In this document: piece after piece, positions 1 through 64,000 of the stretch | Position numbering within the stretch: the stretch's first letter is position 1 | Layout of the letters: the number at the start of each line of letters is the position of its first letter | NCBI GenBank assembly: GCA_040899905.1 | Contig: JBBDZX010000005.1 | Location: 698,199 to 762,198 of the forward strand | DNA length: 64,000 nt | Direction: 5' to 3' | Origin: Anaerolineales bacterium | Lineage (GTDB): Bacteria > Chloroflexota > Anaerolineae > Anaerolineales > E44-bin32 | Notes under the pieces: generated by a model | Told to the model about the DNA's origin: nothing | Database searches by the model: none | What the model saw: only the letters and a program-made list of their open reading frames with translations | Program-made: the position numbers and the translations under genes

Positions 1-1401
1 AAAGATCTCAGGACCACCGCCGCTCGGTTCTGCGGTAGGCTCGGCCTGGTCGGTTGGTGCGGGGGTTGTTTGCGCCTGAGTCTCGACCACCTGGGCCCCT
101 GGAAGCGCACTCGCGACGGTTTCGGGTACCCCGTCGAGGCTTGCCTGCATTGCATACAGAACGGATTGCGGCGAACTTGGCTCCGTAGTGAACGTCATGA
201 CCAGCTGATTGCCATTGTGAACGACCAGGCGGACACGGTGGGCACCAATCCTTCCAGCAGGCTCATCATTCGAATCTTCTCGAATCAGATATACCATGCT
301 GGGTTCGGACCACGAGGCGGATTCCCAGACTGCATGATAAATGGCCATCGGCCATCGGATTTGCCCTACGAAGTGAACCCGGCCCAGGCCGTCAGTTCCC
401 AGCCCGTCCCCGATCGCCTGGCCCTCCAGGCCATCAAAAATGAGCTCGGTTTCGGACCAGGTTAGCCCTCTGTCGAGTGAGACGCGATGTTCGCGTTCAG
501 TGTCAGAGTTCCCCGACCAGACGAGGTGCACTTGTTCACCGCGGACCACAATTCCGGGGTGCGCCAAACGCAGCTCATCGACCTCCTCGTCGGCGTAGTC
601 GACCGAAAAGGGATCCAACCACGTCTCGCCGCCGTCCAGGGAATGAGAGTAACGAACCCATCGACCTTCAGACTGCGAGGCTTCATCGTTATAAGACCAG
701 ACGAGATGGATGCCATCCTGCTCGTCCACGGCCATGTCCAACCAGGACGGAACAGCGGCTGGCGGGATATCGGGGTCCAGCCAGGTTGGGTAGGTCCATG
801 TCTTGCCCTGATTCTCCGAGAAGAAGTAGTAGATCCCCGGCTGGGGGACGGCGGTGGAATGGGCCGCTATCGGCTGGTCACCGAAATCCGCGTACACGAT
901 GTGAATCAGCCCTGCCTCGTCCACTGCCAGCTCAAGGCGCGCGGCCGCAACATCAATCCGGATTGGCTGCTGCCAGCTCCGCGCGGATGACGCCTCGCTA
1001 ATCTCAGCTTTGGAATACATGAGGGGGCCCGTCACCCCTTCCGACCACACCAGATGGAGGTAACCCTCTTTGTCCACAACGCCTGACAGTTCATCGATCC
1101 CGGTCCCGGGCCAGGAGGCGTAGATATCAGCCGGCATGGACCAGGATTCCCCGTCGTAGGTGGCGTAGTAAATGAGCGACCGCTGGTGGTCAAAGCCGCT
1201 TTCGGCCCAGAAGACATGGACGAGGCCAAAGCTGTCCGAAAGCATGACGGCTCCAGTGGCCTCGCCGTACGGGCTGGAAAGCTGGTATGGCTCTGACCAG
1301 TCCTCATCCTGAACCTGCGCGCTGGCACCTGCCCACTCGAAGAGCGAGAGCGCCACAAGAACTAGCGCTGCCGCGGACAACCAATGGTTCGTCCTAGTCA
1401 T
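1..1401 (-). CDS. Secreted BNR/Asp-box repeat (sialidase-like beta-propeller) protein; 3' end runs off the window
   Basis: Absent from the ORF track because it has no in-window stop. My translation from ATG 1401..1399 gives 467 stop-free codons. It begins MTRTNHWLSAAALVLVALSLFEWAGASAQ (signal-peptide-like). Repeated S-x-D-x-G-x-T-W boxes follow (SENQGKTW, SLDGGETW, SLDRGLTW). Plus-strand ORFs 70..465 and 487..990 are its antisense shadows. Confidence 0.75.
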   Translation of the reverse strand, partial: MTRTNHWLSAAALVLVALSLFEWAGASAQVQDEDWSEPYQLSSPYGEATGAVMLSDSFGLVHVFWAESGFDHQRSLIYYATYDGESWSMPADIYASWPGTGIDELSGVVDKEGYLHLVWSEGVTGPLMYSKAEISEASSARSWQQPIRIDVAAARLELAVDEAGLIHIVYADFGDQPIAAHSTAVPQPGIYYFFSENQGKTWTYPTWLDPDIPPAAVPSWLDMAVDEQDGIHLVWSYNDEASQSEGRWVRYSHSLDGGETWLDPFSVDYADEEVDELRLAHPGIVVRGEQVHLVWSGNSDTEREHRVSLDRGLTWSETELIFDGLEGQAIGDGLGTDGLGRVHFVGQIRWPMAIYHAVWESASWSEPSMVYLIREDSNDEPAGRIGAHRVRLVVHNGNQLVMTFTTEPSSPQSVLYAMQASLDGVPETVASALPGAQVVETQAQTTPAPTDQAEPTAEPSGGGPEIF

Positions 1402-1783
1402 GATTACCCCGATCTCGTCCGCGAAACTTGGCAAGACGGCTCGACGCGTAGACCCGGAGATGTCACATTTGGTGCAACAGTCCTGTAAGTGGATTGCATC
1501 TCGACCGTCGTGCGTTCGATGCTGTGACCTTGAACGGCTCGAACGCGGGCCTGCCCGCCTAGCCGCCCGCGCAATACTGGCGTTTCTATCAGCTCGATCA
1601 ACGCTTCGCCGCGAGCCCGAAGGTCTCCCGCCCCCACAACAGCCAACTCCGGGCCCGCTTCGATAATCTCATCAGCTTCTCCCCCCCGGCTGGCCATTTC
1701 CGCCAGGCCGGAGGCCGTGTACTCGAAAGGTCTCAGAGGTGAGAAACACATTAGGTCCGGCAGGCGAGGCGACGCGATGACGG

Positions 1784-2707
1784 TCACATCCGAAACGGAG
1801 AGGTGGGCGCTGACAGTACGCCGATCGACCAGTCCGGCAAAACGGACCCGCAGCCGCAACCCATCCTGACAACTTGCGAGCCGATAGGCCCGGCTCCGCC
1901 GGTGACAATCTCCCATCGGTAGCTGACTGAGCTTGGGATCCCTAGTGTCGCGACCGCTCCAACATAGCCGGCTGCAGGAACGAAGGACTCGGACCACCAG
2001 GCGGGGAAATCAAGCCCATCGCTCCTCAGGAATGGCGACCCTGATCGGTTTCGCCAGAATCCCGTTGTCTCAACCTCTTGAAACGGCATGGCCATCCCTA
2101 CGCCCATCGCCTTTACGAACGCTTCCTTCTTCGACCAGACACTGTGAAGCCAGGATGATCTCTCCCCTGCACTGAGCCGGTCGAACTCCGCCCACTCGCG
2201 ACCGGTGAGGATGCGGCGTGCAACCGCATCCATATCAATGTCCGACCGCGCCTCTTCGACGTCAACGCCAACCATCTCGAGCCTTGTGACGGCGATCACA
2301 CAGATAGTACCAGAATGGCCTAGGTTGAACTGAAGCCGGGAGGGCCCACCCCCATCTGCCAGCCTGGGCTTTCCACCTGGTTCAAGGGAGAACGCGAGCT
2401 CGTTGGCTGGCCGTTCCGCATACCGTGCCAGAATGATCCGCAATAGTCCCCGGCTTACCAGGAACTGATTGCGCCGCTCTTCGAAACGGAGCAGGTTAGC
2501 CCGCTCCAATTCTTCAGCGCTGAGAGTTCCTTTCAATCCCTCAACGGCTGTTCGAGGGAGGTTTGTGCGCGATATCCACACATGGACCTCGCCCGCGTCC
2601 AATGCTGGTGCGGCCGTCGCGTTCACCCGGAGGGTGCGAAGCACATTCTCCTTCCCTTTCAGCATGCCGACCTGTCCATGATTTGGATTGCGGTTTGACA
2701 CCTTCAT
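1784..2707 (-). CDS. Sfp-type 4'-phosphopantetheinyl transferase
   Basis: Internal start MKVSNRN of ORF 1784..3043; its ATG (2707..2705) overlaps the GT4 stop TGA (2706..2704) as ATGA. Motifs FNLGHSG and WSKKEAFVKA (W-x-x-KEA-x-x-K), with a typical tail GYVGAVA. About 40 extra C-terminal residues look non-native. Confidence 0.85.
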   Translation of the reverse strand: MKVSNRNPNHGQVGMLKGKENVLRTLRVNATAAPALDAGEVHVWISRTNLPRTAVEGLKGTLSAEELERANLLRFEERRNQFLVSRGLLRIILARYAERPANELAFSLEPGGKPRLADGGGPSRLQFNLGHSGTICVIAVTRLEMVGVDVEEARSDIDMDAVARRILTGREWAEFDRLSAGERSSWLHSVWSKKEAFVKAMGVGMAMPFQEVETTGFWRNRSGSPFLRSDGLDFPAWWSESFVPAAGYVGAVATLGIPSSVSYRWEIVTGGAGPIGSQVVRMGCGCGSVLPDWSIGVLSAPTSPFRM

Positions 2708-3990
2708 ATACCGGCGGGCAGGTGACGAACAAGGGCTGCGACAGGGGGTCTCGTATGACCAGCTGCTTGATTGAGGGCCACAGTTAGGTGTTCCATCATG
2801 TGGCTGATCGTAAACCGTTCTTCGACGCCTCTCCGACCGGCTGAAGCCAATCTCTGGGACAATCTTGGGCGCCTGCGGGCGGCCTCCAGCGTCTCCGCCA
2901 ATTCGACTGAATCCCCAACGCCCGCCAGCAACCCAGTTCGACCATGGATAACGATCTCTGGCAGCCCTCCGATGCGGCTCGCAACCACTAGACGTCCCGA
3001 TGCCATCGCTTCCAAGGCAGTTCTCGGAAAGGGCTCCTCCCAAAGCGATGGAATCACTACCACGCCATGTTGATGCATGAGGCCGGGAATTTCCTGCGCA
3101 GGCCGTTCGCCCAGGTACGTGACGACGCTGGCCAACTCGAGCCGATCCACCAGCCCAGTCACCTGGGAAATGTAGTCTGGGACACCCCCACCCACGATTG
3201 TGAGCCTCCAGGGACGATCCGGGGCGTTTCTTGCCAGCCTCTCCACCGCCCGCAGCAGGACGAACAGACCTTTTTCCGGTGAGATGCGGCCGACGTACAA
3301 GATGCGGCCTAGGAGATGAGGAGCCAGATCGACTTGGCTTCTGGATCTACTGAACCTCCCCAAGTCGATGCCGTTGTGAATCACGGTGGCGTGGGAAACT
3401 GGAATCCCATCCTCCAGCAACCTAGCTCGGACGCCATGGCTGACACAGTAGGCGTGGGGATACCCGAGCTCGATCTCTTCGGATGCCTCCAGAATCTTGA
3501 TCGCCAGGGGCGCCAGGGCACGGCGCGCGATTCGGGTGGCGAGGGTTCGTCCTTGAGCCCTCCAGTACTGGATATGCTGCGATGAGAGTGTCGGCCAATA
3601 ATCTGCGAACCTGTAGAGCACCCGCCCCTGCATAAGCTGCTCGCCGTCAGCCGCCAACTGCCTGGGGAGATTCCACATCCCCCAGATGAAGAGCACCTCG
3701 GGATCGAATGCCGCGATTGACTGACGGAGTGCCTGCCTGCTCTCGGCCAGGTCGGCTTGACGGTGCAGGAGCATCCGCCAGGCATTGCGTATCGGCGCCA
3801 ACTCCATCTCCAGGTTCAGCACCCTGGAGACGTTTCCATCGACAGTCGCCTCTCGAGCGCCGTGTTTGCCGGTGAGGATCCTGACCGTATGCCCCTGATC
3901 CGTAAGGGCCTTCACGGTCTCCAGGCAGCTCAGCTCCATCCCTCCCAATGAGTAGGGAGGGTAGAAGTTGGTTAGTACGAGAATGCGCAA
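2704..3990 (-). CDS. GT4-family (GT-B fold) glycosyltransferase
   Basis: N-terminus (M)RILVLTNFYPPYSLGGME. C-terminal E-x7-E region EPFPRTALEAMASGRLVVASRIGGLPEIV. Start chosen at TTG 3990..3988, 5 nt after GGAGA; the longest ORF would start at 4032. Confidence 0.9.
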   Translation of the reverse strand: MRILVLTNFYPPYSLGGMELSCLETVKALTDQGHTVRILTGKHGAREATVDGNVSRVLNLEMELAPIRNAWRMLLHRQADLAESRQALRQSIAAFDPEVLFIWGMWNLPRQLAADGEQLMQGRVLYRFADYWPTLSSQHIQYWRAQGRTLATRIARRALAPLAIKILEASEEIELGYPHAYCVSHGVRARLLEDGIPVSHATVIHNGIDLGRFSRSRSQVDLAPHLLGRILYVGRISPEKGLFVLLRAVERLARNAPDRPWRLTIVGGGVPDYISQVTGLVDRLELASVVTYLGERPAQEIPGLMHQHGVVVIPSLWEEPFPRTALEAMASGRLVVASRIGGLPEIVIHGRTGLLAGVGDSVELAETLEAARRRPRLSQRLASAGRRGVEERFTISHMMEHLTVALNQAAGHTRPPVAALVRHLPAGI

Positions 3991-4146
3991 TCTGTCTCCG
4001 TGGGTTTTGCTACTCCTGTTGGGGAGAAACAATCGGCTGCTAGGACTGCATACTTTGGCGGGTCTGACGAGTGGGGGTCCTGCGGCTTCGGACCGTAAGG
4101 ATGGGACTCGTTCAAGTAACGCTTCAGTCGCTAGAGGGAACGGAGT

Positions 4147-4878
4147 TCAAAGGTACTTGCGCCGCACGATAAGATAGCTTGCCGGAAAGCGCACAGGCCC
4201 ATCGCCAGCATCCTCGGCTGTAATGATCGAGCCTCTGCCTTGCTCCAGGATCAACCACTGCTCATCCGGGAAGTGGCGCTTTTGATCGGCCAACTCAAAG
4301 GCATTCAGCCTCACGTTCTCTGGCATTCGCCATGCTTGAAGTCTAGGTACTTCCTGGAAACACCGGGCCGCGGCCCAGCGTAACTCGATCTGGTAGAGCG
4401 TTCCGGTCTTGCCTAGCAGTACTCCTAGACTGGAGACATACTGATGGCGCATGTGGGGCCGGATTACATGGAAGACGCCCCGCACATAGACATTCAGGTC
4501 CCCGAGTTCATCATGCAGCGATTGGATAGCCCCGGAGTCCATTACGTCCACAACGCGAAAGTGTATGCCTGTGCCATCCGGTGAGATTGATCGCGCGAGC
4601 TTCACTGCCGAGGGCGACTTATCGATACCGATGACTGATTCCCAGTGACGCGCCAGTCCAATGGTCTGTCTTCCGGCACCGCACCCAAGGTCGAGCAGAG
4701 GAAGAGCCGGATCGAAATACGGCATGAATCGCGCGATATCCTCCTCTATGGCTCTCGCGGGGTCAGCGTCCCAGAGCGTGCTGTGGCCCTGGTCGGAAGC
4801 CAATACCTCCCCCCAGAAGTCTTCCCAGCCGTCGATCATTCGTGCCTGATTCCTGGAAGTAGATTCATGCCTTCTCAT
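4147..4878 (-). CDS. Class I SAM-dependent methyltransferase
   Basis: SAM motif I LLDLGCGAGRQT followed by VIGIDKS. Internal ATG 4878 (MRRHESTS) chosen; the N-terminal 117 codons of ORF 4147..5229 look non-coding. ATG 4839 is an alternative. Confidence 0.8.
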   Translation of the reverse strand: MRRHESTSRNQARMIDGWEDFWGEVLASDQGHSTLWDADPARAIEEDIARFMPYFDPALPLLDLGCGAGRQTIGLARHWESVIGIDKSPSAVKLARSISPDGTGIHFRVVDVMDSGAIQSLHDELGDLNVYVRGVFHVIRPHMRHQYVSSLGVLLGKTGTLYQIELRWAAARCFQEVPRLQAWRMPENVRLNAFELADQKRHFPDEQWLILEQGRGSIITAEDAGDGPVRFPASYLIVRRKYL

Positions 4879-5240
4879 CACCCTCGGTGATCCGCATCCC
4901 GATTTGCTACTCGATCCCGCGCTAGCAGCTGGCCTACCAACTGAACGCTCGTTCCGGGTCTGAGTGTAGATCGCTTCTAGACGGTCGACGGAGTGCTCCC
5001 AAGAGTGTGGCCGCCGCTCGTGCGGAGGTTGGCAGCCTCCACCACACGTCTGGCTTTCTTGGAAAGAAGGTCGATTCCATGCCAGATCTGGAAGCCCCCA
5101 ACGAAGATGACGATTGGCCCTCCGTCCAGCGCTAGTTTCGGATACAGGAAGGCTCCAGACTGCCCCAAACCGCCGGTACACCTGCGCTTTCAAAGTAGGG
5201 AGGCCTTTGCCTACGGTACCCCGAACCAATCATCACTCAG

Positions 5241-6320
5241 CTAACCAAAGGCGAATCGATAATATCTTCGCACGGGCAGTCGCTTCCACATCCACATCAA
5301 GATCAGTGGGCCCCCGAGACCCGCCAGGATCAATACCGCCAGGTAAACTAGCTGTGAGCCGAGGACCGCAGGTGTAAAGCGGTACATGATCACGGCTATG
5401 GAATAGGCGAAGGGAATATTCGCCAGATAGATTCCGAGTGAGTTTGCCCCGAGATAGGCCAGGTGCTTGGACATCGGAACCCGAGTCGCTGCGAATCCCA
5501 AGAAGCAAGGGGCAACGAGGGTGGCGTAGGTAATCCTGGCTATGCCCGGGTTATTCGGCCCCAGCCACTCCTGACCACTCCACCGCACAAGCAGCTCGTA
5601 TTCCACCAGGCTTAACGACAGCGTCGCGATGACTGCCCCCAGCAACCACCACCTCCTCCGCTGAATCCATTGCGAGGCTGCCTCGACATTCAGCCCTGCC
5701 ACGAGCCCCAGGCTGAAGTGCAGGATGCTCCCTGCGAAGATCCACCGCACGTTGTACTGGAAGATGAAACTCCAAATCGGGCCCTCCGCACCCATGAGAT
5801 AGAAGAACATGATGCTTTCGAAGCTGAGTTGAATGACCGCGGCACCCGCCAGGAAGAGCAAGGGTCTTGACTCCGCAATCCGGGCCAGTATCGGCGCCAA
5901 CAAGTACAGCTGCACAAGCACAACGAGATAGTAATAAGGATCCAGGATATCGTCGATCGATGAAGGGATTTTCCTCAAGAGGATATACCGAATCATGGTC
6001 CACAGAAGGAAGGGTACGAGAAGGACCTTGATCCGAGGCAGGACACTGTTCCAGGTAACACCCCCCGACTCACGCCGCGCCAGAAACGCAATGAAGAAGC
6101 CCGATACAAACAGAAATGCCGGTACCCCGAACGCGTCAAACTGGCGTGCGAGCATTAGGACATAGTACGCCAAACTTCCCAGTTGGTCGAAGTTGGGGAC
6201 GGCGACGTCCCGGTAGCGGTTCGTCCACTCGAACATTGCCTGCAGACCATACGCAGTTGCGTGATGAACCGGGACCATAAGCACTGCGAGTCCATTGAGA
6301 AGAAGAAGCCGTCGGGTCAT
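5241..6320 (-). CDS. Acyltransferase family 3 (OafA/YrhL-like) integral membrane O-acyltransferase
   Basis: About 10 predicted TM segments. N-terminal LNGLAVLMVPVHH-type motif typical of acyltransferase-3 proteins. ATG start. Confidence 0.75.
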   Translation of the reverse strand: MTRRLLLLNGLAVLMVPVHHATAYGLQAMFEWTNRYRDVAVPNFDQLGSLAYYVLMLARQFDAFGVPAFLFVSGFFIAFLARRESGGVTWNSVLPRIKVLLVPFLLWTMIRYILLRKIPSSIDDILDPYYYLVVLVQLYLLAPILARIAESRPLLFLAGAAVIQLSFESIMFFYLMGAEGPIWSFIFQYNVRWIFAGSILHFSLGLVAGLNVEAASQWIQRRRWWLLGAVIATLSLSLVEYELLVRWSGQEWLGPNNPGIARITYATLVAPCFLGFAATRVPMSKHLAYLGANSLGIYLANIPFAYSIAVIMYRFTPAVLGSQLVYLAVLILAGLGGPLILMWMWKRLPVRRYYRFAFG

Positions 6321-6438
6321 TCCACGATCCCCATGCCGGACGTGCCATACGTTGGAACAGGTACACGTTCAGAGGAGTCGGCCAGGGGTGTGGCCGACCG
6401 GCGCCCACCCTGCCTCGTCCCGGAAGGTATTCTGCAGG

Positions 6439-7836
6439 TCAACCTGGAGCTCGCCGTCCGATGTTCGCCGGGAAGATCGCTGCCTGCTCATCTGGAGTCA
6501 GTTCACAGGACGGCGCATTGAATTCCGGGCGGCGGATAACCGTGCTGCGGAGCATTTGGAAGTACCGCGGATTTGCCAGCAGATCCAGAAACCTATGGTA
6601 CTTCCTGTGATTCTCAAAGAAGTCCCCTGACAGGATGAAGTGCCCGGCTGCCATTGCATCCTCGTGTTCCTTGTACTCACCGAAGAACGGGAGCGCCTCC
6701 GCGAACGACACAGAGTGGGGGTTGTAGAACAGCGATATCAGGCGATACACGAAGCCGTAGGCTCCATTGATCTGCTCATAGGCTCTCGCGAGCGAACCAT
6801 TCTGATCCAGACTCCCGTTCGAGATCATTTCGACCAGGGCATCCGCTACCAGCCACGCACTCTTCATCGACAAGAAGATCCCACTCGAAAAGATCGGATC
6901 GATGAATCGGCTCGCGTCGCCAATCAGGGCGAACCGGGGGCCATACTTGACGCTGGACTCGTAGGAGTAATCCCCTTCTACGAAGACCTCCATCGCGATC
7001 TCCGCTCCCGCCAGGATCTCCGACACGGCCGGTGACTCGCCAATTTCGTCGCGATACACCGCTAGCTTCCAATCGCCCTTCCCATTGCCGGCCAGCTCGC
7101 GTTTCCGCTCCCGAAGGTAGCTGCTTTCCACCACGACACCAACCGTCACCTTTTCCGCCGAGAGGGGAAACACCCAAATCCAGCCCCGCTTCTCTCCACC
7201 CAGGTAGAAGATCAGCGAAGCACCCTGCTCAAGGCCAAAGGTCATCCTCTGAACTCCGGTCCAATGCGTCCACAAGGCGGTGCGCTCAAACCCGCGATTG
7301 GTCGTTCTCCACTTGTTCCTTACAGCCATGAACGTATCTCTTCCGCTGGCATCGATCAGAAACCGAGCCCTGATGACGCGCTCGCCCCCGCGAGGTCCGA
7401 CCGTTAATACCCGAACCTCGCCCGCTGATGTCTCAAAGTCAACATCCTTGACTCGAGTTCTCTCCCGAACTTCGGCCCCGCGGTTCCGGGCGTTTTCCAG
7501 TAGGAGCGTGTCGAACTGTTTGCGATCGACCTGGAAGGACAAGAAGGTCTCATCTTCGATGACATGGTTGAAGCACCAACTGGTCGCGCGCTGCCCGTCC
7601 CGGGTGGCGAATCGAACGGCAGGCTTGCGCACGAACGTCCGCTTCATCTCGTCAAGTACTCCCAGCTCATTGAGTATTCCGTAGCAGAATGGGAGAAGCG
7701 ATTCTCCGACATGCTCCCGGGGGAACTTCTCCTTTTCGAGAACTACCACCTTAAGCCCATTCTTCGCCAGGATGGAGGCAGCCGTCGTGCCCGCAGGTCC
7801 GCCGCCGATGATGGCCACATCCACGCTGCCTGTCAT
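6439..7836 (-). CDS. FAD-dependent halogenase-like oxidoreductase (paralog 1)
   Basis: VDVAIIGGGPAGTTAA (GxGxxG), FPREHVGESLLP, GWIWVFPL (WxWxIP variant with F for I), candidate Lys in FVRKPAVRF, and GDASRFIDPIFSSG. Start at ATG 7836 preceded by GGGAGA; the longest ORF starts at GTG 7860. Confidence 0.75.
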   Translation of the reverse strand: MTGSVDVAIIGGGPAGTTAASILAKNGLKVVVLEKEKFPREHVGESLLPFCYGILNELGVLDEMKRTFVRKPAVRFATRDGQRATSWCFNHVIEDETFLSFQVDRKQFDTLLLENARNRGAEVRERTRVKDVDFETSAGEVRVLTVGPRGGERVIRARFLIDASGRDTFMAVRNKWRTTNRGFERTALWTHWTGVQRMTFGLEQGASLIFYLGGEKRGWIWVFPLSAEKVTVGVVVESSYLRERKRELAGNGKGDWKLAVYRDEIGESPAVSEILAGAEIAMEVFVEGDYSYESSVKYGPRFALIGDASRFIDPIFSSGIFLSMKSAWLVADALVEMISNGSLDQNGSLARAYEQINGAYGFVYRLISLFYNPHSVSFAEALPFFGEYKEHEDAMAAGHFILSGDFFENHRKYHRFLDLLANPRYFQMLRSTVIRRPEFNAPSCELTPDEQAAIFPANIGRRAPG

Positions 7837-8032
7837 GTCCGTCTCCCTATCATGCGCCACCTCTTCGGCGACTCGCCGTTCGCCTGACCACTCCGACCAC
7901 AGGTACCATGCACGCGTACACCCTCATTGACCAACCCAACGTGCGGGCAAAGATCCATGACCCAGAGACTGCTCATCGCTGCGTACGAGGGCTCGTCTGT
8001 CAAACTCGGTAGCGAAGCGCCTCGGTAGGGGG

Positions 8033-8284
8033 TTAACTCTTGCTCTGCTTACGCTGTACGAGGGAACTCATTGCATTGATGGTCTCAAAATTCTCCGGCA
8101 CCACCTCGGTATCGTCGACCACCACCGAGAACTTCTCCTCGATGAACGCAACGAGACGCAGAATGCCGAGGGAATCGACAATCCCGCTTGCGATGAGGGA
8201 GTCTTCCCATGAGAGGGAAACATCCCCATCGGCCACCATAATATTCTGAACTATGAACTCTTCCAGAGCTTGGGATACATCCAT
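8033..8284 (-). CDS. DltC-like acyl/peptidyl carrier protein (carrier 1)
   Basis: About 83 aa. Phosphopantetheine site ASGIVDSLGILRLVAFIEEKF (D-S-L). AGGAGG lies 7 nt before the second ATG (8284). Confidence 0.8.
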   Translation of the reverse strand: MDVSQALEEFIVQNIMVADGDVSLSWEDSLIASGIVDSLGILRLVAFIEEKFSVVVDDTEVVPENFETINAMSSLVQRKQSKS

Positions 8285-8417
8285 TTCCATGCCTCCTGAT
8301 TTATGTTATACTAGGACGCACGCTCATTTGCGCGGCGGCTTTCGGTTTGTCCCGAGCGCCAACACGGGCCAAACCTGGACCAACCGATCAAGTGCAGTGC
8401 GGAGGGAGGGTAAGCGG

Positions 8418-9206
8418 TTGTTTCGTAATCAGCGCACGATCTTGATGCTGGCGATTGGGCTGATTCTCACGGTCTCGGTTGTTATCGCAGCCGCTTCAAC
8501 CGGCGCCCAACTGGCACCAGAGGGATCGGCAATGACCGATGAGCCCAACTCCACCGATTTGCCGCACTCCTCCGCCACAGTGCCATTCCCGTCTTCTGCG
8601 ACGTCTGAGGTCAATCCCGGCTCGACGGCGACGGCGGTCTCGAGCCCGACCGAGGACAAAGTGGCCAGCCCAAATCCCACCGTCACGTCAACTTCGGTAC
8701 CCGCAACCTCCGTGCCTCCGACCGGAAACCTGTTGGCAAACCCGTACTTCGAAGGAGATCATAGCTCCACGGTAATCCCCGGATGGGTGAACGACGGTCA
8801 GTGGGATATCTCCGTCAAACCTCACAACCCCAGTCCGAACGATACCTCGGCGCGCATTAACGGCCCAGAGCAGGCTGGCGAGTATCAGCAGGGTGAAACC
8901 GCGGTCATCTATCAGATCGTCGAGGGCGGAGGGTCGAACCTGGCAGCGTCAATCGCCTGTGTCCAGCATCAAGCCGAAGTCATGCAGGTCACGATCTTTG
9001 GATCGCAATCTCCCGACGGACCTTGGACATCCGTCTGGCAACCCTTCGACCTCTCTGCTTGCGGATTCGCCGATTGGGGGCCAACTGTCCACGCCCAGAC
9101 GCAGTTGCCGCAGGCGTGGGCCTACTATCAGTTTCAGATTGTCGGCCGGTATGTGGATTGGAGGGGAGGGGTTAAGGTCACGGATGTATCCTTGAGCCTC
9201 CAGTAG
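8418..9206 (+). CDS. Membrane-anchored/secreted protein with S/T/P-rich linker and C-terminal jelly-roll (carbohydrate-binding-module-like) domain
   Basis: TTG 8418 lies 7 nt after GGAGGGAGGG. N-terminal TM ILMLAIGLILTVSVVIAAAS, a long S/T/P low-complexity linker, then NLLANPYFEGD...IPGW resembling CBM4/9-type modules. It is the only plus-strand gene inside the minus-strand cluster. Confidence 0.6.
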   Translation: MFRNQRTILMLAIGLILTVSVVIAAASTGAQLAPEGSAMTDEPNSTDLPHSSATVPFPSSATSEVNPGSTATAVSSPTEDKVASPNPTVTSTSVPATSVPPTGNLLANPYFEGDHSSTVIPGWVNDGQWDISVKPHNPSPNDTSARINGPEQAGEYQQGETAVIYQIVEGGGSNLAASIACVQHQAEVMQVTIFGSQSPDGPWTSVWQPFDLSACGFADWGPTVHAQTQLPQAWAYYQFQIVGRYVDWRGGVKVTDVSLSLQ

Positions 9207-9232
9207 GTTCTACCGTCATACGGTCCAGAACC
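9206..9232 (+). terminator. Imperfect hairpin directly after the 8418..9206 stop
   Basis: GGTTCTACCGT-CAT-ACGGT(CC)AGAACC, followed by only a weak T stretch (CTCGTTTCC). Confidence 0.3.
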
Positions 9233-9596
9233 ACTCGTTTCCACTCACATTGCGAACACTGAATAGACTGACAAACGAAATTGAGAGGATCGGCTAGGCG
9301 GAGACACCCCCTCCGGAACCCGACAAGCGACCTACCAGGTTGAGTCGGGGGTGCCTCTCGCACGAGGGCCGGTGGACGTTCTGCTTGATGGAGTGCGTTC
9401 ACTCGCCCCGCATCCATGCTTCCGTCAGCTCGACGGCCGCGTCGTCGGCGTCGGTGCTCGTCCCGGATGTAGCCTGAGCCGATCGGAACGGAGTCGTCGC
9501 CCTCCTCCTGCTGCCCCGTTCGCCCTTTGGCATCTTCCTAACGCGCGCACTCCTTCCACGGGCCGATCGTCGTAGATCCCCTGAGGCGGTACGTGT

Positions 9597-10976
9597 CTAC
9601 CGGGGTCCCATCCACGCCTCGGTCGACTCCACGTCGGAATCGGCGTCCCAGATCGCGGCACGTTCCGGGTGGAAGCGCGAGCCGATCGGGATCGAGTATT
9701 CGTCTTCGCTCTCATAGGACCGTTCCCGCACCCCCTCTCGGCCAAGCAGTTTGCGCGCCGCCAGGACCCCCGGCGACGGCTGCCGCTCGAAGATCCTGCC
9801 GGCAAAGAGGTCCGTAATCAGATCGGTGTAACGGCTGTGCACGAACAACGCAAACGCTAGAGGGTGCTCCCAGAAGCAGTCGATCATGTCCTCCAGCACG
9901 TCGATACCGTGCTCCACACGCAACTGGTGGCCGCCGAACGGGTTCCGGCCGTTCCGGCCGACGCCGTTCAGGTAGTCGCGGATGAGCGGCGCGGCCAGCT
10001 GCGCCTCCTGCAGGGCGACCGCCAGGCCGAAGGAGAAGATCGGGTCGATGAAGCGATGCGAGTCGCCCAGGCAGAGGAATCCCTGGCCGGAGAACCGCCG
10101 CACCTGGTACGAGTAGTTGGGGATCACATGGACGTCTTCCGCCAGCTGGGCTGGTCCCGGAATCCGCCGGGACAGTTCGGGGTGCATTTCCCTCAGCTCG
10201 CGCAGGAAGAAGTCGCGCTTGCTCTCCTTCTTCTCCAGGAAGTACGCCGAGGGAACGACGATGCCGACGCTGACGATGTCTTCGTCCAGCGGGATGAACC
10301 AAGCCCAGTGGTATTTTTGCTTGTACAGGATGATCGTGTTGTCCGGGTGGTCCCGGCGTTCGCCGCCGCCGTCCCGCAGGGCTCCGGCTACCTGGGAGAA
10401 GACGGCGATTTGTTTGTCATAGGCGCCCAGGTACTTCGGGCCGGTAACCCCGCGCAAGTTGGCCAGCCAGGTCGCCTGGCCCGAGCAGTCCAGCAGCACC
10501 TCCGACTCGATGGCCTGCACCTTTCCGTCCGGCATCTGGACGGTCACCCCGCGCACCGTTCCCTCGTCGGAGACAATCGGCGCCAGGGCCCGGCCCTGCT
10601 CGAACCGGGCACCGTGGGCCAGCGCCTCGTCCAGCATCATCTTGTCGAAGTCACTGCGCCGAACCTGCCAGGTATCCCACTCAAAGAGATTCCAATTCTC
10701 GTCGCGACCGGTGACCGGGACGAACCATGTGCCGCGCGAGCTGCGACCGTACACCTTGACACCCTGCTTGCACGGGTGGCGGCGCCGGTACATCTCGGCG
10801 TCGAGTTTCAAGTCCCGCAACACCTTGCCCCCCGCCCCGGTCAGCGACTCCCCGATGTGGTACCGGGGGAAGGACTCCTTTTCCACGATCAGAGGGCGGA
10901 TCCCCTCCTGCAGCAGGAACATTGCCGCCGCCGCCCCTGCCGGGCCGCCGCCGACGATCACCACATCCGATTTCAT
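9597..10976 (-). CDS. FAD-dependent halogenase-like oxidoreductase (paralog 2)
   Basis: SDVVIVGGGPAGAAAA, FPRYHIGESL, exact WxWxIP (HWAWFIPL), candidate Lys in PCKQGVKVY, and GDSHRFIDPIFSFG. Its ATG overlaps the stop of the upstream adenylase (ATGA at 10973..10976). Confidence 0.8.
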   Translation of the reverse strand: MKSDVVIVGGGPAGAAAAMFLLQEGIRPLIVEKESFPRYHIGESLTGAGGKVLRDLKLDAEMYRRRHPCKQGVKVYGRSSRGTWFVPVTGRDENWNLFEWDTWQVRRSDFDKMMLDEALAHGARFEQGRALAPIVSDEGTVRGVTVQMPDGKVQAIESEVLLDCSGQATWLANLRGVTGPKYLGAYDKQIAVFSQVAGALRDGGGERRDHPDNTIILYKQKYHWAWFIPLDEDIVSVGIVVPSAYFLEKKESKRDFFLRELREMHPELSRRIPGPAQLAEDVHVIPNYSYQVRRFSGQGFLCLGDSHRFIDPIFSFGLAVALQEAQLAAPLIRDYLNGVGRNGRNPFGGHQLRVEHGIDVLEDMIDCFWEHPLAFALFVHSRYTDLITDLFAGRIFERQPSPGVLAARKLLGREGVRERSYESEDEYSIPIGSRFHPERAAIWDADSDVESTEAWMGPR

Positions 10977-12625
10977 CCAGACCTCCCTAGGGTCGCGCGG
11001 GCGTCACCCAGCCCGCCAAGCTGCCGCTCCGCCAGTTGTGAGCGGTCCACCTTGCCGCTCGATGTCTTGGGCAACTCTTCCAGGAACTCGAGGCTCTCGG
11101 GCACCATGTAGCGCGGCAATCGCTCCCGGCAATGGGAATCGAGATCGGCTGCGCTCACGCCGTTGTCGCCCAATCGCACCACATACGCCTTGATGCGACT
11201 TCCCACGAGTTCGTCCGGCACGGCCACGGCCACGGCCTCGCGAACGCCCGCGTGGCTGTAGAGAGCCGCCTCGATCTCCCCCAGCTCGATACGATAGCCG
11301 CGGCTCTTGACCATGTGGTCGCGCCGACCGAGGTAGCGCCAGGTCACGCCGTCTGCCTCCAGGCACACGACGTCGCCGGTTCGGTACGCCACCTCCTGCA
11401 CGTGGGGCTGCAAGGGGTTCGCCACAAATACCCCGGCGGTCTTGGGGCGGTCACCCCAATACCCCTGCGCCACGGTCGAACCGCGCACCCACAGCTCCCC
11501 CTCGCGGCCCGGCTCGTCGACCCGCTGGCCCGATTCATCTACGGCAAACACTTCCGTGTTCTCGCAGGCCCTGCCGATCGGCACCGGATGCTGGCGCTCA
11601 GGGTCCAGGTCGGCTGGACCCACCTGGTAGTACGTGCACACGTTGGTCTCCGTGGGGCCGTACAGGTTGTACAGCTCAACATGCGGGACCTTCGCCGCCA
11701 GCTTCCGCAGATATTTGATGGGAAAGACCTCGCCGGCGAAGAGGATCGTTCGCAGGGCGGAGAGGTCGTGGGCGTCCAGCCTCCCGTAGGTCACCATCAG
11801 AGTGAGCACGGAAGGCACCAAGTAGGTGAGGGTGATCCGCTCGTCGTGCAGGAGCTTCACCAGCCGCACCGGAAAAGTAGAAAGGCCCTCCGGAACCAGC
11901 ACCACTGTCCCGCCAGCCAGGAGGGTGGCAAAGATGTCGAGGGTCGAGAGGTCAAAATGCAGCGGCGCATGGCTGGTCACGCGATCGTCCGGGCCCATGC
12001 GGAACGTATCCACCGCCCAGCGCAGGAAGGTGAAGATCGTCCGATGGGAGATCATCACGCCCTTGGGTTCGCCGGTCGAACCGGAGGTGTAGAGGATGTA
12101 GGCAAGGTCCGTCTCAATGGTTCCGTCGTCCCCCAGGGGCGAGGCCTCGCCGCGGGCCACCTCGTCCCACGCAACGACTGTGCGCGCCCCCGGCCGAGGT
12201 GCTACCGGCAGAGGCTCTCCCAGCGGGCCGGCCTCGGTGAGGACGACAGCCTGCACCGGTGTTTCCTCGCGCAATAGCGCCTCGACCTCCGCGGCGCACT
12301 CTGCCGACGTCACGATCACTCGGATATCGCAATTGCGGGTGATGTACGCCAGCCGCGCCGCCGGCGCGCGGGCGTCCAGAGGGACGTACACGCCGCCGGC
12401 TTTCAGGATGCCGAACACGCTCAGTACCGAGGCGAGCGACTTGTGCAAGTAGATACCCACGCGATCCCCGCGCCGGACGGAGAGTTCGCGCAGGCTGCGG
12501 GCCAACTGAGAGCTCCGCCGGTCGAGTTCGGCGTAGGTCCACTGCCAGTCGCCGAAGCGCACGGCGATTTGGTCCCCGAAGCGGGAGGCTCCCTCCCGAA
12601 GGATGTGTTGGAGCAGATAGGCCAT
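10973..12625 (-). CDS. Stand-alone DltA-like amino acid adenylation enzyme (adenylase 2)
   Basis: A3 AYILYTSGSTGEPKGV, A4 HFDLSTLDIF (alpha-amino-binding Asp present), NLYGPTETNV, YRTGD, A8 GRRDHMVKSRGYRIELGEIE, LPRYMVP, A10 LPKTSSGKVDR. There is no condensation or carrier domain. Confidence 0.9.
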   Translation of the reverse strand: MAYLLQHILREGASRFGDQIAVRFGDWQWTYAELDRRSSQLARSLRELSVRRGDRVGIYLHKSLASVLSVFGILKAGGVYVPLDARAPAARLAYITRNCDIRVIVTSAECAAEVEALLREETPVQAVVLTEAGPLGEPLPVAPRPGARTVVAWDEVARGEASPLGDDGTIETDLAYILYTSGSTGEPKGVMISHRTIFTFLRWAVDTFRMGPDDRVTSHAPLHFDLSTLDIFATLLAGGTVVLVPEGLSTFPVRLVKLLHDERITLTYLVPSVLTLMVTYGRLDAHDLSALRTILFAGEVFPIKYLRKLAAKVPHVELYNLYGPTETNVCTYYQVGPADLDPERQHPVPIGRACENTEVFAVDESGQRVDEPGREGELWVRGSTVAQGYWGDRPKTAGVFVANPLQPHVQEVAYRTGDVVCLEADGVTWRYLGRRDHMVKSRGYRIELGEIEAALYSHAGVREAVAVAVPDELVGSRIKAYVVRLGDNGVSAADLDSHCRERLPRYMVPESLEFLEELPKTSSGKVDRSQLAERQLGGLGDARATLGRSG

Positions 12626-12642
12626 CGGCGTGCCTCTTGACC

Positions 12643-12849
12643 TCAGGCGCCCGCCCGCTCATGGGCGGCGGAGGACTTGCGGAGCGGTACAGTCATCCGG
12701 TTGGCCACCAGGGCAAAAACCATGATGATGGTGAAAGTCAGACCCGTCATGATGTTCATCGGCAGCCGGATCCATCCGACGCGCCCGAGCCCGGCGATGG
12801 TCTCCAACACGACTTTGTCCAACGGATCCCTATGCCACGGCACGAACAC
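12643..12849 (-). CDS. Possible small membrane protein (38-68 aa) between the dehydrogenase and adenylase 2
   Basis: Tail of ORF 12643..13401: ...DKVVLETIAGLGRVGWIRLPMNIMTGLTFTIIMVFALVANRMTVPLRKSS. It has one clear TM and high third-position GC. Candidate starts are GTG 12849 or ATG 12759. No family recognised. Confidence 0.3.
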   Translation of the reverse strand: MFVPWHRDPLDKVVLETIAGLGRVGWIRLPMNIMTGLTFTIIMVFALVANRMTVPLRKSSAAHERAGA

Positions 12850-12980
12850 TCCGTCGCGAATTGCGCCCCGCCCTTTCCCCCGTCTGCGGCGCGGAACCGA
12901 GGGGAATGATGTGCCAGGGGCCGGCGCCGGTCTGCGCGCTGGGCCTCGCGTCCATCTGGGAACGGTCACGACCTCCGGGT

Positions 12981-14126
12981 TCACAGGCCCAGCATCCGGG
13001 AGATGATCACCCGCTGAATGTCGGAGGTGCCCGAGTACAGGGTCCCACCGATGGCGTCGCGGACCTGTCGCTCGATTTCGAACTCGGTCATGTAGCCGTA
13101 GCCACCGTAGACCCGCAAGGCGTCCAGGCTGGACTGAAGGAAGGATTCGCTCAGATACAGCTTCGCCATAGCAGCTTCGACGACCGCGGACTTCCCGTTC
13201 TGTTTGAGCCACGCCACCTTGTACAGCAGCAGCCGAGCGGTCTCCAAGCGAACCTTCATGTCGGCGATCCGGTTGGACACGGACTGGAATTTGCCGATGG
13301 GCTGGCCGAACTGGCGCCGCTCGCGGGCATAGCGAATGCAGCCCTCCAACTGTCGTTCCATGGCGCCGATGTTGCCAGCCAGGATGCAGCTGCGCTCCCA
13401 CTCCATCGAGCTGTTAAACACCGTCAAGCCGGCGCCCTCGGCGCCCAATCTCGCTGAATCCGGGACGAAGCAGTCCCGCAGGATGATCTCGCTCATCGGC
13501 GAGGTCCGCAGCCCCATCTTGGAGATGTCGTTGCTGACGGAGAAGCCCTGGGCCTCCCGATCGACGAGGAAGGCGGTGATCCCGCCCCGTCCCAGCTCGG
13601 GGTCGAGTGTTGCAAATACAACGGCCAGATGGCAGATCGGTGCGTTGGTCGAGAAGGTCTTTACGCCGGAGAGAACATACCCGCCGTCGACCTTCTTCGC
13701 CCGCGCCCGCAGACTGGCCGTGTCGGATCCCGCGTCGGGCTCCGTCATCCCATGCGCCCCGATCAGGTCCCCGCGGCACAGCCCGGGCAGGTATCGTTCC
13801 TTCTGCTCCTCGGTCCCAAAGGTCTCAATCGGGTGCTGCACGCTCCACATCTGAGCATTGATGGCGAACACAAGCCCGAGGTCGGTACATCCGTAGCCCA
13901 GCCCTTCCATCACCAGCATCGTGGTGAGGATGTCTTCTCCGGCGCCGCCGAAGTCCGGAGACACGGGAAGCCCCAGAATCCCGAACTCGGCGCACTTGCG
14001 CCAGTTGTCCAGCGATAGTTCTCCGCGTCGATCCCGATCGATGACTTCGTCGTTGAGGTTGTCTTTGGCGAAGTCCACGACGGCCCGCTTGTAGGCATCT
14101 TGTTCCGGGCTCCAGGAGAAGTCCAT
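12981..14126 (-). CDS. Acyl-CoA dehydrogenase family flavoprotein (possibly acting on a carrier-bound substrate)
   Basis: MDFSWSPEQD start with GAGG 7 nt upstream. Typical ACAD blocks GAHGMTEPDAGSD and QFGQPIGKFQ. The C-terminal block reads LYSGTSDIQ instead of the usual YEGT. Confidence 0.9.
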   Translation of the reverse strand: MDFSWSPEQDAYKRAVVDFAKDNLNDEVIDRDRRGELSLDNWRKCAEFGILGLPVSPDFGGAGEDILTTMLVMEGLGYGCTDLGLVFAINAQMWSVQHPIETFGTEEQKERYLPGLCRGDLIGAHGMTEPDAGSDTASLRARAKKVDGGYVLSGVKTFSTNAPICHLAVVFATLDPELGRGGITAFLVDREAQGFSVSNDISKMGLRTSPMSEIILRDCFVPDSARLGAEGAGLTVFNSSMEWERSCILAGNIGAMERQLEGCIRYARERRQFGQPIGKFQSVSNRIADMKVRLETARLLLYKVAWLKQNGKSAVVEAAMAKLYLSESFLQSSLDALRVYGGYGYMTEFEIERQVRDAIGGTLYSGTSDIQRVIISRMLGL

Positions 14127-14443
14127 CACCGCACCTCGAGGCGCTTCCACCACCGGCACCCGCTCATCGGGGCGTCCGGGTTGTCCAGCAAAGAGACCGG
14201 TCTTCTCATCTGGCCATCTGGTGGCGGCCGCTCGCCGCCGCAGCGTTCAGATCCGGACGGGTGAACCCCGCAGGACCGCGGCGCCCGGCGTTCACAAGGG
14301 GCGTATCTGCGGCGGGCGCCGGCCCAGTTTCGGGAAGATCCGCAGCACAAGCCCCGCCGGTCCCTGCAGCACCCCAAACCCCAAGAGCAACGAGGAGGAT
14401 TCTGCCCAGGGCAGGGCTTTCGTCCGTGCGGCGCTCGGGACGG

Positions 14444-17389
14444 TTAGCTCGTTGGTTCCTCGCTCGGTCCGAAGAGAGGAATCACGTCCTGCCGTTCGTG
14501 CAAGGCCTGATACAACCTCTCCGCGAGCAGCCGGTGTCCGGCCGCGTTCGGATGCTTATCCCAGTAGGCCACAACCAGCGACTCTACGTCCTGATGATCG
14601 AAGGCGTCGGATAGATCCAGAACAAGGAAACCCGATTCCTCGGCCAGGCGGGCGAGGTGCGTCACGGTCTCTTCCCGCAGCGGATTCTCCAAAGTCGGTA
14701 CGAAGATCCAAATGGGGAGAACACCATTTGCGCGTGAGGTTTCCACGACACGGCGATAGGTCCACGCGAGGATTTCGCTCCCTATTGGCTGGAGGTGTCT
14801 TTCGTTCTCCACCATGGTGGCGCCGGCCTCTCCTCCGGCCTGGTGGGCGAGTTCCATCAAGTCGGCGTAGGGGAGCTCCGCCCCCACGGATATCCGGTCT
14901 GCCAGATACCTCGCGGTGTCCGATTCCTCACGCTGATGGGCGATGAAGAAGAGGGCATCGGGTTGAAAGGAGACCCCCTTTTGTTCCAGGACCATCAGAT
15001 TCTGGATCGCAGAGTAGCCTGGAACGGCGAAGTTCAGGATTTCGTATCTGGCATAGCCACTCCCGCCATTCTCACGATTCAGGCGGTCCTCCAACAGCGA
15101 CTCGAAAACTTCGTCATTGGCGACGCCCGACCCCATCACAAAGGAGGGGCCGGTCAGGGCGACGCGGTAGGTGTCCGCTTGTGGGATCAGCTCGTAATCC
15201 CGATCCCGCATCCCCCAGCGGTTGGTGCTCAACAAGGCTCCCTGGAAGTTGATCGTCGTCGAGGGGACGAGCTCTACCATCAGGTTGTCGCCGGTTTGTC
15301 GCGCCACCTCCGTCTCCATGATGGACGGCCAGTCCGATGGCCGTTTCGTGTAAATCTCCCACAGCTGAGAGTTGAATCGATCTACCCCGACCAGGTCTTC
15401 GTAGTAGCCGCGCTGGAGCAGCACGGCCTCCCGCTCGCTCAGTCGGTTCACCGTCAGATCGCCAAGGAACGCCTGAACTGGGCCACCCAGGCGGCTCTGT
15501 ATTGCCGGATGGCCCAGCAGGAGCAGGAAGATGAGCGGTACCCCCGTGGCCGCAAAGGATCTCACCAGAGGGGCCTGCTTTCGCTTCGCCCCGAGGCCCA
15601 TTTCGCCTCGCGCGCTCGCCCAAATCGCCACCCCCATCACAGCCATGAGGGCCAAGAACGCGAACACCAGTACGGCGATGTCGCCAGGAGTGATCTGAAC
15701 GACGGACAACAAGGAAATCCAATCCTGAATCGAATCGCCGCCCCACAGCGCCCACAAAACCGCCATGATTGTGAAGGTGCTTGCCGTCCGGATCGCCAAC
15801 GCAACCGTTTCGCCAAGCGACCTGGCACGCCGGCCCAGGGCTCGATCTCGGCCGCGCCTGGCCTCATAGAGCATGTTGGCGATGATCAGCAGGGTCAGGA
15901 TCAGCCAGAACAAAACATCCTGGGCGGTCAGGAGAAACGAACCGCGGAGCCAGAACCATTGGTACGCATGCAAAAACCAGGTCAGAAAGAAGACGATCGC
16001 AGTTGCCAGGACCATGCTGGTAGTGGGGCCCCACTGCCGGATTCGAAAGTAGACGGGATAGTAAAACACCTTCAACATAAAGTCTTTCCAATAGATGTTG
16101 ATCCGGCGCCATATGTTAGTGAAGCTACTGGCCAGGAAATATAGGTGATGGGTTTCCGGCAGGTTGAAACCGAATAGGTGTAAGAGCCCAATGATCAAAT
16201 GAAACTGACCGGAAATACGAACATAGAGGCCAAAGTTCGCGACGAGATAGCGCACAAGCTCCGTCGCATTTGTGACTTCCTGGGGGCTGAGCATGACGTA
16301 GTAGTTGAGGTATCGATATAGAAGAAGATGGACGATCCCCCGGAACATCCACCGCAGCCCTTTTTGATAGATCGCATGCTGCTCGTCATCATAGTAGGTT
16401 CGTCGGAATGTGCCGTAGTCGACGATCGGGAAGAAAGGGAAGACGACGTTAGGCAACAGAAAGAAGTACGAAAGCGTGCTAGCCAGCGTCGGTTTCGCCT
16501 TTCCATGCCGGAGATCATACATATAGACGATCAGGCGAAACATGAACATCGAGGCCAGAATCGGCCAGATCACTCCCAGCCCGGATGCCTCGATCCAGCC
16601 GGCTCGTATGACCGCCAGCAGAACCCCAGCGGTAAGGAGGAGAAAAACTCGAAGCCCATAGGCCACCGGAAGATGAGCGAGGCCGACCAGGCCTAGCCCG
16701 ATCGCAAGCAGCCAAACAGAGTTGGCGAGCCCCAGGATCCCCACCAGCGCGGCCAGGGAAAGAAGCAGGAAGTAGGGAAGCCGATAGTGGGCAGGCAGCA
16801 GATAGTGAATCAGAAAGCCATACACTACCAGTGGAATGATATTGAGGTAGACAGCTTGAGTTTCCAGGTGGAATAGGCGGACGACTAGTCCTAGGAGGCT
16901 AAGCTGAAGCAGGATGCTCAGAAACGTGCCCACCTTCAGCCTGTCCAAGCTAACCTGCCCGAGCCAGGTCCGTACCTTCCGCCAATCCCACGGTTCCGCT
17001 GCAACGGCGCTGAGGGACAGCACGGTGACACAGGTCGAGGCCAGAACCGCAAGCTTCGCTGGCCATTCCGGCAGACCATTGATCACCAGCAAGTCGGCGG
17101 CGAATGCGGCTGCGAGAACCGCAACCCCAACCAGCAACCACTCGCCAATCGGGCGCAGGCCAACAGGCGAAACCAGGACGAGGCCTGCTCCCAGAATGGC
17201 GAACCCACTCAGCGCAACGGAGACCTGCTTCGGGCCTATGCCTGACTGCTCGCCAATCCTCAGCAAATCAGCAGCGAACGCCAACGCCATGACGGCGGCG
17301 CCGATCCCTACGAGACTGAAGGGTACAAGTCTCTCCCAGTTAATGATGGTTAGTCTGCGCAGCACCGATCGGCCCTTCTTCCCCGACAA
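14444..17389 (-). CDS. Fusion protein: N-terminal polytopic extension + MBOAT (DltB/AlgI-like) core + C-terminal extracytoplasmic SGNH (DltD/AlgJ-like) domain
   Basis: 981 aa. MBOAT blocks MFMFRLIVYMYDLRHG, GLLHLFGFNLPETHH, FTNIWRRINIYWKDFMLKVFYYPVYF and LTWFLHAYQW. The C-terminal domain has YRVALTGPSFVMGSG (Ser block) and YWDKHPNAAGHRLLAE (Asp/His block). Confidence 0.85.
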   Translation of the reverse strand: MSGKKGRSVLRRLTIINWERLVPFSLVGIGAAVMALAFAADLLRIGEQSGIGPKQVSVALSGFAILGAGLVLVSPVGLRPIGEWLLVGVAVLAAAFAADLLVINGLPEWPAKLAVLASTCVTVLSLSAVAAEPWDWRKVRTWLGQVSLDRLKVGTFLSILLQLSLLGLVVRLFHLETQAVYLNIIPLVVYGFLIHYLLPAHYRLPYFLLLSLAALVGILGLANSVWLLAIGLGLVGLAHLPVAYGLRVFLLLTAGVLLAVIRAGWIEASGLGVIWPILASMFMFRLIVYMYDLRHGKAKPTLASTLSYFFLLPNVVFPFFPIVDYGTFRRTYYDDEQHAIYQKGLRWMFRGIVHLLLYRYLNYYVMLSPQEVTNATELVRYLVANFGLYVRISGQFHLIIGLLHLFGFNLPETHHLYFLASSFTNIWRRINIYWKDFMLKVFYYPVYFRIRQWGPTTSMVLATAIVFFLTWFLHAYQWFWLRGSFLLTAQDVLFWLILTLLIIANMLYEARRGRDRALGRRARSLGETVALAIRTASTFTIMAVLWALWGGDSIQDWISLLSVVQITPGDIAVLVFAFLALMAVMGVAIWASARGEMGLGAKRKQAPLVRSFAATGVPLIFLLLLGHPAIQSRLGGPVQAFLGDLTVNRLSEREAVLLQRGYYEDLVGVDRFNSQLWEIYTKRPSDWPSIMETEVARQTGDNLMVELVPSTTINFQGALLSTNRWGMRDRDYELIPQADTYRVALTGPSFVMGSGVANDEVFESLLEDRLNRENGGSGYARYEILNFAVPGYSAIQNLMVLEQKGVSFQPDALFFIAHQREESDTARYLADRISVGAELPYADLMELAHQAGGEAGATMVENERHLQPIGSEILAWTYRRVVETSRANGVLPIWIFVPTLENPLREETVTHLARLAEESGFLVLDLSDAFDHQDVESLVVAYWDKHPNAAGHRLLAERLYQALHERQDVIPLFGPSEEPTS

Positions 17390-17453
17390 TTGCTCTGGTC
17401 AACTGGCGGCTGTGCAATTGCCCCTTCCGCCGGTCGCATTTGACCCAGTGGCG

Positions 17454-19016
17454 TCAATCCCGGAGCTCCATTAGTTTTTGGTAGTCGATCTTGTCCGTGG
17501 AAGTCTTCGGCAACGCCGGCTCGAAAACAAACAGGTCCGGGACCATGTAGATGGGTAAGTTCTCAGCACAGAAGCGCTTTAGCTCGATGATGGAGGGGCG
17601 CTTCTCTGGCTCCTTACAACTAATGTATGCCTTGACCCGCACCCCGTTCTCGTCGTCGGGCAATGCGATCACCGCCGCCTCTTTCACCGCCGAGTGGCGA
17701 TACAGTCCGGCCTCGATCTCGCCCAACTCAACTCGATACCCCCGCTTCTTGACCATCCGATCCCGCCGTCCGACGTAGAGGTAATCGCCATTCGCATCCT
17801 CGACCACGATATCGCCCGTCTTGTACCAAAGTTGACCCGACGAGTCTGTCAGAAAGGCAGTGGCGGTCCGTTCTGGCAGATTCCAGTAGCCCTGCATGAC
17901 CCCGGGACCGGCGATGCACAATTCGCCCTCCTGTCCGGCCGATACCGCTTGCCCCTGCTCGTTCACCACGATCGCCTGGCAGTGAGAGCACGCCTTCCCG
18001 ATAGGATAGGGCTGGGTTCGCTCTTCAGGGATGTGGCCCGGAATCTCATGGTAGGTGCAGACGTTGGTCTCGGTTGGGCCATACAGGTTGAAGAAACTTG
18101 GTCCAGGCAGGAGATTCGTGAGGGCCCGGAGATGCTTGACGGGAAACACCTCGCCTGCGAAGAGCACCCTTCGCAACGCGGCGTAATCGTGCTGTTGCAT
18201 TCTGCCGTACTGCGCCAGCATGCTCAAGACGGAGGGTGCCGAGTACCAGCTCGTGATTCGTCGCTCCGCGATGGTTGCGGCGAGGCCGATCGGATCCTTC
18301 GCAGTTTCGTCCGCGATTAGGACCAGGGCCGCGCCGTGCTTCATCGGTACGTATAGATCCAGAATGGACAGGTCGAAGTGGAAGGGTGCGTGCGAAGCGA
18401 AGCGCTCTCCGTCGGCCGGCTGGAACACCTCCGAGCACCAATCGACGAAGCTCAGCGCGTTGCGATGCGAGAGCATCACGCCTTTCGGCTTCCCGGTCGA
18501 CCCCGAGGTATACAGGACGTAGGCCAGATCGTCCGGTGACACCTCGGCCGAATCCGACACCGGCGCCGGATCGGTAGCCTGCAGTTCGTCGAGAGCTCGA
18601 CTCAACGGTACTCCGCCGCCAGTCGCCTCGACGACCAACAGCGACGCCGGCGCACCGAGGCTGGCAAGTTCCGTGTGCAGCCTGTCTTCAAAGCGGCTCT
18701 CCACCACCACGATCCGTACCTGGCAATCGTTCAGAATGTACGCGTTTCGGGCAGCCGGCGCGGCAGCATCCACCGGCACATACGCGGCACCGCACTTCAA
18801 AACGCCAAAGATCGCCGCAACCGCATCGATGGATTTGGGCAGATACAGCCCTACCCGGTCGCCTCGACTCACGCCAGCATGTTGAAGCCTGTCTCGCAGG
18901 CGATCCGAAAGGTGCGCAAGTTCGCGAAACGTGATCCGATGGCCCTCGCCGTCTTCGACGGCGAGTTGATCGGGACGGCCCTGCGCGGAGCGCTCCAGAA
19001 AGTGGTGGATGAGCAT
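17454..19016 (-). CDS. Stand-alone DltA-like amino acid adenylation enzyme (adenylase 1)
   Basis: A3 AYVLYTSGSTGKPKGV, A4 HFDLSILDLY, NLYGPTETNV, YKTGD, A8 GRRDRMVKKRGYRVELGEIE, LPIYMVP, A10 LPKTSTDKIDY. The ATG lies 9 nt after the carrier-2 stop. Confidence 0.9.
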   Translation of the reverse strand: MLIHHFLERSAQGRPDQLAVEDGEGHRITFRELAHLSDRLRDRLQHAGVSRGDRVGLYLPKSIDAVAAIFGVLKCGAAYVPVDAAAPAARNAYILNDCQVRIVVVESRFEDRLHTELASLGAPASLLVVEATGGGVPLSRALDELQATDPAPVSDSAEVSPDDLAYVLYTSGSTGKPKGVMLSHRNALSFVDWCSEVFQPADGERFASHAPFHFDLSILDLYVPMKHGAALVLIADETAKDPIGLAATIAERRITSWYSAPSVLSMLAQYGRMQQHDYAALRRVLFAGEVFPVKHLRALTNLLPGPSFFNLYGPTETNVCTYHEIPGHIPEERTQPYPIGKACSHCQAIVVNEQGQAVSAGQEGELCIAGPGVMQGYWNLPERTATAFLTDSSGQLWYKTGDIVVEDANGDYLYVGRRDRMVKKRGYRVELGEIEAGLYRHSAVKEAAVIALPDDENGVRVKAYISCKEPEKRPSIIELKRFCAENLPIYMVPDLFVFEPALPKTSTDKIDYQKLMELRD

Positions 19017-19025
19017 CGTCGCGGG

Positions 19026-19301
19026 TTACAGCTTCGACTGGACCAGCTGTTCCATGTCGGAAATGGTGTTGAAGTAATCGACCGTTGTCTCGTGCGCTTC
19101 AATACCGATTTGAAATCGCTTTTCGAGAAACAGCACCAAGTTGACCGTGGCGAGTGAGTCGAGGATCCCCCCGGTGATGAGGGGAGTTGTGTCGGTCAAT
19201 GCTGACGGGTCTTCCCCCGCAAGGAACTCGTCAAGGATGTACTTCTTGATCGCCTGCCCGATCCCCTCCCTCGTCTGCTTTTCTCCATCCACCTCGCTCA
19301 C
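19026..19301 (-). CDS. DltC-like carrier protein (carrier 2)
   Basis: 91 aa, with ITGGILDSLATVNLVLFLEKRF (D-S-L). GTG start preceded by GGAGAGGAGG. Confidence 0.85.
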   Translation of the reverse strand: MSEVDGEKQTREGIGQAIKKYILDEFLAGEDPSALTDTTPLITGGILDSLATVNLVLFLEKRFQIGIEAHETTVDYFNTISDMEQLVQSKL

Positions 19302-19513
19302 CTTGCCTCCTCTCCTGAATGCGACTGGCGTTTGTCAGAGCTCTTCTAATCGGAAACGACTCGACGATGGGTCTCCTGCACCGTCCGCCGGCGGCCGCGG
19401 TTCCCCTTGCCGGAGCTCCCCCACATTGCCGAGGCCGGTGCGTGGCAGACCCTCGCACGATCCCCTCAAGCGGGCACGCCCCCATAGTCAGCGCGCGCTC
19501 CCCGAGGCGCGTC

Positions 19514-20953
19514 TTACGCGTTCTTCAGCACCCCTTCCCGTGAGTCGTTCAGCCATGAAGCCAAGCCCACCGTCCTCTGCAGGACGAGGTGCAGGCCAGA
19601 TGCTGCAAAGATGACCAGTACGGCATCGACCGGCAATCGATACCGGACTTGGACCCAGGAGAGGATGTGAATCAGGCTGTAGCCAAGGACGAACAGATAG
19701 AGCAGCACAACCGCTGCAGACAGCGTCCCGAATCGGACCACCCAGCCCCGCTCGCGTCCATGGAGAAACGGCCGCGCCAAACCAAGCAGCATGAAGGGAA
19801 GGAAAAGCCCAAACGATACTGTACGTGCGACATTGCTCACGCTGCTAGAGTCCTGACTCGGAAGGAAGTTGAAGTACAGGGGAACACGACTCACGCTGAG
19901 CCGCAGGTAGCGAGCCGGTTCATCGATGACAAAACGCAAGCCCCGTTTCAGCAGTTCCGCGTCCAGGTCGGCCTCGCTGAGGGCCCTTAGTTCGTGCGGG
20001 ATCATTTCGCGATAGCGCCCATCCATTTCCGACGCCGGAACAAAGCGAGTTCCGTAGAACGGGTGATTGCTGAGGAACATCGCAAATCCAGCGTTCGTGT
20101 TGAGCAGCAGGAACCTGTCAAAGCGCGAATAGTTGAAGACCGTCACAGGAAGAATGGCCAAAGCGCATACGCATAAAGAAACCAATGCCGGGCCTACGGC
20201 GGGACGGATCGAACCGCTTGCACGTCGGGCTGCGGCCAACAACCACACCAGGAGCAGAGGGATCATGAGCAGAAACACCTGCCTCAACAGCACCGCTGCC
20301 GCCAGGGATACCCCTAGCCCCACGCTCAGGGCCCTGCGTGCTCGAGAAGTCCTCGCCCTCGCCAAACGCAGGACCAGATAGATTGACAGCAAGACGGCCG
20401 CAATGTAGAAAGGCTCGGTCATCAGCGTTCCGGAGTAGTAAACGAAGTAGGCGTAGACCGCGGTCACCGACGCGGCGAGCAGCGGGACACCGAGTCGGTC
20501 CAGGGCCGGCGCCTCTTGCACAGGGGGGACAGGGACCTGCGTCGCTCCCTCCCGGTCCTTAACTTGTCGAATTCGAGCAGTCGGGGAGCCCCCGAAGATC
20601 AGATCCGCGATCTTGTAGGCCAGAAGGGGATGCGCCACGCCAACAACAACGGCCTGGATCAGGCGGGCGACAAGGGGATGCGGCCCGAATAGTCCATACA
20701 CCGCCGTGAGATAGAGCGTATACAGATAACTCCAGTGTGCGGTCGGCTCGCCCGCGGCCGTCGCCGGCCACCAATCCTCCGAGAAGCTGAACCCATGCCC
20801 CCCAAGGACTCGGAGCGCCAGCGTGTGGTAGGAAACCTGATCTGCGGTGCCCGGAAGTGCTTCCACGTGGTTTCCCAGGTACACGCCGGCACCAATACGC
20901 AGAAGGACCGATAGGCAGATAGCGATCAGGAGATCGAGGCGTGGAGTTCGCAT
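19514..20953 (-). CDS. GT-C fold glycosyltransferase (ArnT/PMT-like, polyprenyl-phosphate-sugar dependent)
   Basis: Polytopic membrane protein. N-terminal loop GTADQVSYHTLALRVLGGHGFSF resembles the acidic first-loop motif of GT39/GT83 enzymes. ATG 20953 lies 2 nt after the sulfotransferase stop. Confidence 0.7.
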   Translation of the reverse strand: MRTPRLDLLIAICLSVLLRIGAGVYLGNHVEALPGTADQVSYHTLALRVLGGHGFSFSEDWWPATAAGEPTAHWSYLYTLYLTAVYGLFGPHPLVARLIQAVVVGVAHPLLAYKIADLIFGGSPTARIRQVKDREGATQVPVPPVQEAPALDRLGVPLLAASVTAVYAYFVYYSGTLMTEPFYIAAVLLSIYLVLRLARARTSRARRALSVGLGVSLAAAVLLRQVFLLMIPLLLVWLLAAARRASGSIRPAVGPALVSLCVCALAILPVTVFNYSRFDRFLLLNTNAGFAMFLSNHPFYGTRFVPASEMDGRYREMIPHELRALSEADLDAELLKRGLRFVIDEPARYLRLSVSRVPLYFNFLPSQDSSSVSNVARTVSFGLFLPFMLLGLARPFLHGRERGWVVRFGTLSAAVVLLYLFVLGYSLIHILSWVQVRYRLPVDAVLVIFAASGLHLVLQRTVGLASWLNDSREGVLKNA

Positions 20954-20955
20954 GA

Positions 20956-21969
20956 TCACCAATCGAGGTTGTCGCCGTAGCCGAGGTCCATGAGCTGGCG
21001 GCCTGCAACGGCCTTAAACATGAGCTTGCGGGTCGATGGCCACTGTTGCCAGTGACCCGTTGGCTGAAAACTCTTGGGCTTCGGCAGCCAGCGCCATTCC
21101 ACTGTCTCACCAGGTTTTGTCAGCTTGGATGAACCGATGACTTTGATACTCTCGATCTGATCGAAGGGGAACTTATCCGCATCCAGGCCAGCATGGCGAC
21201 AGAGCGCCCTTACGAACTTGCTCGGGTCGGAGACAGCTTCCTCAAACCGCGCGAAGAAGTACTGATCCTTTCGAGATCCTTGGAAGGCACCCTTGGCGCT
21301 CAGAACTGCGTCCGCGCTCCGTCTCCACCTGAGGCAGGCTTGCAAGAACGTCAGCTTCGGCCAGGTTCGGAGGGTCGAGTGAACGACGTCACGGCCGTCT
21401 CTCACCAGCAACACGAGGTACTCATGTGGAAACATAGAGTAGAAGTGCGTGATGTATTGAACCGAAGGACTCTTTACCAGCAGTCTGCTGGAGGGAGGGC
21501 TGTCTTCATACAGATAGGCAAGCAGTGAGGCTCCGAACAGCGGCAGGAAGTCTCCCTCCGCCATCTTGCCCAAATTGGGTTTGTACTCAAGCAGGAAACC
21601 CTTTGCCAAACCCATCACTCGCGGCGACTGCATCAGCGCGGGGAGCTCCCACAACTGATGGGGATAGGGATGGATTTCCGGATGCAGTCGTAGAAGCTGA
21701 CCCAAGTAGACGGTTCCGGAGCGCGGCATCATTCCGTGGACCATGATGGCCGGAGGACGGTCCGTGCCGCGTATCGTCTTTGCGGCCCGGATCACGAGGT
21801 CGCTCACTGGGGGGGGCTGCATGGCCGTCGTAAAGCCCCTGCGCTCGAAGAAGTAGTTCACATACCTTCGCAAGTCACGCCACAAGACCGCAGCGCGATT
21901 GAGCGATGACCTGGGGGAGGCAACATCCCGTGGACCCGGGATCGCTTTCAGCAGACTTGCGTCGCTCAA
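20956..21969 (-). CDS. PAPS-dependent sulfotransferase
   Basis: 5'-PSB loop HGMMPRSGTVYLG and 3'-PB motif LLVRDGRDVVHS. The start is uncertain: TTG 21969, or an internal Met (MQPPP). Confidence 0.8.
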   Translation of the reverse strand: MSDASLLKAIPGPRDVASPRSSLNRAAVLWRDLRRYVNYFFERRGFTTAMQPPPVSDLVIRAAKTIRGTDRPPAIMVHGMMPRSGTVYLGQLLRLHPEIHPYPHQLWELPALMQSPRVMGLAKGFLLEYKPNLGKMAEGDFLPLFGASLLAYLYEDSPPSSRLLVKSPSVQYITHFYSMFPHEYLVLLVRDGRDVVHSTLRTWPKLTFLQACLRWRRSADAVLSAKGAFQGSRKDQYFFARFEEAVSDPSKFVRALCRHAGLDADKFPFDQIESIKVIGSSKLTKPGETVEWRWLPKPKSFQPTGHWQQWPSTRKLMFKAVAGRQLMDLGYGDNLDW

Positions 21970-22428
21970 GCTAGACCCTTCTCAGTTGGAGAGAAACCGG
22001 CGCGTAGGGATCCACGTGCTCAGACGATGGAGCCCAGATCTCGAGCCCTTCGCTCCGTCCGCAGGCAGACAACGAGCATCATTCCACTGGTGGCGAGGGT
22101 CGCCAATCCGGCCTGGCAGAAGCCATGGCATGGGGCAGGCTGCTATCGCCGACGGCATGATCGAAGGGCCGCAGAGGAACGACAGAGAGCCGGCCTGCGT
22201 AGAGAGAGTGCCGCAACTCTTGATAGGGCAACCACCCGGTCCGCCGCATGTTGGCGGGTATGTCAATCTCGCCCAAGTGGAACGCACGCCCGCTGACCCG
22301 AACGTCGAACCTCGGTCCCCTCGATCGTCTGGTTTCACCTTCTCCTCCAGCGGTCACAAGATCTTCATTGGGGGCTCGGGCGCGAGCGAATGGGCCCAGG
22401 CGTGCTTGCCTGGGCTACCGACTCGACT

Positions 22429-23667
22429 CTACCCGCTTGGCCTCTCCCCGTCAGTCGCCTGCAGATATCCGGCAATGATCTCCGCTGCCAGATAGTGACC
22501 CTGTTGGTTCCAATGGGTATCGAAGGGGTAGTACAGCTCGACGCCCGTGCCAGCGACCTCTTGGAACGTCGAGGTCAGGTCGAGAAAGGCTACGTCGTGG
22601 GCCGCGGCAAAGCCGGCCAGCAGGTTAGCTTGATCGTCCATGTGTTCAAGGGTGAGTTCCAGTGTCGCCGGTAAGTTCGTGAACTGAAGGAAGCCTGCCT
22701 CGTCTAGAGCTAGAGTCGATACGTTGGCATAGACCCGCCTTGCAGTCTCGGCATCGTCCAAGTATGGCAGGTAGACATGTTCCTTGGACGGAATGTAGAC
22801 CAGCAGAAGCCGAGAGTTCACCTCCTCGCTCAACTCCCCTGCCGCTAGAATCACCTCTCTCACCAGGCGGTAATCTTGTGATGCTTCAATCAACTGACCA
22901 CTCACCGAGAGCCAGCTAATGTGAGGAGAAAAGAAGGCCATCTCCATGCCAGTGCCATCTATGGGCATTGTGATTGGATATCGATATCCCGGCTCGGCCA
23001 CAACCTGAGTGCCCGTCGATGTGGTCTCGGGCCACCCTGCTCCGCCTCGGGTCAACAGGAAACGTCCAAAACGGGGAAGGATGAAAGGGTTCGCCTTCTC
23101 GTAGGCTCCCGCTTCGTACAGATCATTCGCCCCAAAATAGGCCATGATCACCCACTGTGGGTGCTTGTTGATGCCGAACTGCCGCAAGAACTCGAGCTCC
23201 TGTTGCGGTCCGGCACCAACATCTGCGAGGTTGAGCACATACATGCCAGTCGATGCCGCCAACTCTTGTGGCCAAGGTGTTGCGACGCCGCTGGCCCGCG
23301 TGAAGGAATCGCCCAATGCCACGATGTCATACGTCGCTCGCTCCGGTGGAAGATTGCGAAAACCGTTGGCATCGGTCACCAGATGAACCCAGGCCACTAC
23401 CCTATCCTGATCCTGTACCAACGGGGCAATGGCTCCCCGCATCCAATGGAACAGATCACCGTCAGATAGCCGCACAGCGTAGGTTTCGTCAATATAGGCG
23501 TGGACTCGCCGCACGGGCGGGGACACCCGCACCTCGCGTGGGACCCAATTGGGAAAGGTCCGCAGCAGCAACTCCGCCATGCCCAGCGCCACGCCCACTC
23601 CCAAAGTGGCCAGAGCAACCTTGCCCAGGGTGGATACTAGGCGCCGGCCCGCGCCGCGACGGGTCAT
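22429..23667 (-). CDS. AlgX/AlgJ/DltD-like SGNH-fold O-acyltransferase/esterase with N-terminal membrane anchor
   Basis: Anchor LGKVALATLGVGVALGMAELLL, DIVALGDSFTRASG (GDS), and C-terminal PFDTHWNQQGH. Start chosen at ATG 23667; upstream codons lie inside a duplicated gene remnant. Confidence 0.7.
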   Translation of the reverse strand: MTRRGAGRRLVSTLGKVALATLGVGVALGMAELLLRTFPNWVPREVRVSPPVRRVHAYIDETYAVRLSDGDLFHWMRGAIAPLVQDQDRVVAWVHLVTDANGFRNLPPERATYDIVALGDSFTRASGVATPWPQELAASTGMYVLNLADVGAGPQQELEFLRQFGINKHPQWVIMAYFGANDLYEAGAYEKANPFILPRFGRFLLTRGGAGWPETTSTGTQVVAEPGYRYPITMPIDGTGMEMAFFSPHISWLSVSGQLIEASQDYRLVREVILAAGELSEEVNSRLLLVYIPSKEHVYLPYLDDAETARRVYANVSTLALDEAGFLQFTNLPATLELTLEHMDDQANLLAGFAAAHDVAFLDLTSTFQEVAGTGVELYYPFDTHWNQQGHYLAAEIIAGYLQATDGERPSG

Positions 23668-23674
23668 CGTCTGG

Positions 23675-23832
23675 CCATCACTCGCGGCGACTGCATCAGC
23701 TCGGGGAGCTCCCACAACTGACGGGGATTCTCATTTAGGGAGAAATCGGCGCGGAGGGAAATCAACGTGCTCAGACCATGTAGCCCAGATCTCGAGGCCT
23801 TCGCTCCATCCGCAGGCCGACACCGAGCATCA
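23675..23832 (-). pseudogene. Deletion-derivative remnant of the sulfotransferase gene 5' region
   Basis: 23731..23832 aligns by eye at roughly 85 percent identity to 21981..22082 (upstream leader of the sulfotransferase). 23675..23727 aligns to 21612..21664 (codons for QLWELPALMQSPRVM; the remnant reads QLWELPELMQSPRVMA). The two blocks are 316 bp apart in the intact copy and 3 bp apart here. Confidence 0.55.
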
Positions 23833-24018
23833 CACCCGCCGCACGCACCTCGCCTTGCCCAATGGCCACGCATCCGGTCATCAAGCCACCCCTGGTCGCC
23901 TCCAGGGAAGGGGCCCGCTTTGCGTCGGTCGCGGACGCCCTAACGGCAAAGCAGGATCACGCTGGCAGCCAGGATCGCCAGGTGCGCGACCCACACCGAG
24001 GGCAGGCGCGGATTGGCT

Positions 24019-24201
24019 CTAGAAGAGGGTGTAGATGAACGGCCCGACGCCGGAGCTGGAGGCGAAGATGATCAACAGGCCGAATACCATCAGGAGCGCG
24101 ACCATGGGGATCAGCCACCAGAGTCTCTGCTTCCAGAGGTACCCAAACAGTTCGCCAACGACGCTCATGTTGGAAACCATGGAACGAATGAAGGATCGCA
24201 T
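24019..24201 (-). CDS. DUF5989-like small membrane protein
   Basis: 60 aa, ...LWKQRLWWLIPMVALLMVFGLLIIFASSSGVGPFIYTLF. The WWL-P-TM-PFIYTLF ending is what I recall for the minigene that accompanies NodU/CmcH-type carbamoyltransferases. GGGAGGA lies upstream. Confidence 0.75.
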   Translation of the reverse strand: MRSFIRSMVSNMSVVGELFGYLWKQRLWWLIPMVALLMVFGLLIIFASSSGVGPFIYTLF

Positions 24202-24249
24202 GCGATCTGTTCCTCCCTCGGGCGGATCAGGAGTAGGCAGGGACGCTCT

Positions 24250-26073
24250 TCAACTTGCGCGGCTGTGCGACTTGCGGACGACGAAGCCGCCCATGTAGAG
24301 AGTGTCGATGTCGCTCTTGGTGAATGTGTTCAGGGCATTGGCAGGCGTGGTTACAATTGGCTCCCCCCGCAGGTTGAAGCTCGTGTTGAGGAGCACAGGC
24401 ACACCAGTCGCCTGTCCGAAGAGTTCGACCGCCCGGTAGTAGAGCGGGTTCCATTCCTCTCGCACTGTCTGCAGGCGCCCCGTTCCACCCTCGTGGGTGA
24501 CGGCCTGAATTTGCTCCCCCTTGCCATCCAGGGTCCCGCACACCATGAGCATGTAGCGGAGGGGGTAGTTGTTGCGCACATCGCCGAGGCCGGCGTAATA
24601 CTCGCCGGCGCGATCTTCCAAGACGACCGGGGCAAACGGCCGGAACGGTTCACGGAACTTGATGCGTGAGTTAACGACTTCCTTCATCTCCGCCCGCCGC
24701 GGATCGGCCAGGATGGAACGGTTGCCCAGCGCCCGCGGGCCCCACTCAAATCGACCCTGAAACAGCCCAATCACCTTCTCGTCCAACAGGTCGTCTACCA
24801 TGCGCGCCGCCATTTTGTCCGTATCCTCGACCTGTTCGTAGGAGTACCCCGCGGCCTCGGTGGCGGCTCTAACCGCGTCCGGCCCGTAGGCCTCGCCCCA
24901 GTACGAATGCTCCATCACGAAGCGGCGCGGGCGGCCAAGAAGCACATGATAGACGTACAGCGCGGCCCCCAGGGCTCCTCCCGAATCCCCGGCCGCAGGC
25001 TGAATGAAGACTTCCTCAAAGGGCGTCTCGCGCTGTATGCGCCCATTGGCGACCGAGTTCAACGCCACCCCGCCCGCCATGGCCAGCTGCTTCAGGCCCG
25101 TCCTCTCGTGCGCGTATCGGGCCATGCTCAGCATCGTTTCCTCGGTCACTGTCTGGATGCTGGCGGCAATATCGGCGTAGTGCTGGTTCTGGGCGGCGGT
25201 CGCTTCGTCCCACAGAGGGTGGTCCTTGCGTGGGTGCGTCGAGGGAGTGTAGAAGTCCGATTCGTCGACCCGCGGGGGACCAAAGAGCTGCACGAACTTG
25301 TCGCTGAACGTCCTCGAAGTGGAGTGCTGAAAGTCGAAGTAGTCCAGATTGAGGCGGATCCCTCCGCGCCGATCAACATCCACGACCTTGTAGACGTCCT
25401 CCACACGGGTCGGCCGCCCGTACGGCGCCATCCCCATCACCTTGTACTCACCGTCATTCACCCGAAAGCCGAGGAAAGCCGTGAAGGCCGAATACAGCAG
25501 TCCCAGCGAATGCGGGAACTTGATCTCCTCCAGCAGCGTGATCGAGTTTTCCCGAGGGTCAGACCGCTCACTGCCGTCCCAGTTCGCCGTGGCGCGCCCG
25601 ATCGCCGCCGTGGTCCACTCCCCCACGCCGTCCACCGTAAGAATCGCAGCCTCCCGGAAGGGAGAGGCAAACATGGCGCTGGCGGCGTGACTGAGGTGAT
25701 GCTCTACGAAGAGCAGCTTTTCATCCGGAATGCTTAGCTTGGTGAGGATTTGACCCTTGATCCACAATTTCTCGTTAAACCACGCGATCATCGATTCCCG
25801 GAACACGCGCCAAGACCGAGGAAACGTCTCCAGGGTGGTAATCAGGATACGTTCATACTTCAAGAGCGGCTTTTCATAGAAGACGACATAATCCAGCTCC
25901 CGCCCCGAAATCCCCGCCTGGCGCAGGCAGAAATCGATCGCGTGGCTCGGAAATCCAGAATCATGCTTCTTGCGAGTAAACCGCTCCTCCTCCGCAGCCG
26001 CGACGAGCATGCCGTCCTTGATCAGCGCCGCGGCGGCGTCATGGTAGTAGCAAGAAATTCCCAGGATGTGCAT
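24250..26073 (-). CDS. NodU/CmcH-family carbamoyltransferase
   Basis: MHILGISCYYHDAAAALIKDG, EHHLSHAASA, and a full-length ~600-aa architecture. Its ATG overlaps the upstream stop (ATGA at 26071..26075). Confidence 0.92.
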   Translation of the reverse strand: MHILGISCYYHDAAAALIKDGMLVAAAEEERFTRKKHDSGFPSHAIDFCLRQAGISGRELDYVVFYEKPLLKYERILITTLETFPRSWRVFRESMIAWFNEKLWIKGQILTKLSIPDEKLLFVEHHLSHAASAMFASPFREAAILTVDGVGEWTTAAIGRATANWDGSERSDPRENSITLLEEIKFPHSLGLLYSAFTAFLGFRVNDGEYKVMGMAPYGRPTRVEDVYKVVDVDRRGGIRLNLDYFDFQHSTSRTFSDKFVQLFGPPRVDESDFYTPSTHPRKDHPLWDEATAAQNQHYADIAASIQTVTEETMLSMARYAHERTGLKQLAMAGGVALNSVANGRIQRETPFEEVFIQPAAGDSGGALGAALYVYHVLLGRPRRFVMEHSYWGEAYGPDAVRAATEAAGYSYEQVEDTDKMAARMVDDLLDEKVIGLFQGRFEWGPRALGNRSILADPRRAEMKEVVNSRIKFREPFRPFAPVVLEDRAGEYYAGLGDVRNNYPLRYMLMVCGTLDGKGEQIQAVTHEGGTGRLQTVREEWNPLYYRAVELFGQATGVPVLLNTSFNLRGEPIVTTPANALNTFTKSDIDTLYMGGFVVRKSHSRAS

Positions 26074-26312
26074 CAGTAAAGCCTCTTCGCCCTGGTCAAG
26101 TCGTCAAACCCGGCCTCGCGCCGGATCCAGTGGCCAGACCCAGCGCTCGCTTGCGAATCCCCACGTCGCAGCACACGCATCCCCAGGCCGAACGGCGCGA
26201 AAATCGTGAAGTAGAACACCGTAAGCACGAGCCTGCCAATCAGGTCACCGATCGCCCGCCCGATTCGCTTCCAGGCTTGCCAGAGGCCAGCTAGCATCTT
26301 CTTGCCATTCAT
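26073..26312 (-). CDS. SxtJ-like small membrane protein
   Basis: MNGKKMLAGLWQAWKRIGRAIGDLIGRLVLTVFYFTIFAPFGLGMRVL resembles the C-terminal half of SxtJ-family proteins usually found next to this carbamoyltransferase type. Start chosen at ATG 26312. Confidence 0.55.
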   Translation of the reverse strand: MNGKKMLAGLWQAWKRIGRAIGDLIGRLVLTVFYFTIFAPFGLGMRVLRRGDSQASAGSGHWIRREAGFDDLTRAKRLY

Positions 26313-26500
26313 CACCGACCTCCATGCCTCGAATCCGCCGCAAACCCCTTCGGACTCGATCAACTTCTGGAGATGAGCAGCACACTCCAAGATATGAAGA
26401 CTTCCAAGAGCCTGCTTTCCGTCATGTTTCCCAGCTTCCAGGGCAATTCAGCGCGCGTCCGCCCCTAGAGATTCTCCCTAGAGAACCGATCGAACAAGAA

Positions 26501-27583
26501 TCACCTTGTCGAAGACATCACATGATCGATCGCTGAGTACAGAGCCTGGCCGGCCAGTTCATGCCCTCTGGCGCTTGGATGCATCCACACGTCCGCAAAC
26601 AGGTGATTCTCCAAGCCAGTGCACTCATCCGTGCCCACACGGCTGCATTCCTGCTTGTAGATAGGCAGAAGATCGACAACTTGCACTTCCAGCTGTACGC
26701 CGAGGCCTTCCAGCATCTGTTGAGGTAGGTCCGGATGAGCATCCTCATTTATCTGCATCGCAGTCGGAAAGATCACAACCCAAAGGGGGATACCCGCGTT
26801 CTCACAGGCCCGCGCGATGTCAAGAATCGGGTCGAGAAGATTAGCCCATCTCGGGTCATCCTCATCTAGCGGATAGTACGCTTGCGCGGAGCGCGGTGGA
26901 TTGAGGACGGGTAGGAACCTAGGATCTAGAGTACGCGCAAGCAGAAGCCGAGCCTGGGTTGTAAGCACCGGCCAGGCATGTGTGTTATCTCGCAACCAAT
27001 CGGTCACGCTCCCATGCCTGCTCACCTGGGGGCCGCTTCCATAAATGTCATTGACAACCGTGACCGCGAGAACAACTAGGTCAGGATCAAGGGCTAGTCC
27101 TTGATCGACCAGGTAGCTATGTGCCATTGCCGGCGTCCATCCAGGGATGGCAACAGTGATCACCTCGGCGTTGAGTTCGGAGTTTCTCAGCTGGAGCCCT
27201 TGCTGCAAGATGTGTCCATAGGTCTCTTCGAACTCAACCTCCCATCCAAAAGGAACCGAATCGCCTAAGTTGAGGATCCTGAATTGCTCACGTCCCTTGT
27301 CCTCGGAGATTTCCGGCCCACGGATTCCGTATGAATTAATCTCAACATCGATACCTTCCCACCGGTAGGTTGTGTTAGGCTCGAACAGGTAGTAGATCCG
27401 ATCGCCTTCGCCATACTTCACCAGGTCAAGACGCCTTGACGCGACAAGCGTCCAGCCATTTCGCCCGTTCGCCATGATCCCCTCCCATATGGCAGCAACC
27501 GACTCGAGCACGACTGCTGTCACCACAATCGCAAGGAGGGAGATCGAAAGACCCGAGCCCAGGCGCCCCAAATCGGCTCTCAT
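26501..27583 (-). CDS. SGNH/GDSL-family hydrolase or acyltransferase with N-terminal anchor
   Basis: Anchor GLSISLLAIVVTAVVL, ILNLGDSVPFGWE (GDS), and a C-terminal Asp/His block DVWMHPSARGHELA. ATG 27583 lies after GGGAG. Confidence 0.75.
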   Translation of the reverse strand: MRADLGRLGSGLSISLLAIVVTAVVLESVAAIWEGIMANGRNGWTLVASRRLDLVKYGEGDRIYYLFEPNTTYRWEGIDVEINSYGIRGPEISEDKGREQFRILNLGDSVPFGWEVEFEETYGHILQQGLQLRNSELNAEVITVAIPGWTPAMAHSYLVDQGLALDPDLVVLAVTVVNDIYGSGPQVSRHGSVTDWLRDNTHAWPVLTTQARLLLARTLDPRFLPVLNPPRSAQAYYPLDEDDPRWANLLDPILDIARACENAGIPLWVVIFPTAMQINEDAHPDLPQQMLEGLGVQLEVQVVDLLPIYKQECSRVGTDECTGLENHLFADVWMHPSARGHELAGQALYSAIDHVMSSTR

Positions 27584-27611
27584 TTCGAACCACTCCCAGA
27601 TGGACCAGCCA

Positions 27612-27803
27612 TCAGGAAAGCACAAACATCGAACACGGTCGATCCATGAGGACCATGCCTTGAATGCCGGATGCCTTCTCCAGGCCGAAGGCGCTCAGGA
27701 GGGTGGGCGTGACATCCATCAGTTGTGCACCCTCCACCCTGCCGCGGGCTTCCTCCGGATGCCGGAGGATAAAGACGAAGTCTTCAATCCCATCCGCCCC
27801 CAT
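27612..27803 (-). pseudogene. C-terminal fragment of a second alkaline-phosphatase-family gene
   Basis: The 63-aa ORF reads FILRHPEEARGRVEGAQLMDVTPTLLSAFGLEKASGIQGMVL. It parallels the C-terminus of the intact neighbour 28223..29713 (FILHDPAQKGNGARVTGAQLMDVTPTLLELFGIAVPSAVQGVSL). No catalytic N-terminal part is present. Confidence 0.55.
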
Positions 27804-27827
27804 TTGCCCCTTCTCCTACGGACGACC

Positions 27828-28181
27828 CTAGCGCCCAGAATTCCGGCGTATGTCGGAGGGCTTGCCGGCCCTCTCGGCTCGCGGCCACCCGCCTTCCGAC
27901 GTCCTCGCATGGGGAACCGGCCGTTCGCGGTTCCCGGCGTCCGTGGCCGCGGCTATTTCCATCTTCTGCGGCGCCGGCCCGACGGCCGCGGCCCTGGCGG
28001 ATCGAGCGCGCTGCGCGGCCTCCAGGAGACGCCGCACGGTCGCCTGCATGGTCAAAGTCTCGACCGCCAATTTGCGGGCACGTTGCACGATTGCCTCTCT
28101 CCCCGGTTCATCCTCGAGGTATGCCTGGACGGTGTCGGCGAGCCGATCTAGCGGTGCCTCGACCAGGTGGACGCCGGCCAT
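27828..28181 (-). pseudogene. Possible glycosyltransferase C-terminal remnant
   Basis: The tail of ORF 27828..28763 reads MAGVHLVEAPLDRLADTVQAYLEDEPGREAIVQRARKLAVETLTMQATVRRLLEAAQRA, like the last helices of GT-B enzymes. No N-terminal domain is present and the rest of the ORF is Arg-rich nonsense. Confidence 0.3.
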
Positions 28182-28222
28182 GCCGCAGTCGCGTCTCCAT
28201 GGGCCTCGGCTCCTCCGGAACC

Positions 28223-29713
28223 TTAGTGCGACGGACGGATCTCCACAGACGGTTCTCTCTCCCTGACCGCGTCCGCCGCCGCCGTTCGCGGCCGCCGGAA
28301 CAGGCTCACACCCTGCACTGCCGACGGCACGGCGATCCCGAACAGTTCCAGCAAGGTCGGAGTGACATCCATCAGCTGTGCGCCCGTCACTCGAGCGCCG
28401 TTTCCTTTCTGCGCCGGGTCGTGCAGGATGAACATCCCGTTCTGAGCATGATTGCAGTCGTCCGGTCCGGTGTCGTTCTCGTAGGTATAGATGTCTCCGT
28501 ACCCGAGGGAGCCGACCGACCGCCAGAGCAAGTCCCCAAAGTACACCATGAGGTCGGGTGCGGCTCCTTTCACGGATCGATAGACCTCCTGGGGTTTGAA
28601 CACCCTCGTTCCCAGGCTCCGCCCTTCCGGGTCGGGAATGGCGCGCAGCCGGTCGGCCAATTCGTCCCGCACAGCCTCGTACGACTCCGCGGGCACCACA
28701 CCTTCGGGCTCTCGCCCCTGGACGTTGAGGAAGACCCGTCCATAGTAGCCGCCGTCTCCCCATGCTCTCGTCCGCGACCAGTCAATCTCCAGTCGGTCCA
28801 GCGGTTCACGCTCGCCTGGCGCTGGCTCCTGCTTGAAGGCCAGCCAGCCTTCCCTCCACAGCCACTCGTTGAGGCAGATGCCGCCATCCATCCGCTTCGC
28901 TCCGTGATCCGAGACCACGAGCACCACGGTGTCCTCGTCGATCCTAGACAGCCATTCTCCGATTGCGCGGTCGACATAGACATAGTAATCGTGGATGGCG
29001 TGCTCAAATGGGTTGCCGGCCACGTAGCGGCGGTGCTGAGGGTCGTGGTAGCTCCAGAAGCCATGGTGGATGCGGTCCACCCCAATCTCCATCAGCATGA
29101 AGAAGTCCCAGGCCTTGTTCTGAAGTAGGTAGTCCACGACGCGGAAGCGCTTCTCGGTCATCTCCTGAATCTGACGCAGTAGGCCTCCCTTGTCGTCGGT
29201 GCGGAACTGCGGCACATCGACGTCATATTCCGGAGCCACACGCAGGACCTCGTTTTTCAAGCTGCTGGGGTAAGTGAATTCGCTTTGCCGTCCGGGTGCC
29301 AGGAAGCCCGCCACCATCTCCCCCTTCAACGGCTTCACCGGGTAGGTCTGAGGAAGACCAATGACCACCGAACGCTTGTCGGCCGCGGTTAGGTAGTCCC
29401 AAATCAGCGGAACCTCGACGTAGTTGCTGGTGGCGATGAAACGACGATCGTAGCTGTAATCGGCGCGGTTGCGGAAGCCATAGATCCCTAGCTCTCCGGG
29501 ATCGCGACCCGACAGCATGCTGGACCAGGCCGGAACGGTAATGGCCGGGATGCAGGACTCCAGCTCCCCCCATAACCCCTGCCCGGCCAGCCGGCTCAGA
29601 TTGGGAAGGTCCTGCCGCCATCGGTCGAAGACAAGTTCCGGTGCCGCGCAGTCCAGGCCAATCACAAAGACCTTGGTCCGCCTCTTGCCCCGCACGAGCC
29701 GATATAGATTCAT
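28223..29713 (-). CDS. Alkaline phosphatase superfamily protein (nucleotide pyrophosphatase/phosphodiesterase-like)
   Basis: VFVIGLDCAAPEL, nucleophile region PAITVPAWSSMLSG, and metal site VVSDHGAKRM. Start chosen at ATG 29713 (MNLYRLV). Confidence 0.8.
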   Translation of the reverse strand: MNLYRLVRGKRRTKVFVIGLDCAAPELVFDRWRQDLPNLSRLAGQGLWGELESCIPAITVPAWSSMLSGRDPGELGIYGFRNRADYSYDRRFIATSNYVEVPLIWDYLTAADKRSVVIGLPQTYPVKPLKGEMVAGFLAPGRQSEFTYPSSLKNEVLRVAPEYDVDVPQFRTDDKGGLLRQIQEMTEKRFRVVDYLLQNKAWDFFMLMEIGVDRIHHGFWSYHDPQHRRYVAGNPFEHAIHDYYVYVDRAIGEWLSRIDEDTVVLVVSDHGAKRMDGGICLNEWLWREGWLAFKQEPAPGEREPLDRLEIDWSRTRAWGDGGYYGRVFLNVQGREPEGVVPAESYEAVRDELADRLRAIPDPEGRSLGTRVFKPQEVYRSVKGAAPDLMVYFGDLLWRSVGSLGYGDIYTYENDTGPDDCNHAQNGMFILHDPAQKGNGARVTGAQLMDVTPTLLELFGIAVPSAVQGVSLFRRPRTAAADAVREREPSVEIRPSH

Positions 29714-29794
29714 TGTCCTTCCATATTTAGAGGAGCCCAAAGCCGGCCCGGCAGCGATCCCGCCGGCCTGGAATAGGGTTTGGGACCAGCCAGT

Positions 29795-31459
29795 TCAGCG
29801 AGCTCTTTCGAGGAGGGCACTCATTGCCTCCGACCACGCGGCGAGGTCGTTCCGACCACGAGCTCGCCACCATTTGGCGTAGAGGCTTAATTCATGGGCG
29901 GCCTCGGGAATTGGCTCGAGAAACTCTCCCGCCCGGTCGAGCTGCCCGAGCCAGACCAAGTTGTATCCAAGGGCCTTGCCGACTCCACGATGTCCTTGTC
30001 CCCCCTCCCAGGCCGTTTGAAGGTATCGGGCAGCTTCGGTGAAGTCTTGCCTCTTCATGGCAAGGAGACCCATTCGGTAGTTCGCTCCGCGCTGAGTCGG
30101 ATCGAGCGCCAAGGCGGCTTCCAGCCACCATTGTGCGAAGGCCACGTCGGCCTCCGGACTAGGTTCAAGGGCTCTGTTTCCGGGCCAGCCGTCCAGCTCT
30201 TCCTGAGCCATGCGAACCGCACCCACGTTCGCCCACAGGCTGGCTGGAAGATGACTCAAAGGCCAGGCACCCGCCAGCATGACAAGGGCGAAAACCAGAA
30301 AGCCGACCGTTGAAGGAGACGCCAATCGCCCGGGTCCTCGCGGTACATGATTCCTCGCAGGACCTGGTGATAAGTCGGGAGGGCTTGCCTGCGGAGAGCG
30401 GCGCAGAGCGACTGCGAATCCCGGCCCCACGAAGAGGAATAACGCGCCGAGGGGTTCATGGAAGGGATCATGGACCAGGCCCAAGAGGATGACCCCCAGA
30501 AGGCTGGCGATGGCCGCGGTTCGGATAAGGCGGATCCTCCAGCTCTTGGCGTTGCTCAGTTCGCGTGACCCTGCCAGCGACCAAACAGCTCCCACAATGA
30601 TGGCAAGGTAAGTTGCCAAGGCGGGGAGGCCCTGTTCAATCACCAGATCAAGAAACAGGTTGTAGCTGCGCGTGAAGTACAGGAATGGCTGCAGCAAAAT
30701 GTAGCGGGAGTAGAGCCCGGGAAAGGAGCCCAGGCCGCCTCCCGTGATGAGGAAGTCCTGAGCGAGCCACCACCCCTCCTCTGCCAGCCGCGCTCGGTCC
30801 ATCAGGGCTGCCCATGCATTGGCCATCCCGCCGGACATGGCAAGGGCAGCCCCGAGAGCCAAAAGACCGGCGAAAGACACGCTCAAGACGGGGAGTCTTC
30901 GAGGCTGACGAGCCGTCGCCGTATGGGCGAGCCAGAGGACTGCACCGGTTGACAGGATGATCGCTACGACGGCCCCTCGAGAAACCGTCACGAGGAGCAC
31001 AGCCATGACAAGCAGACACGCCCCCAGCCAACCCATCCGGCCCACCAGGTCCCCCCGGTGCCAGGTGTAGACCGTGGCCGCGACTTGAAAGGGAAGCAGG
31101 ACCACAACCAAACCGATTTCCGTGTCCAGGTCCGGCACCGGGAGGCCGCGAACAACGACCCCGAACCGAGCGGCCAGAGGCGCCCCTGCTTGCCCATCTA
31201 AGATGGAAGTAAGGAGAGTGATGCCGGCAAGCGCGGCGCAGGCCTTGCCACAAAGCTTCGCCGCCTTCCAGAGATTTGGACCGGAGGTCCTTGCCAAGAC
31301 GTAGTAGATCGCGGCGGCCGTGACGATCGCCAGGAGTTTGACGACGGCCGTCGGCCGGTCGTACGCGGCCCAGTAGGCGACACAGGCGGTCAGCACGAAA
31401 CCGACAAGGGCCAGATCCTGTGAGCCCGTGCGGTTGGCGGCATGCCGAATCGGATTCAA
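29795..31459 (-). CDS. O-antigen ligase/polymerase-like (Wzy_C-type) membrane protein with C-terminal TPR domain
   Basis: About 10 TM segments, a VSRGAVVAIILS loop typical of O-antigen ligase-like proteins, and a C-terminal TPR-like ANYRMGLLAMKRQDFTEAARYLQTA. TTG start. Confidence 0.65.
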   Translation of the reverse strand: MNPIRHAANRTGSQDLALVGFVLTACVAYWAAYDRPTAVVKLLAIVTAAAIYYVLARTSGPNLWKAAKLCGKACAALAGITLLTSILDGQAGAPLAARFGVVVRGLPVPDLDTEIGLVVVLLPFQVAATVYTWHRGDLVGRMGWLGACLLVMAVLLVTVSRGAVVAIILSTGAVLWLAHTATARQPRRLPVLSVSFAGLLALGAALAMSGGMANAWAALMDRARLAEEGWWLAQDFLITGGGLGSFPGLYSRYILLQPFLYFTRSYNLFLDLVIEQGLPALATYLAIIVGAVWSLAGSRELSNAKSWRIRLIRTAAIASLLGVILLGLVHDPFHEPLGALFLFVGPGFAVALRRSPQASPPDLSPGPARNHVPRGPGRLASPSTVGFLVFALVMLAGAWPLSHLPASLWANVGAVRMAQEELDGWPGNRALEPSPEADVAFAQWWLEAALALDPTQRGANYRMGLLAMKRQDFTEAARYLQTAWEGGQGHRGVGKALGYNLVWLGQLDRAGEFLEPIPEAAHELSLYAKWWRARGRNDLAAWSEAMSALLERAR

Positions 31460-31686
31460 GGAACGAGGGTTGAACTTGGCTCTCGGCTCATCGGGTGGTC
31501 AGGCCACAAGACGAGAAGGCGACGCTCCGGCCGCGCCCCCTTAAGCCTGGAACCAACTCGCGATGACCGCCATTACCGAAGCTGGCCCGAATTCGGATGA
31601 GTGAGGGCCAAGCCTTGCTTACCTCGAAGCGAGCGAACTTGTCAGCGCCGGTCGAATCGGACTTGGGACCGGCGGCGCCTGCCGGC

Positions 31687-33357
31687 CTACGAGGTCGCCA
31701 GGCCACCGACCCCGGTGTCCGTCGACGCCCAGCTCAAGTGCTGCCAACCGACGTCGAGAGCTGTCCGCAGAGTCGACGGGTCGGAAAACAGCATCTTCAG
31801 ATACGTCACCATGGGGCCGGGGCGGAAAGCCCATTCCCGGAAGGCCCGTTTCTGCCAATACAACAGGCGCTCTGCGGACAGTCCCGGATAGTCAAGGACG
31901 GTCCCTTTGTCCATGTCCACCTGCTCCCAGCGGGTCCCTTCGCGGAACCACTTGTTCTCCACGACCTCGAAGTAAAACGGGGTTCCGGGGTAAGGGGCCG
32001 CCACGTGAAACAGGGCGATATCCAGTGGCAGTTTCTTGGCGAAGTCGATGGTCTGCCGGATGGTCGCCTCCGTCTCGCCCGGAAGGCCGATAATAAAGTA
32101 GCCCCAGTTCTTAATCCCCGCCTGGCGAGCCCACTTCAGCCCCCGCACGGCCTTGTCCGGGTAGGCGCCCTTGCGGGCGTGCCGGAGAATCTGCTCGTTG
32201 CCGCTCTCAATCCCCCAGGAGATCAGCCAATTCCCTGCCTCGGCCATGAGATTCAGCATTTCATCGTCGACGTAATCCACCCGGCTGTTGCAGGTCCAGC
32301 GCAGTCCGACCTTCTCGGAAATCATGAGCTTACACAGATTCATGACCTGTTCGCGATTGACCGTAAACAGATCGGCGTACATGTGGATGTTGTTGATCCC
32401 CTGCTTCTTCAAGACCCAGAGTTCTTCCACAATCTTCTCCGGCGACCGCAGGCGGGCGGAGAACTGGTAGCTGACGTGCTTGATGCAATACGTGCAGCCC
32501 GCGGGACACCCCCGGCTGGTGACGATGAAGGTGAAAGGACCTCGAATGAGCGGCATGCGATACTTCTGGAGCGGCAGGAGATCGTGCATCGGAATCGGAA
32601 GGTCATCGAGGTCCTGGATGAAGGGCCTCTGCTCATTGGTAACGATCTCATTGCCGCGGCGCCAGACCAACCCGCGGATCCCTTCCAGGATTGCCGTTCC
32701 GTCCTCGGTGAGAGACGGGCGGTACGCCGGGTCGTGCAGGTCGAAGATCCGTTGGATCTCTGGCGGGCGTTGGTCTGTCTTGCCCTCTAGATGGTCGACA
32801 AGATCCCGCAGGGTGAGATCCGGCTCTCCCAGCAGGACGAAGTCGAGCGCGGGAAATGGTCTCATGGTCTCCCGAGGGATAGCCGTGACATGGGTGCCAA
32901 AAGCGATGGTGAGGGCGCCCCGGGCCTTGGCCAGGAAACAGCCGTACATGTCGTTTTCCAGCGTCGGCGCGGTCACCTGGGTCAGGTAGTACTTGGGCTC
33001 GTACTTCTCCAGAAGACCCGCAAACTCCGGCCACCTCATGCGCTCGGCGTTGGCATCAACCACCGCCACCTTGTACGTCGGGTGTAGCAGGGCGGCCATT
33101 TGGGCAAGCGAGACCTGCGGCCAAACCATGTTTTCCCGCGTCCGCCGTCCGACCCGATGCTGGGTCCGAATCCACAATCCGCCATCGGGGGTCGGGGGGT
33201 TGACCAACAGCACGTCCACCGCGCCCTCCGGCCGGGGGCGATTTAGAAGAACGTGGCGCACGATCTCATCCGCGTTGGGGAAATTCGGCGCGGGCAGTTT
33301 CGGGAGCCTTCGGGCCCCGAGATTGAGACGGCGGACTTCCGCTTCACCGAGTGGCAT
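31687..33357 (-). CDS. B12-binding-domain radical SAM enzyme (class B, methyltransferase-like)
   Basis: N-terminal VDVLLVNPP...VAVVDAN cobalamin-binding-like domain and radical SAM cluster motif SRGCPAGCTYCI (CxxxCxxC). GGAGG lies 6 nt before the ATG. Confidence 0.9.
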   Translation of the reverse strand: MPLGEAEVRRLNLGARRLPKLPAPNFPNADEIVRHVLLNRPRPEGAVDVLLVNPPTPDGGLWIRTQHRVGRRTRENMVWPQVSLAQMAALLHPTYKVAVVDANAERMRWPEFAGLLEKYEPKYYLTQVTAPTLENDMYGCFLAKARGALTIAFGTHVTAIPRETMRPFPALDFVLLGEPDLTLRDLVDHLEGKTDQRPPEIQRIFDLHDPAYRPSLTEDGTAILEGIRGLVWRRGNEIVTNEQRPFIQDLDDLPIPMHDLLPLQKYRMPLIRGPFTFIVTSRGCPAGCTYCIKHVSYQFSARLRSPEKIVEELWVLKKQGINNIHMYADLFTVNREQVMNLCKLMISEKVGLRWTCNSRVDYVDDEMLNLMAEAGNWLISWGIESGNEQILRHARKGAYPDKAVRGLKWARQAGIKNWGYFIIGLPGETEATIRQTIDFAKKLPLDIALFHVAAPYPGTPFYFEVVENKWFREGTRWEQVDMDKGTVLDYPGLSAERLLYWQKRAFREWAFRPGPMVTYLKMLFSDPSTLRTALDVGWQHLSWASTDTGVGGLATS

Positions 33358-33399
33358 GCCTGGCCTCCGGGCCGCCGTCGGCCCCGCTTGCTGGATCGT

Positions 33400-34596
33400 T
33401 CACGCGGCATTCCGATCCCGGGAGATGAGATCCTCCCGCTGACTGAGCTCCGCAAGCACGCGGAGGACGATCCAAGAAATCACGAGCTGGACGCCTACCA
33501 GAAGGAACATTGCGCTTCCCAAAAGGTAGAGCCAGAGCCGCTCCACGCTCCAGCCCTGCACACCAAGGGCCAGGCTGACCGCGGCGATGGTGCCACCTCC
33601 CGCCAGAAGCGCGACCCCCACCCAACCGAACGAATTCTCGAGGGGGTTCTTGAAAATAGGGCGGCCGAACAGACCCTGGCGCATCGGACGCTTGTGGAAT
33701 AGGGACACCAGGTAATTGAAAGTTGCGCCCAAGGAGAAAAGGCTGATCCCGCTAACCCCGCACACCATTCCGGTGTACAGGGCCACTACCCCCCAAGACC
33801 CAAGGATGGTCCGACCTGTCAGCCGGGCCGCCACCAGCCCAATCCCAACCGCGACCGCGATCCCCACCCCGAGGAGCCCGAGCGCTCCCAGGATACGGAC
33901 AGGATTGTAGCTCAGGGCGGTCCAAAGGATCGAATGCAGGAAAATCGAACCGTCCCGCACGACGCTCAATTTCGAGCGGCCCACGCGCTCGGCATATGGA
34001 ATTGGGACTTCGGCCATGCGGATGCCTTCGTGGAGAGCTCTCACACTCATGACCGGGGTCAAGTTTAGACCATCTGGAAGGGGATACAGACGGTCAACGA
34101 TCTCCCGCTTGAAGACCCGCATCCCGCTGGCACTGTCCGTCACCCGATGGTGCCCGAACGCCGTCAGCAATCCGGCAAAGAAGACGTTCCCCAACCGCCG
34201 CGTGATGGGCATCTTGGTGGCGGATCCTGCCATGCGGGATCCGATGACGAGATCCGCCCCATCGATGGCCAGCGCACAAAGCTGGGGGAACCATTCCGGC
34301 GGATAGGTGCCGTCGGCATCCAAAAAGCCAATCAGTTCGCCTCTCGCCCTGGAGAACCCGGTCTTGAGGGCCGCGCCATAACCTCGGTTCTGCGCATGCC
34401 GGACCAACTGGACCGACGGAATCGCTTCGGCCACGGCCGCGGTCTGGTCTCGAGACCCATCGTCGACCACCAAGACCTCGAGGTCATCGACGCCGACGCT
34501 TGCGAGATTCGCGCGGGCCGCAAGCACGCGCTCCGCAATCTCGGCAATTCCCTTCTCCTCATTATATGCGGGGATCACCACGGACAGAGTGGTCAC
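33400..34596 (-). CDS. GT2 polyprenyl-phosphate glycosyltransferase (ArnC/GtrB/DPM1-like) with C-terminal TM segments
   Basis: [32 protein letters not shown] (DxD), and four C-terminal TM helices. The GTG start overlaps the upstream stop (GTGA 34593..34596). Confidence 0.9.
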
Positions 34597-35351
34597 TCGG
34601 ATGGGTCCTTCTGCGCGTGATACACGGTCTCGGCGCGGGGCGGATCCCGGCCGTCAATTGCCTTCAGGACTCGGGCTGGCGCACCGCCCACGAGGCTGTG
34701 GGGGGGCACGTTCTTCGTCACCACCGACCCGGCCGCAACGACGGCGCCGCGCCCGATCGTTACGCCGTCCGTGACAATCGCCCCGGCGCCGAGCCAAACA
34801 TCATCCTCAATCTCGATCCCTTGGGCGGTGATCCCCTGCTCGACAAAGGGACGGTCCGGATCCGAGTACACATGATCCACGGCCAGTATTTGGACCAACG
34901 GCGAGGTATACACGCGATCGCCGACGCGGACCCCGCCTTGACCGCGAATCACCGTGTATTCCCCGATGAGCGAATCCCTGCCGATCCGAATTCCGGAGTG
35001 CGGTAAGTTCCGAAAATTGTAGACGTGGAGAATCGCGCCGTGCATCACGATCGTCCCGGAGCCGATCTCGACCCCTCGGGGACAAGCGTGCACGTACACA
35101 CCTTCGTCCAGATAACAACCGTGACCGAGCGATATATGGTCTGCGAACCGGAGTCGGACGCCTCGCTCAACGGCGGCGTGGCCGTCGATTTTCAGGATGA
35201 TTCGATAGAAGACATCCCGCAGTCCGATCCCGACCAGGGTTGGTATCCATCCCAGGCATCCGGTCAGGAATTGCTCCAGAAGGTAGCGCCCCGGGCTCGA
35301 CGCCTGACGCTGAAGGTAGAGGCCAAGGCCGGTTCGCCGGCAAGGAGTCAT
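34593..35351 (-). CDS. Left-handed beta-helix (hexapeptide repeat) acyl/acetyltransferase
   Basis: Hexapeptide repeats [44 protein letters not shown], similar to WcaF/LacA-like sugar O-acetyltransferases. Confidence 0.8.
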
Positions 35352-35481
35352 CTCGTTTCAGGCACGATGAGCAAGCGATCACACCCCCGGGCAGCCTGGT
35401 GCCAGGCGAGCTCCGCCCTTCCGACTGGTGTCGGATCGGCCCCCGCTCTAATCGCGCGGCCCGGACTACGCCTTGCCGGGC

Positions 35482-36036
35482 CTAGGCCCGGGCCCGCGTT
35501 GTAGGATCGATTGAGCCGGCGTCCAGCTCAACCGCAATGGGGCGGTTCCGAAGGAGCGCCAGCAGCACCAGGACGCGCTCCCTTCCCGAAATATACGTGT
35601 CGAAAATCCCCTGATACCCTTCGAATGGCCCTTGGCGGATCCAAACGGTGTCACCTCGCCGCAGCCGGAACAGGAAAGATTCCTGGGCTTCATTGGCGAC
35701 ATCCAAACGCTTCTGCAGAGAGTGCATCAGGGACTCAGGCACCGGGGCAGGCTCCTCCCCGAACGTGACCAGCCCGATGGCATAGGGCATCCAGCGAAAG
35801 GTTTGCGGGCTGAGAGCACCCAGGTCCACCTGGACAAAGAGGTAGCCGGGGAAGTAAGGCAAGATACGGCGCGCCCGGGGATTCACTGGCCGGACGCGCA
35901 GGCGCGGATAGAAGACTTCCAGCCCCAGACGCTGCGCCTGGCGCGCGACTACTTCTTCCTTCCGCGGTTTGCTTCTCAGGGCGTACCAGAGGAGCCCAGC
36001 CGTCTCGGTCGGGTGACCTTGCCCTAGCGATCCCAC
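35482..36036 (-). CDS. Specialised NusG paralog (RfaH/LoaP/UpxY-like antiterminator)
   Basis: NGN motif LLWYALRSKPRKEE...FPGYLFV and KOW motif GDTVWIRQGPFEGYQGIF. It is the first gene of the long minus-strand run. The start is uncertain: GTG 36036 chosen; the longest ORF reaches 36132. Confidence 0.75.
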   Translation of the reverse strand: MGSLGQGHPTETAGLLWYALRSKPRKEEVVARQAQRLGLEVFYPRLRVRPVNPRARRILPYFPGYLFVQVDLGALSPQTFRWMPYAIGLVTFGEEPAPVPESLMHSLQKRLDVANEAQESFLFRLRRGDTVWIRQGPFEGYQGIFDTYISGRERVLVLLALLRNRPIAVELDAGSIDPTTRARA

Positions 36037-36390
36037 CAGCAACCCTGCTCCCTCCGACCGCCGCCCATGGCGGTGGTCTGGCTCCCTCGGCTCCGAAATC
36101 CAGGTCCAGGCCGCGCGCGTTCCACCGTGCAACGCACCAGTCTGATCCCGGCTCGCCGCCCACCGGATGAGCCGGTTCGGCCCCTCGGGGTCTGCATCGC
36201 ACGCCCTGGAGGCTGAAGACCGAGAACTATTCGGTTGTTGTCAAACTCTGGAGTAGCGCCTGAGGGGCCGGTCTGGCTGGCAGTTGGCGCTTCCTCCGCT
36301 CCCACTTGTAACGGAGAGAACTACATAATTGCGGCCGGCCCTTGGGAAAAAATCCTAATCTCTTCGGCCCTAATTGTGCGGATTCTTCTT

Positions 36391-36436
36391 CCCAAATCAA
36401 ACCCCCGGGGGGATGATTGTATCTCATTCCCCGGGG
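36391..36436 (-). terminator. Rho-independent-type terminator after the orphan response regulator
   Basis: On the minus strand, CCCCGGGG - 16-nt loop - CCCCCCGGGGG is followed by TTTGATTTGGG, 25 nt after the regulator stop at 36461. Confidence 0.55.
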
Positions 36437-36460
36437 TGAATTCGTTGTCGAACGACGCGT

Positions 36461-37174
36461 TCAGCTGGCGATGCCGAGTCGCAAGGCGCGGATCGCGGCC
36501 TGGGTGCGGTCGGAAACTCCGAGTTTGAGGAAGATTTCACGAACATGCGTCTTGACGGTGTTGCGACTGACGGAAAGGGCGGTGGCGATGGCGGCATTGT
36601 CCATCCCTTCCGCGATCAAGGACAGGACTTTCAACTGCTGCGGGGTCAGCGAGGGTCGATCGAGGACGTCCGTCCTAGGCCTAGACCGTGGGCCGTCAGC
36701 AATCTCTCGCAACGCCATCTGGAGGATCTCACGGCTGACGATCGCTTCCCCATCGGCTACGGCCCGGATGGCCTTGGGAATGCTGGAGGGCTCGTCGTCC
36801 TTGGTGATGTAGCCGCCCGCGCCTAGAGCAATTGCCCGGGCCATGAAGTCGGGCCGATTGTGGGCAGTCGTCATAATGACATTCGCCTCAGGAAGCGCGG
36901 CGCGGATCGCCGCCAGGGCCTGCAGACCGTCCAGATCCGGCATGACGATGTCAACCACGACGACGTCCGGCGACAGCTCCTTGGCCATTTCTACGGCCTC
37001 CCGGCCCGTGGCGGCCTCCCCCACGACATCCAGGCCGTCGCGCTCAAGGACCATCCGCAGTCCCAGGCGGATGAGCTTGTGGTCGTCCGCGATCAGAACT
37101 CGCAGGGACCTGCGGGAGGCGCCTTGTGCATCGGACTCAGCGATGACGGGCAAAGGAGCTGTGTCGGTTTTCAT
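36461..37174 (-). CDS. NarL/FixJ-family response regulator (receiver + LuxR HTH), no adjacent kinase
   Basis: RVLIADDHKLIRLGL, VVVDIVMPDLDG, and HTH LTPQQLKVLSLIAEGMDNAAIATALSVSRNTVKTHV. Start chosen at ATG 37174 (MKTDTAP). Confidence 0.9.
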   Translation of the reverse strand: MKTDTAPLPVIAESDAQGASRRSLRVLIADDHKLIRLGLRMVLERDGLDVVGEAATGREAVEMAKELSPDVVVVDIVMPDLDGLQALAAIRAALPEANVIMTTAHNRPDFMARAIALGAGGYITKDDEPSSIPKAIRAVADGEAIVSREILQMALREIADGPRSRPRTDVLDRPSLTPQQLKVLSLIAEGMDNAAIATALSVSRNTVKTHVREIFLKLGVSDRTQAAIRALRLGIAS

Positions 37175-37840
37175 GGGTCGCGACGGGGTTAACCCTCGAG
37201 ATAATTTAGGGTAGCCCCCAAGGCATTTCCCGTCAAGGTCACTATCGTCCCGTATGTACCGGGACAACGAGTCAGGGGACCCGGATGTTACTCGGGTTGT
37301 CCCTCTGCGGGACACAGGATCAAGCTCAAAAATCCAAAGGTCCAGCCTGGACAAGGCCGGGCTAGACCTCTCGGAACTCCTCTCGACTTCCTCGTCCTCA
37401 CCAGACTCCTGCTGGTAGCCTTCCGCGCCCCCGGCCGACGCCGGTCGGATCCGGGGTTTGCGAAACGGCGACGCACTCGTAGAAAGGTCCGATCGGGTAA
37501 TTGGGCAGGGCGAATTGGGTCAGCACCCATCGGTCCGCCAGGTGGTCGTAGAACACGATGGGATCACCGTCATTGGTCGATTGGCACGGCCCCCGGACTG
37601 CCCGTGCGGAATCTCTGGGGTATGCCATGCGCGAGCAAGGCGAAGGCGGGGCCACGGATACCGGGAAGCAAGGACGGCCGGCTTCCCTTGGGAGGTCGCC
37701 GAGGCGCGCCAGACCGCGACCGCAGAAGGATGGCGGGCCCACCGGTATGGGGCGGAGCCCCAGACGCTAGGGTCGTCCGGAGGACGTAAGCTGGGGGCCC
37801 ATTTCACCCTCGCCTCCCTCAAGACCAACAGTCAGTCGCG

Positions 37841-37890
37841 AGCAATCAGCCGCCACCTTGGAACTTCCTCCAAGCTGGCGGCTGATTGCT
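37841..37890 (+). terminator. Very strong hairpin followed by TCTTCTT, immediately upstream of the exonuclease gene
   Basis: AGCAATCAGCCGCCA-CCTTGGA-ACTTCC-TCCAAG-C-TGGCGGCTGATTGCT forms a ~21-bp stem with a 6-nt loop. It could be a plus-strand terminator/insulator or an operator. A TATACT -10-like box (37906..37911) sits 6 nt before GTG 37918. Confidence 0.5.
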
Positions 37891-37917
37891 TCTTCTTAGC
37901 GCAGGTATACTCACCCC

Positions 37918-38520
37918 GTGACTCAGGTCCCGATCGCTTCACGACGCCAGGATTCCGGCGGTTACATCTCCGTCGACATCGAGGCCTCGGGTCCGACCCC
38001 GGGCCTATACTCGATGCTGGCACTCGGGGCCTGCCGGGTGGACGATCCGGCCCGAAACTTCTATGCCGAGCTTCAACCGACCTCGATGCAATCCGATCCT
38101 GAGGCGATGGCTGTACACGGCCTGTCCTTGCAGATGCTGCAGCAATCCGGGCGGCCTCCGGCGGAGGTCATGGGTGCGTTCGATCGATGGTTGAGCGAGG
38201 TCTGCCCGCCGCCGGCTCGCCCCGTTTTCGTCGCCTACAACGCACCGTTTGATTGGATGTTCGTGCATGATGCGTTCCTGACCGCATTAGGACGGGACCC
38301 ATTTGGCCATACCGCTCTCGACATCCGGGCCCTGTACGTCGGCTGGTCGGGACGCCCGTGGCCCGAGATCCGTTTCGACGAGCTGGCCGAACGCTACCTC
38401 GGCTCGCGCCGCCTCACCCATAACGCCCTCGAGGACGCCCTCGCCCAGGCGGAGATCCTGCAAGGGTTGATGGACGAGATGCGATCTCGGACCGCCGTCT
38501 CGACGACAGATGACGAATGA
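37918..38520 (+). CDS. DEDDh-family 3'-5' exonuclease (DnaQ/RNase T-like), single domain
   Basis: Exo I ISVDIEASGP, Exo II VAYNAPFDWMF, Exo III THNALEDALAQAE (H-x4-D). Confidence 0.8.
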   Translation: MTQVPIASRRQDSGGYISVDIEASGPTPGLYSMLALGACRVDDPARNFYAELQPTSMQSDPEAMAVHGLSLQMLQQSGRPPAEVMGAFDRWLSEVCPPPARPVFVAYNAPFDWMFVHDAFLTALGRDPFGHTALDIRALYVGWSGRPWPEIRFDELAERYLGSRRLTHNALEDALAQAEILQGLMDEMRSRTAVSTTDDE

Positions 38521-38554
38521 CGGATGGCTGGAGCCTACTGGGCAGGAGAATCGC

Positions 38555-39868
38555 ATGACCTCTGAATCTACGTCACGGGAAGAACTGAGCCGGATCCTCG
38601 AGTCCGCCCGCCGGCTGGGGGTGGAGATGGACGAGGGAGCCGCCCTGCAATGGCTGGCGGCCATGAGCGCCGGCGATGGGGGCGGCGACGTGGTCGTCGA
38701 CTCCCGGACGGGTGTATTCGGGCACCGTATCAGCATGCTCGATTTCACACCGGGCGATCTGGAACGCTTCCGGGCTGTGGGCCGGCTGGTCGAGTTCGCC
38801 GACGAGCCCGGCGTCGTCGAGACCGCGCTGGCGCTCTCCGGCTCGGCGGCCCAGTCGAAGATCCAGTCCTTCCCGGGGGACTGCGACTTCTTCGAGCGCG
38901 TCAACATCAAGGCGCCGACTCGCGACGAAGCCTGCACCACTCTGGCGCGGTTGATGCGCGACAAGGCCCTCGCCACGGCCCGCGGCGATACGTACCAGTT
39001 GATCGAAGTCAAGATGGGGTCCTACCCCGAGGACATGCTTCACGACGGACAGCCGGTCAAGGCCGGCGCGCCGACAGGCTGGCGAGTCGACGAGATCCGT
39101 GCCGGCCGCATCGATGGCTTCCGTCCCGACGGATCGCCGGTTTCGGTCCTTTGGGAGTCCGCCGCCCTCGATCCCGGTTGGTGCAAACTCGACTGGGTCG
39201 TCGCGGACTCGCTGCGGGGCCAGTTGGCGAACGCGAGCAATATGCTCGACGTCACGTGGGAGGCACCCGATGGGACCATCACGCCCCTCGACGGGTACCT
39301 CGACCCCTATTTCCAGGAGGTGTACCTGGAGGCCGAATCCGTCCCGATCTTCTCGAAACTCGCCAAGCATGTCTCGGCCGACGCTCTTGACGAGTATGTG
39401 CAGCAGCTCGAGAAGGAGGTCAACAAGTACCTGAATAAGGACGTCAACTACGGCAAGGCCGCCAAACGCATGTACAACATCTTCCGGCTGACCGGCCGCT
39501 ACGGGGAGGCCGCCTTCATCCGCGAGCTGTTCGATGAGCCCGCCACCGTCCTGTATCAAGTCTGGTCGCTCATCCGCACCCTCGACGACGCCACCCGCGG
39601 CGGAGCCTCGATACCGATGCCCACGATCATCGGCCACGCCGACCGCCTGATCCAGGCCGTGATCGACTCCCTGGAAGGCGATCAGGAGGCCGAGATCGTC
39701 CGACAGTTGAGGCTGTTGCGCGAGAGCCTGCGCGCGACCGGGTCGGTGGAAAGCCAGCCGGTCGATGCCGCCCGCGCCCAGGTCGTTAACATTGTCAACA
39801 ACTTCTTCTACGAGCGACTCACCGCCGTGCCGTCGATCAAGAGCTACATTGAGGGGACACACGAGTAG
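38555..39868 (+). CDS. Uncharacterised protein with a Pol-beta-superfamily nucleotidyltransferase-like motif
   Basis: ALALSGSAAQSKIQSFPGDCDFFERV fits hG[GS]-x9-13-Dh[DE]h (nt 38840..38887). A possible third acidic strand is CKLDWVVAD. The C-terminal half is long and helical. AGGAG lies 6 nt before ATG 38555; ATG 38510 would overlap the exonuclease by 11 nt. The CDS call is solid; the function is tentative. Confidence 0.5.
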   Translation: MTSESTSREELSRILESARRLGVEMDEGAALQWLAAMSAGDGGGDVVVDSRTGVFGHRISMLDFTPGDLERFRAVGRLVEFADEPGVVETALALSGSAAQSKIQSFPGDCDFFERVNIKAPTRDEACTTLARLMRDKALATARGDTYQLIEVKMGSYPEDMLHDGQPVKAGAPTGWRVDEIRAGRIDGFRPDGSPVSVLWESAALDPGWCKLDWVVADSLRGQLANASNMLDVTWEAPDGTITPLDGYLDPYFQEVYLEAESVPIFSKLAKHVSADALDEYVQQLEKEVNKYLNKDVNYGKAAKRMYNIFRLTGRYGEAAFIRELFDEPATVLYQVWSLIRTLDDATRGGASIPMPTIIGHADRLIQAVIDSLEGDQEAEIVRQLRLLRESLRATGSVESQPVDAARAQVVNIVNNFFYERLTAVPSIKSYIEGTHE

Positions 39869-39883
39869 GTAGGAATCGGCTGC

Positions 39884-39918
39884 CAGCACTCAGGACTCAG
39901 CACCCAGCGTCCAGTTGG
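39884..39918. repeat. Heptanucleotide tandem repeat (5 degenerate units, CAGCACC family)
   Basis: cagcact caggact cagcacc cagcgtc cagttgg, in the spacer between 38555..39868 and 39944..40432. Confidence 0.7.
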
Positions 39919-39943
39919 TGGCAGACCTTGGACGGGGCGCCGT

Positions 39944-40432
39944 GTGATCACCGACGACTCCTCTGTGGCCACAGGCACGGTTGCCAGGCGAAGGCAGGGT
40001 CAGTTGACCAAGGGCACCCCGCTTGAGCCCGTTCTCCTCTTCGACGACGCGTGCGGCTTCTGCAACTCGGCGGTACAGACCGTCCTGCGCCGAGAGAGGA
40101 TGCACACGCTCCGTTTCGCGTCCCTGCATGGAAAGTTCGGGCTCGATTTCCGTGCGCGCCACCCCGAACTCCAGGCGGTTGACTCCATGATTTGGTTCCG
40201 CCCCGAGAACAGTGACTCCGGCGAGATCATCGCACTTCGATCCGATGCCGCCCTCCTCATCGCGGACTACCTCGGTGGCCCCTTCCGGCTCGCCGCCCTT
40301 GGCCGCCTCGTGCCCAAGGTGATCCGCGATGCCGCCTATGACTTTGTGGCCCGCCACCGCCACAAGCTCTCCCCTGCGCCCTCAGACTGCCTCATCCCCT
40401 CGGCGGAGCAGCGCAGTCGCTTTCTTCCTTAG
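39944..40432 (+). CDS. DCC-family thiol-disulfide oxidoreductase (DUF393)
   Basis: LLFDDACGFCNSAVQ (D-x-x-C-x-x-C) near the N-terminus, and size typical of the DCC family. Confidence 0.8.
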   Translation: MITDDSSVATGTVARRRQGQLTKGTPLEPVLLFDDACGFCNSAVQTVLRRERMHTLRFASLHGKFGLDFRARHPELQAVDSMIWFRPENSDSGEIIALRSDAALLIADYLGGPFRLAALGRLVPKVIRDAAYDFVARHRHKLSPAPSDCLIPSAEQRSRFLP

Positions 40433-40444
40433 AGACGCCACTCA

Positions 40445-40512
40445 CAGCACCCAGCACCCAACTCCTAGCGTCCAGCGACCAGCAGCCAGCACCCAGCCCC
40501 AGCACCAAGCAT
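40445..40512. repeat. Heptanucleotide tandem repeat (~10 degenerate units, CAGCACC family)
   Basis: cagcacc cagcacc caactcc tagcgtc cagcgac cagcagc cagcacc cagcccc agcacca..., filling the gap between convergent stops at 40432 and 40515. Confidence 0.75.
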
Positions 40513-40514
40513 CC

Positions 40515-41774
40515 TCACTCTCCGAACCGGCTCGGAAGGAGAGGTTCAATCGCTCCCGGAACCGCGCCCCGCTGGACCATCTCGGCGACTACCTTGCCGG
40601 TCACCGCGGCCAACACCACGCCCAACGTGCCGTGACCAGAGGCCAGATGTAAATTCGGGAGCCGCCGCAAAGGGCCGATGATCGGCAGGCCATCCGGCGT
40701 CATTGGGCGCAGCCCGGCCCACGCGTCGCGGCCTCCCCACGCGGAGGATGACGGCAGACCCTCGCTTGCGGCGCGTCGAATCACCTTTAGGAAGCGGTCG
40801 GATGGAGAGGGGGGAAACCCGCCCAATTCCAATCCGGTGGTCATTCGCAGGCGTGTGTCCATTGGCGTCGCGACCACATGCTGCTCTGCGAAGAGGAGCG
40901 GCAGCCTCGGAACCACAGGCGCATCGTCGAAGGTCAAACTGTTCCCACGTCCAGGCTCGATCGGGATCCAGCCTGCGGCCCGTCGAAGGACTCGGGCGCT
41001 CCACGCTCCGGCGCAGACCACGTAGTGGTCGGCCGAGTACTCGCCGCGCTGCGTGCGCAGCGCGGCCACACGGTCGCCGTGGACTCGCAGCCCGGTTACT
41101 TCCACGCCGCTCTCCAACCGTGCCCCGGCCTCCGTGGCCCAACGGGCCAGGACGCGGGTGAAGACGAAGGGGTCGAGGTGCGCATCCTCGGGGAAATAGA
41201 TGGCCCCGCAGATGTGCGGCGTGACGTTCGGCTCGAGGTGCCGGGCTTCCTGCGTCTCGAGGCGGACCGGTTGGACGCCTGCCAACCGCAAGCGGTCGGC
41301 CTGACGAAGCCCGGCCTCGAGGCCGTCCTTCGTCCGGTAAACGTGGAGCCAGCCATCGCGCCGGAGCCAAAACGAATCCGGCCTCTCGGCCCACTTCGCG
41401 CACATGGCGAGGCTTTCGGCGCAAAGCTCCGACAAGAGCCGGGTCGAGGCTTGCGCGATGGGCCAGCGGCAGGCCCCAACGAATCGAAGGATCCACCGCA
41501 GCCAGCTCCGGTCCGCCCGCACTCTCAGGCGGAACGGGTGATCCGGAACGAACAGCCCCTGCAGGCCATCCAACAGCGCGGCCGGTGTCGCGTAAGGCTC
41601 GCAGAAAGAGGGCGGGATCAGGCCCGCGTTCCCGAACGAACAGCCATGGCCCATCTCGCCGCGGTCGAGGACGGTGACTTTCGCGCCCCCTTCCGAAAGC
41701 TGGAGCGCGACCGACAGACCGATGACGCCGCCACCAATGACGATCACGTCGGGTCTACGCATTCGTCCCACCAT
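40515..41774 (-). CDS. FAD-dependent oxidoreductase (D-amino-acid dehydrogenase / glycine oxidase-like, DAO family)
   Basis: PDVIVIGGGVIGLSVALQLSEGGAKVTVLDR and a C-terminal GHGTLG-type motif. Confidence 0.85.
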   Translation of the reverse strand: MVGRMRRPDVIVIGGGVIGLSVALQLSEGGAKVTVLDRGEMGHGCSFGNAGLIPPSFCEPYATPAALLDGLQGLFVPDHPFRLRVRADRSWLRWILRFVGACRWPIAQASTRLLSELCAESLAMCAKWAERPDSFWLRRDGWLHVYRTKDGLEAGLRQADRLRLAGVQPVRLETQEARHLEPNVTPHICGAIYFPEDAHLDPFVFTRVLARWATEAGARLESGVEVTGLRVHGDRVAALRTQRGEYSADHYVVCAGAWSARVLRRAAGWIPIEPGRGNSLTFDDAPVVPRLPLLFAEQHVVATPMDTRLRMTTGLELGGFPPSPSDRFLKVIRRAASEGLPSSSAWGGRDAWAGLRPMTPDGLPIIGPLRRLPNLHLASGHGTLGVVLAAVTGKVVAEMVQRGAVPGAIEPLLPSRFGE

Positions 41775-42082
41775 TGATCACAAGATCATGGGTCCGTGCG
41801 CCGTAAGGCGGACGAGACGTCCCTGCTCCCAGAACCTGTCGGGCCGCTACGCGCAGCCGGGCTTCCCGGGAAGGCATGGAGCGTGCGCGGGATGAAGTTC
41901 GGGGCCGCGGGATGGCACGGTGTGGGCGGTCCCTGAGTCGGCGGCAGCGGCGGGGACGGGTCTTGGTGCGGGTCGGGTGGGTGCGGCCCTGTGGTTCGGG
42001 GTCGGCGCCGGCGTTCCAGGGAAGGCAACCTGCCAGCGCCCCGAACACAACACCTAGTTGTCTCTGCTCATCGAGGGAGGGA

Positions 42083-42931
42083 TCAGCCCTTCACCGCCCC
42101 CATGGTGAAGCCCTCCACAAGGCGATCGAGGAAGAGGTTGTAGACGAGGCCGACGGGGATGGCCACGATGACAGCCGCCGCCATCAGCGACTGCCAATAG
42201 AAGACGTCGCCGCGGATGAGCTCGATCGGCACGCCCACGCTCAACGGCCGGTTCGCCGAACTGGAAATGAACGTCAAGGCGTAGATGAACTCGTGCAGGG
42301 TGAGGGTGAACGTGAAGACGATGACGGCGATCACCCCCGACCCCGACAAAGGCAACACCACTTTGAGGAAGGACTTCAGCCGGCTGTAGCCATCCACCAT
42401 CGCCGCCTCTTCCAAGTCCCGTGGAATCGACCTGAAGAATCCCATGAGGATCCATGTGCTAAAGGGGATCGTCATGGTGGGATAGACGACCACCAGCGAC
42501 CAGATTGTGTTGTTCAATCCGAGAGCCACCACGACCCGAAACATAGGGATAAAGAGGAGGGTCGGCGGGATCAAGTACACCAGGAACATCGCGATCCCGG
42601 CCCGCTCGCCCCACTCCCCCGCCAGCCGCGCCAGACTGTAGGCGGCCGGGACGGAGAAGACCAGGGTGATGATCACCACCAGCACGCCGACAGTGAGGGA
42701 ATTTCGCAGGAACGTCGTATACGCGGTCTCAAAAAACAAGAGCCGCAGGTGCTCGAGGGTGGGCGGCACATTGAAAAGGAAGGGGTTGTTCTCCGGACGG
42801 TAGAGGTCGATGTCCGCCTTGAAGGTGGTGATCACCATCCACGCAAAAGGCGCCGCGAGGAAGAAGACAAATGCCGCCACCAGAGCGTACGTCAGCGCCC
42901 TCCGAGAGCTCCGCCGCCGCATGGTCCTCAT
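42083..42931 (-). CDS. Carbohydrate ABC transporter permease (MalG-like)
   Basis: Internal start MRTMRRRSS of ORF 42083..43531. EAA-loop region RDLEEAAMVDGYSRLKSF. 4-nt overlap with the upstream permease. Confidence 0.9.
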   Translation of the reverse strand: MRTMRRRSSRRALTYALVAAFVFFLAAPFAWMVITTFKADIDLYRPENNPFLFNVPPTLEHLRLLFFETAYTTFLRNSLTVGVLVVIITLVFSVPAAYSLARLAGEWGERAGIAMFLVYLIPPTLLFIPMFRVVVALGLNNTIWSLVVVYPTMTIPFSTWILMGFFRSIPRDLEEAAMVDGYSRLKSFLKVVLPLSGSGVIAVIVFTFTLTLHEFIYALTFISSSANRPLSVGVPIELIRGDVFYWQSLMAAAVIVAIPVGLVYNLFLDRLVEGFTMGAVKG

Positions 42932-43893
42932 GAGATTTCCGTCCGCCGGGCGACTCGCAGGAGAACAATGGCCACGGCCAACAGGACCGGGAAGAGGAAG
43001 AGGGCGATCGCGGCGCCCTCGCCAAGGGCGCCGCCCTGGATGCCTTTGAAGTAGGCCCATGTGGGGAGGACCTGGGTGTAGTACACCGGCCCACCCCGGG
43101 TGAGCACAAAGACGATGGCCACGTCGGTGAACGTGAAAATGATTCCGAACAGCAAGGAGATCAAGACGATCGGGTAGATCAGCGGCATCTTCACTTTGAA
43201 GTGGGTGCGGAGGTAACTGGCTCCGTCGACCGCCGCCTGATCGATGATGTCCTGGGGAATCGACGTCAGGCCGGCCATGAGGATGACGGTGGAGAGCGGC
43301 AGGGTCCTCCACACGTGCACGACGATGACCGAGGCCACGGCCAAGGTCTCGCGCCCCAGGAAATTCAAGTGGGGACGTGTGGTCAAGATTCCCGCGGCGC
43401 CGATCAGGTGAAAGGTCTGGAGCACCCAGTCGATCGGACTGAACTTCGAGTCCAGGAGCCACAACCACCCCAACGTCCCCAGGGCGATCGGCGTCGCCCA
43501 GGGGAGCATGATCAGCATTCGGGCCAGCCACTTGCCGCGAAAGTTTTCGGCCATGACCACGGCCAGAATGTTGGCGAGAAGGATGATAAGCAATTGCGAA
43601 ACCAGCGTAATGAGGAATGAATTGAGGAGGGCTCGCTGGAATTGGGGGCTGCGGAGCGCGCTACGGAAGTTGTCCAGCCCAACGAAATTGAGATCCGTGT
43701 TTCCCACCGACACGTCGGCCAGGCTGAAGGCAATCGCCAGGAGGAATGGGATCCCGACCAGCGCAAGAATGTAGACGACGGCCGGCGAGAGGAAGAGGAA
43801 GGCAAGAAAGTCTTCCCGATCCGCCAGCTTGCGACGCCTGGACAGAGGCCGCAGGGCCCCTGGCTCAGGCGGCGAGGGGTGGGCGGCGGTCAA
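42928..43893 (-). CDS. Carbohydrate ABC transporter permease (MalF-like)
   Basis: Six TM segments and EAA-loop DIIDQAAVDGASYLRTHF. 4-nt overlap with the ATPase gene (43890..43893). Confidence 0.9.
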   Translation of the reverse strand: MTAAHPSPPEPGALRPLSRRRKLADREDFLAFLFLSPAVVYILALVGIPFLLAIAFSLADVSVGNTDLNFVGLDNFRSALRSPQFQRALLNSFLITLVSQLLIILLANILAVVMAENFRGKWLARMLIMLPWATPIALGTLGWLWLLDSKFSPIDWVLQTFHLIGAAGILTTRPHLNFLGRETLAVASVIVVHVWRTLPLSTVILMAGLTSIPQDIIDQAAVDGASYLRTHFKVKMPLIYPIVLISLLFGIIFTFTDVAIVFVLTRGGPVYYTQVLPTWAYFKGIQGGALGEGAAIALFLFPVLLAVAIVLLRVARRTEIS

Positions 43894-44927
43894 CGGTCCC
43901 GCTCTGCTCGAATTCGCTGTCCGGTCACTTTGTCGAAGTAGCGAAGGTACTCCGCGGCCACGGCAAAGTCATAGACCTGGCCGGCCTCGATCTGGGCGGG
44001 AACCGTGGATGGGAGTTTGGCCACCACCTGCGTCTGGCGCGCGGCGTGGTCGACCGACCCATACACCAGCCGGTCGGCGCCGAGGTACTCCACCCGCGTC
44101 GCATGGAACGCGAAGGACTGTCCGGCCGTCGACCTGTCGCCGCTCGCCTTCGGATGGAAGTGCTCGGGGCGAAAGCCGATCAGGTGGCGGTCACCCTCGA
44201 CCAGGTTCATCCCCGGCGAACCCAGGAACGTGGCGACGAAGGTGTCCATCGAGTCGTGATAGATGTCAAGCGGACTGCCGATTTGCCGGACCTTGCCGGC
44301 GAACATCACGGCGATCCGGTCGCCCATGCCCATGGCTTCGATCTGATCATGGGTTACGAATACGGTCGTGATCCCCAGCCTCCGTTGAAATCGCTGCAGC
44401 TCATCCCTGGCGGAGGCTCGCAACTTGGCGTCCAGATTGGAGAGCGGCTCATCCAGGAGCAGGACGCGGGGCTCCTTGACCAATGCCCTGGACAGCGCCA
44501 CCCGCTGCCTCTCCCCTCCCGAAAGCTGCCTCGGTTTGCGGCCCAGCAGCCGCTCGATGCCGAGAATCGACGCCGCCCACTCCACCTTGGCTACAATCTC
44601 TTCTTTCGACCAGGTCGCTTGGGCCCGCAAGGGGAAGGCGATGTTTTCGAAGACCGTCATATGAGGATAGAGAGCGTAGCTCTGGAACACCATTCCAATC
44701 CGCCGCTCGCGCGGCGGGTACTCCGTCACCCGTTCGCCGCCGATGAAGACATCGCCTTCGGTCGGGATCTCCAGGCCGGCGATCATGCGCATCAGGGTGG
44801 TCTTGCCGCATCCGGAGGGCCCCAGGATGACAAGTAATTCTCCCTCGCGGATCGCCAGATCGACGCCGTCCACAGCCAGCACGTCGTGAAACCGCTTGCG
44901 CAGGCCTTTGACTTCAACAACCGCCAT
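43890..44927 (-). CDS. ABC transporter ATP-binding protein (MalK/UgpC-like)
   Basis: Walker A GPSGCGKTT, signature LSGGERQR, Walker B LLLDEPLS, and a C-terminal regulatory domain. Start at ATG 44927. Confidence 0.9.
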   Translation of the reverse strand: MAVVEVKGLRKRFHDVLAVDGVDLAIREGELLVILGPSGCGKTTLMRMIAGLEIPTEGDVFIGGERVTEYPPRERRIGMVFQSYALYPHMTVFENIAFPLRAQATWSKEEIVAKVEWAASILGIERLLGRKPRQLSGGERQRVALSRALVKEPRVLLLDEPLSNLDAKLRASARDELQRFQRRLGITTVFVTHDQIEAMGMGDRIAVMFAGKVRQIGSPLDIYHDSMDTFVATFLGSPGMNLVEGDRHLIGFRPEHFHPKASGDRSTAGQSFAFHATRVEYLGADRLVYGSVDHAARQTQVVAKLPSTVPAQIEAGQVYDFAVAAEYLRYFDKVTGQRIRAERDR

Positions 44928-45062
44928 GCCGCTCCCCCGCCCTTTCGCACGCACCGGGTCTGAAAAGAGAATCACACACGCCAGGCAGGTAAGCCCCGCC
45001 GGCCCGAGAGCCGGCGGGGCCTTCTTGAAACGTGCGGTACCTCCCGCTGGCCGCGGAGAGGA

Positions 45063-46472
45063 CTATCCGCCGCCGACGAAGCCGGCGTCGCGCCACTTCT
45101 CGAAGATCGGAACGATCTGTTCCTCGGCCCAGGCGACGGCTTCCTCGGGCGTCATCTCACCCAGAGCCGCCTTCCCCATCATGCTGCTGATGATGAAGGT
45201 GTTGTACACCTCCGCCTCCGCAGGGTTCGATGGCCCCGGCCAGCCCAGGTAGGTCACCCAATCCGACGCGGTGGCCAGCACCGCCAGTTTGTCTGCCGGC
45301 CGGGAGCCGAACGGATCGGTCGCCAGCCAGTCGGGCAGTTGAGGGACGGTACTCGGGAAGGCGGGGAAGTTGTAGAGCTGGCTGTTGAACACCGCCTGGT
45401 TGTAGTTGGCCACCAGGTGAAGCATGAAGGCCTTAGCCGCCTCGGCCTCGGCCTCGGTGGCGTACTCCGGAATGACATAGATCGTCCACACGTGAGCCGC
45501 CGCGTGCTGGTCGCCCCGCGGCCCCGCCAGTGCCGGAACGAAGCCGATGTTGTCCGCCGCCTCCGGATCGATCTTCTGCAGGCTTCGGTAGGCCGAGATC
45601 GAGTTCAGGATGTAGGACAGCTCGCCGGCCACCAAGCCCTGGTTGTTCGAAGCCGCGTTCCAAGCGAAGACTTCGTCGGTCATCGTCTGCGCATACAGAT
45701 CCGCCATGAAGGCGACCGCCTCGATCACCTCGGGCGAGTTGATGACCACGTTTTCGTTTTCATCCTGGATCGAGCCGCCAAACGACCAGATGATGGCTCG
45801 AGCGGCAAACTCGGAGTCGATCTCCGGGGACAGCCCCAGGCCAACCGGAACGCCTGCATCGGCCCGGATGGCGGCGCCGCCTTCCAGCAGTTCCTGCCAG
45901 GTGGACGGACCGTTCGGGAAGCCTGCCGCCGTCCACAGCGCGCGATCGAAGTCGCCGGGGTCGGGTACCCAACCGTGGCAGAAGCCGTACCACGAGCCGG
46001 TGGCGGGCAGGTACGAGTTGGCGGTGCAGGTCTCCGCCTGATCGCCAAACCGCTCCTGGGCAGCCAGATTAACGTCCGTCAGGTCTTGGAGACCCTCGAT
46101 GAACAGTGAGGCGCCAACGTTGAGTTCGACCAGGCTCGGTCCCTCGCCGGCATCGATGGCGGCCGACAAGGTCGGGGCCAGTTCGGCCAGATTGACATGA
46201 TCGACGGTCACGCCGACACCGTTGGCCGCTCCCCAGTCCTGGGCAAACGGATCGAACCACACGTCGTACTGCGGGACGAAGTGGCTCCATTGCAGGATCC
46301 TCAGCTCGGTGCCCTCCTCAAATTCGGCCACCTCGATCGGCACGACCCGAGTCACCTCAACTTCCTGGGATACGATTTGGGTGACCACCACCTCCTGGGG
46401 CTGACAGGCGGCCAAGATCAGCCCTCCCAACGCCATGACCTCCAAGGCTACGCGGATCCGCTTCGTGTGCAT
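45063..46472 (-). CDS. ABC transporter extracellular solute-binding lipoprotein (family 1, sugar-type)
   Basis: Start MHTKRIRVALEVMALGGLILAAC (lipobox) preceded by GGAGGAGG, and size typical of sugar-binding proteins. Confidence 0.85.
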   Translation of the reverse strand: MHTKRIRVALEVMALGGLILAACQPQEVVVTQIVSQEVEVTRVVPIEVAEFEEGTELRILQWSHFVPQYDVWFDPFAQDWGAANGVGVTVDHVNLAELAPTLSAAIDAGEGPSLVELNVGASLFIEGLQDLTDVNLAAQERFGDQAETCTANSYLPATGSWYGFCHGWVPDPGDFDRALWTAAGFPNGPSTWQELLEGGAAIRADAGVPVGLGLSPEIDSEFAARAIIWSFGGSIQDENENVVINSPEVIEAVAFMADLYAQTMTDEVFAWNAASNNQGLVAGELSYILNSISAYRSLQKIDPEAADNIGFVPALAGPRGDQHAAAHVWTIYVIPEYATEAEAEAAKAFMLHLVANYNQAVFNSQLYNFPAFPSTVPQLPDWLATDPFGSRPADKLAVLATASDWVTYLGWPGPSNPAEAEVYNTFIISSMMGKAALGEMTPEEAVAWAEEQIVPIFEKWRDAGFVGGG

Positions 46473-46810
46473 TCTTCCTCCTCCGAAAGTTATGGGATGG
46501 ACCGGACGGAAACGATGCCCAGAGTGTCCCGAGGCTTCGTGGGGCTTATCGAATGGAGCCGGTGACGGCGGTCGCTCAATCAGGACGTGGCTCCCTTCGG
46601 AGGGTGTGGACAACCGGAAGGGGCTCGTGAACGAACTGGTCCTAGCATACACCAGGATAAGGAAACTTCAACCTGTCGAGATGCGAGGATGGGGAGGGCC
46701 CCGCACGCGGGCTCCCGTGGGGATCCCTCCCCGCCCTGTATCTCCACCCTTCAGCCGCGAGGATTCGTGAACTCCGCTGACGGCTGAAGGGTGACGACCC
46801 GTTCCGGCTC

Positions 46811-47182
46811 TTAGCGCCCCAGCACCAAGATCTCGATCACATGCCCTCCCACCCGCAAGAGCCCACTGTAAAAGTGCGTGAAGATGGTCGTGGCGTTGGC
46901 CGGGATCAGCCGGTAAGCGCAGTTATGGTGACGCTGCAAGAGGCCGTAGGCTTTCCAAGCCATCGGGATGGTGAGGAGGCCAAGCAAGGTAGGTAGCGGG
47001 GCCCTCCCCCGCACGACCGGGACCAAGATCGCCAGGTTACGCGGCCGCCACGAGCACCCCGTAGCCCGTCACAGCGGTCTGCGGGTGTGGCGTTCACGGC
47101 GCCGAGCTTGGGCCGGTAGTTCCCGCACAGAAGCTGGCACGAAAACGCCTTGACGGTCTGCTGCTCGATCGGTTTCAGCCAT
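46811..47182 (-). pseudogene. Internally deleted, frameshifted copy of the UbiA-fusion gene at 55855..57321
   Basis: The 5' piece encodes KPIEQQTVKAFSCQLLCGNYRPKLGA (parent MKPIEQQTVKALSWQLLYGNYRPVLGA). It then jumps to the parent C-terminus: HPQTAVTGYGVLVAAA-stop, then in another frame LPTLLGLLTIPMAWKAYGLLQRHHNCAYRLIPANATTIFTHFY. About 1.1 kb is missing. Its ATG shares 1 nt with the YibE/F stop. Confidence 0.65.
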
Positions 47183-48504
47183 CAGCCGTCCGCAGAGTCA
47201 GGATCCTGACCGGACGGCAGAAGGCTGAAGGCGGACAGGCCCCCCTCGTGCACATCACTCAGAGTGAACGGTCCGAGAAACCGTCGCAACCGTCCGAGGC
47301 GGCCATGGTGAAGCGCCACGAGGCAGGACAGAGCGGTGGTGATCGGAACCGCGGCCATCAAACCCAGGGAACCTACGAGCGTGCGCACGACCTCCTCCGC
47401 GACGAATTCGCGGCTGAGGAAACTCAGCCACTGCTCGCCGGAAAGGGACACCAGCAGGAGCAGCGGTAACGACGCTCCCGCATAGGCCAGGACGAGCGTG
47501 TTCACCGTAGCCGCGACGTGGTCCCGCCCAATGCGCATGCCACGGGCGAGTAATTCTCGATATCGCATCCCCGGTGTGGCCAGGTGAAGCTCGAAGACGG
47601 CGGCGGCCTGCGTGATGACGAGATCGTCCAACACGCCGAGTGCACCCACCAGCACACCCCCCAAAACCAGGCCCTGCAAGTTGATCGGCGTCGCAGACGC
47701 CTGGCTGAGGAAGAGGGCCTGTTCACTGCCGAACCCGGTCAGCCGGGTCAGACTGACGAACACGGTGGCGAGGAAACCGGTGAGCACGAGGGCGAGAAAC
47801 GTTCCCAGCACGGCGGCGTGGGTCTTGAGAGTCCACCCGTAGACGAGATAAAGCGTGCAGGCCAGGATCACAAACGCGCTGGTTAGGGTCGCACTCAGCG
47901 GATCATCGCCTCGAAGGACGCGGGGGATCAAGTACCAGAGGATGACGGCCAGACTGAGCGCCATAGCCAACAGGCTGCGCAATCCCTTCCAGCCGCTCAC
48001 GAGGATGCTGAACACGACGAACGCACCAAGCAACCACGCCAGGGCAGGCGTGCGGACGAAATCGACAAAGTACGCCTGGAGAAACCCTCCCGGATCTTCG
48101 GACACGGCAACTAGAATCTTCTCGCCAGGCCGAACGGTGATCCCGGACGGGCGGATCTGGCGCCGCCCGTAGTCGACTTCGAAGAACACACCACGCCAGG
48201 GACCTTCCAGCATCTCAACCCGAAGAATCTGGTAGGTTTGAGATACGTCCCCGAGGTCGATCATGCCCTCTTCGAGGATTTCCATCACCCGCGCCGGAAA
48301 CGTCTCGGCGCTTCCCGCGGGGCCGAATCCCGACGAACTGCCGGGGAGCGGCTTGGGTCCTGTAAGGACGAGCCCGACCAGCAATCCGCTCGCCACGACG
48401 AACGGGATCACTTGAATAGGCCGAAGTTTGGGCACAGGGCGGCGATTATAGCAGTCAGGTATCCGGGGTCTTGCGCGGTACCGCGGCCAGGGCCCGGAAC
48501 GCAA
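47182..48504 (-). CDS. YibE/F-family integral membrane protein
   Basis: An N-terminal extracytoplasmic domain is followed by ~7 TM helices, with GVLDDLVITQAAAVFEL, characteristic of YibE/F proteins. Start uncertain. Confidence 0.7.
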   Translation of the reverse strand: MRSGPWPRYRARPRIPDCYNRRPVPKLRPIQVIPFVVASGLLVGLVLTGPKPLPGSSSGFGPAGSAETFPARVMEILEEGMIDLGDVSQTYQILRVEMLEGPWRGVFFEVDYGRRQIRPSGITVRPGEKILVAVSEDPGGFLQAYFVDFVRTPALAWLLGAFVVFSILVSGWKGLRSLLAMALSLAVILWYLIPRVLRGDDPLSATLTSAFVILACTLYLVYGWTLKTHAAVLGTFLALVLTGFLATVFVSLTRLTGFGSEQALFLSQASATPINLQGLVLGGVLVGALGVLDDLVITQAAAVFELHLATPGMRYRELLARGMRIGRDHVAATVNTLVLAYAGASLPLLLLVSLSGEQWLSFLSREFVAEEVVRTLVGSLGLMAAVPITTALSCLVALHHGRLGRLRRFLGPFTLSDVHEGGLSAFSLLPSGQDPDSADG

Positions 48505-48554
48505 TTCTGCGATGGACGAGGCAATACAATTGGACGACCACGGAGCCTGACCTC

Positions 48555-49424
48555 GTGACTCGACGGCCCTTCACCGGATTGTTTCTTATCGCCATGGCTA
48601 TGTGCCTAGCCTCTTGCACACCGGCTCAGCCTGGTGTTCTGCGTCTGGCGACCACCACGAGCACCGCAGACTCCGGCCTTCTGGAAGCCATCCTTCCCGC
48701 ATTCGAGCGAGAGTTCAACGCCCAGGTGGATGTGGTCGCGGTGGGGACGGGCCAGGCGATCGCGATCGGCCAGAACGGCGATGCGGATGTGATCCTGGTC
48801 CACGCCCGAGCGCGCGAGGACGCTTTCATTGCGGACGGTTACGGATTGGATCGCCGCGACGTAATGTTCAACGACTTCGTTGTGGTCGGCCCACCCGGCG
48901 ACCCGGCCGGGATCCAGGGCATGGGCACAGCGGCAGAGGCGTTCACCGCCATCGCCCAGGCCGGGGCCGCGTTCGCCTCGCGCGGAGACGACTCGGGAAC
49001 GGCTACCAAGGAGAAGGCAATCTGGAAAGCCGCCGGCCTCGAGCCAACAGCCGACGACGCGTGGTACGCGTCGCTCGGCCAGGGCATGGGGGAGACTTTG
49101 CAATACGCCAGTGAAGCCGGAGCCTACACCCTCACCGACCGGGGCACCTACCTATCCCAGCGTGAGAACCTGCCCGGGCTGGTGATTTTGTTCGGAGGGG
49201 ACTCGATCGCCGAGAACCCGGACTCGATCCTCCTGAATCCCTACGGGGTGATCGCCGTGAACCCAGAGCTCCACGAGGGAATCCAGGCCGATCTCGCACA
49301 GCAGTTCGTCCATTGGCTGACGGCGTTGGAAACGCAAGAGGTGATCGCGTCCTATGGCGTGGATCCATTCGGTCAGCCTCTCTTCTATCCAGATTCCGAG
49401 GCCTATCACCGGGCGCACCCCTAG
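48555..49424 (+). CDS. TupA/WtpA-like tungstate/molybdate-type periplasmic binding lipoprotein (orphan)
   Basis: GTG 48555, lipobox AMCLASC, anion-binding motif LATTTSTADSGLLEAILP, and GTGQAIAIGQNGDADVILVHA. No cognate permease or ATPase is adjacent. Confidence 0.75.
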   Translation: MTRRPFTGLFLIAMAMCLASCTPAQPGVLRLATTTSTADSGLLEAILPAFEREFNAQVDVVAVGTGQAIAIGQNGDADVILVHARAREDAFIADGYGLDRRDVMFNDFVVVGPPGDPAGIQGMGTAAEAFTAIAQAGAAFASRGDDSGTATKEKAIWKAAGLEPTADDAWYASLGQGMGETLQYASEAGAYTLTDRGTYLSQRENLPGLVILFGGDSIAENPDSILLNPYGVIAVNPELHEGIQADLAQQFVHWLTALETQEVIASYGVDPFGQPLFYPDSEAYHRAHP

Positions 49425-49510
49425 TTCGGCAGCCGGCTCCCAGCTCCCGGCCACCTGTGGGACGCTAGGCTGCCCCCGTTGTCAATCCTTCGCCACGGAT
49501 CCTTGCCGAT

Positions 49511-49545
49511 GCCTGATGACTGAGTACTGAGGACTGAAGGCTCAT
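49511..49545. repeat. Heptanucleotide tandem repeat (5 units, GACTGAG/TGATGAC family)
   Basis: gcctgat gactgag tactgag gactgaa ggctcat, directly abutting the TGTGA-N6-TCACA palindrome. Confidence 0.7.
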
Positions 49546-49546
49546 T

Positions 49547-49562
49547 TGTGATGGGCTTCACA
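49547..49562. promoter_or_regulatory. CRP/FNR-type palindrome TGTGA-TGGGCT-TCACA upstream of the histidine kinase operon
   Basis: Perfect TGTGA-N6-TCACA. It is centred about 60 nt upstream of the transcription start predicted from a TACAAT box (49602..49607) with a weak -35 TTAGCC at 17-nt spacing. It lies inside a 23-mer identical to 54196..54218. Confidence 0.4.
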
Positions 49563-49667
49563 ATCCGGGTGGCCGCGGTTAGCCATGGCGCTCCCTCCGC
49601 ATACAATCTAGCCCCGGCCAGGATGTAAATCCCTTCCCCATGCGATCGCGACTCGAGACAAGGTAGG

Positions 49668-51248
49668 ATGGGCACGGCGAGCAGCCACGTCGACGCGGGC
49701 CCAGCGCGTTCACCTCGTCAGAAGGATGAGCCGTTTGCGGCCATCTTCGATGCCGCTCCGGACGGGTTGATTCTCACCGATGTGGAGACAGGGCTGGTCC
49801 TCCTGGCCAACCCTGCCGCATGCGCGATGCACCTCGCCAGCCCCGACGAGTTCGTAGGGAGTCTCCCCGTCACATTCCTGCACCCCGACGGTCAGGCCAC
49901 CCTCAAGACCTATTTCCAATCTCTTCGCTCCGCCCACGTATCCGAGGCGCGCCTGCTCCACATCCGGCGGGACGGGTCGACGTTTTTCAGCGAGTGGCGC
50001 GGGACGTCCCTCTCCTATGGGGGCCGTCCCTGCGCATTGAGCGTCGTCCGCGATGTCAGCCAGCGCATCGAAGCGGACCTGAGCCTGCAGCAGCGAGTCG
50101 AAGCCCGGACGCGCGAACAAGCTGCGCTGCTGTCGATTTCTCACACCCTGGCCTCCACCCTGGAGCTCCAACCGGGCCTGATCCTGGAGCAACTGCAAGG
50201 GATGATCGAATTTGGGCACGCTGCGCTTTTCGGGTTGACGGACTCGACTCTGAGCTCGCTGGCCGTGCGCGGGCCGCAGCGGCTGGAACAGGCAGAGCCG
50301 TTCCACATCCGTGTGGCAGAACCGGAGACTCTGGCCCTCCTCTATAACGGTCACCAGCCGATCCGCATTGACGACCTGGCTGGCGAGGACCCAGCGGCGG
50401 TGCTCCTTCGCTCGATCTTGGAGCGGGATGCGCCCGAGCTCTTGGACGGGGCGCGCGCGTGGATGTGGGTGCCGCTGGCCGTCAAGGGGCGGATGATCGG
50501 CGGCCTGGGCATCGCCCATCCTCTTCGGGGGTATTTCACAACCCAGCATGCCGACCTGGCCCTATCGATGGCCGACCAGGTCGCGATCACCATGGTCAGC
50601 TCCGAGGAGTTCGAACTTGCGCAGCGGCTGGCCGCGCTTCAAGAACGCGAGCGCCTAGCGCGAAACCTCCACGACGCCGTCAACCAGTCTCTCTTTTCCG
50701 CCGGGTTGATCGCCGAAGTCCTTCCGCGCTTGTGGGAGCGGGAACCGGACGAGGCCCGCCGTTCGTTGGAGGACCTCCGCCGGCTGACCCGCGGCGCGCT
50801 GGCGGAAATGCGCGCCCTGCTGGCGGAGCTGCGGCCCGCCTCCTTGACCGATGCCGAACTGGGCGACTTACTCCGCTTGCTGGGCAACGCCTTCACCGGA
50901 CGGACCAACGTCCCGGTGAACGTGGCCGTCCACGGCGCGGGCAGCCTGCCCGCCGAGACGCAGGTGGCTGTCTATCGTATCTGCCAGGAAGCGCTGAACA
51001 ACATCGCCAAACATGCCCAAGCCAGTCGGGTGGAGGTCACCGTGCGCTATTCGCCCCATGACATGGAGCTGCTCCTTCGCGACAATGGCTCAGGGTTTGT
51101 CACCACGGACGCGACTCCTACCGGTCACTACGGGTTGGGGATCATGCAGGAACGCGCCGAAGCGGTGGGAGCCGTCCTGACGGTATCCAGCCAGCCGGGT
51201 CAGGGGACGGAAGTCGCGCTACGCTGGCGAGCGCAGGAGGGTTCATGA
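49668..51248 (+). CDS. PAS-GAF sensor histidine kinase (HisKA_3/NarX-type)
   Basis: PAS-like FAAIFDAAPDGLILTD, a central GAF-like region, H-box RLARNLHDAVNQSLFSA, and an HATPase_c domain with GLGIMQERAEAVG. Confidence 0.9.
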   Translation: MGTASSHVDAGPARSPRQKDEPFAAIFDAAPDGLILTDVETGLVLLANPAACAMHLASPDEFVGSLPVTFLHPDGQATLKTYFQSLRSAHVSEARLLHIRRDGSTFFSEWRGTSLSYGGRPCALSVVRDVSQRIEADLSLQQRVEARTREQAALLSISHTLASTLELQPGLILEQLQGMIEFGHAALFGLTDSTLSSLAVRGPQRLEQAEPFHIRVAEPETLALLYNGHQPIRIDDLAGEDPAAVLLRSILERDAPELLDGARAWMWVPLAVKGRMIGGLGIAHPLRGYFTTQHADLALSMADQVAITMVSSEEFELAQRLAALQERERLARNLHDAVNQSLFSAGLIAEVLPRLWEREPDEARRSLEDLRRLTRGALAEMRALLAELRPASLTDAELGDLLRLLGNAFTGRTNVPVNVAVHGAGSLPAETQVAVYRICQEALNNIAKHAQASRVEVTVRYSPHDMELLLRDNGSGFVTTDATPTGHYGLGIMQERAEAVGAVLTVSSQPGQGTEVALRWRAQEGS

Positions 51249-51892
51249 CCGGTCCACCATCTCCACCCATTCGCGTCATGCTGGTGGACGACCACGCCAT
51301 GGTGCGGCGCGGCCTGGCCACTTTCTTGCGGGTGTTCGATGACCTGTTGCTCGCGGGCGAAGCCGAAAGCGGCGAAGCCGCGATCCGGCTCTGTGCCGAG
51401 GTCACGCCTGACGTCATCCTCATGGATATGGTTCTGCCGGGCATGGACGGCGCGGCCACGACCCGCGTGATCCGACAGGAATTTCCTCACACCCAGGTCC
51501 TTGCGCTGACCAGCTTCAAAGAGAAGGAACTTGTCAAGAATGCCCTGGACGCCGGAGCCATCGGCTACCTCCTCAAAGATGTCTCCGCCGATGAGCTTGC
51601 CCGGGCCATTCGGGCCGCCCATGCCGGACGCTCCACCCTTTCGCCGGACGTCGCCGAGGTCATGGTTCAAGCCGCGGGCCAACCGCCCAAGCCCGGCCTC
51701 GACCTGACGGACCGAGAGCGCACCGTGCTCGCCCTCATGGTGGAAGGACTCAGCAACACCCAGATTGCCGGAAGGCTGACGGTCAGTCCTTCCACCATCA
51801 AGTCGCACGTGAGCAACATCCTCAGCAAGCTGGGAGTGTCCAGTCGCACCGAAGCCGTGGCCCTGGCGCTGCGTCACGGACTCGTCCCCTGA
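51245..51892 (+). CDS. NarL/FixJ-family response regulator
   Basis: IRVMLVDDHAMVRRGL, VILMDMVLPGMDG, and LuxR HTH LTDRERTVLALMVEGLSNTQIAGRLTVSPSTIKSHV. ATGA overlap with the kinase stop. Confidence 0.92.
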   Translation: MTGPPSPPIRVMLVDDHAMVRRGLATFLRVFDDLLLAGEAESGEAAIRLCAEVTPDVILMDMVLPGMDGAATTRVIRQEFPHTQVLALTSFKEKELVKNALDAGAIGYLLKDVSADELARAIRAAHAGRSTLSPDVAEVMVQAAGQPPKPGLDLTDRERTVLALMVEGLSNTQIAGRLTVSPSTIKSHVSNILSKLGVSSRTEAVALALRHGLVP

Positions 51893-51924
51893 CCTGATTC
51901 CGCCTCCCCCAAGTGGCGGAGGCG

Positions 51925-51961
51925 AACCCTCCCCGGCCGACGGATGTGTCCGGGGAGGGTT
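51925..51961 (+). terminator. 12-bp perfect hairpin between the response regulator and the single-domain receiver gene
   Basis: AACCCTCCCCGG - 13 nt - CCGGGGAGGGTT. There is no clear U-tract, so it could be a terminator, an attenuator or an RNA-stability element. Confidence 0.45.
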
Positions 51962-51978
51962 GCTTGTACGATGAATTC

Positions 51979-52365
51979 ATGACCCGAGTCTTTTTGGCCA
52001 CCGCCGAACGCGGTGAACGGTCCGCCCTCCGACTTCTCCTGCAGGATCTGGGCATGGAAGTCATCGGCGAAGCGGCCGATTGGCCCACCACTGTCGCGCA
52101 TGTACCCATGAGTCGCAGCGATATGTTGTTGGTGGACTGGGATGTGCTCCCCCGCGCGCCAAGTGTGGCTCTCGATGCCCTTCGAAAGGCCTGCCACGTC
52201 GCGCTGGTCATTGTCCTCATCAGTCATCTGGACGCCCGTCAGCAAGCCGCTCTTTCCGCCGGCGCCGACGCATTCATCAGCAAGGGGGAGACGCCGGAGC
52301 GTGTGGCCGAACACCTGCAAACCGTCGCCGCGCGCGTTTCCGTTCCGCTGACGCCAGCTGCCTGA
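51979..52365 (+). CDS. Single-domain receiver (CheY-like) protein with atypical acidic pocket
   Basis: MTRVFLATAERGE (TAE replaces the usual DD), phospho-acceptor-like MLLVDWDV, VLISH (Ser/Thr position) and AFISKG (Lys position). ATG 51979 was chosen because the hairpin occupies the upstream part of ORF 51913..52365. Confidence 0.55.
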   Translation: MTRVFLATAERGERSALRLLLQDLGMEVIGEAADWPTTVAHVPMSRSDMLLVDWDVLPRAPSVALDALRKACHVALVIVLISHLDARQQAALSAGADAFISKGETPERVAEHLQTVAARVSVPLTPAA

Positions 52366-52456
52366 GAGGTTGGATTTGGGGTAAACCGGCGCGCCACGCT
52401 GTCCCGAGCGCCGGCGCAAACTGGGACAGCTCAGTTTTCAAGGAGCAGGAGGAACG

Positions 52457-52696
52457 ATGAACCAAGACATATTTGCAGGCAAGTGGAAGCAAGTCCGAGG
52501 CGAGGCCAGGGCTTGGTGGGGCAAGCTCACCGATGACGATCTCGATCGAGCCGCCGGCAAACTCGACGTTCTCGCCGGTATTCTTCAGGAAAAGTACGGC
52601 TACACCCGAGAGCGCGCGGCCGAGGAAATCGATAAGCGTGTGACGGCGTTTGAAGCCACTCTGAAAACCGAGGTTGTACCCACGCCGGGCAAGTGA
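52457..52696 (+). CDS. CsbD-family general stress protein
   Basis: AGKWKQVRGEARAWWGKLTDDDLDRAAGKLDVLAGILQEKYGYTRE is a textbook CsbD fold sequence. Strong SD AGGAGCAGGAGGAA. Confidence 0.85.
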   Translation: MNQDIFAGKWKQVRGEARAWWGKLTDDDLDRAAGKLDVLAGILQEKYGYTRERAAEEIDKRVTAFEATLKTEVVPTPGK

Positions 52697-52755
52697 TCGG
52701 TCGGGCGTGAGACCTGCTCCCTATCTTCAGGGATCTGTGTTCTAAGGAGGACCAC

Positions 52756-53163
52756 ATGGACAACAAAGTATCGCAAGTTCGGACGACCCAAAGGGAACCG
52801 GAACGCGAACGACGGATCTTCACGTTCAAGGCTACCCAGTTGGTCTGGCTGGTGTTCGGGGTTCTGGAAGGCATGATCGCACTGCGCATTGGGCTGAAAC
52901 TGATCGGAGCCAACGCGGCCAGCCCGATTGCTGTGTTCATCTATGGCTTCACGGACCTCTTCCTGTGGCCCTTCGCCGGGTTGACGGGAACGCCCGCCGC
53001 AGGCAGCATGGTACTGGAGATCACATCCGTGATCGCCATGCTCGTATACGCCTTGATCGCCTGGGCCCTGGAACGAGTCATCTGGGTGATCTTCTACCGC
53101 CCGCGTGGCCCCGTGGTCGCGACGACGGAAACTTCGACCCGCGAGCACCACACCAACCCATAA
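52756..53163 (+). CDS. YggT-like small membrane protein
   Basis: KATQLVWLVFGVLEGMIALRIGLKLIGANAASPIAVFIYGFTDLFLWPF resembles YggT-family proteins. SD AAGGAGG lies 5 nt upstream. Confidence 0.6.
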   Translation: MDNKVSQVRTTQREPERERRIFTFKATQLVWLVFGVLEGMIALRIGLKLIGANAASPIAVFIYGFTDLFLWPFAGLTGTPAAGSMVLEITSVIAMLVYALIAWALERVIWVIFYRPRGPVVATTETSTREHHTNP

Positions 53164-53198
53164 CGCAAGCCCGACTCAGACTCTAAGGAGAAAACACA

Positions 53199-53555
53199 AT
53201 GGCAAACCAAGAAAGACGAAATTCCGAAACGGGTGATCGCAGCATGTTCGGGCTCCTGGCCGGATTGCTGATCGGCGGCCTGGCCGGCGCCGTCACCATG
53301 CTCTTGCTGGCGCCCCAATCCGGTAAGGATACCCGCTCGCAGATTCGTGACACGGGCATCGACCTTCGCGACCGCACGACCGAAATGGTCGAGGACACGA
53401 TGGCTCAGGTCCGTTCCGGGGCCGACAGGCTCACGAACGGCGGCCGGGCCAAGATCAAGGAACTCACCCTGCAAGGTCAGGAAATGGTTGCCGAGCAACT
53501 GGAGCGCGTGTCCGTGGCCGCTCAGGCCGGCAAGAAGGCACTCCAAAGCTCGTAG
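53199..53555 (+). CDS. YtxH-domain protein
   Basis: FGLLAGLLIGGLAGAVTMLLLAPQSGKDTRSQIRD is the characteristic YtxH N-terminus. SD AAGGAG. Confidence 0.8.
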   Translation: MANQERRNSETGDRSMFGLLAGLLIGGLAGAVTMLLLAPQSGKDTRSQIRDTGIDLRDRTTEMVEDTMAQVRSGADRLTNGGRAKIKELTLQGQEMVAEQLERVSVAAQAGKKALQSS

Positions 53556-53608
53556 GGGTTTCGATTCACGGAGCTGGCAGAACGAAATAGCTCAAGAGGA
53601 GAGGGCGT

Positions 53609-53767
53609 ATGTTGAGCACGATCATCATCATCCTGTTCGTCCTATGGCTGCTCGGGTTTCTTGGCCCGCGCGTGATCCCGAGCATCCCCAGGACCGGTAA
53701 CCTGGTCCACGTGTTAATCGTGATCGTGGTGATCCTGGTGATCTTGAGGCTGCTGAACTTAGCTTAG
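53609..53767 (+). CDS. lmo0937-like small hydrophobic protein (52 aa, below the ORF-track cutoff)
   Basis: My translation: MLSTIIIILFVLWLLGFLGPRVIPSIPRTGNLVHVLIVIVVILVILRLLNLA. SD AGAGGAGAGGG lies upstream. The pattern MLxxIIxILxVLWLLGF...HxLLVIAxxxxIxxL matches the small stress-associated membrane peptide family. Confidence 0.6.
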   Translation: MLSTIIIILFVLWLLGFLGPRVIPSIPRTGNLVHVLIVIVVILVILRLLNLA

Positions 53768-53794
53768 CAGGACCGTCTTCGCACTCTCGTTGTA

Positions 53795-53830
53795 GCCGCC
53801 AGCCCCTTGGGCTGGCGGCACCGCGTTTGG
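53795..53830 (+). terminator. Rho-independent-type terminator after the stress-gene run
   Basis: GCCGCCAGCCC-CTT-GGGCTGGCGGC (11-bp perfect stem) followed by ACCGCGTTTGG. Confidence 0.55.
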
Positions 53831-54199
53831 GGGAGCGATGCCACGGTTCCCATGCATCCGGCGCCGATGTCGGGCGCGCTGGAGAGGATCCTTCTGCCGG
53901 ATGGTGAAGGATTGGAGCTGTCAGGGCCGAACCGCCTCGGCTCGACCGTTCCATACCACCATTGGGCAGGTGCCGATGAGCCACGGAAGCGACGACACCT
54001 GGACCGCGAACCTCGGCCCGTTCACGGGCGGTGGCGACGGGACGGCGGACTATCAGATTCATGCGACCGACGAGCTGGGGAATGTGTCGGATAGCGCCTT
54101 CGGTCAGGTGACCGTCCTGGCGTGTATCCCCGTGGGGGATCTGAGTCTTCAGTTATCAGTCAACCAAGGTTAAACGGCCTCTGAAGATGGAAAGCCATT

Positions 54200-54215
54200 T
54201 GTGATGGGCTTCACA
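54200..54215. promoter_or_regulatory. Second TGTGA-TGGGCT-TCACA palindrome
   Basis: It lies inside the 23-mer CATTTGTGATGGGCTTCACAATC, which is identical to 49543..49565. It sits in a convergent gap, so it is not in an obvious promoter position. Confidence 0.35.
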
Positions 54216-54282
54216 ATCTGAGCTCACGGATCTCGAGGCAGATCTAGACGAGGGTTGCGCGCGCAGATTTCGACTGGTGCTC

Positions 54283-54317
54283 GATGACTGATTCCTGATG
54301 GCTGATGCCTGATGGCT
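54283..54317. repeat. Heptanucleotide tandem repeat (5 units, GATGNCT family)
   Basis: gatgact gattcct gatggct gatgcct gatggct, ending 4 nt before the VOC gene stop. Confidence 0.7.
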
Positions 54318-54321
54318 TCTC

Positions 54322-54719
54322 TCAGCCTCCGGTGATCTGATAGATCTGGATCAGGTTGCCGCACGTATCGTCGAGCACGGCCATCGTCTCCATCCCCGCA
54401 TCGGTAGGCTCTATCGTGAACTTGACCCCCGCTTCCGCAGCCGCTCGTACTCGGCTTGAATATCTTCGACCTGAAAGGCTGTGTATGGGATTCCATCCTT
54501 GACCAGCGATTCCTTCAGGGCCTTCATGGCGGGATAGGTGGCGTTGGGCTCCAGAAGTAGTTCTGTGCCGTCCGGCTCGTCCGCGGAAACCACGGTCAAC
54601 CAACGGACGCCGTGGCCCATCGGAATGTCCCTCTTCTTCACAAAGCCCAACACCTGCGTGTAGAACTTCAACGCCTTGTCGTAATTCGCAATGGGAATGC
54701 TGGCCAGTTTGATTTTCAT
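54322..54719 (-). pseudogene. Glyoxalase/bleomycin-resistance/dioxygenase (VOC) family gene interrupted by a 1-nt frameshift
   Basis: Frame A (54411..54719) reads MKIKLASIPIANYDKALKFYTQVLGF...AEYERLRKRG and then hits a stop. Frame B continues VKFTIEPTDAGMETMAVLDDTCGNLIQIYQITGG to 54322. The junction is a C5 run at 54426..54430; one extra C/G would restore LRKRGVKFTIEP. Confidence 0.7.
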
Positions 54720-54770
54720 CCTCGCCTCTCCACGGGAGATCCGTGGCCACACGACAGCCGAGTTGGCGTC

Positions 54771-55826
54771 CTAGGGAAGGAAATTCAGGGGGTTGAGGAA
54801 TGACCCGCTGTCGAGCCGGATGCCAAAGTGGAGGTGGTATCCGGTCGAGTTGCCTGTGCTCCCGGACTCCGCGATCTGCTGCCCCTGGCTAACCCCCTGC
54901 CCGACGGAAATCAGGTTGGCCTCGTTGTGGGCATAGTAAGTCCAGAAGCCATTGGCGTGGTCCAGGATCACGAGATTCCCATACCCGGTGCTGCTCCATC
55001 CGGAAAAAATGGCCGTCCCACTATCGGAGGCGAACACCGGCTGGCGGAAATACGTGTCAATGTCGATCGCCGGATGGCCATCCCAGTAGCCCTGGGTAAT
55101 GTTGCGCGTGTTGACCGGCCAGAGGAAGTATCCGTTCCCGGTCTCGACCAGCGGGCCGGAGTAGAGCCCCGGGGAACGCCGGCCCAACCCGGCCACGATT
55201 GCGGGACCCGGCTCGGACCAGGCCAGAGTCCGGATGCCGCCTGGGACGATGAGTTCCTGACCCACCTCGGGCGCACTGCCCTCGGCGGCGATCCCGTTCC
55301 CGGGAAATTCGCGAATGTCCTCTGGCGTCACCCCGTAGATGCTCGCAATCGACTCGACCGTGTCGCCTTCGCGAACTTCGTGCAGCACTCCGTCCACGGG
55401 CGCAATCTTCAGCCCGATCCCGATGGAGAGGTTGCCGGCTTCGACGCTAAGCCATGGGTTCCCCCACAGGATCGTCTCCGGCCGCAGGCCGAACTGTTCG
55501 CCGATCGACCACGCCGTGTCGCCCAGCTGCACCGTGTACTCGATCACTTGAAAGCGGGGCCGTTGAGGAATCACCGTCCGCAAGAGGGCGAGGCGGCGCA
55601 CATCCCCACTCTCCACCTCGAAAGTGTAGGGTCCAAGATCGGCTGTGGTCAGGGCCGCCGAGGCCGTCGTGGTGGCGGAGGGCTCGTCCGAGCCCGAGGT
55701 CACGGACAAGGGAGGGCTCGGCGTACAAGCGGCCAGGATCGCCAGGGTAAGTCCCGCCGCGAACCAGCCGAACCCGCTGCCCCTTCCCCGTTGGCGGCCC
55801 ATGGGCCGCGACCTTTCCGAATTCAC
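54771..55826 (-). CDS. LysM-domain M23-family metallopeptidase lipoprotein
   Basis: Lipobox LAILAAC. Two LysM repeats (YTVQLGDTAWSIGEQFG, HEVREGDTVESIASIYG). M23 motifs HPAIDID and GNSTGYHLHFGI. Confidence 0.9.
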   Translation of the reverse strand: MNSERSRPMGRQRGRGSGFGWFAAGLTLAILAACTPSPPLSVTSGSDEPSATTTASAALTTADLGPYTFEVESGDVRRLALLRTVIPQRPRFQVIEYTVQLGDTAWSIGEQFGLRPETILWGNPWLSVEAGNLSIGIGLKIAPVDGVLHEVREGDTVESIASIYGVTPEDIREFPGNGIAAEGSAPEVGQELIVPGGIRTLAWSEPGPAIVAGLGRRSPGLYSGPLVETGNGYFLWPVNTRNITQGYWDGHPAIDIDTYFRQPVFASDSGTAIFSGWSSTGYGNLVILDHANGFWTYYAHNEANLISVGQGVSQGQQIAESGSTGNSTGYHLHFGIRLDSGSFLNPLNFLP

Positions 55827-55854
55827 TGCGCGTTCGTCTTGGAGGACATCCTCC

Positions 55855-57321
55855 TTACGTGAGCCTGGGGACCAAAATGGCGACCACGTACCCGCCCACC
55901 AGCAGCAGGCCCGTGTAGAAATGCGTGAAGACCGTTGTGGCGTTGGCTGGGATTAGCCGGTAAGCATAGTTGTGGTGCCGCCGCAGGAGCCCATACGCCT
56001 TCCACGCCATGGGAATGGTGAGAAGGCCAAGCAGAGTGGGCATGGGCAGTCTGCTCAGAGCCACCGGGATGACGATGGCCAGGTACGCGGCCGCCATCAG
56101 GAGCCCGTAGCCCTTGATCGCGGTCTGCGGGTCGAGGCGAGTGATCAGCGTGCGCTTGCCCGCTTTCGCGTCCCACATTCGGTCGGGGATCTCGTTAATG
56201 TAGAGAACTGCCGCAATCATGAGACCGATCGGAATGGACGCGAGCCAGGCCTCGTTGCTCCAGCGCTGCTGTTGCACCCAGTACGCGCCCACCACCATCA
56301 CGGGCCCAAAGCCGAGCCCCACGGCCAACTCCCCCAGGCCACGATGGACCAGCCGCACAGGCGGCGCGGTGTACAGGTAACCCAGGAGAAATCCGGCCAC
56401 GCCAAACCACGCCAGCCCCCAACCACGGAGCGCCGCCAGCACCAGCCCGATGACCGTCCCTCCCGCGTACATCGCCAGGGCCAGCGTCCGCAGGCGGCCG
56501 GGGTCGATCAGCCCGCGCTGGATCAAACGGGAGCCTCCGGCGAACGGCGTGGGAGTCAGATTGGCTTCGTCGGCGCCGCTGCGGTGATCGAAGTTATCGT
56601 TGATCACATTCGTCCCCAGGTGGAACAAGGATGCTCCCACGAGCGTCAGCAGGAAGAGACCGAGGTTGAACGCCCCTTCCCTCGCTGCGACGGCGGTCCC
56701 CAGCAGGATGGGGACAAACGTGGCCGTCAGAAACGGCAGACGGGTGGCGTTGACGAACAGCGCCCACCCCGACGGTCGGGGCGTCTCCCGCCTCACCGTC
56801 CAGCGGACGTGATACTCGCCGTCGCGCTTCTCGACCTTGGTGTCGGCGCCCACAATGTCGCAAAAGCCTTCGACCAGTCCAATCTTGAATCCTTCCAGCA
56901 GGCCGTTGTCCATCCGCAAAACGAAGTGATCGGGGGCCGACTGGACGATCTGGCTGGCGCTGCCGTCGTTCAGAAAATAGGGATGGACCTCTGTGCAGAA
57001 TATTTCCATCATCTTGTTCGGTCTGCCTTGCAGTTGCTGGACCAGGTTGCGGAAGATGCTGGCCCACCTTTCGACCGAGGCAATCGTGATCTCCTCGATC
57101 TTCGATCCGTCCCCACTGCCGACCTCGCGGTCGATGAAGAGCACCGCCTCGTTGAACGGCGCCATCGGGCAGTCTTCGTCGGAATCCATCTTGCGGAACG
57201 CCGGTGCGCCGACGGCCTGTTCGAGCTTCTGCCACCCCTCCGCGCCGAGCACGGGCCGATAATTGCCGTACAGCAGCTGCCAGGACAGTGCCTTGACGGT
57301 TTGTTGTTCGATTGGCTTCAT
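55855..57321 (-). CDS. Fusion of a ~190-aa soluble N-terminal domain to a UbiA/MenA-type prenyltransferase
   Basis: UbiA motif NVINDNFDHRSGADE, 8-9 TM helices, and a second Asp-rich region YINEIPDRMWD. The N-terminal domain (MKPIEQQTVKAL...GEYHVRWTV) was not recognised. ATG 57321 lies 5 nt after GGAGA. Confidence 0.8.
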   Translation of the reverse strand: MKPIEQQTVKALSWQLLYGNYRPVLGAEGWQKLEQAVGAPAFRKMDSDEDCPMAPFNEAVLFIDREVGSGDGSKIEEITIASVERWASIFRNLVQQLQGRPNKMMEIFCTEVHPYFLNDGSASQIVQSAPDHFVLRMDNGLLEGFKIGLVEGFCDIVGADTKVEKRDGEYHVRWTVRRETPRPSGWALFVNATRLPFLTATFVPILLGTAVAAREGAFNLGLFLLTLVGASLFHLGTNVINDNFDHRSGADEANLTPTPFAGGSRLIQRGLIDPGRLRTLALAMYAGGTVIGLVLAALRGWGLAWFGVAGFLLGYLYTAPPVRLVHRGLGELAVGLGFGPVMVVGAYWVQQQRWSNEAWLASIPIGLMIAAVLYINEIPDRMWDAKAGKRTLITRLDPQTAIKGYGLLMAAAYLAIVIPVALSRLPMPTLLGLLTIPMAWKAYGLLRRHHNYAYRLIPANATTVFTHFYTGLLLVGGYVVAILVPRLT

Positions 57322-57431
57322 CGTCGTCTCCATCCTCTCATTTCATGATCATCCGAAACGGGTTCCGCGTTCGCCCGGCGGGTTGACTCAAGATTCAATG
57401 GCTCCGGCCCGAAGCGCGGCCGGGCTCGCGT

Positions 57432-57728
57432 TCATCCGCCTGCGATGGCCCCCACAATTCGAAACACCTCATCCCCGGAAGCGACGGCATCGGGAAGCGC
57501 GGCCCCCGGCGGTTCGTGAGAGAAATCCAGCCCGCAGGCGAAGAACCTGACGAACGCACGGCGCTCCCGGGTGACGTGATCGCGAATCGTCCCCTGCAGC
57601 ATCGGATAGCCGGCCTCGAGCGCATCCAGAATCGAAGTTTGCGTCACCGGTCCGTCGACGGGAAGGCGGACCTCGGCCCCGGTCTTGGCCAGATGCCGAA
57701 GGTGGGCCGGAAGGACCACGCGGATCAT
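57432..57728 (-). CDS. MoaD/ThiS-family ubiquitin-like beta-grasp protein ending in Gly-Gly
   Basis: 98 aa: [24 protein letters not shown]...[14 protein letters not shown]-stop. It is the tail of the otherwise spurious ORF 57432..58367. Its ATG overlaps the BNR gene stop (ATGA 57725..57728). Confidence 0.7.
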
Positions 57729-58840
57729 GGGACGGTCTGGACCTCTACGGAAAACACGGGCGGGAGATCGCGCACGATCGGCTGCCAATGGTCTCCGGCG
57801 TCGGCCGAGGCGTAGACCTGTCCGCCCGTCGTGCCGAAGTACACGCCACACGGGTCCAACGAGTCGACCGCCATCGCGTCCCGCAGCACGTTCACGTAGC
57901 AATCCTTCTGGGGCAGGCCCTTGGTGAGCGCCTGCCACTCTTCTCCGCCGGTGCGGCTTCGGTACACCCGCAGTTTCCCCTCCGGGGGATAGTGCTCCGA
58001 GTCGCTCTTGATCGGGACGACATAGATTGTCTCCGGCTCGTGCGCGTGGACATCGATCGGGAAGCCGAAGTCGCTGGGCAAGTTCCCGCTGATCTCCCGC
58101 CACGACTCGCCGCCGTTGTCGCTGCGCATGACGTCCCAGTGTTTCTGCATGAACAGCACCTGCGGGCGCGACGGATGCATGGCGATTCGGTGGACGCAGT
58201 ATCCGACCTCTGCCACCGGGTCCGGGAGCTCGTCCGCCACTTTCAAGCCGGAGTTCACCGGCCGCCAGGTCTCCCCTGAATCCTCCGACCGGAAAGCGCC
58301 GGCGGCGGAGATTGCAACAAAGATGCGGGTGGGGTCGCCCGGGTCCTGGACGATCGTGTGCAGGCACATGCCGCCGGCCCCCGGCTGCCAGAGGTTACCT
58401 TTTGCGCCGCGCAGCGCGGGCAGTTCTTCCCAGGTACCCCCGCCGTCCGCCGAACGAAACAAAGCCGCGTCTTCCACGCCCGCATAGACCAGATCCGGAT
58501 CGGTCAGGGACGGCTCGAGATGCCAGACGCGCTTGAACTCCCAGGGGTGTTGCGTCCCGTCATACCACTGGTGAGTGCCGGGGACGCCCTCGTACACGAA
58601 CTTGTTGCCGACCGGCTCCCAGGTCGCGCCGCCGTCGTTGGAACGCTGGATCACCTGGCCAAACCAGCCGCTGGATTGAGAGGCGTAAATTCGATTCGGG
58701 TCGGCAGGCGACCCTTTGGCGTGGTAGATCTCCCAACCCGCGAAGTGGGGTCCGCTGACCGCCCATCGGTCCCGCTTGGCGTCCGCAGAAAGGACGAACG
58801 CACCCTTATGTGTGCCCACGAGGACCCGAATTCCCGTCAT
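57725..58840 (-). CDS. Cytoplasmic BNR/Asp-box repeat beta-propeller protein
   Basis: Five Asp boxes ([40 protein letters not shown]) and no signal peptide. GGGAGG lies 5 nt before the ATG. Confidence 0.8.
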
Positions 58841-58927
58841 ACCCGCCTCCCTTCCCCAGGGTTCAAGTTTACTGTTGCCGGTTGCTAGTTACCAGCGTCC
58901 CGCTTCCCGCTTCCCGCTTCCACAAGC

Positions 58928-60325
58928 TCAATTCCGATCGCTGGATGCTGAGTGCTGGATGCTGGGTGCGGCCACTTGAGTGCTGACCTCTGCAATTTCC
59001 GGGACTCCCTCAAGATACCTCTGCGACAGCAGGCGGTAGTACTTCGACCGTAGCGCCACCAGGGTCAAGACCACACCCAGAATGCCGGTCAGCGTGAATA
59101 CCAGGGCGATGCCGCGGTCGGGGCCGGTCCCGAACCAGCCTCCGATCATCTGAACCCCCGAGCCGGTGGTCATAAACGGGATGAAGACGAACTGGGCAAT
59201 CGGTCCGATCAGGAACGCGGTCAGGGGCGAGGCGGCCATCTCGACGCTTTGGGCGAACCCGAATACCCTGCCCTGCCGCTCGGGCGGGACCAGCTTCTGG
59301 ATGATGGTGTGCTCGGAAGCTTCAATATAGGGGACGGCACAAATGTAGATGAACATCCCCACCGCCAGAGGCACGATCGACGCCTGAAGGGAGAACACGC
59401 TGCAGACCGCCCAGATGAGCAGGTTGGCGCCCATCATCACCCGCAGAGGGTTTCGGCCCAGGCCCCATTTGGCGATGGCGAGCCCGCCGACAATGAACCC
59501 CACACTCAGCACTCCCCAAAGCAAGCCCCACGCTTCCACCGAGACGAGCGAGAGCCCGTAGGCGTCCATCAGCGCCATGAACACGCCGCCCAGGAAATTG
59601 TTGAAGGACGTGAACAAGATCAGGGCGAACATGCCTGAAATGGCGCCGATGGCGGCCCACGTCCCGCGGATGTCGAGCTTGGGCGGCGCCTGACCGGTGT
59701 GGAGCGTCACCGCTTCGGGAATCGGCACCGTCCCCAGGTGGAGCATGCACGCGATCGTCATGATGACGGCCAGGATCAAGACCCAGTACATCCCCGCCAG
59801 GCCGACCAGGTACCCGCTGATGACCGAGGTGATCAGGAAGGAGATTCCAAAGGCGGTCCCCGACAATCCGTTCGCCTTATCCCGCCGGTCCTCCGGGATG
59901 AGCAAAGTGATGACGGTCGGCAAGGCGATGCCGCGAATGTTGCCGAGGATGACACCGAAGAGAAGCAGGGGCACGAAGATCCAGAGCGACAGGCTGGCCG
60001 TGTCTTTGAAGTCTCCGGCGGGTGCGGTGATGTACATGCCGAAGCCCACGGCGTAAATCAGGAGGGAGCCGGCACTGGACCACAGCATGACTTGCTTCTT
60101 CTTGTAGCGATCGACCAGACTTCCGAACCAGAATCCGGACACCGCCACCGTCACCAGGTAGATGCCGGCGACGACCCCCGTGGCGAGTACGGAGCGGGTC
60201 TCCAGGAACACAAAGAAAGTGATCGCGAACCAGACCGTGAAGTTCGTGACCGATGCGACCAGGGTGTTGGCAAGGATCTGGTAGAAGGTCCGCATCGGCG
60301 GCGGGTTCGAGCTGCCTGTCGTCAT
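58928..60325 (-). CDS. MFS transporter
   Basis: 12 TM segments, with the N-terminus FYQILANTLVASVTNFTVWFAITFFVF. Start chosen at ATG 60325. The last ~15 codons are encoded by a heptamer repeat tract. Confidence 0.8.
   Translation of the reverse strand: MTTGSSNPPPMRTFYQILANTLVASVTNFTVWFAITFFVFLETRSVLATGVVAGIYLVTVAVSGFWFGSLVDRYKKKQVMLWSSAGSLLIYAVGFGMYITAPAGDFKDTASLSLWIFVPLLLFGVILGNIRGIALPTVITLLIPEDRRDKANGLSGTAFGISFLITSVISGYLVGLAGMYWVLILAVIMTIACMLHLGTVPIPEAVTLHTGQAPPKLDIRGTWAAIGAISGMFALILFTSFNNFLGGVFMALMDAYGLSLVSVEAWGLLWGVLSVGFIVGGLAIAKWGLGRNPLRVMMGANLLIWAVCSVFSLQASIVPLAVGMFIYICAVPYIEASEHTIIQKLVPPERQGRVFGFAQSVEMAASPLTAFLIGPIAQFVFIPFMTTGSGVQMIGGWFGTGPDRGIALVFTLTGILGVVLTLVALRSKYYRLLSQRYLEGVPEIAEVSTQVAAPSIQHSASSDRN
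58940..58988. repeat. Heptanucleotide tandem repeat (7 units, GCTGGNT family) overlapping the 3' end of the MFS ORF
   Basis: gctggat gctgagt gctggat gctgggt gcggcca cttgagt gctgacc; this is the complement of the CAGCACC family. Confidence 0.7.
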
Positions 60326-60493
60326 TCTGTGATCCCTCGAGGGCTCAGCCGGCGGGGTCGGGGCCTCCCCCAAGTGGTGGAGACCAACACCACCTGTCTG
60401 GTGGATGTGGACCTGGAGCCCGTCTCGTACAATAAAATCATGCCCAGAGTGTCAGTCCCGCACTACCGAAGCGGCGGGCGTCCAGGAGGACAC

Positions 60494-60802
60494 ATGTCGA
60501 GTAAGCGAATGACCCAGTCCCAATTCGTGACCGCCGTCGCCAAGAATAGCGGATTGACGGGCAAGCAAGCCAAGGGGGCGTTGGCGGCGATCCAAACCGT
60601 TGTAGCGCACGAACTGAGCAGCAAAGGACCTGGAGAAGTCATTCTGCCCGGACTCTTCAAGTTGAGCGTGTCCCACAAGCCCGCCACGCGCCAGCACGAA
60701 GGCATCAATCCTTTCACCAAGGAGCCGATGCAATACAAGGCGCGACCGGCCCGCAAGGTCGTGAAGGTACGCCCCCTCAAGGCGCTCAAGGACGCGGTCT
60801 AA
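60494..60802 (+). CDS. hup: HU/IHF-family nucleoid-associated DNA-binding protein
   Basis: MSSKRMTQSQFVTAVAKNSGLTGKQAKGALAAIQ...RQHEGINPFTKEPMQYKARPARKVVKVRPLKALKDAV. SD AGGAGGA. It is the tail of the spurious long ORF 59699..60802. Confidence 0.9.
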   Translation: MSSKRMTQSQFVTAVAKNSGLTGKQAKGALAAIQTVVAHELSSKGPGEVILPGLFKLSVSHKPATRQHEGINPFTKEPMQYKARPARKVVKVRPLKALKDAV

Positions 60803-60954
60803 GCACCCGGAACCGGCAAGCCCGCACCGTCGAGGCTTCCGGGTCTCCCGTACGACGTTCCATGAAGCCACAACCATCATGCGCTCGGCCCCTGGGCCGG
60901 GCGCATGTTCATCCGGCCAGATCAGCGACCCGTTCCCGACTCCCCCACATTGGA

Positions 60955-61083
60955 TGTCATTCCGAGGCCGCGTTTCTGGCGGCCGAGGAATCTCCAAGGC
61001 GCGTCCCTGAAGGGCACGATCTTATGGCACCGAAAGCCGGTCTCACCTTGACGCTCGCGTCGCGCGTGTTGGTACGGGCAGGG
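60955..61083. repeat. Copy 1 of a ~130-bp direct repeat
   Basis: TGTCATTCCGAGGCCGCGTTTCTGGCGGCCGAGGAATCTCCAAGGCGCGTCCCTGAAGGGCACGAT...GTGTTGGTACGGGCAGGG. It differs from copy 2 at only a few positions and begins with an imperfect hairpin (CATTCCGAGGCCGC / GCGGCCGAGGAATC). Confidence 0.8.
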
Positions 61084-61150
61084 ACTCTTCGCCCCGCATG
61101 CGTGCCGCGGAGCTCAGAGTGACACCTTTGGACTGTGGCTTCGCGTTGGG

Positions 61151-61280
61151 TGTCATTCCGAGGCCGCGTTCCTGGCGGCCGAGGAATCTCCAAGGCGCGT
61201 CCCTGAAGGGCACGATTCTATGGCACCGAAAGCCGGTCTCCACCTTGACGCTCGCGTCGCGCGTGTTGGTACGGGCAGGG
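61151..61280. repeat. Copy 2 of the ~130-bp direct repeat
   Basis: Same sequence as 60955..61083, with roughly 4 substitutions and one 1-nt indel. The copy-to-copy period is 196 bp. Confidence 0.8.
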
Positions 61281-61303
61281 TGAGAAAGCTTCCCCGATCT
61301 GTG

Positions 61304-61729
61304 TCACTTCCGCTTCGCTTTTTTGGCGCCCCTCACGGTCTTGGCATTCGACCCCGCCGCCGCCTTCTTCCCCCCGCCCGCATTCAGCGCCACCGCGGCG
61401 CGGATGACCTCGAGCAGGGCCGCCTCGTCGATCGAGTCGCCCTCCTTGAAATTCACGGACCGCGAGGTCTTGGCTTCCAGGCCCCCGTTGAAAATCCTGC
61501 GCGGATCCTTCAGGGACGCGCCCTTGAAGACGTTCATCCCCACATGGTCGCTGAAGGAGCCGATGGCGCACACCAGCCCGTTGTGCGAGAACACGGGCGT
61601 GTCCCACTTCCACTCCTCCGTGATATCGGGGTCGACTTTATGGACAAGATTCCGCATACGGGCCATGAGCTTGCCCTGCCATGCGGGAAGTTCCGAGATG
61701 CGCTTGGTGATCTGCTCGGAAGGTTTCAT
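61304..61729 (-). CDS. DUF1801 (YdhG-like) domain protein with Lys/Ala-rich tail
   Basis: MKPSEQITKRISELPAWQGKLMARMRNLVHKVDPDITEEWKWDTPVFSHNGLV is typical of DUF1801. ATG 61729 lies after GGTGGAGA. Confidence 0.8.
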   Translation of the reverse strand: MKPSEQITKRISELPAWQGKLMARMRNLVHKVDPDITEEWKWDTPVFSHNGLVCAIGSFSDHVGMNVFKGASLKDPRRIFNGGLEAKTSRSVNFKEGDSIDEAALLEVIRAAVALNAGGGKKAAAGSNAKTVRGAKKAKRK

Positions 61730-61838
61730 CGGAGGGTCTCCACCTACGGAAGGGATTCTAACCAAGTGGGATGGTGATTGGATAAAGTGAGTAGTTGATG
61801 GCGGCCAGACCGGGGGCGCCCTTCGACAGGCTCAGGGC

Positions 61839-61922
61839 GCTGTGTGCTGGCAGCTGGGTGCTGGGTGCTGGCAGCTGGGTGCTGGGTGCTGGGTGCTGGG
61901 TGCTGGGTGCTGGCAGCTACTT
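61839..61922. repeat. Longest heptanucleotide tandem repeat (12 units, GCTGGGT with GCTGGCA variants)
   Basis: gctgtgt gctggca gctgggt x2 gctggca gctgggt x5 gctggca gctactt, between the DUF1801 start and the phenylalanine hydroxylase stop. Confidence 0.9.
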
Positions 61923-62024
61923 CCTCCGTCCCCTGCGCTCAAGCTTCTCGGCCTTGCCTTCCACCTGTTGCAGATACGCGTCCAGCCGCTCGTAGCGCCC
62001 CCGATCGACGACTTGACCCGTTGG

Positions 62025-62831
62025 CTACCCGGGCCCTCGGCCCTCCTCCGTCCTCCCCCTAGCCCTCGCCAGGTCGGCCAGCTCCCAATCCTCCAGCACC
62101 TCGTCCCCGACGTCCGGCAGCTCATCCTCGTTGATCGCGTTCACGGCCGGGATCGAGTCGAAATACGCTTGGAGCTCAGCCCGCAACGCCTCGAGCGAGT
62201 CCACCGCAAACAGCACCTCGTTGTAGCTGTAGATGGCCTTGGTGAAGGTGATCACGTTCTCGATGCTGAACGGCAGGATCGGCGTGTTGCCGGCCATGAC
62301 GTGCTGGATCTCGCCTACCGACGACAGGATGCCCGCGCCCAGGATCTTCAGCTCGCCATTTTCCCGGATCAGCCCGAACTCGGTGCTGAACCAGGCCACG
62401 CGCTTGATTTCCTCGCGCCTCTCGGGGCTGGCTCGCAGGAAGGGGATGGCGAACATGTCCTGCAGGGAGGTGTAGCGCGGCAGGACCATGAAGGGCAGAT
62501 GGCCGAAGATGTCGTGGAACATGTCCGGCTCGGGGGTGAAGTCCAGCACTTCCCACGCGCGCATGTACCCGGTGATGAGGAAGATGCGCCGGGCGAAATG
62601 ACGGTACCAGGGCACGGCGTCCGAGTAGCGCACCGAGGTGCGCCGCAGGCGCCAGCCGGTGCGGGGTGTGATGGCGGCGTTCAATTCCTCCAGCGACGGC
62701 AGCCGGTCGCCGGGTAGGCGCAGGATGTCGAAGCCCTCCAGGTACTCGCGGCAGGCGAACTTGCGGATGTTCGGCACCTGTCGCTCGAACAGTGTCCGCC
62801 ACACCCTGTGCTGGTCCTCCGTGAACTCCAT
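62025..62831 (-). CDS. phhA: Phenylalanine-4-hydroxylase (bacterial aromatic amino acid hydroxylase)
   Basis: Iron-binding motifs PEPDMFHDIFGHLPF and AWFSTEFGL, and size typical of bacterial PhhA. GGAGG lies 6 nt before the ATG. Confidence 0.92.
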   Translation of the reverse strand: MEFTEDQHRVWRTLFERQVPNIRKFACREYLEGFDILRLPGDRLPSLEELNAAITPRTGWRLRRTSVRYSDAVPWYRHFARRIFLITGYMRAWEVLDFTPEPDMFHDIFGHLPFMVLPRYTSLQDMFAIPFLRASPERREEIKRVAWFSTEFGLIRENGELKILGAGILSSVGEIQHVMAGNTPILPFSIENVITFTKAIYSYNEVLFAVDSLEALRAELQAYFDSIPAVNAINEDELPDVGDEVLEDWELADLARARGRTEEGRGPG

Positions 62832-62920
62832 GGTTGGCCTCCATTAGCATCCACCGACTGCGGGCTTCGACTTCGCCGTCCACCCGATGAACCCAGGACG
62901 GCTCCGCTCAGAATGCAGGC

Positions 62921-62959
62921 AACAAAAAGAGCCACGGGCTGGATCGCGCCCGTGGCTCT
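62921..62959 (-). terminator. Canonical Rho-independent terminator 90 nt upstream of the phhA start codon
   Basis: Minus strand: AGAGCCACGGG - 10-nt loop - CCCGTGGCTCT followed by TTTTTGTTG. Confidence 0.65.
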
Positions 62960-62987
62960 GCAGGATCTGGGTTGAGATTGCTCTAGC

Positions 62988-63119
62988 TCACCTTATCCCC
63001 ACCGACCCTCGGCCCGCCGCCTCCAGCCCAGCGCCCATGCTGGCATAGATGTAGTAGTAGGCGTACAGGCGGGGGGCGGAGTGGGTCATTCGGCTTAGGG
63101 CTTGGTCCTGGCGATTCAT
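62988..63119 (-). CDS. Possible 43-aa leader-type ORF with a Tyr-codon cluster
   Basis: My translation: MNRQDQALSRMTHSAPRLYAYYYIYASMGAGLEAAGRGSVGIR-stop. Five of seven consecutive codons are Tyr (TAC x4, TAT). The stop lies 28 nt before the terminator stem. The SD is weak; third-position GC is high. Confidence 0.3.
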   Translation of the reverse strand: MNRQDQALSRMTHSAPRLYAYYYIYASMGAGLEAAGRGSVGIR

Positions 63120-63201
63120 CTTACCGGCAGTCGAGGGCGCAGTCAAGATGGAAGAGAAGCTGTCAGCTGACGGCTGTGAGCGGTCATCCCCGTTGGACGC
63201 T

Positions 63202-63217
63202 TGTGATGGCTTTCACA
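63202..63217. promoter_or_regulatory. Third TGTGA-N6-TCACA palindrome (TGTGA-TGGCTT-TCACA)
   Basis: A variant of the 49547 and 54200 sites, lying upstream of a decayed MFS fragment and of the leader-ORF/phhA region. Confidence 0.3.
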
Positions 63218-63276
63218 TTTCGGGCAGGCAATCTAGCCCTAATGCTCCCACCGCCCGGCCCCACCTCGCGCAAAAT

Positions 63277-63408
63277 TCCCTCCTCATCGGGTTCGGCGAG
63301 ACGATCTCACAAACCGGCTCTGGATTGACCGGCTTCGCCCTGGGCGTGCGTGAATCCCAGACCAACGGGTCGACCACGCTCTTCGCCCTGATCGCCCTTT
63401 CGACGAGT
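63277..63408 (+). pseudogene. Probable N-terminal fragment of a decayed MFS transporter gene
   Basis: SLLIGFGETISQTGSGLTGFALGVRESQTNGSTTLFALIAL resembles the first two helices of EntS-like MFS proteins (W-x-G-Q-x-x-S-x-x-G...FAL.VW....TGS). No continuation is present. Confidence 0.3.
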
Positions 63409-63881
63409 CTACGCATACGGGCCCGTTCGCCAGGGGCTGGTCAGTGAGATTTCGCCCGCCACCTCCTCATCCAACGAGACCTGTATTTTCCCAGACCCAT
63501 ACGACGTAGGCCGCCCGACCACTGCTGCAGCCGCACACGGCCCCCTGGCACCAGACCATCGAAGGAAAGTTTCCAAATTCGACCGGAATCCCACCGAAGT
63601 CATTCGCGCTACGCCAATTCGCCAGGGCGAAGTTCGGTGCGCTGCACGCGACTTGGCCGCGCGCCCAGCTATTTCACCGAGTATCTCCGAGTCCGAGAGG
63701 GTCCCCCGCCGTTGTACCCGTCACTTGCTACGGCAATCCAGGCGATGGCAACAGCCTGGTAAGGATTGTCAGCAGCAAAGTAACTAATCCTCAGTTGACC
63801 TGGGTCTGCCGGTCAGTGTATGATTGCTCCAATTGGTGCAAGCGCATAGATTTCCATAGCTTTTTGGGGTGAACCCACGCC

Positions 63882-64000
63882 TTGCAGAAGCAAGATGACC
63901 GCCTTTCGCTAGCGCGAGCCGCCTCGCGCCTTGGTGTCCATCCTACAACTCTGCGGAGGTGGGCCGACGCCGGTCATCTGCCCGTCTCTGTCACCCCCGG
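63882..64000 (+). CDS. Partial gene: MerR/excisionase-type HTH DNA-binding protein (5' end only)
   Basis: My translation from TTG 63882: (M)QKQDDRLSLARAASRLGVHPTTLRRWADAGHLPVSVTP... The LSxxxAAxxLGVxxxTLxRW pattern is typical of excisionase/MerR-like HTH domains. It runs off the window. Confidence 0.45.
   Translation, partial: MQKQDDRLSLARAASRLGVHPTTLRRWADAGHLPVSVTP

Follow-up and report, generated by a model that had tools for sequence, protein, structure and literature searches.

A fused MBOAT–SGNH protein in a conserved proline-type cassette of polysaccharide gene clusters, a probable carrier-fed acyltransferase of surface glycans

Introduction

A carrier gene, an adenylase gene and the gene of a 981-aa membrane protein lie in a row in the window (the whole 64-kb stretch of DNA analysed here), and they raise the question of whether a single polypeptide may unite the MBOAT and SGNH halves of a carrier-fed acylation system and, if so, which group it delivers to which acceptor. 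DltB is the only MBOAT known not to use acyl-CoA (PMC10213974). PMC12148441 covers only two architectures, an MBOAT with a separate SGNH protein and a fused AT3–SGNH protein, so a fused MBOAT–SGNH protein represents a third combination.

Results

Fused MBOAT–SGNH protein

The features of the core locus were as follows:

19026..19301, minus strand: carrier protein 2 (91 aa); GTG start, GGAGG 5 nt upstream, phosphopantetheine Ser in GGILDSLATV
17454..19016, minus strand: adenylase 2, stand-alone adenylation enzyme (520 aa), L-proline specificity predicted
14444..17389, minus strand: fused MBOAT–SGNH protein (981 aa), from the ORF, homologues and AF2 model
16940..17389, minus strand: N-terminal extension specific to the clade, with four predicted TM helices (residues 1 to ~150)
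15488..16867, minus strand: MBOAT-fold membrane domain, residues ~175–634 (Foldseek and hhalign)
16097–16099, minus strand: N431 of WRRIN, paired with the RRWH His (hhalign)
15968–15970, minus strand: H474 of FLHAYQW, catalytic-His motif, paired with the WHG His
15392..15409, minus strand: linker motif G661-Y662-Y663-E664-D665-L666, with invariant G, Y, Y, E and L
14495..15322, minus strand: predicted extracytoplasmic SGNH domain, residues ~690–965 (PF13472, fold matches, invariant residues)
15143–15145, minus strand: Ser749 of the SGNH domain
15032–15034, minus strand: Asn786 of the SGNH domain
14552–14560, minus strand: Asp944-x-His946 of the SGNH domain

The gene order and the 9-nt gap between carrier 2 and adenylase 2 were as given in the initial annotation; 64 nt separate adenylase 2 from the 981-aa ORF. 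The 981-aa protein gave no match to the Pfam and NCBIfam MBOAT models even at E ≤ 10, and PDB searches with the MBOAT part, by sequence and by profile, returned none. The MBOAT assignment stands on predicted structure and profile comparison. The AF2 model (pLDDT 87.2, pTM 0.86) formed one coherent chain, and the best Foldseek matches of its membrane part were DltB 6BUG and 8JEM (target-normalised TM-score, TMt, 0.54–0.58, ~440 columns, E ~1e-5), followed by HHAT. The fusion family aligned by hhalign with a profile set of six PGAP-annotated classical MBOATs at 96.5% probability (E 8e-10) over 292 columns. In this alignment, WRRIN (427–431) paired with WRRWH and FLHAYQW with LWHGASW, which puts N431 at the first conserved His position, read as RRIN already in the initial annotation, and H474 at the universal catalytic His position, likewise recognised there as kept; both residues were present in 125 of 125 homologues. 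Eukaryotic MBOATs normally have Asn or Asp at the first position (GOAT Asn307/His338, HHAT Asp339/His379; PMC10213974), hence N431 is unusual against the bacterial AlgI/PatA consensus but not within the superfamily.

The extra N-terminal TM region noticed initially was present, but its length shrank from ~290 to ~150–170 residues, with TM helices at 7–43, 53–73, 79–97 and 109–129 in the AF2 model. Most fusion-family members are 830–900 aa long and align from query residue ~150, and thus have no extension; the profile alignment enters with query residue 246 at classical MBOAT residue 73, and DltB (414–419 residues) aligned in fold with the 981-aa protein over 436–449 columns.

Pfam Lipase_GDSL_2 (PF13472) matched residues 749–954 with 32.0 bits, just under the cutoff of 32.9, and the C-terminal domain resembled TesA and other GDSL esterases in fold (TMt 0.6–0.75), which supports the SGNH-like domain proposed earlier from its GPS and WDKH motifs. 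S749 (GPS), G753, G755, D944 and H946 (WDKH) were invariant among 125 homologues and N786 was found in 123 of them; the catalytic triad, whose possible absence the initial annotation had raised, is intact. We take the Asp-x-His spacing to resemble the AlgX/AlgJ motif. The closest SGNH structures in the fold search were hydrolases/thioesterases, not PatB, AlgX or DltD.

The SGNH domain is predicted to be extracytoplasmic, as first expected: the K/R-rich loops 504–528 and 590–607 and the K/R-free loop 548–570 place residues 631–981 outside by the positive-inside rule, and the number of TM helices past the aligned core equals that of the classical MBOATs. GYYExL lies in the flexible linker, immediately beyond the last TM helix on the outer side, and its G, Y, Y, E and L were each found in 125 of 125 homologues; pLDDT fell below 50 only at residues 1–3 and 662–669, the motif being the sole such internal segment. 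Two TM helices lie between the aligned core and GYYExL, as they do before the C-terminal FxYxxF, an ending present in all six classical MBOAT controls. The first position of GYYExL deviates from the FxYxxF consensus. In classical MBOATs, the C-terminal Tyr motif is periplasmic and acts in an acyl-Tyr shuttle mechanism (PMC12148441); judged by its conservation and position, GYYExL may be a candidate acyl-tyrosine shuttle. Altogether, the structural model and the alignments indicate that an MBOAT and an extracytoplasmic SGNH domain are truly joined in the 981-aa protein.

Family spread and conserved cassette

More than 100 full-length homologues of the 981-aa protein were found at 61–91% identity; the best 120 were all 940–1000 aa long, with 95–99% coverage, and came from independent ENA, JGI, NCBI and Logan assemblies. 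The family comprised 1090 representatives (50% identity clustering, E ≤ 1e-30), and the database search for the same architecture, suggested initially, returned full-length fusion homologues in at least 494 species genomes of many phyla, some of them from Mesorhizobium and Pseudothauera isolates. Cultured bacteria with the cassette include Mesorhizobium muleiense, M. amorphae, M. wenxiniae and Pseudothauera rhizosphaerae. The idea that an assembly error or frameshift merely joined two genes, the other doubt voiced in the initial annotation, is refuted by these full-length proteins in hundreds of independent assemblies and by the coherent AF2 chain; its probability is negligible.

Among the 40 fusion-gene loci flanked by 6 kb or more in each direction, a carrier gene accompanied the fusion gene in 37, an adenylase gene in 33 and an acyl-CoA-dehydrogenase-family (ACAD) gene in 32, all three being present in 31. 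The cassette genes shared the strand of the fusion gene in nearly every such locus and usually adjoined it. In L008, L049, L052 and L062, the carrier alone was seen within 10 kb of the fusion gene. The fused MBOAT–SGNH proline-type cassette occurs in hundreds of species, and the papers searched contain no description of it.

Predicted proline-type donor and its proposed oxidation and halogenation

Further genes were located downstream of the fusion gene:

12981..14159, minus strand: prolyl-carrier dehydrogenase, acyl-CoA-dehydrogenase family (392 aa), best PDB match AnaB 4IRN
10973..12625, minus strand: adenylase 1, second proline-type adenylation enzyme (550 aa), code DLLYLALVCK, PltF 325 bits
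9597..10976, minus strand: flavin-dependent halogenase-like enzyme 1 (459 aa), Pfam Trp_halogenase, WxWxIP motif as HWAWFIPL
8033..8290, minus strand: carrier protein 1 (85 aa), carrier 2 paralogue (phmmer), start and RBS checked, NCBIfam ACP-type matches
6439..7860, minus strand: flavin-dependent halogenase-like enzyme 2 (473 aa), Pfam Trp_halogenase 94 bits, NCBIfam CmlS-like 203 bits, motif GWIWVFPL
5241..6320, minus strand: AT3-family membrane acyltransferase (359 aa), Pfam Acyl_transf_3 76.7 bits

Carrier 2 matched Pfam PP-binding with 17.4 bits; its top NCBIfam model was ACP_for_OlsHI (107 bits, cutoff 130), and DltC scored 29 bits (cutoff 68). The two carriers are related (phmmer E 1.6e-11). 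Since the carrier gene adjoins the fusion gene in 37 of the 40 loci, a carrier protein is strongly implied as the donor, in line with the carrier-driven fusion first proposed, and carrier 2 would be the cognate one. Adenylase 2 matched TIGR01733 above cutoff (390 bits), with the NCBIfam DltA models below theirs; its best single-domain PDB match was PltF 6O6E (337 bits), DltA reaching 223–236 bits. Both adenylases have the specificity code DLLYLALVCK, identical with PltF at 9 of 9 aligned positions, unlike DltA. The same code was present in 43 of 54 cassette adenylases from other loci, the remainder differing by one position, and adenylase 2 is predicted to be L-proline specific.

The ACAD dehydrogenase matched AnaB 4IRN best (452 bits, E 2e-134), then PigA 5ZW0 (321 bits), and its NCBIfam scores for PigA (428.7 bits) and RedW (389 bits) were both under the equivalog cutoffs; the Mesorhizobium orthologue had identical top matches. 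AnaB as the nearest relative and the sub-cutoff PigA/RedW scores weigh against pyrrole as a firm product. ACAD chemistry requires a thioester, so oxidation should precede transfer. Given an AnaB/PigA-type dehydrogenase in the conserved cassette, the group transferred would be an oxidised proline rather than a free aminoacyl, probably pyrrole-2-carbonyl or a halo-form of it. Literature searches found no glycan bearing a pyrrole-2-carboxyl ester.

The best PDB match of halogenase 1 was 5BVA (246 bits; Bmp2), then 8ZOP and 3NIX, then 5BUK, PltA and CmlS; 5BVA, 5BUK and PltA halogenate pyrrolyl-S-carrier substrates. Halogenase-like genes beside the cassette recur in several phyla, and most loci have no halogenases. 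L007, L008 and L018 have the AT3 acyltransferase gene together with one of the carrier-1 type; the AT3 enzyme may thus serve as acyltransferase in a second arm, alongside carrier 1.

Polysaccharide gene clusters as the genomic context

The cassette lies within gene clusters for polysaccharides. In the window, the cluster encodes GT2, GT4, Wzy-like and GT-C-like proteins, carbamoyl-, sulfo- and methyltransferases and a NusG paralogue; Chloroflexota relatives of the locus have Wzm/Wzt, and the Mesorhizobium and Woeseia loci have Wzx, GT4s, pyruvyl transferase and Bac_transf. None of the ORFs in the 64-kb window exceeds 981 aa, which leaves no room for a PKS/NRPS megasynthase. One neighbour recurs beside the cassette in Chloroflexota:

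19514..20962, minus strand: polytopic membrane protein (482 aa), probable GT-C (PMT_2-like) glycosyltransferase, homologue-based

It has no Pfam match of its own, but PF13231 PMT_2 was found in the L001 homologue (260 bits).

Discussion

We favour, with moderate confidence, a carrier-fed single-polypeptide system that decorates a surface glycan with an acyl group made from proline; (halo)pyrrole-2-carbonyl is the probable identity of this group. This model builds on the observed fused architecture, motifs, cassette conservation and proline-type and prolyl-dehydrogenase-type sequence affinities; from these we infer the order of steps, oxidation state, tyrosine shuttle and acceptor. L-proline would be activated in the cytoplasm by adenylase 2 and loaded on carrier 2, and the AnaB/PigA-type flavoprotein would oxidise the prolyl thioester to pyrrole-2-carbonyl or, less likely, only to pyrroline-carboxyl, a group that the flavin-dependent halogenases may then halogenate in this organism. 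The carrier would dock on the MBOAT domain from the cytoplasm, and H474, together with N431, would catalyse transfer of its acyl group across the membrane onto an outward nucleophile, probably Y662 or Y663 of GYYExL, from which it would reach Ser749 of the SGNH domain and finally a hydroxyl of the surface polysaccharide or glycoconjugate made by the surrounding ~35-kb cluster.

The Dlt system (DltA, DltC, DltB, DltX, DltD) of teichoic acid D-alanylation is alike in that an adenylase loads a small carrier, the MBOAT draws the acyl group from the carrier instead of acyl-CoA and an SGNH protein finishes the transfer outside. The new system differs by having the MBOAT and SGNH parts in one polypeptide, a candidate shuttle (GYYExL) built into the linker instead of DltX, a proline code in place of the D-alanine code, a dehydrogenase predicted to alter the carrier-bound group before transfer and Asn for the first conserved His; its loci belong largely to diderm phyla and Chloroflexota and lie within polysaccharide clusters. 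Hence, of the initial reading as a Dlt-like operon, the carrier-fed MBOAT/SGNH fusion was supported, but the implied D-alanyl chemistry was not. A true Dlt-type system, i.e., a compact DltB+DltD that attaches D-alanine or some other unmodified amino acid to a surface polymer through an ester bond, would agree with the dltCAB-like gene order, DltB as the closest solved fold, the weak DltC likeness of carrier 2 and the FDxS Asp, binder of the alpha-amino group, retained in adenylase 2. We consider it very unlikely, as most positions of the specificity code, which matches PltF, disagree with DltA, the DltA and DltC models score below cutoffs, the prolyl-carrier dehydrogenase is conserved in 32 of the 40 loci, and both a separate DltD and the DltX microprotein are missing.

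Two other readings concern the transferred group and its fate. That proline is transferred unoxidised or after two-electron oxidation (L-prolyl or 1-pyrroline-5-carboxyl), the halogenases serving a separate carrier 1/AT3 arm, seems doubtful to us. The dehydrogenase is nearer to AnaB, a two-electron oxidase that stops at the pyrroline product, than to PigA, most cassettes have no halogenase, and those of the window flank adenylase 1 and carrier 1 rather than carrier 2; however, in L007 the halogenase gene lies inside the cassette, between adenylase 2 and the fusion gene, halogenase-like genes in L027, L068 and L077 directly flank the carrier-2-type or fusion gene, and a pyrroline thioester, as a reactive imine, would be a less plausible stable decoration. 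It is unlikely that no glycan is acylated at all, the MBOAT exporting a (halo)pyrrolyl group that the SGNH domain hydrolyses to release a diffusible pyrrole, or that the acceptor is a lipid or protein. The thioesterase/esterase folds such as TesA closest to the SGNH domain and the likeness of the halogenases to 5BVA and PltA, enzymes of small-molecule bromo-/chloropyrrole pathways, would suit release, and the PMT_2-like GT-C neighbour could suggest a glycoprotein or lipid-linked acceptor. Against this, polysaccharide clusters with Wzx, Wzy, Wzm/Wzt, glycosyltransferases and pyruvyl transferase host the cassette in unrelated phyla, and the characterised bacterial MBOAT/SGNH pairs named in PMC12148441 all acylate polymers.

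Glycan acylation by the fused protein has further parallels. PatA/PatB, AlgI/AlgJ/AlgX, WssH/WssI and PatA1/PatB1 share the homologous MBOAT core, and the same logic is proposed for the fused protein as in these MBOAT + SGNH O-acetyltransferases, in which His-catalysed transfer leads to an outward Tyr and then the SGNH Ser (PMC12148441). They use acetyl-CoA, consist of separate polypeptides and end in C-terminal FxYxxF, whereas the new MBOAT runs on into the SGNH domain, has an adjoining carrier gene and reads RRIN for RRWH. The AT3–SGNH fusions OatA/OafA also join a membrane acyltransferase, a linker and an extracytoplasmic SGNH domain in a single polypeptide, but their membrane domain is AT3, whereas that of the 981-aa protein adopts the MBOAT fold. 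The donor side resembles PltF/PltL/PltE/PltA, RedM/RedO/RedW, PigI/PigG/PigA, Bmp1-4 and AnaC/AnaD/AnaB in its PltF-code stand-alone adenylase, small carrier and ACAD dehydrogenase; some loci also share 5BVA/PltA-group halogenases with them. The products of these pathways feed PKS/NRPS or small-molecule assembly; the new system has no PKS/NRPS, and its conserved partner is the transmembrane MBOAT–SGNH protein in glycan clusters.

A second SGNH protein is encoded farther along the window:

26501..27625, minus strand: stand-alone SGNH protein (374 aa), Pfam PF13472 37 bits

Its homologues (245–341 bits) were found in L001, L007, L009, L010 and L018, Chloroflexota versions of the locus.

The operon and its surroundings

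Three consecutive genes on the minus strand encode a carrier, an adenylase and a protein in which a predicted MBOAT-fold membrane domain is joined to an SGNH domain:

19301..19026 (-): carrier 2, 91 aa; GTG start with GGAGG 5 nt upstream
19016..17454 (-): adenylase 2, 520 aa; 9 nt after carrier 2
17389..14444 (-): fusion ORF, 981 aa; 64 nt after adenylase 2

The third-position GC of these genes (0.72–0.74) is in line with that of their neighbours. The trio sits within a ~35-kb glycan cluster, nearly unbroken on the minus strand, with a NusG paralogue and a LuxR-type response regulator at its head (35482-36132 and 36461-37354). Specialised NusG/RfaH-like paralogues are often antiterminators heading such operons. 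The cluster also encodes a GT2, a hexapeptide acyltransferase, a B12/radical-SAM enzyme, a Wzy-like protein, a phosphodiesterase, two stand-alone SGNH proteins, a carbamoyltransferase, a sulfotransferase, a GT-C-like membrane protein, a methyltransferase, an AT3 acyltransferase and a GT4. No ORF longer than 981 aa was present in the window, which leaves no room for a PKS/NRPS megasynthase.

The fusion protein contains a divergent MBOAT domain

The Pfam MBOAT model (PF03062) did not match the fusion protein even at E ≤ 10, no MBOAT model of NCBIfam matched it, and neither the single protein nor a 61-sequence profile retrieved an MBOAT from the PDB sequences. Since the sequence libraries recognised only the C-terminal half, the structure was predicted with AF2 (mean pLDDT 87.2, pTM 0.86) and an alignment of 125 homologues was made. 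In the fold search of the model against PDB, DltB (6BUG_C and 8JEM) came first with a TM-score of 0.54–0.58 (DltB-normalised) over ~440 columns and an E-value of ~1e-5, followed by the hedgehog acyltransferase HHAT (7Q1U) and, lower down, DGAT1. As modelled, the membrane part has the MBOAT core fold, in which the TM helices encircle a central tunnel.

The family profile was also compared by hhalign with six classical MBOATs, taken from plasmid records as PGAP-annotated 'MBOAT family O-acyltransferase' genes. The alignment (96.5% probability, E 8e-10, 292 columns, query residues 246-567) paired W427-R-R-I-N431 with W-R-R-W-H and F-L-H474-A-Y-Q-W with L-W-H-G-A-S-W, so the motif reading of the initial annotation, RRWH changed to RRIN with the second histidine kept, was correct. 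H474 aligns with the WHG histidine, the universally conserved catalytic histidine of MBOATs, and N431 is the second conserved polar position, 43 residues before it (superfamily spacing ~30–45). Each was found in 125/125 homologues, and this invariance argues that N431 is functional and not a product of decay. Asn or Asp is usual at this position in eukaryotic MBOATs (GOAT Asn307/His338, HHAT Asp339/His379; PMC10213974), hence Asn431 distinguishes the family from bacterial enzymes of the AlgI/PatA/DltB type but is no departure from the superfamily as a whole. Judged by the predicted model and the profile comparison, on which the MBOAT assignment depends, the family is a divergent MBOAT branch, detectable only by profile–profile or fold comparison.

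The AF2 model places four predicted TM helices at residues 7-129. The ~290 extra N-terminal residues originally proposed are too many. Most family members are 830–900 aa long and align from query residue ~150, query residue 246 meets residue 73 of the classical MBOATs in the profile alignment, and the fold alignment to DltB takes up 436–449 columns against the 414–419 residues of DltB. These three alignments reduce the truly additional part to ~150–170 residues, an extension typical of the Chloroflexota clade.

The SGNH domain, its topology and the linker

Pfam PF13472 (Lipase_GDSL_2) covered residues 749-954 with 32.0 bits, just under the cutoff of 32.9. Among the 125 homologues S749 (in G-P-S), G753, G755, D944 and H946 were invariant and N786 was retained in 123, so that SGNH blocks I (Ser), III (Asn) and V (Asp/His) are present, block V reading D-x-H and not D-x-x-H. 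With S749, D944 and H946 invariant, the catalytic triad is intact. The domain resembled TesA and numerous GDSL esterases in fold (target-normalised TM-score 0.6–0.75), its closest SGNH structures being hydrolases.

The distribution of K/R residues (seven in loop 504-528, four in 590-607, none in 548-570) gives the first two loops a cytoplasmic and the third an external look, and therefore residues 631-981 are predicted to lie outside, where the initial annotation had expected the SGNH domain.

In the acyl shuttle shown for PatA/PatB and summarised for Dlt, the acyl group passes from the MBOAT histidine to an outward-facing invariant tyrosine in FxYxxF and then to the SGNH serine; the motif sits at the MBOAT C-terminus, which lies in the periplasm, or on DltX (PMC12148441). 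All six classical MBOAT controls end in FxYxxF, and at this point the chain of the fusion protein does not end but continues. Two TM helices separate its last profile-aligned segment from the start of the SGNH domain, the same number as precedes FxYxxF in the classical MBOATs. The topologically equivalent spot is occupied by G661-Y662-Y663-E664-x-L666, whose G, Y, Y, E and L were each conserved in 125/125 homologues. The pLDDT falls below 50 internally only at 662-669, as expected of a mobile arm. GYYExL departs from the FxYxxF consensus at the first position; we propose Y662 or Y663 as the candidate shuttle tyrosine.

The carrier is accompanied by a predicted proline-specific adenylase and a putative prolyl-carrier dehydrogenase

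The initial annotation had described the operon as DltC-DltA-DltB/DltD-like, which would make D-alanine the donor. This reading fails for both DltA and DltC. Adenylase 2 passed the generic amino-acid-adenylation model, but against the NCBIfam DltA models it scored 308–311 bits, below the cutoffs of 476 and 560, and carrier 2 reached 29 and 22 bits against the DltC models (cutoffs 68 and 52). The best single-domain PDB match of adenylase 2 was PltF, the L-proline--[L-prolyl-carrier protein] ligase (6O6E), with 337 bits vs 223–236 bits for DltA; the higher scores of LgrA were rejected as a clue to specificity, since they sum over two A domains. The specificity code was read by alignment to the GrsA-PheA sequence, with the canonical DAWTIAAICK reproduced. 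Adenylase 2 and its counterpart elsewhere in the cluster, adenylase 1 (10973-12625), both read DLLYLALVCK. Direct alignment of the code region showed identity to PltF at all nine visible positions, whereas DltA (7VHV) differs. With the code matching PltF and the Dlt models below their cutoffs, D-alanine was rejected as the donor, and adenylase 2 is predicted to be a proline-specific stand-alone adenylation enzyme.

The best curated match of carrier 2 was NCBIfam ACP_for_OlsHI ('ornithine lipid biosynthesis acyl carrier protein'), with 107 bits at a cutoff of 130. As the OlsH/OlsI paper gives no role to an ACP (PMC12493201), the match shows relatedness of carrier subfamily only. This subfamily may be common to amino-acid-linked surface and lipid pathways.

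A gene for an acyl-CoA-dehydrogenase-family protein, the ACAD (12981-14159, minus strand), lies 284 nt downstream of the fusion gene. Its best PDB matches were the prolyl-ACP dehydrogenase AnaB (4IRN; 452 bits, E 2e-134) and then PigA (321 bits), and the same two led for the Mesorhizobium ACAD (387 and 329 bits). In NCBIfam it matched PigA with 428.7 bits (cutoff 500) and RedW with 389 bits (cutoff 650), both under the equivalog cutoffs; sequence alone fails to separate the two-electron from the four-electron enzymes of this kind.

Two flavin-dependent halogenase-like genes were also found in the window, halogenase 1 (9597-10976) and halogenase 2 (6439-7860), with WxWxIP-type motifs reading HWAWFIPL and GWIWVFPL, respectively. 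Halogenase 1 was closest to 5BVA (246 bits), which we take to be Bmp2, followed by 8ZOP and 3NIX and then by 5BUK, PltA and CmlS. The enzymes 5BVA, 5BUK and PltA halogenate pyrrolyl-S-carrier substrates.

Distribution of the fusion and conservation of the cassette

The 120 best database homologues (61–91% identity) were all full-length, 940–1000 aa, and came from independent assemblies, which rules out a frameshift or assembly artefact and upholds the MBOAT-SGNH fusion. Relatives were encoded in at least 494 stretches among one-genome-per-species contigs, and when each 50%-identity cluster was represented by a single sequence, 1090 such representatives matched at E ≤ 1e-30. The 80 best loci belonged to Chloroflexota, Acidobacteriota, Gemmatimonadota, Pseudomonadota (Mesorhizobium species, Accumulibacter, Pseudothauera rhizosphaerae and Woeseia), Rhodothermales, Planctomycetota, Verrucomicrobiota, Eisenbacteria and Binatia. 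Family members already stand in databases as 'hypothetical' or 'SGNH/GDSL hydrolase'; the Mesorhizobium protein is an 'SGNH/GDSL hydrolase family protein' at NCBI, and some members are DltB or AlgI at JGI. Tandem pairs of paralogous fusion genes beside one carrier were seen at loci L017 (7233-12676), L054 (4155-10502) and L077 (9306-15643).

The carrier, adenylase, ACAD and other window proteins were scored against six-frame ORFs of 81 related loci, the counts being restricted to the 40 loci in which the fusion gene had 6 kb or more of flanking sequence on either side. Of these, 37/40 had a carrier of the carrier 2 type, 33/40 an adenylase of the adenylase 2 type (at least 480 bits) and 32/40 the ACAD (at least 350 bits). 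All three occurred in 31/40, nearly always sharing the strand of the fusion gene and mostly as its direct neighbours; some loci had no adenylase or ACAD within 10 kb. The usual order in Proteobacteria was MBOAT-SGNH, carrier, adenylase, ACAD, with stops and starts overlapping or nearly so, as in Mesorhizobium muleiense (MBOAT-SGNH 9722-12502, carrier 12499-12759, adenylase 12768-14330, ACAD 14330-15478). Among the adenylases of other loci, 43/54 read DLLYLALVCK and the rest differed at one position.

The cassette was flanked by polysaccharide genes throughout: Wzm/Wzt, GT1, PMT_2, SGNH and carbamoyltransferase genes in Chloroflexota, Wzx, GT4s, a pyruvyl transferase and Bac_transf in Mesorhizobium, and Wzx in Woeseia. 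Most cassettes in the 81 loci were without halogenases; halogenase-like genes lay beside the cassette in loci of Chloroflexota, Gemmatimonadales, Chthoniobacterales, Rhodothermales, Binatia and Pirellulales.

A proposed route from proline to the surface glycan

We infer the substrate, its oxidation state, the acceptor and the shuttle residue from sequence, predicted structure and gene neighbourhood. Proline would be adenylated and loaded on carrier 2, and the flavoprotein dehydrogenase would oxidise the carrier-bound thioester. The MBOAT domain would then let the oxidised acyl group through and the SGNH domain would hand it to a surface glycan, with Y662 or Y663 of GYYExL relaying it between the MBOAT histidine and the SGNH serine. 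In established enzymology, acyl-CoA-dehydrogenase chemistry needs a thioester, so oxidation, if the same applies here, would precede transfer. The acyl group may be pyrroline-carboxyl or pyrrole-2-carbonyl; at least in loci with halogenases, these enzymes speak for pyrrole. A teichoic-acid acceptor seems unlikely, as the context is that of polysaccharide clusters in Chloroflexota and diderm phyla.

The cassette resembles Dlt in having an adenylase, a carrier, an MBOAT and an SGNH domain in series, but none of its members answers to DltA, DltC, DltD or DltX. Dlt has a separate DltD and the DltX microprotein with FxYxxF, whereas here the SGNH domain is fused and the internal GYYExL is a candidate substitute; the gaps next to the operon showed no ORF resembling DltX. 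The proline-type cassette is like PltF/PltL/PltE, here joined to an MBOAT/SGNH transmembrane acyl relay. The single-chain layout is otherwise known only from OatA and other AT3-SGNH enzymes.

Two architectures have been described for acylating envelope polymers across the membrane, MBOAT with a separate SGNH protein and fused AT3-SGNH (PMC12148441), and DltB is named as the only MBOAT fed by a carrier protein instead of acyl-CoA (PMC10213974). To these the fusion family adds MBOAT joined to SGNH in one chain as a third architecture and, probably, a second MBOAT supplied by a carrier. A full-text literature search found no description of the fusion combined with a proline cassette, and nothing relevant turned up on the PltF code string, on MBOATs linked to prolyl or pyrrole groups, or on pyrrole-2-carboxyl in exopolysaccharide.

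The reading in its full form is tentative, and we consider it somewhat more likely to fail in some part than to hold throughout: at least eight phyla, including cultured Mesorhizobium, would put pyrrole-2-carbonyl esters on a surface polysaccharide or glycoconjugate, halogenated in this Chloroflexota organism and some others, through a protein that would be the first natural fusion of MBOAT and SGNH known and, after DltB, the second MBOAT dependent on a carrier protein, its interdomain linker containing GYYExL as the acyl-Tyr shuttle. The family is not rare, being spread over hundreds of species of soil, sludge and marine phyla, and its conserved partners predict an unusual surface-glycan decoration, an oxidised and sometimes halogenated proline, that would alter surface hydrophobicity, UV absorbance and enzyme resistance. 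If true, the full reading would mean a class of glycan modification not known before and a natural organohalogen attached to a polymer. The fusion also offers a natural single-chain system for trapping the proposed acyl-His/Tyr/Ser relay. The prediction is directly testable, as cultured Mesorhizobium and Pseudothauera strains carry the cassette.

A second proline arm and other features of the cluster

A second arm (5241-12625 and 26501-27625) comprises adenylase 1, with its DLLYLALVCK code, carrier 1 (8033-8290), a paralogue of carrier 2, together with halogenase 2, a membrane acyltransferase of the AT3 family and SGNH374, a stand-alone SGNH protein of 374 aa. Genes of the carrier 1, AT3 and SGNH374 types recur beside the cassette in Chloroflexota relatives (loci L007, L008, L009 and L018). 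This hints at a carrier-fed AT3 route, which would be unusual, as AT3 enzymes are thought to use acyl-CoA.

The sole plus-strand gene in the cluster (8253-9206) encodes a protein of 317 aa with a hydrophobic segment near the N-terminus and a Ser/Thr/Pro-rich linker; it had no match in Pfam or NCBIfam. Long non-coding gaps flank the ACAD gene (12626-12980, 355 nt; 14160-14443, 284 nt) in an otherwise tight operon, and neither a carrier gene nor a convincing ORF was found in them. Finally, two short direct repeats, probably the remnant of a local duplication, were noted in the window. The intergenic one (22010-22081/23761-23832) is 72 nt long with 90% identity. The other (21612-21665/23675-23728; 54 nt, 96%) is a copy of an internal piece of the sulfotransferase gene and overlaps the listed GTG start (23715) of an AlgX-like SGNH ORF, whose true start may lie further downstream.

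Follow-up and report, generated by a model that had tools for sequence, protein, structure and literature searches.

Two adjoining genes in the DNA analysed here (the window, i.e., a whole 64-kb stretch of 64,000 nucleotides from an Anaerolineales bacterium), which encode a predicted Cap18-family exonuclease and a predicted nucleotidyltransferase, form a real two-gene module that is kept together across the class Anaerolineae. The data are best explained by a bicistronic operon of Anaerolineae (Chloroflexota) that is of housekeeping grade and passed on vertically; the module is not a defence island. The module and its associated sequence elements comprise the following features.

37841..37890, no strand assigned: hairpin with a 15+6 bp stem, a 6-nt loop and one internal mismatch
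37906..37911, + strand: -10-like box TATACT, 6 nt 5' of the GTG at 37918
37918..38520, + strand: gene 1, Cap18-family DEDDh exonuclease (predicted), 200 aa, GTG start
38545..38548, + strand: Shine-Dalgarno sequence GGAG, 6 nt 5' of the ATG of gene 2
38555..39868, + strand: gene 2, Pol-beta-fold nucleotidyltransferase (predicted), 437 aa, ATG start, no described family
38840..38887, + strand: catalytic motif G96-S97-x11-D109-C-D111 of gene 2, from conservation in alignment A2
39005..39007, + strand: putative third catalytic carboxylate of gene 2, E151, in the strand formed by residues 147-156, from alignment A2 and the AF2 model

An earlier note on this DNA had described the two genes as a module, and this module proved to be conserved: in 62 of 89 informative loci, the exonuclease gene was located immediately upstream of the nucleotidyltransferase gene and in the same orientation; in one syntenic pair, the nucleotidyltransferase was 38% identical and the two genes overlapped by 4 nt. 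The other 27 loci carried the nucleotidyltransferase gene without an adjoining exonuclease gene, and one exonuclease orthologue was found alone; coupling of the two genes is thus not obligatory in cis. Both genes evolve at the pace of housekeeping genes. The nucleotidyltransferase has a median pairwise identity of 72% and the exonuclease one of 61%, as compared to 66% for GlyQS, 66% for DnaG and 67.5% for RpoD, i.e., within Anaerolineae the nucleotidyltransferase ranks above RpoD, DnaG and GlyRS in conservation. At least 474 GTDB species genomes, nearly all of them from Chloroflexota, encode the nucleotidyltransferase. Cultured strains with the pair also exist (e.g., Levilinea saccharolytica KIBI-1).

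Among 80 related loci, the recurrent neighbours of the module were DnaG-RpoD, GlyQS and DUF3786. In the window itself, the module is flanked by genes for a LuxR-type response regulator, a DCC1-like oxidoreductase, a DAO oxidoreductase and an ABC transporter; the genes beside it have ordinary metabolic or regulatory roles. The region shows a flat GC content, and horizontal acquisition was rejected on this basis. In Deinococcus, in Thermomicrobiales and in one fusion protein, the nucleotidyltransferase occurs with PrsW or trypsin proteases and with PQQ beta-propeller proteins.

The first gene product had previously been described as a 200-aa DEDDh exonuclease with DIE, NAPFD and H-x4-D motifs. 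All three motifs are present (D20-I-E22, N108-A-P-F-D112 and H168-x4-D173), and alignment A3, which includes Cap18, shows no variation at residues D20, E22, D112, H168 and D173. The generic DEDDh label, on the other hand, needs to be replaced, as sequence comparisons assign the protein to the Cap18/CBASS-Exo clade of DEDDh enzymes. The PADLOC model PDLC00753 ("Effector/Exonuclease") matched the protein over its full length at 3e-58, with the next PADLOC model at 3e-20, and a search against the PDB matched 7T2S, i.e., Cap18 of E. coli upec-117 (PMC11981726, PMC12345164), at E 3.9e-38; the DnaQ epsilon subunit reached only 1e-3, and RNA/DNA exonucleases in this search were at E 1e-3 or worse. 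The best NCBIfam model scored 3.5e-10, and Pfam gave weak matches to RNase T (RNase_T, 8e-8) and to Rv2179c-like exoribonucleases. Identity to Cap18 proteins was 41-45%, essentially within the range of identity to Anaerolineae orthologues (42-57%); the 45% applies to an exonuclease of a type II CBASS system that is encoded on a plasmid of P. syringae. Plasmid-borne Cap18 homologues are located inside type II and type III CBASS operons.

A preprint (bioRxiv 10.1101/2025.03.04.641389) reports that Cap18/CBASS Exo is a 2'-5'-specific phosphodiesterase that acts on 2'-5' bonds in dinucleotide intermediates as well as on 2'-5' oligoadenylate, and that it shows neither activity on nor binding to single- or double-stranded DNA or RNA; the enzymes tested were three proteobacterial enzymes (Sm, Vc and Ec). 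The same preprint ties P15, V55, F120, D49 and E51 of VcExo to the binding of 2'-5' dinucleotides. Based on their offset from the catalytic Asp, rather than on an alignment, the counterparts of P15, V55, D49 and E51 in the window exonuclease would be P26, V66, D60 and E62, respectively, while F129, which is located within an invariant P-F-G motif, is the putative counterpart of F120. Both P26 and F129 are invariant in alignment A3 and V66 is common to the window exonuclease and Cap18; in E. coli Cap18, neither D60 nor E62 is conserved. By analogy, 2'-5' specificity may extend to the Chloroflexota exonuclease, which is 41-45% identical to the Cap18 proteins, with one preprint as the source for this specificity.

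Conserved residues and fold together indicate that gene 2 encodes a nucleotidyltransferase of the Pol-beta fold with an intact catalytic site. In alignment A2, which contains 32 nucleotidyltransferase sequences down to 30% identity, the GS...DxD signature pointed out in the earlier note is conserved (G96 in 30, S97 in 31, D109 in 31 and D111 in 31 of the 32 sequences). The check for a third catalytic carboxylate that the earlier note had proposed led to E151, a position occupied by D or E in 30 of the 32 diverse homologues. Two start codons had been considered for this gene. The start at 38555 is supported by the Shine-Dalgarno sequence and by the homologues, all of which are 436-445 aa in length and have alignments that begin at the Met of 38555; the alternative start at 38510 (452 aa, 11-nt overlap with gene 1) was rejected because the homologues align from Met 38555, which has a Shine-Dalgarno sequence. 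A total of 6293 homologues were found, and clustering of the family at 90% and 50% identity gives more than 6000 and 705 clusters, respectively; all named members are annotated as "hypothetical". The window nucleotidyltransferase matched no family in Pfam, NCBIfam or PADLOC, a Pfam scan of the 32 diverse homologues returned nothing (including no PolyA_pol, PAP or RNA-binding domain), and the A2 profile retrieved only noise from PDB sequences (E > 0.5).

The AF2 model of the nucleotidyltransferase (pLDDT 89.3, pTM 0.87) predicts an N-terminal helical/hairpin region (residues 1-85), an alpha/beta catalytic core (approx. 86-258) and a helical bundle (approx. 260-437), with the catalytic motif spanning the end of strand 88-95 to the start of strand 109-119. 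Foldseek searches of the PDB with this model matched the crystal structures of Mg662 with probability 1.0 (4ams/4xul, E 1.6e-6 to 2.9e-6, TM 0.50/0.58), and searches of BFVD gave 15 matches with E < 1e-3, to virophage and giant-virus proteins (best match Zamilon V6BPH6, E 5.5e-14; TM 0.5-0.6). Model and matches thus agree on the Pol-beta nucleotidyltransferase fold suggested by the earlier note. Mg662 and the virophage/giant-virus proteins are the sole confident structural relatives; weaker Foldseek matches (3wfp, FAM46A, MiD51 and AadA) also have a nucleotidyltransferase fold. No CD-NTase, cGAS or OAS structure was found among the confident matches. OAS1 (1px5) was matched with the low-confidence first model only (E 0.04, TM 0.14), and it was not found among the top 50 Foldseek matches of the pLDDT-89 model. 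A literature search for Mg662 or the virophage V21 nucleotidyltransferase found no relevant paper. An MNT/HEPN or AbiE-type toxin-antitoxin system was rejected for gene 2 given its length of 437 aa with a large helical domain and its housekeeping-level conservation; no HEPN or antitoxin partner was found.

The two genes of the module appear to be expressed from different types of signals. The TATACT box is present 6 nt ahead of the GTG at 37918, as had been described, and an exonuclease start earlier than 37918 is ruled out because of an in-frame TAG at 37897-37899. Matches of at least 5/6 to TATAAT that begin at -17 to -11 (mode -12) relative to the exonuclease start were observed in 28 of 48 orthologous loci, as compared to a background of 1.7% at random positions, while only 3 of the 48 loci have a Shine-Dalgarno-like motif ahead of this start. 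Conversely, 82 of 88 loci have a Shine-Dalgarno-like motif ahead of the nucleotidyltransferase start, and a -10 box at the corresponding distance from this start was found in none of the 88. No terminator was predicted on the + strand between the two genes. A scan for consensus sigma-70 promoters, which demands both hexamers, gave no site; comparison of -10 boxes among orthologues was more informative. Overall, these sequence patterns lend strong comparative support to the proposal of the earlier note that the exonuclease transcript is leaderless, and the transcript looks leaderless to us as well. Transcription would begin approx. 6-7 nt past the -10 box, such that the mRNA would open at or beside the exonuclease start codon, and translation of the nucleotidyltransferase would start separately, 35 nt downstream, with a Shine-Dalgarno site of its own.

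The hairpin reported at 37841-37890 is present at these positions and folds far better than shuffled sequences (-48.4 kcal/mol with a 96-nt context, z = -7.4; none of 200 shuffles was as stable). A relative (locus L081, 92% identical) carries a shorter hairpin with 11-nt arms, located 19 nt 3' of an upstream gene, and homology between this locus and the window starts at 37874, within the 3' arm of the window hairpin. The hairpin was not found in distant loci. It is specific to the lineage of the window and not a conserved part of the module, and it is probably a boundary or terminator-like element. A REP/MITE-like repeat was rejected, as there is a single copy of the hairpin in the 64-kb window, and so was a conserved regulatory RNA, as the hairpin is missing from distant loci. 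Heptamer repeats had also been noticed at the 3' end; they do occur at 39884-39908, as 3.6 copies with 83% match, but are weak (TRF score 36) and not a conserved part of the module, and the fold of the 3' region is no more stable than that of shuffled controls (z = 0.3). We thus rejected both the 3' heptamers and a 3' terminator as features. Rfam and tRNA scans of the region gave no match.

With regard to function, we tentatively favor a housekeeping function in which the pair would synthesize a nucleotide product that is non-canonical, probably with 2'-5' links, and break it down again, a reading that we consider quite possible but short of probable. The nucleotidyltransferase would condense NTPs to a short product of non-canonical type (most likely an oligonucleotide, linear or cyclic, with 2'-5' links), and the exonuclease would hydrolyze this product or its released intermediate, by which it would set the threshold for a nucleotide signal inside the cell or turn this signal over. 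As the two genes match RpoD, DnaG and GlyRS in conservation and have no linked effector, the proposed signal would play a part in normal physiology and not in abortive-infection defence. Several observations speak against a nucleotide signal, i.e., (i) cGAS, OAS and CD-NTases are the enzymes known for 2'-5' bonds and none of them is a confident fold match, (ii) outside Anaerolineae the nucleotidyltransferase keeps the company of proteases and PQQ beta-propeller proteins, (iii) 27 of 89 loci have no adjoining exonuclease gene, and (iv) neither a receptor nor an effector for the signal was found.

The earlier note had offered either a tailing/trimming pair or a signal/defence pair, and among these a nucleotide signal is favored over tailing/trimming due to the Cap18 membership of the exonuclease and the 2'-5' specificity reported for Cap18; the defence part was not supported. 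An RNA 3'-end tailing/trimming pair in routine RNA maturation or decay, in which the nucleotidyltransferase would add untemplated nucleotides (like poly(A), CCA and terminal uridylyl transferases) and the exonuclease would trim them (like RNase T or Orn), appears unlikely. A core RNA function would fit the housekeeping conservation and the DnaG, RpoD and GlyRS neighbours, which act in macromolecular synthesis, and DEDDh enzymes do include RNase T and the Rv2179c-like exoribonucleases, both matched weakly in Pfam; the exonuclease is, however, far nearer to Cap18 (E 3.9e-38) than to RNA/DNA exonucleases (E 1e-3 or worse), and the tested Cap18-type enzymes were inactive on DNA and RNA (bioRxiv 10.1101/2025.03.04.641389). 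Similarly, weak Foldseek matches to the A-adding/CCA-type tRNA enzyme 3wfp (E 0.017) and to the non-canonical poly(A) polymerase FAM46A (E 0.066) have to be set against TM-scores to CCA and PAP enzymes of just 0.15-0.18 (0.18 for 3wfp) and the absence of PolyA_pol, PAP and RNA-binding domains from the 32 family members scanned with Pfam. We give equally little credence to the nucleotidyltransferase modifying a protein or small molecule (by AMPylation, by nucleotidylylation of an antibiotic or cofactor, or by forming an alarmone-like mononucleotide derivative) while the co-transcribed exonuclease acts on another substrate. The Pol-beta fold includes protein-modifying enzymes and aminoglycoside nucleotidyltransferases, but the structural matches to one of the latter (AadA) and to small alarmone synthetases, which were among the very weak matches of the first model, were not significant (E 0.19 or worse). 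The 27 of 89 loci without an adjoining exonuclease, as well as the location of the nucleotidyltransferase beside, and even fused to, proteases or beta-propeller proteins outside Anaerolineae, are consistent with such a role; nevertheless, the pair persists, with overlapping genes, at 38% nucleotidyltransferase identity, and Cap18-type exonucleases are known only as partners of nucleotidyltransferases that condense nucleotides.

A CBASS-like anti-phage system in minimal or degenerate form, with a very divergent CD-NTase, a Cap18 regulator and an effector encoded elsewhere, is very improbable, and the caution of the earlier note against a CBASS label was well placed, as neither a CD-NTase signature nor an effector was found. 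While Cap18-family exonucleases have so far been described as CBASS accessories only, and the PADLOC label of the best-matching model reads "Effector", no PADLOC cyclase and no Pfam SMODS domain matched the nucleotidyltransferase. The GS/DxD core is common to this protein and CD-NTases, and hhalign puts the GS/DxD region in register with that of a type II CD-NTase, albeit not significantly; alignment A2 compared with CdnC and a type II CD-NTase from plasmid CBASS operons gave a probability of <1%, and the confident Foldseek matches lack CD-NTase, cGAS and OAS. Moreover, neither the window nor the 80 related loci yielded an effector of the SAVED, STING, TIR, patatin or TM type. Defence in general is disfavored by conservation of both genes like that of RpoD, DnaG and GlyRS (with the nucleotidyltransferase above RpoD and GlyRS), by their vertical-looking pattern, by housekeeping genes as neighbours in synteny with no mobile or defence-island context, and by flat GC; with a 72% median pairwise identity and its presence in at least 474 GTDB species genomes, the nucleotidyltransferase does not show the sporadic, mobile distribution typical of defence systems.

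A broader and more doubtful extension of the nucleotide-signal reading is that the product is a new intracellular 2'-5' second messenger of Anaerolineae and scattered Chloroflexota, that the pair was the source of the Cap18 of CBASS, and that the fold was taken up by giant viruses and virophages. If this were true, a new nucleotidyltransferase family would produce the messenger and a Cap18-type phosphodiesterase would remove it, in normal physiology, CBASS systems would have recruited the Cap18 module from a housekeeping pair, and giant viruses and virophages (Mg662 and V21-like proteins) would have acquired the same enzyme fold. The data also point to an annotation gap, i.e., a large, essential-looking nucleotidyltransferase family without a Pfam model in a major environmental and wastewater clade. 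They suggest that the logic of a nucleotidyltransferase with Cap18, a type of partner reported to tune cGAS-like signalling, exists outside anti-phage defence, and they offer a first clue to the function of two orphans, Mg662 and the V21-like proteins of virophages. Cultured carriers such as L. saccharolytica KIBI-1 give experimental access to the pair.

Compared to known systems, the window exonuclease resembles Cap18/Exo (E. coli upec-117, 7T2S; S. marcescens; V. cholerae) in that it is a single-domain DEDDh protein of approx. 190 aa, 41-45% identical, with all catalytic residues kept, and in that its gene adjoins that of a nucleotidyltransferase, which condenses nucleotides in the case of Cap18 and is predicted to do so here. 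Unlike the partner of Cap18 in CBASS, the partner of the window exonuclease is not a CD-NTase, and HORMA/TRIP13, E1-E2/JAB and effector genes are missing. Cap18 is also sporadic and found on plasmids and islands, whereas the window exonuclease is chromosomal, vertically inherited and highly conserved.

The nucleotidyltransferase is like Mg662 of Megavirus chilensis (4AMQ, 4AMS and, with GTP, 4XUL) in that the match spans almost the full chain, with the catalytic core and the C-terminal helical domain. It differs from Mg662, the virophage V21-like proteins and their giant-virus relatives in that identity is 10-16%, with no similarity detected at the sequence level; Mg662 and its V21-like relatives are viral or virophage proteins without an assigned function, and the bacterial protein additionally carries approx. 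85 residues at its N terminus and is partnered with a Cap18-type exonuclease. With CD-NTases, cGAS and OAS (Mab21/SMODS-type), it shares a Pol-beta core that carries GS, DxD and a third carboxylate, with a C-terminal helical domain behind this core, and, with the CBASS CD-NTases, the association with a Cap18-type exonuclease; unlike these enzymes, it shows no sequence or profile similarity to them, does not have them as confident structural neighbours, and has neither a linked effector nor a defence-type distribution. Finally, the proposed logic of a synthase with a dedicated phosphodiesterase is that of GGDEF/EAL (c-di-GMP), DisA or CdaA with GdpP (c-di-AMP) and OAS with PDE12 (2-5A), and, as in second-messenger synthase/phosphodiesterase pairs, both genes show housekeeping-type conservation; in fold, on the other hand, each of the two enzymes differs from those of GGDEF/EAL, DisA/CdaA-GdpP and OAS-PDE12.

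The window belongs to a metagenome-assembled genome (MAG) of the Anaerolineales (Chloroflexota). The exonuclease and nucleotidyltransferase (NT) genes and the elements around them lie in it as follows.

37841-37890, no strand assigned: hairpin with a 15 + 6 bp stem
37906-37911, plus strand: -10-like box TATACT, 6 nt before the GTG at 37918
37918-38520, plus strand: gene 1, exonuclease, 200 aa, GTG start, DEDDh residues D20, E22, D112, H168 and D173
38555-39868, plus strand: gene 2, NT, ATG start, GGAG 6 nt upstream
39884-39908: heptamer repeat, consensus CAGCACT, 3.6 copies, TRF score 36, just past the NT stop

Gene 1 had been described in the earlier note as a DEDDh exonuclease, and all five signature residues are present. 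General libraries gave generic matches (Pfam RNase_T, 8e-8; NCBIfam best, 3.5e-10); the PADLOC model PDLC00753 ("Effector / Exonuclease") matched at 3e-58 over the full length and, in the PDB, chain 7T2S matched at 3.9e-38, with the DnaQ epsilon subunit at only ~1e-3. 7T2S is Cap18 of E. coli upec-117, a predicted exonuclease linked to hundreds of CBASS systems (PMC11981726, PMC12345164). This association was independently confirmed by Cap18 homologues in two plasmid CBASS operons, one of type III (purine phosphorylase, WYL regulator, cyclase, unnamed protein, ATP-binding protein, exonuclease) and one of type II (SAVED, nucleotidyltransferase, ThiF, JAB, exonuclease). The gene 1 protein shares 41% identity with Cap18 and 45% with a P. 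syringae type II CBASS exonuclease; its own Anaerolineae orthologues, at 42-57%, are about as near. Gene 1 is a Cap18-family exonuclease and a new non-CBASS member of that family.

For gene 2, an alternative 452-aa start was rejected because homologues (436-445 aa) align from the Met at 38555. The protein carries the Pol-beta-type motif noticed earlier (G96-S97, 11 residues, D109-x-D111). The earlier note had asked whether these residues vary among homologues; in an alignment of 32 sequences down to 30% identity they are held in 30 or 31 (G96, 30/32; S97, D109 and D111, 31/32 each), and a third carboxylate, also proposed for checking, is found as E or D at position 151 in 30/32. G155, W176, D232, W235, D246, Y281, R305, Y307 and R311 are invariant. 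Neither gene 2 nor any of the 32 diverse homologues matched a Pfam, NCBIfam or PADLOC family. The family has 6293 matches among 90%-identity clusters (705 representatives at 50% clustering), and every named homologue among them is "hypothetical".

With a shallow alignment AF2 gave a mediocre first model (pLDDT 71), and with the 32-sequence alignment a good second one (pLDDT 89.3, pTM 0.87). Foldseek comparison of the model against the PDB recovered the expected NT fold, with confident matches only to structures of Mg662 from Megavirus chilensis, described as a "new nucleotidyl transferase" (E 1.6e-6, probability 1.0, TM 0.50/0.58); the remaining matches (E at least 0.017) were scattered nucleotidyltransferase-fold proteins, and no CD-NTase, cGAS or OAS was among the best 50. 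Likewise, hhalign comparison of the alignment with two genuine CD-NTases gave a probability of <1%. A BFVD search with the model (m257550b06466) yielded 15 matches below 1e-3, all virophage or giant-virus proteins, the virophage matches including Zamilon (5.5e-14), "V21 virophage-like protein", YSLV5, Qinghai Lake virophage and mavirus. Giant-virus proteins sharing the fold occur in Mimivirus, Pithovirus, Tupanvirus, Klosneuvirus and Megavirus (Mg662). On this evidence, gene 2 encodes an enzyme of the Pol-beta fold whose active site is intact, in a fold family without functionally described members; as modeled, it is a bacterial representative of a fold otherwise seen in viral orphan proteins.

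Conservation of the gene pair was assessed in the window, in 80 loci from GTDB species and in 14 more retrieved through their proteins; the upstream sequence was long enough in 89 of these. The exonuclease lies upstream of the NT on the same strand in 62/89 loci, supporting the proposed synteny, and not in the other 27/89, adjacency being lost patchily across the NT tree. In the most divergent retained pair (NT 38%, exonuclease 44% identity) the genes overlap by 4 nt; one solitary exonuclease orthologue was found, and in one lineage (L082) a DinB_2 gene separates the two. Close relatives (NT 80-83% identity) have a DinB_2-family gene directly upstream of the NT (L082/L083 4271-7314; L084 4154-6293), in L084 in place of the exonuclease. 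A DUF3786 gene (~230 aa, Pfam 1.4e-41; e.g., L044 7337-8038), absent from the window, follows the NT on the same strand in 11/80 loci and could be a third operon member in some lineages. One MAG (MFD05942.bin.2.115; L034 and L035) has two NT copies on separate contigs, neither with an adjacent exonuclease; the gene may be duplicated, or the bin may be mixed.

An in-frame TAG at 37897 permits no earlier exonuclease start, and the TATACT box lies where the earlier note had placed it. A match to TATAAT at 5 or more of 6 positions starts 11-17 nt upstream of the exonuclease start codon (mode 12) in 28/48 orthologous loci (background rate 1.7%), with an extended TGn in several, and an SD-like motif occurs in only 3/48. 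At the NT start, used as internal control, an SD-like motif was found in 82/88 loci and a TATAAT-like box at that distance in 0. Such a pattern would be expected if the first cistron were leaderless and the second relied on its SD, and it agrees with the suggested leaderless or short-leader transcript.

The hairpin is as strong as had been claimed (96-nt context, -48.4 kcal/mol; z = -7.4; 0/200 shuffles folding as well) and occurs once in the window. The 92% identical relative L081 has a shorter hairpin 19 nt past an upstream gene, and distant loci have none. Because window-L081 homology begins within its 3' arm, the hairpin appears to be a terminator or boundary of local kind and not to belong to the module. 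The heptamers reported at the 3' end are present; the repeat is weak, and the RNA around it folds no better than shuffled sequence (z = 0.3). The upstream intergenic region (37355-37917) is unusually long at 563 bp; a minus-strand ORF within it (37398-37742, 114 aa), with a protein-like translation (VFYDHLADRWVLTQFALPNYPIGPFYECVAV) and no Pfam match, may be a gene fragment or pseudogene. A second LuxR-type response regulator (51266-51883, plus strand) resembles genes upstream of the L081 exonuclease: it is 42% identical to the response regulator there and, over the same region, 51% identical to the 81-aa HTH protein. Genes may thus have been rearranged locally between the genomes of the window and L081.

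The recurrent neighbors of the pair are RpoD-DnaG (minus strand) upstream and GlyQS (minus strand) downstream. In the eight genomes that have every gene under comparison (six in the case of RpoD), the median identity between pairs was 72% for NT, 61% for the exonuclease, 66% for GlyQS and DnaG and 67.5% for RpoD. In the window, the module is flanked by genes for a NusG paralogue, a LuxR-type response regulator, an ABC transporter, a glycosyltransferase, an acetyltransferase, a radical-SAM protein, a DCC1-like oxidoreductase and a DAO oxidoreductase. The NusG-domain gene (35482-36132) is the first of a cluster on the minus strand (31687-36132) with hexapeptide acetyltransferase, family-2 glycosyltransferase and radical-SAM genes, a layout resembling that of specialized (RfaH/LoaP-like) NusG-type antiterminators controlling polysaccharide clusters. 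With conservation at the level of GlyQS, DnaG and RpoD, these genes as neighbors, flat GC content and no recurring effector-like gene beside the pair in the window or related loci, the defense role offered earlier is not upheld: the pair is not a defense system. Cryptic CBASS-like defense, to which the family of gene 1 might point, is very improbable.

Outside Anaerolineae, the NT of Deinococcus peraridilitoris (CP003382.1; L092 2798-12025), in which R replaces the third carboxylate, follows genes for a PrsW protease, a 198-aa unknown protein and a trypsin-like protease and precedes those for a 962-aa PQQ beta-propeller, overlapping it by 4 nt, and a 596-aa unknown protein. A Thermomicrobiales genome (L086 2296-6329) has NT with PrsW and Zn-ribbon proteins. 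Fusions to NT involve a PQQ propeller (P0174) and AbfB, F-box-associated, lectin and PLAT domains (P0235, 1291 aa).

According to a preprint (bioRxiv 10.1101/2025.03.04.641389), the Cap18/Exo clade selectively hydrolyzes 2'-5' links (the pppA[2'-5']pG intermediate, 2'-5' oligoadenylate) made by a partner nucleotidyltransferase, thereby setting a threshold for cGAS-like signaling, and neither binds nor cuts ordinary DNA or RNA. By analogy, gene 2 would make a short non-canonical nucleotide product, probably 2'-5'-linked, which the exonuclease would then remove; we tentatively favor such a physiological signaling pair, at somewhat less than an even chance. Against it count that the argument rests on this one preprint and that the structural relatives of gene 2 have no described chemistry; nor did gene 2 match any known 2'-5' bond-forming enzyme with confidence. 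RNA tailing by the NT and trimming by the exonuclease, also raised earlier, appears unlikely. The 30% of loci that are unlinked and the other contexts outside Anaerolineae (PrsW/trypsin proteases, Zn-ribbon, PQQ propellers including a fusion) also count against the signaling pair. That the NT modifies a protein or a small molecule and the exonuclease is unrelated to it appears unlikely too.

The NT family has so far been undescribed, and our literature search turned up no account of a Cap18-type exonuclease whose partner, in a housekeeping setting, is an enzyme other than a CD-NTase; the gene pair is a new setting of the logic that joins a nucleotidyltransferase to a Cap18-type phosphodiesterase.
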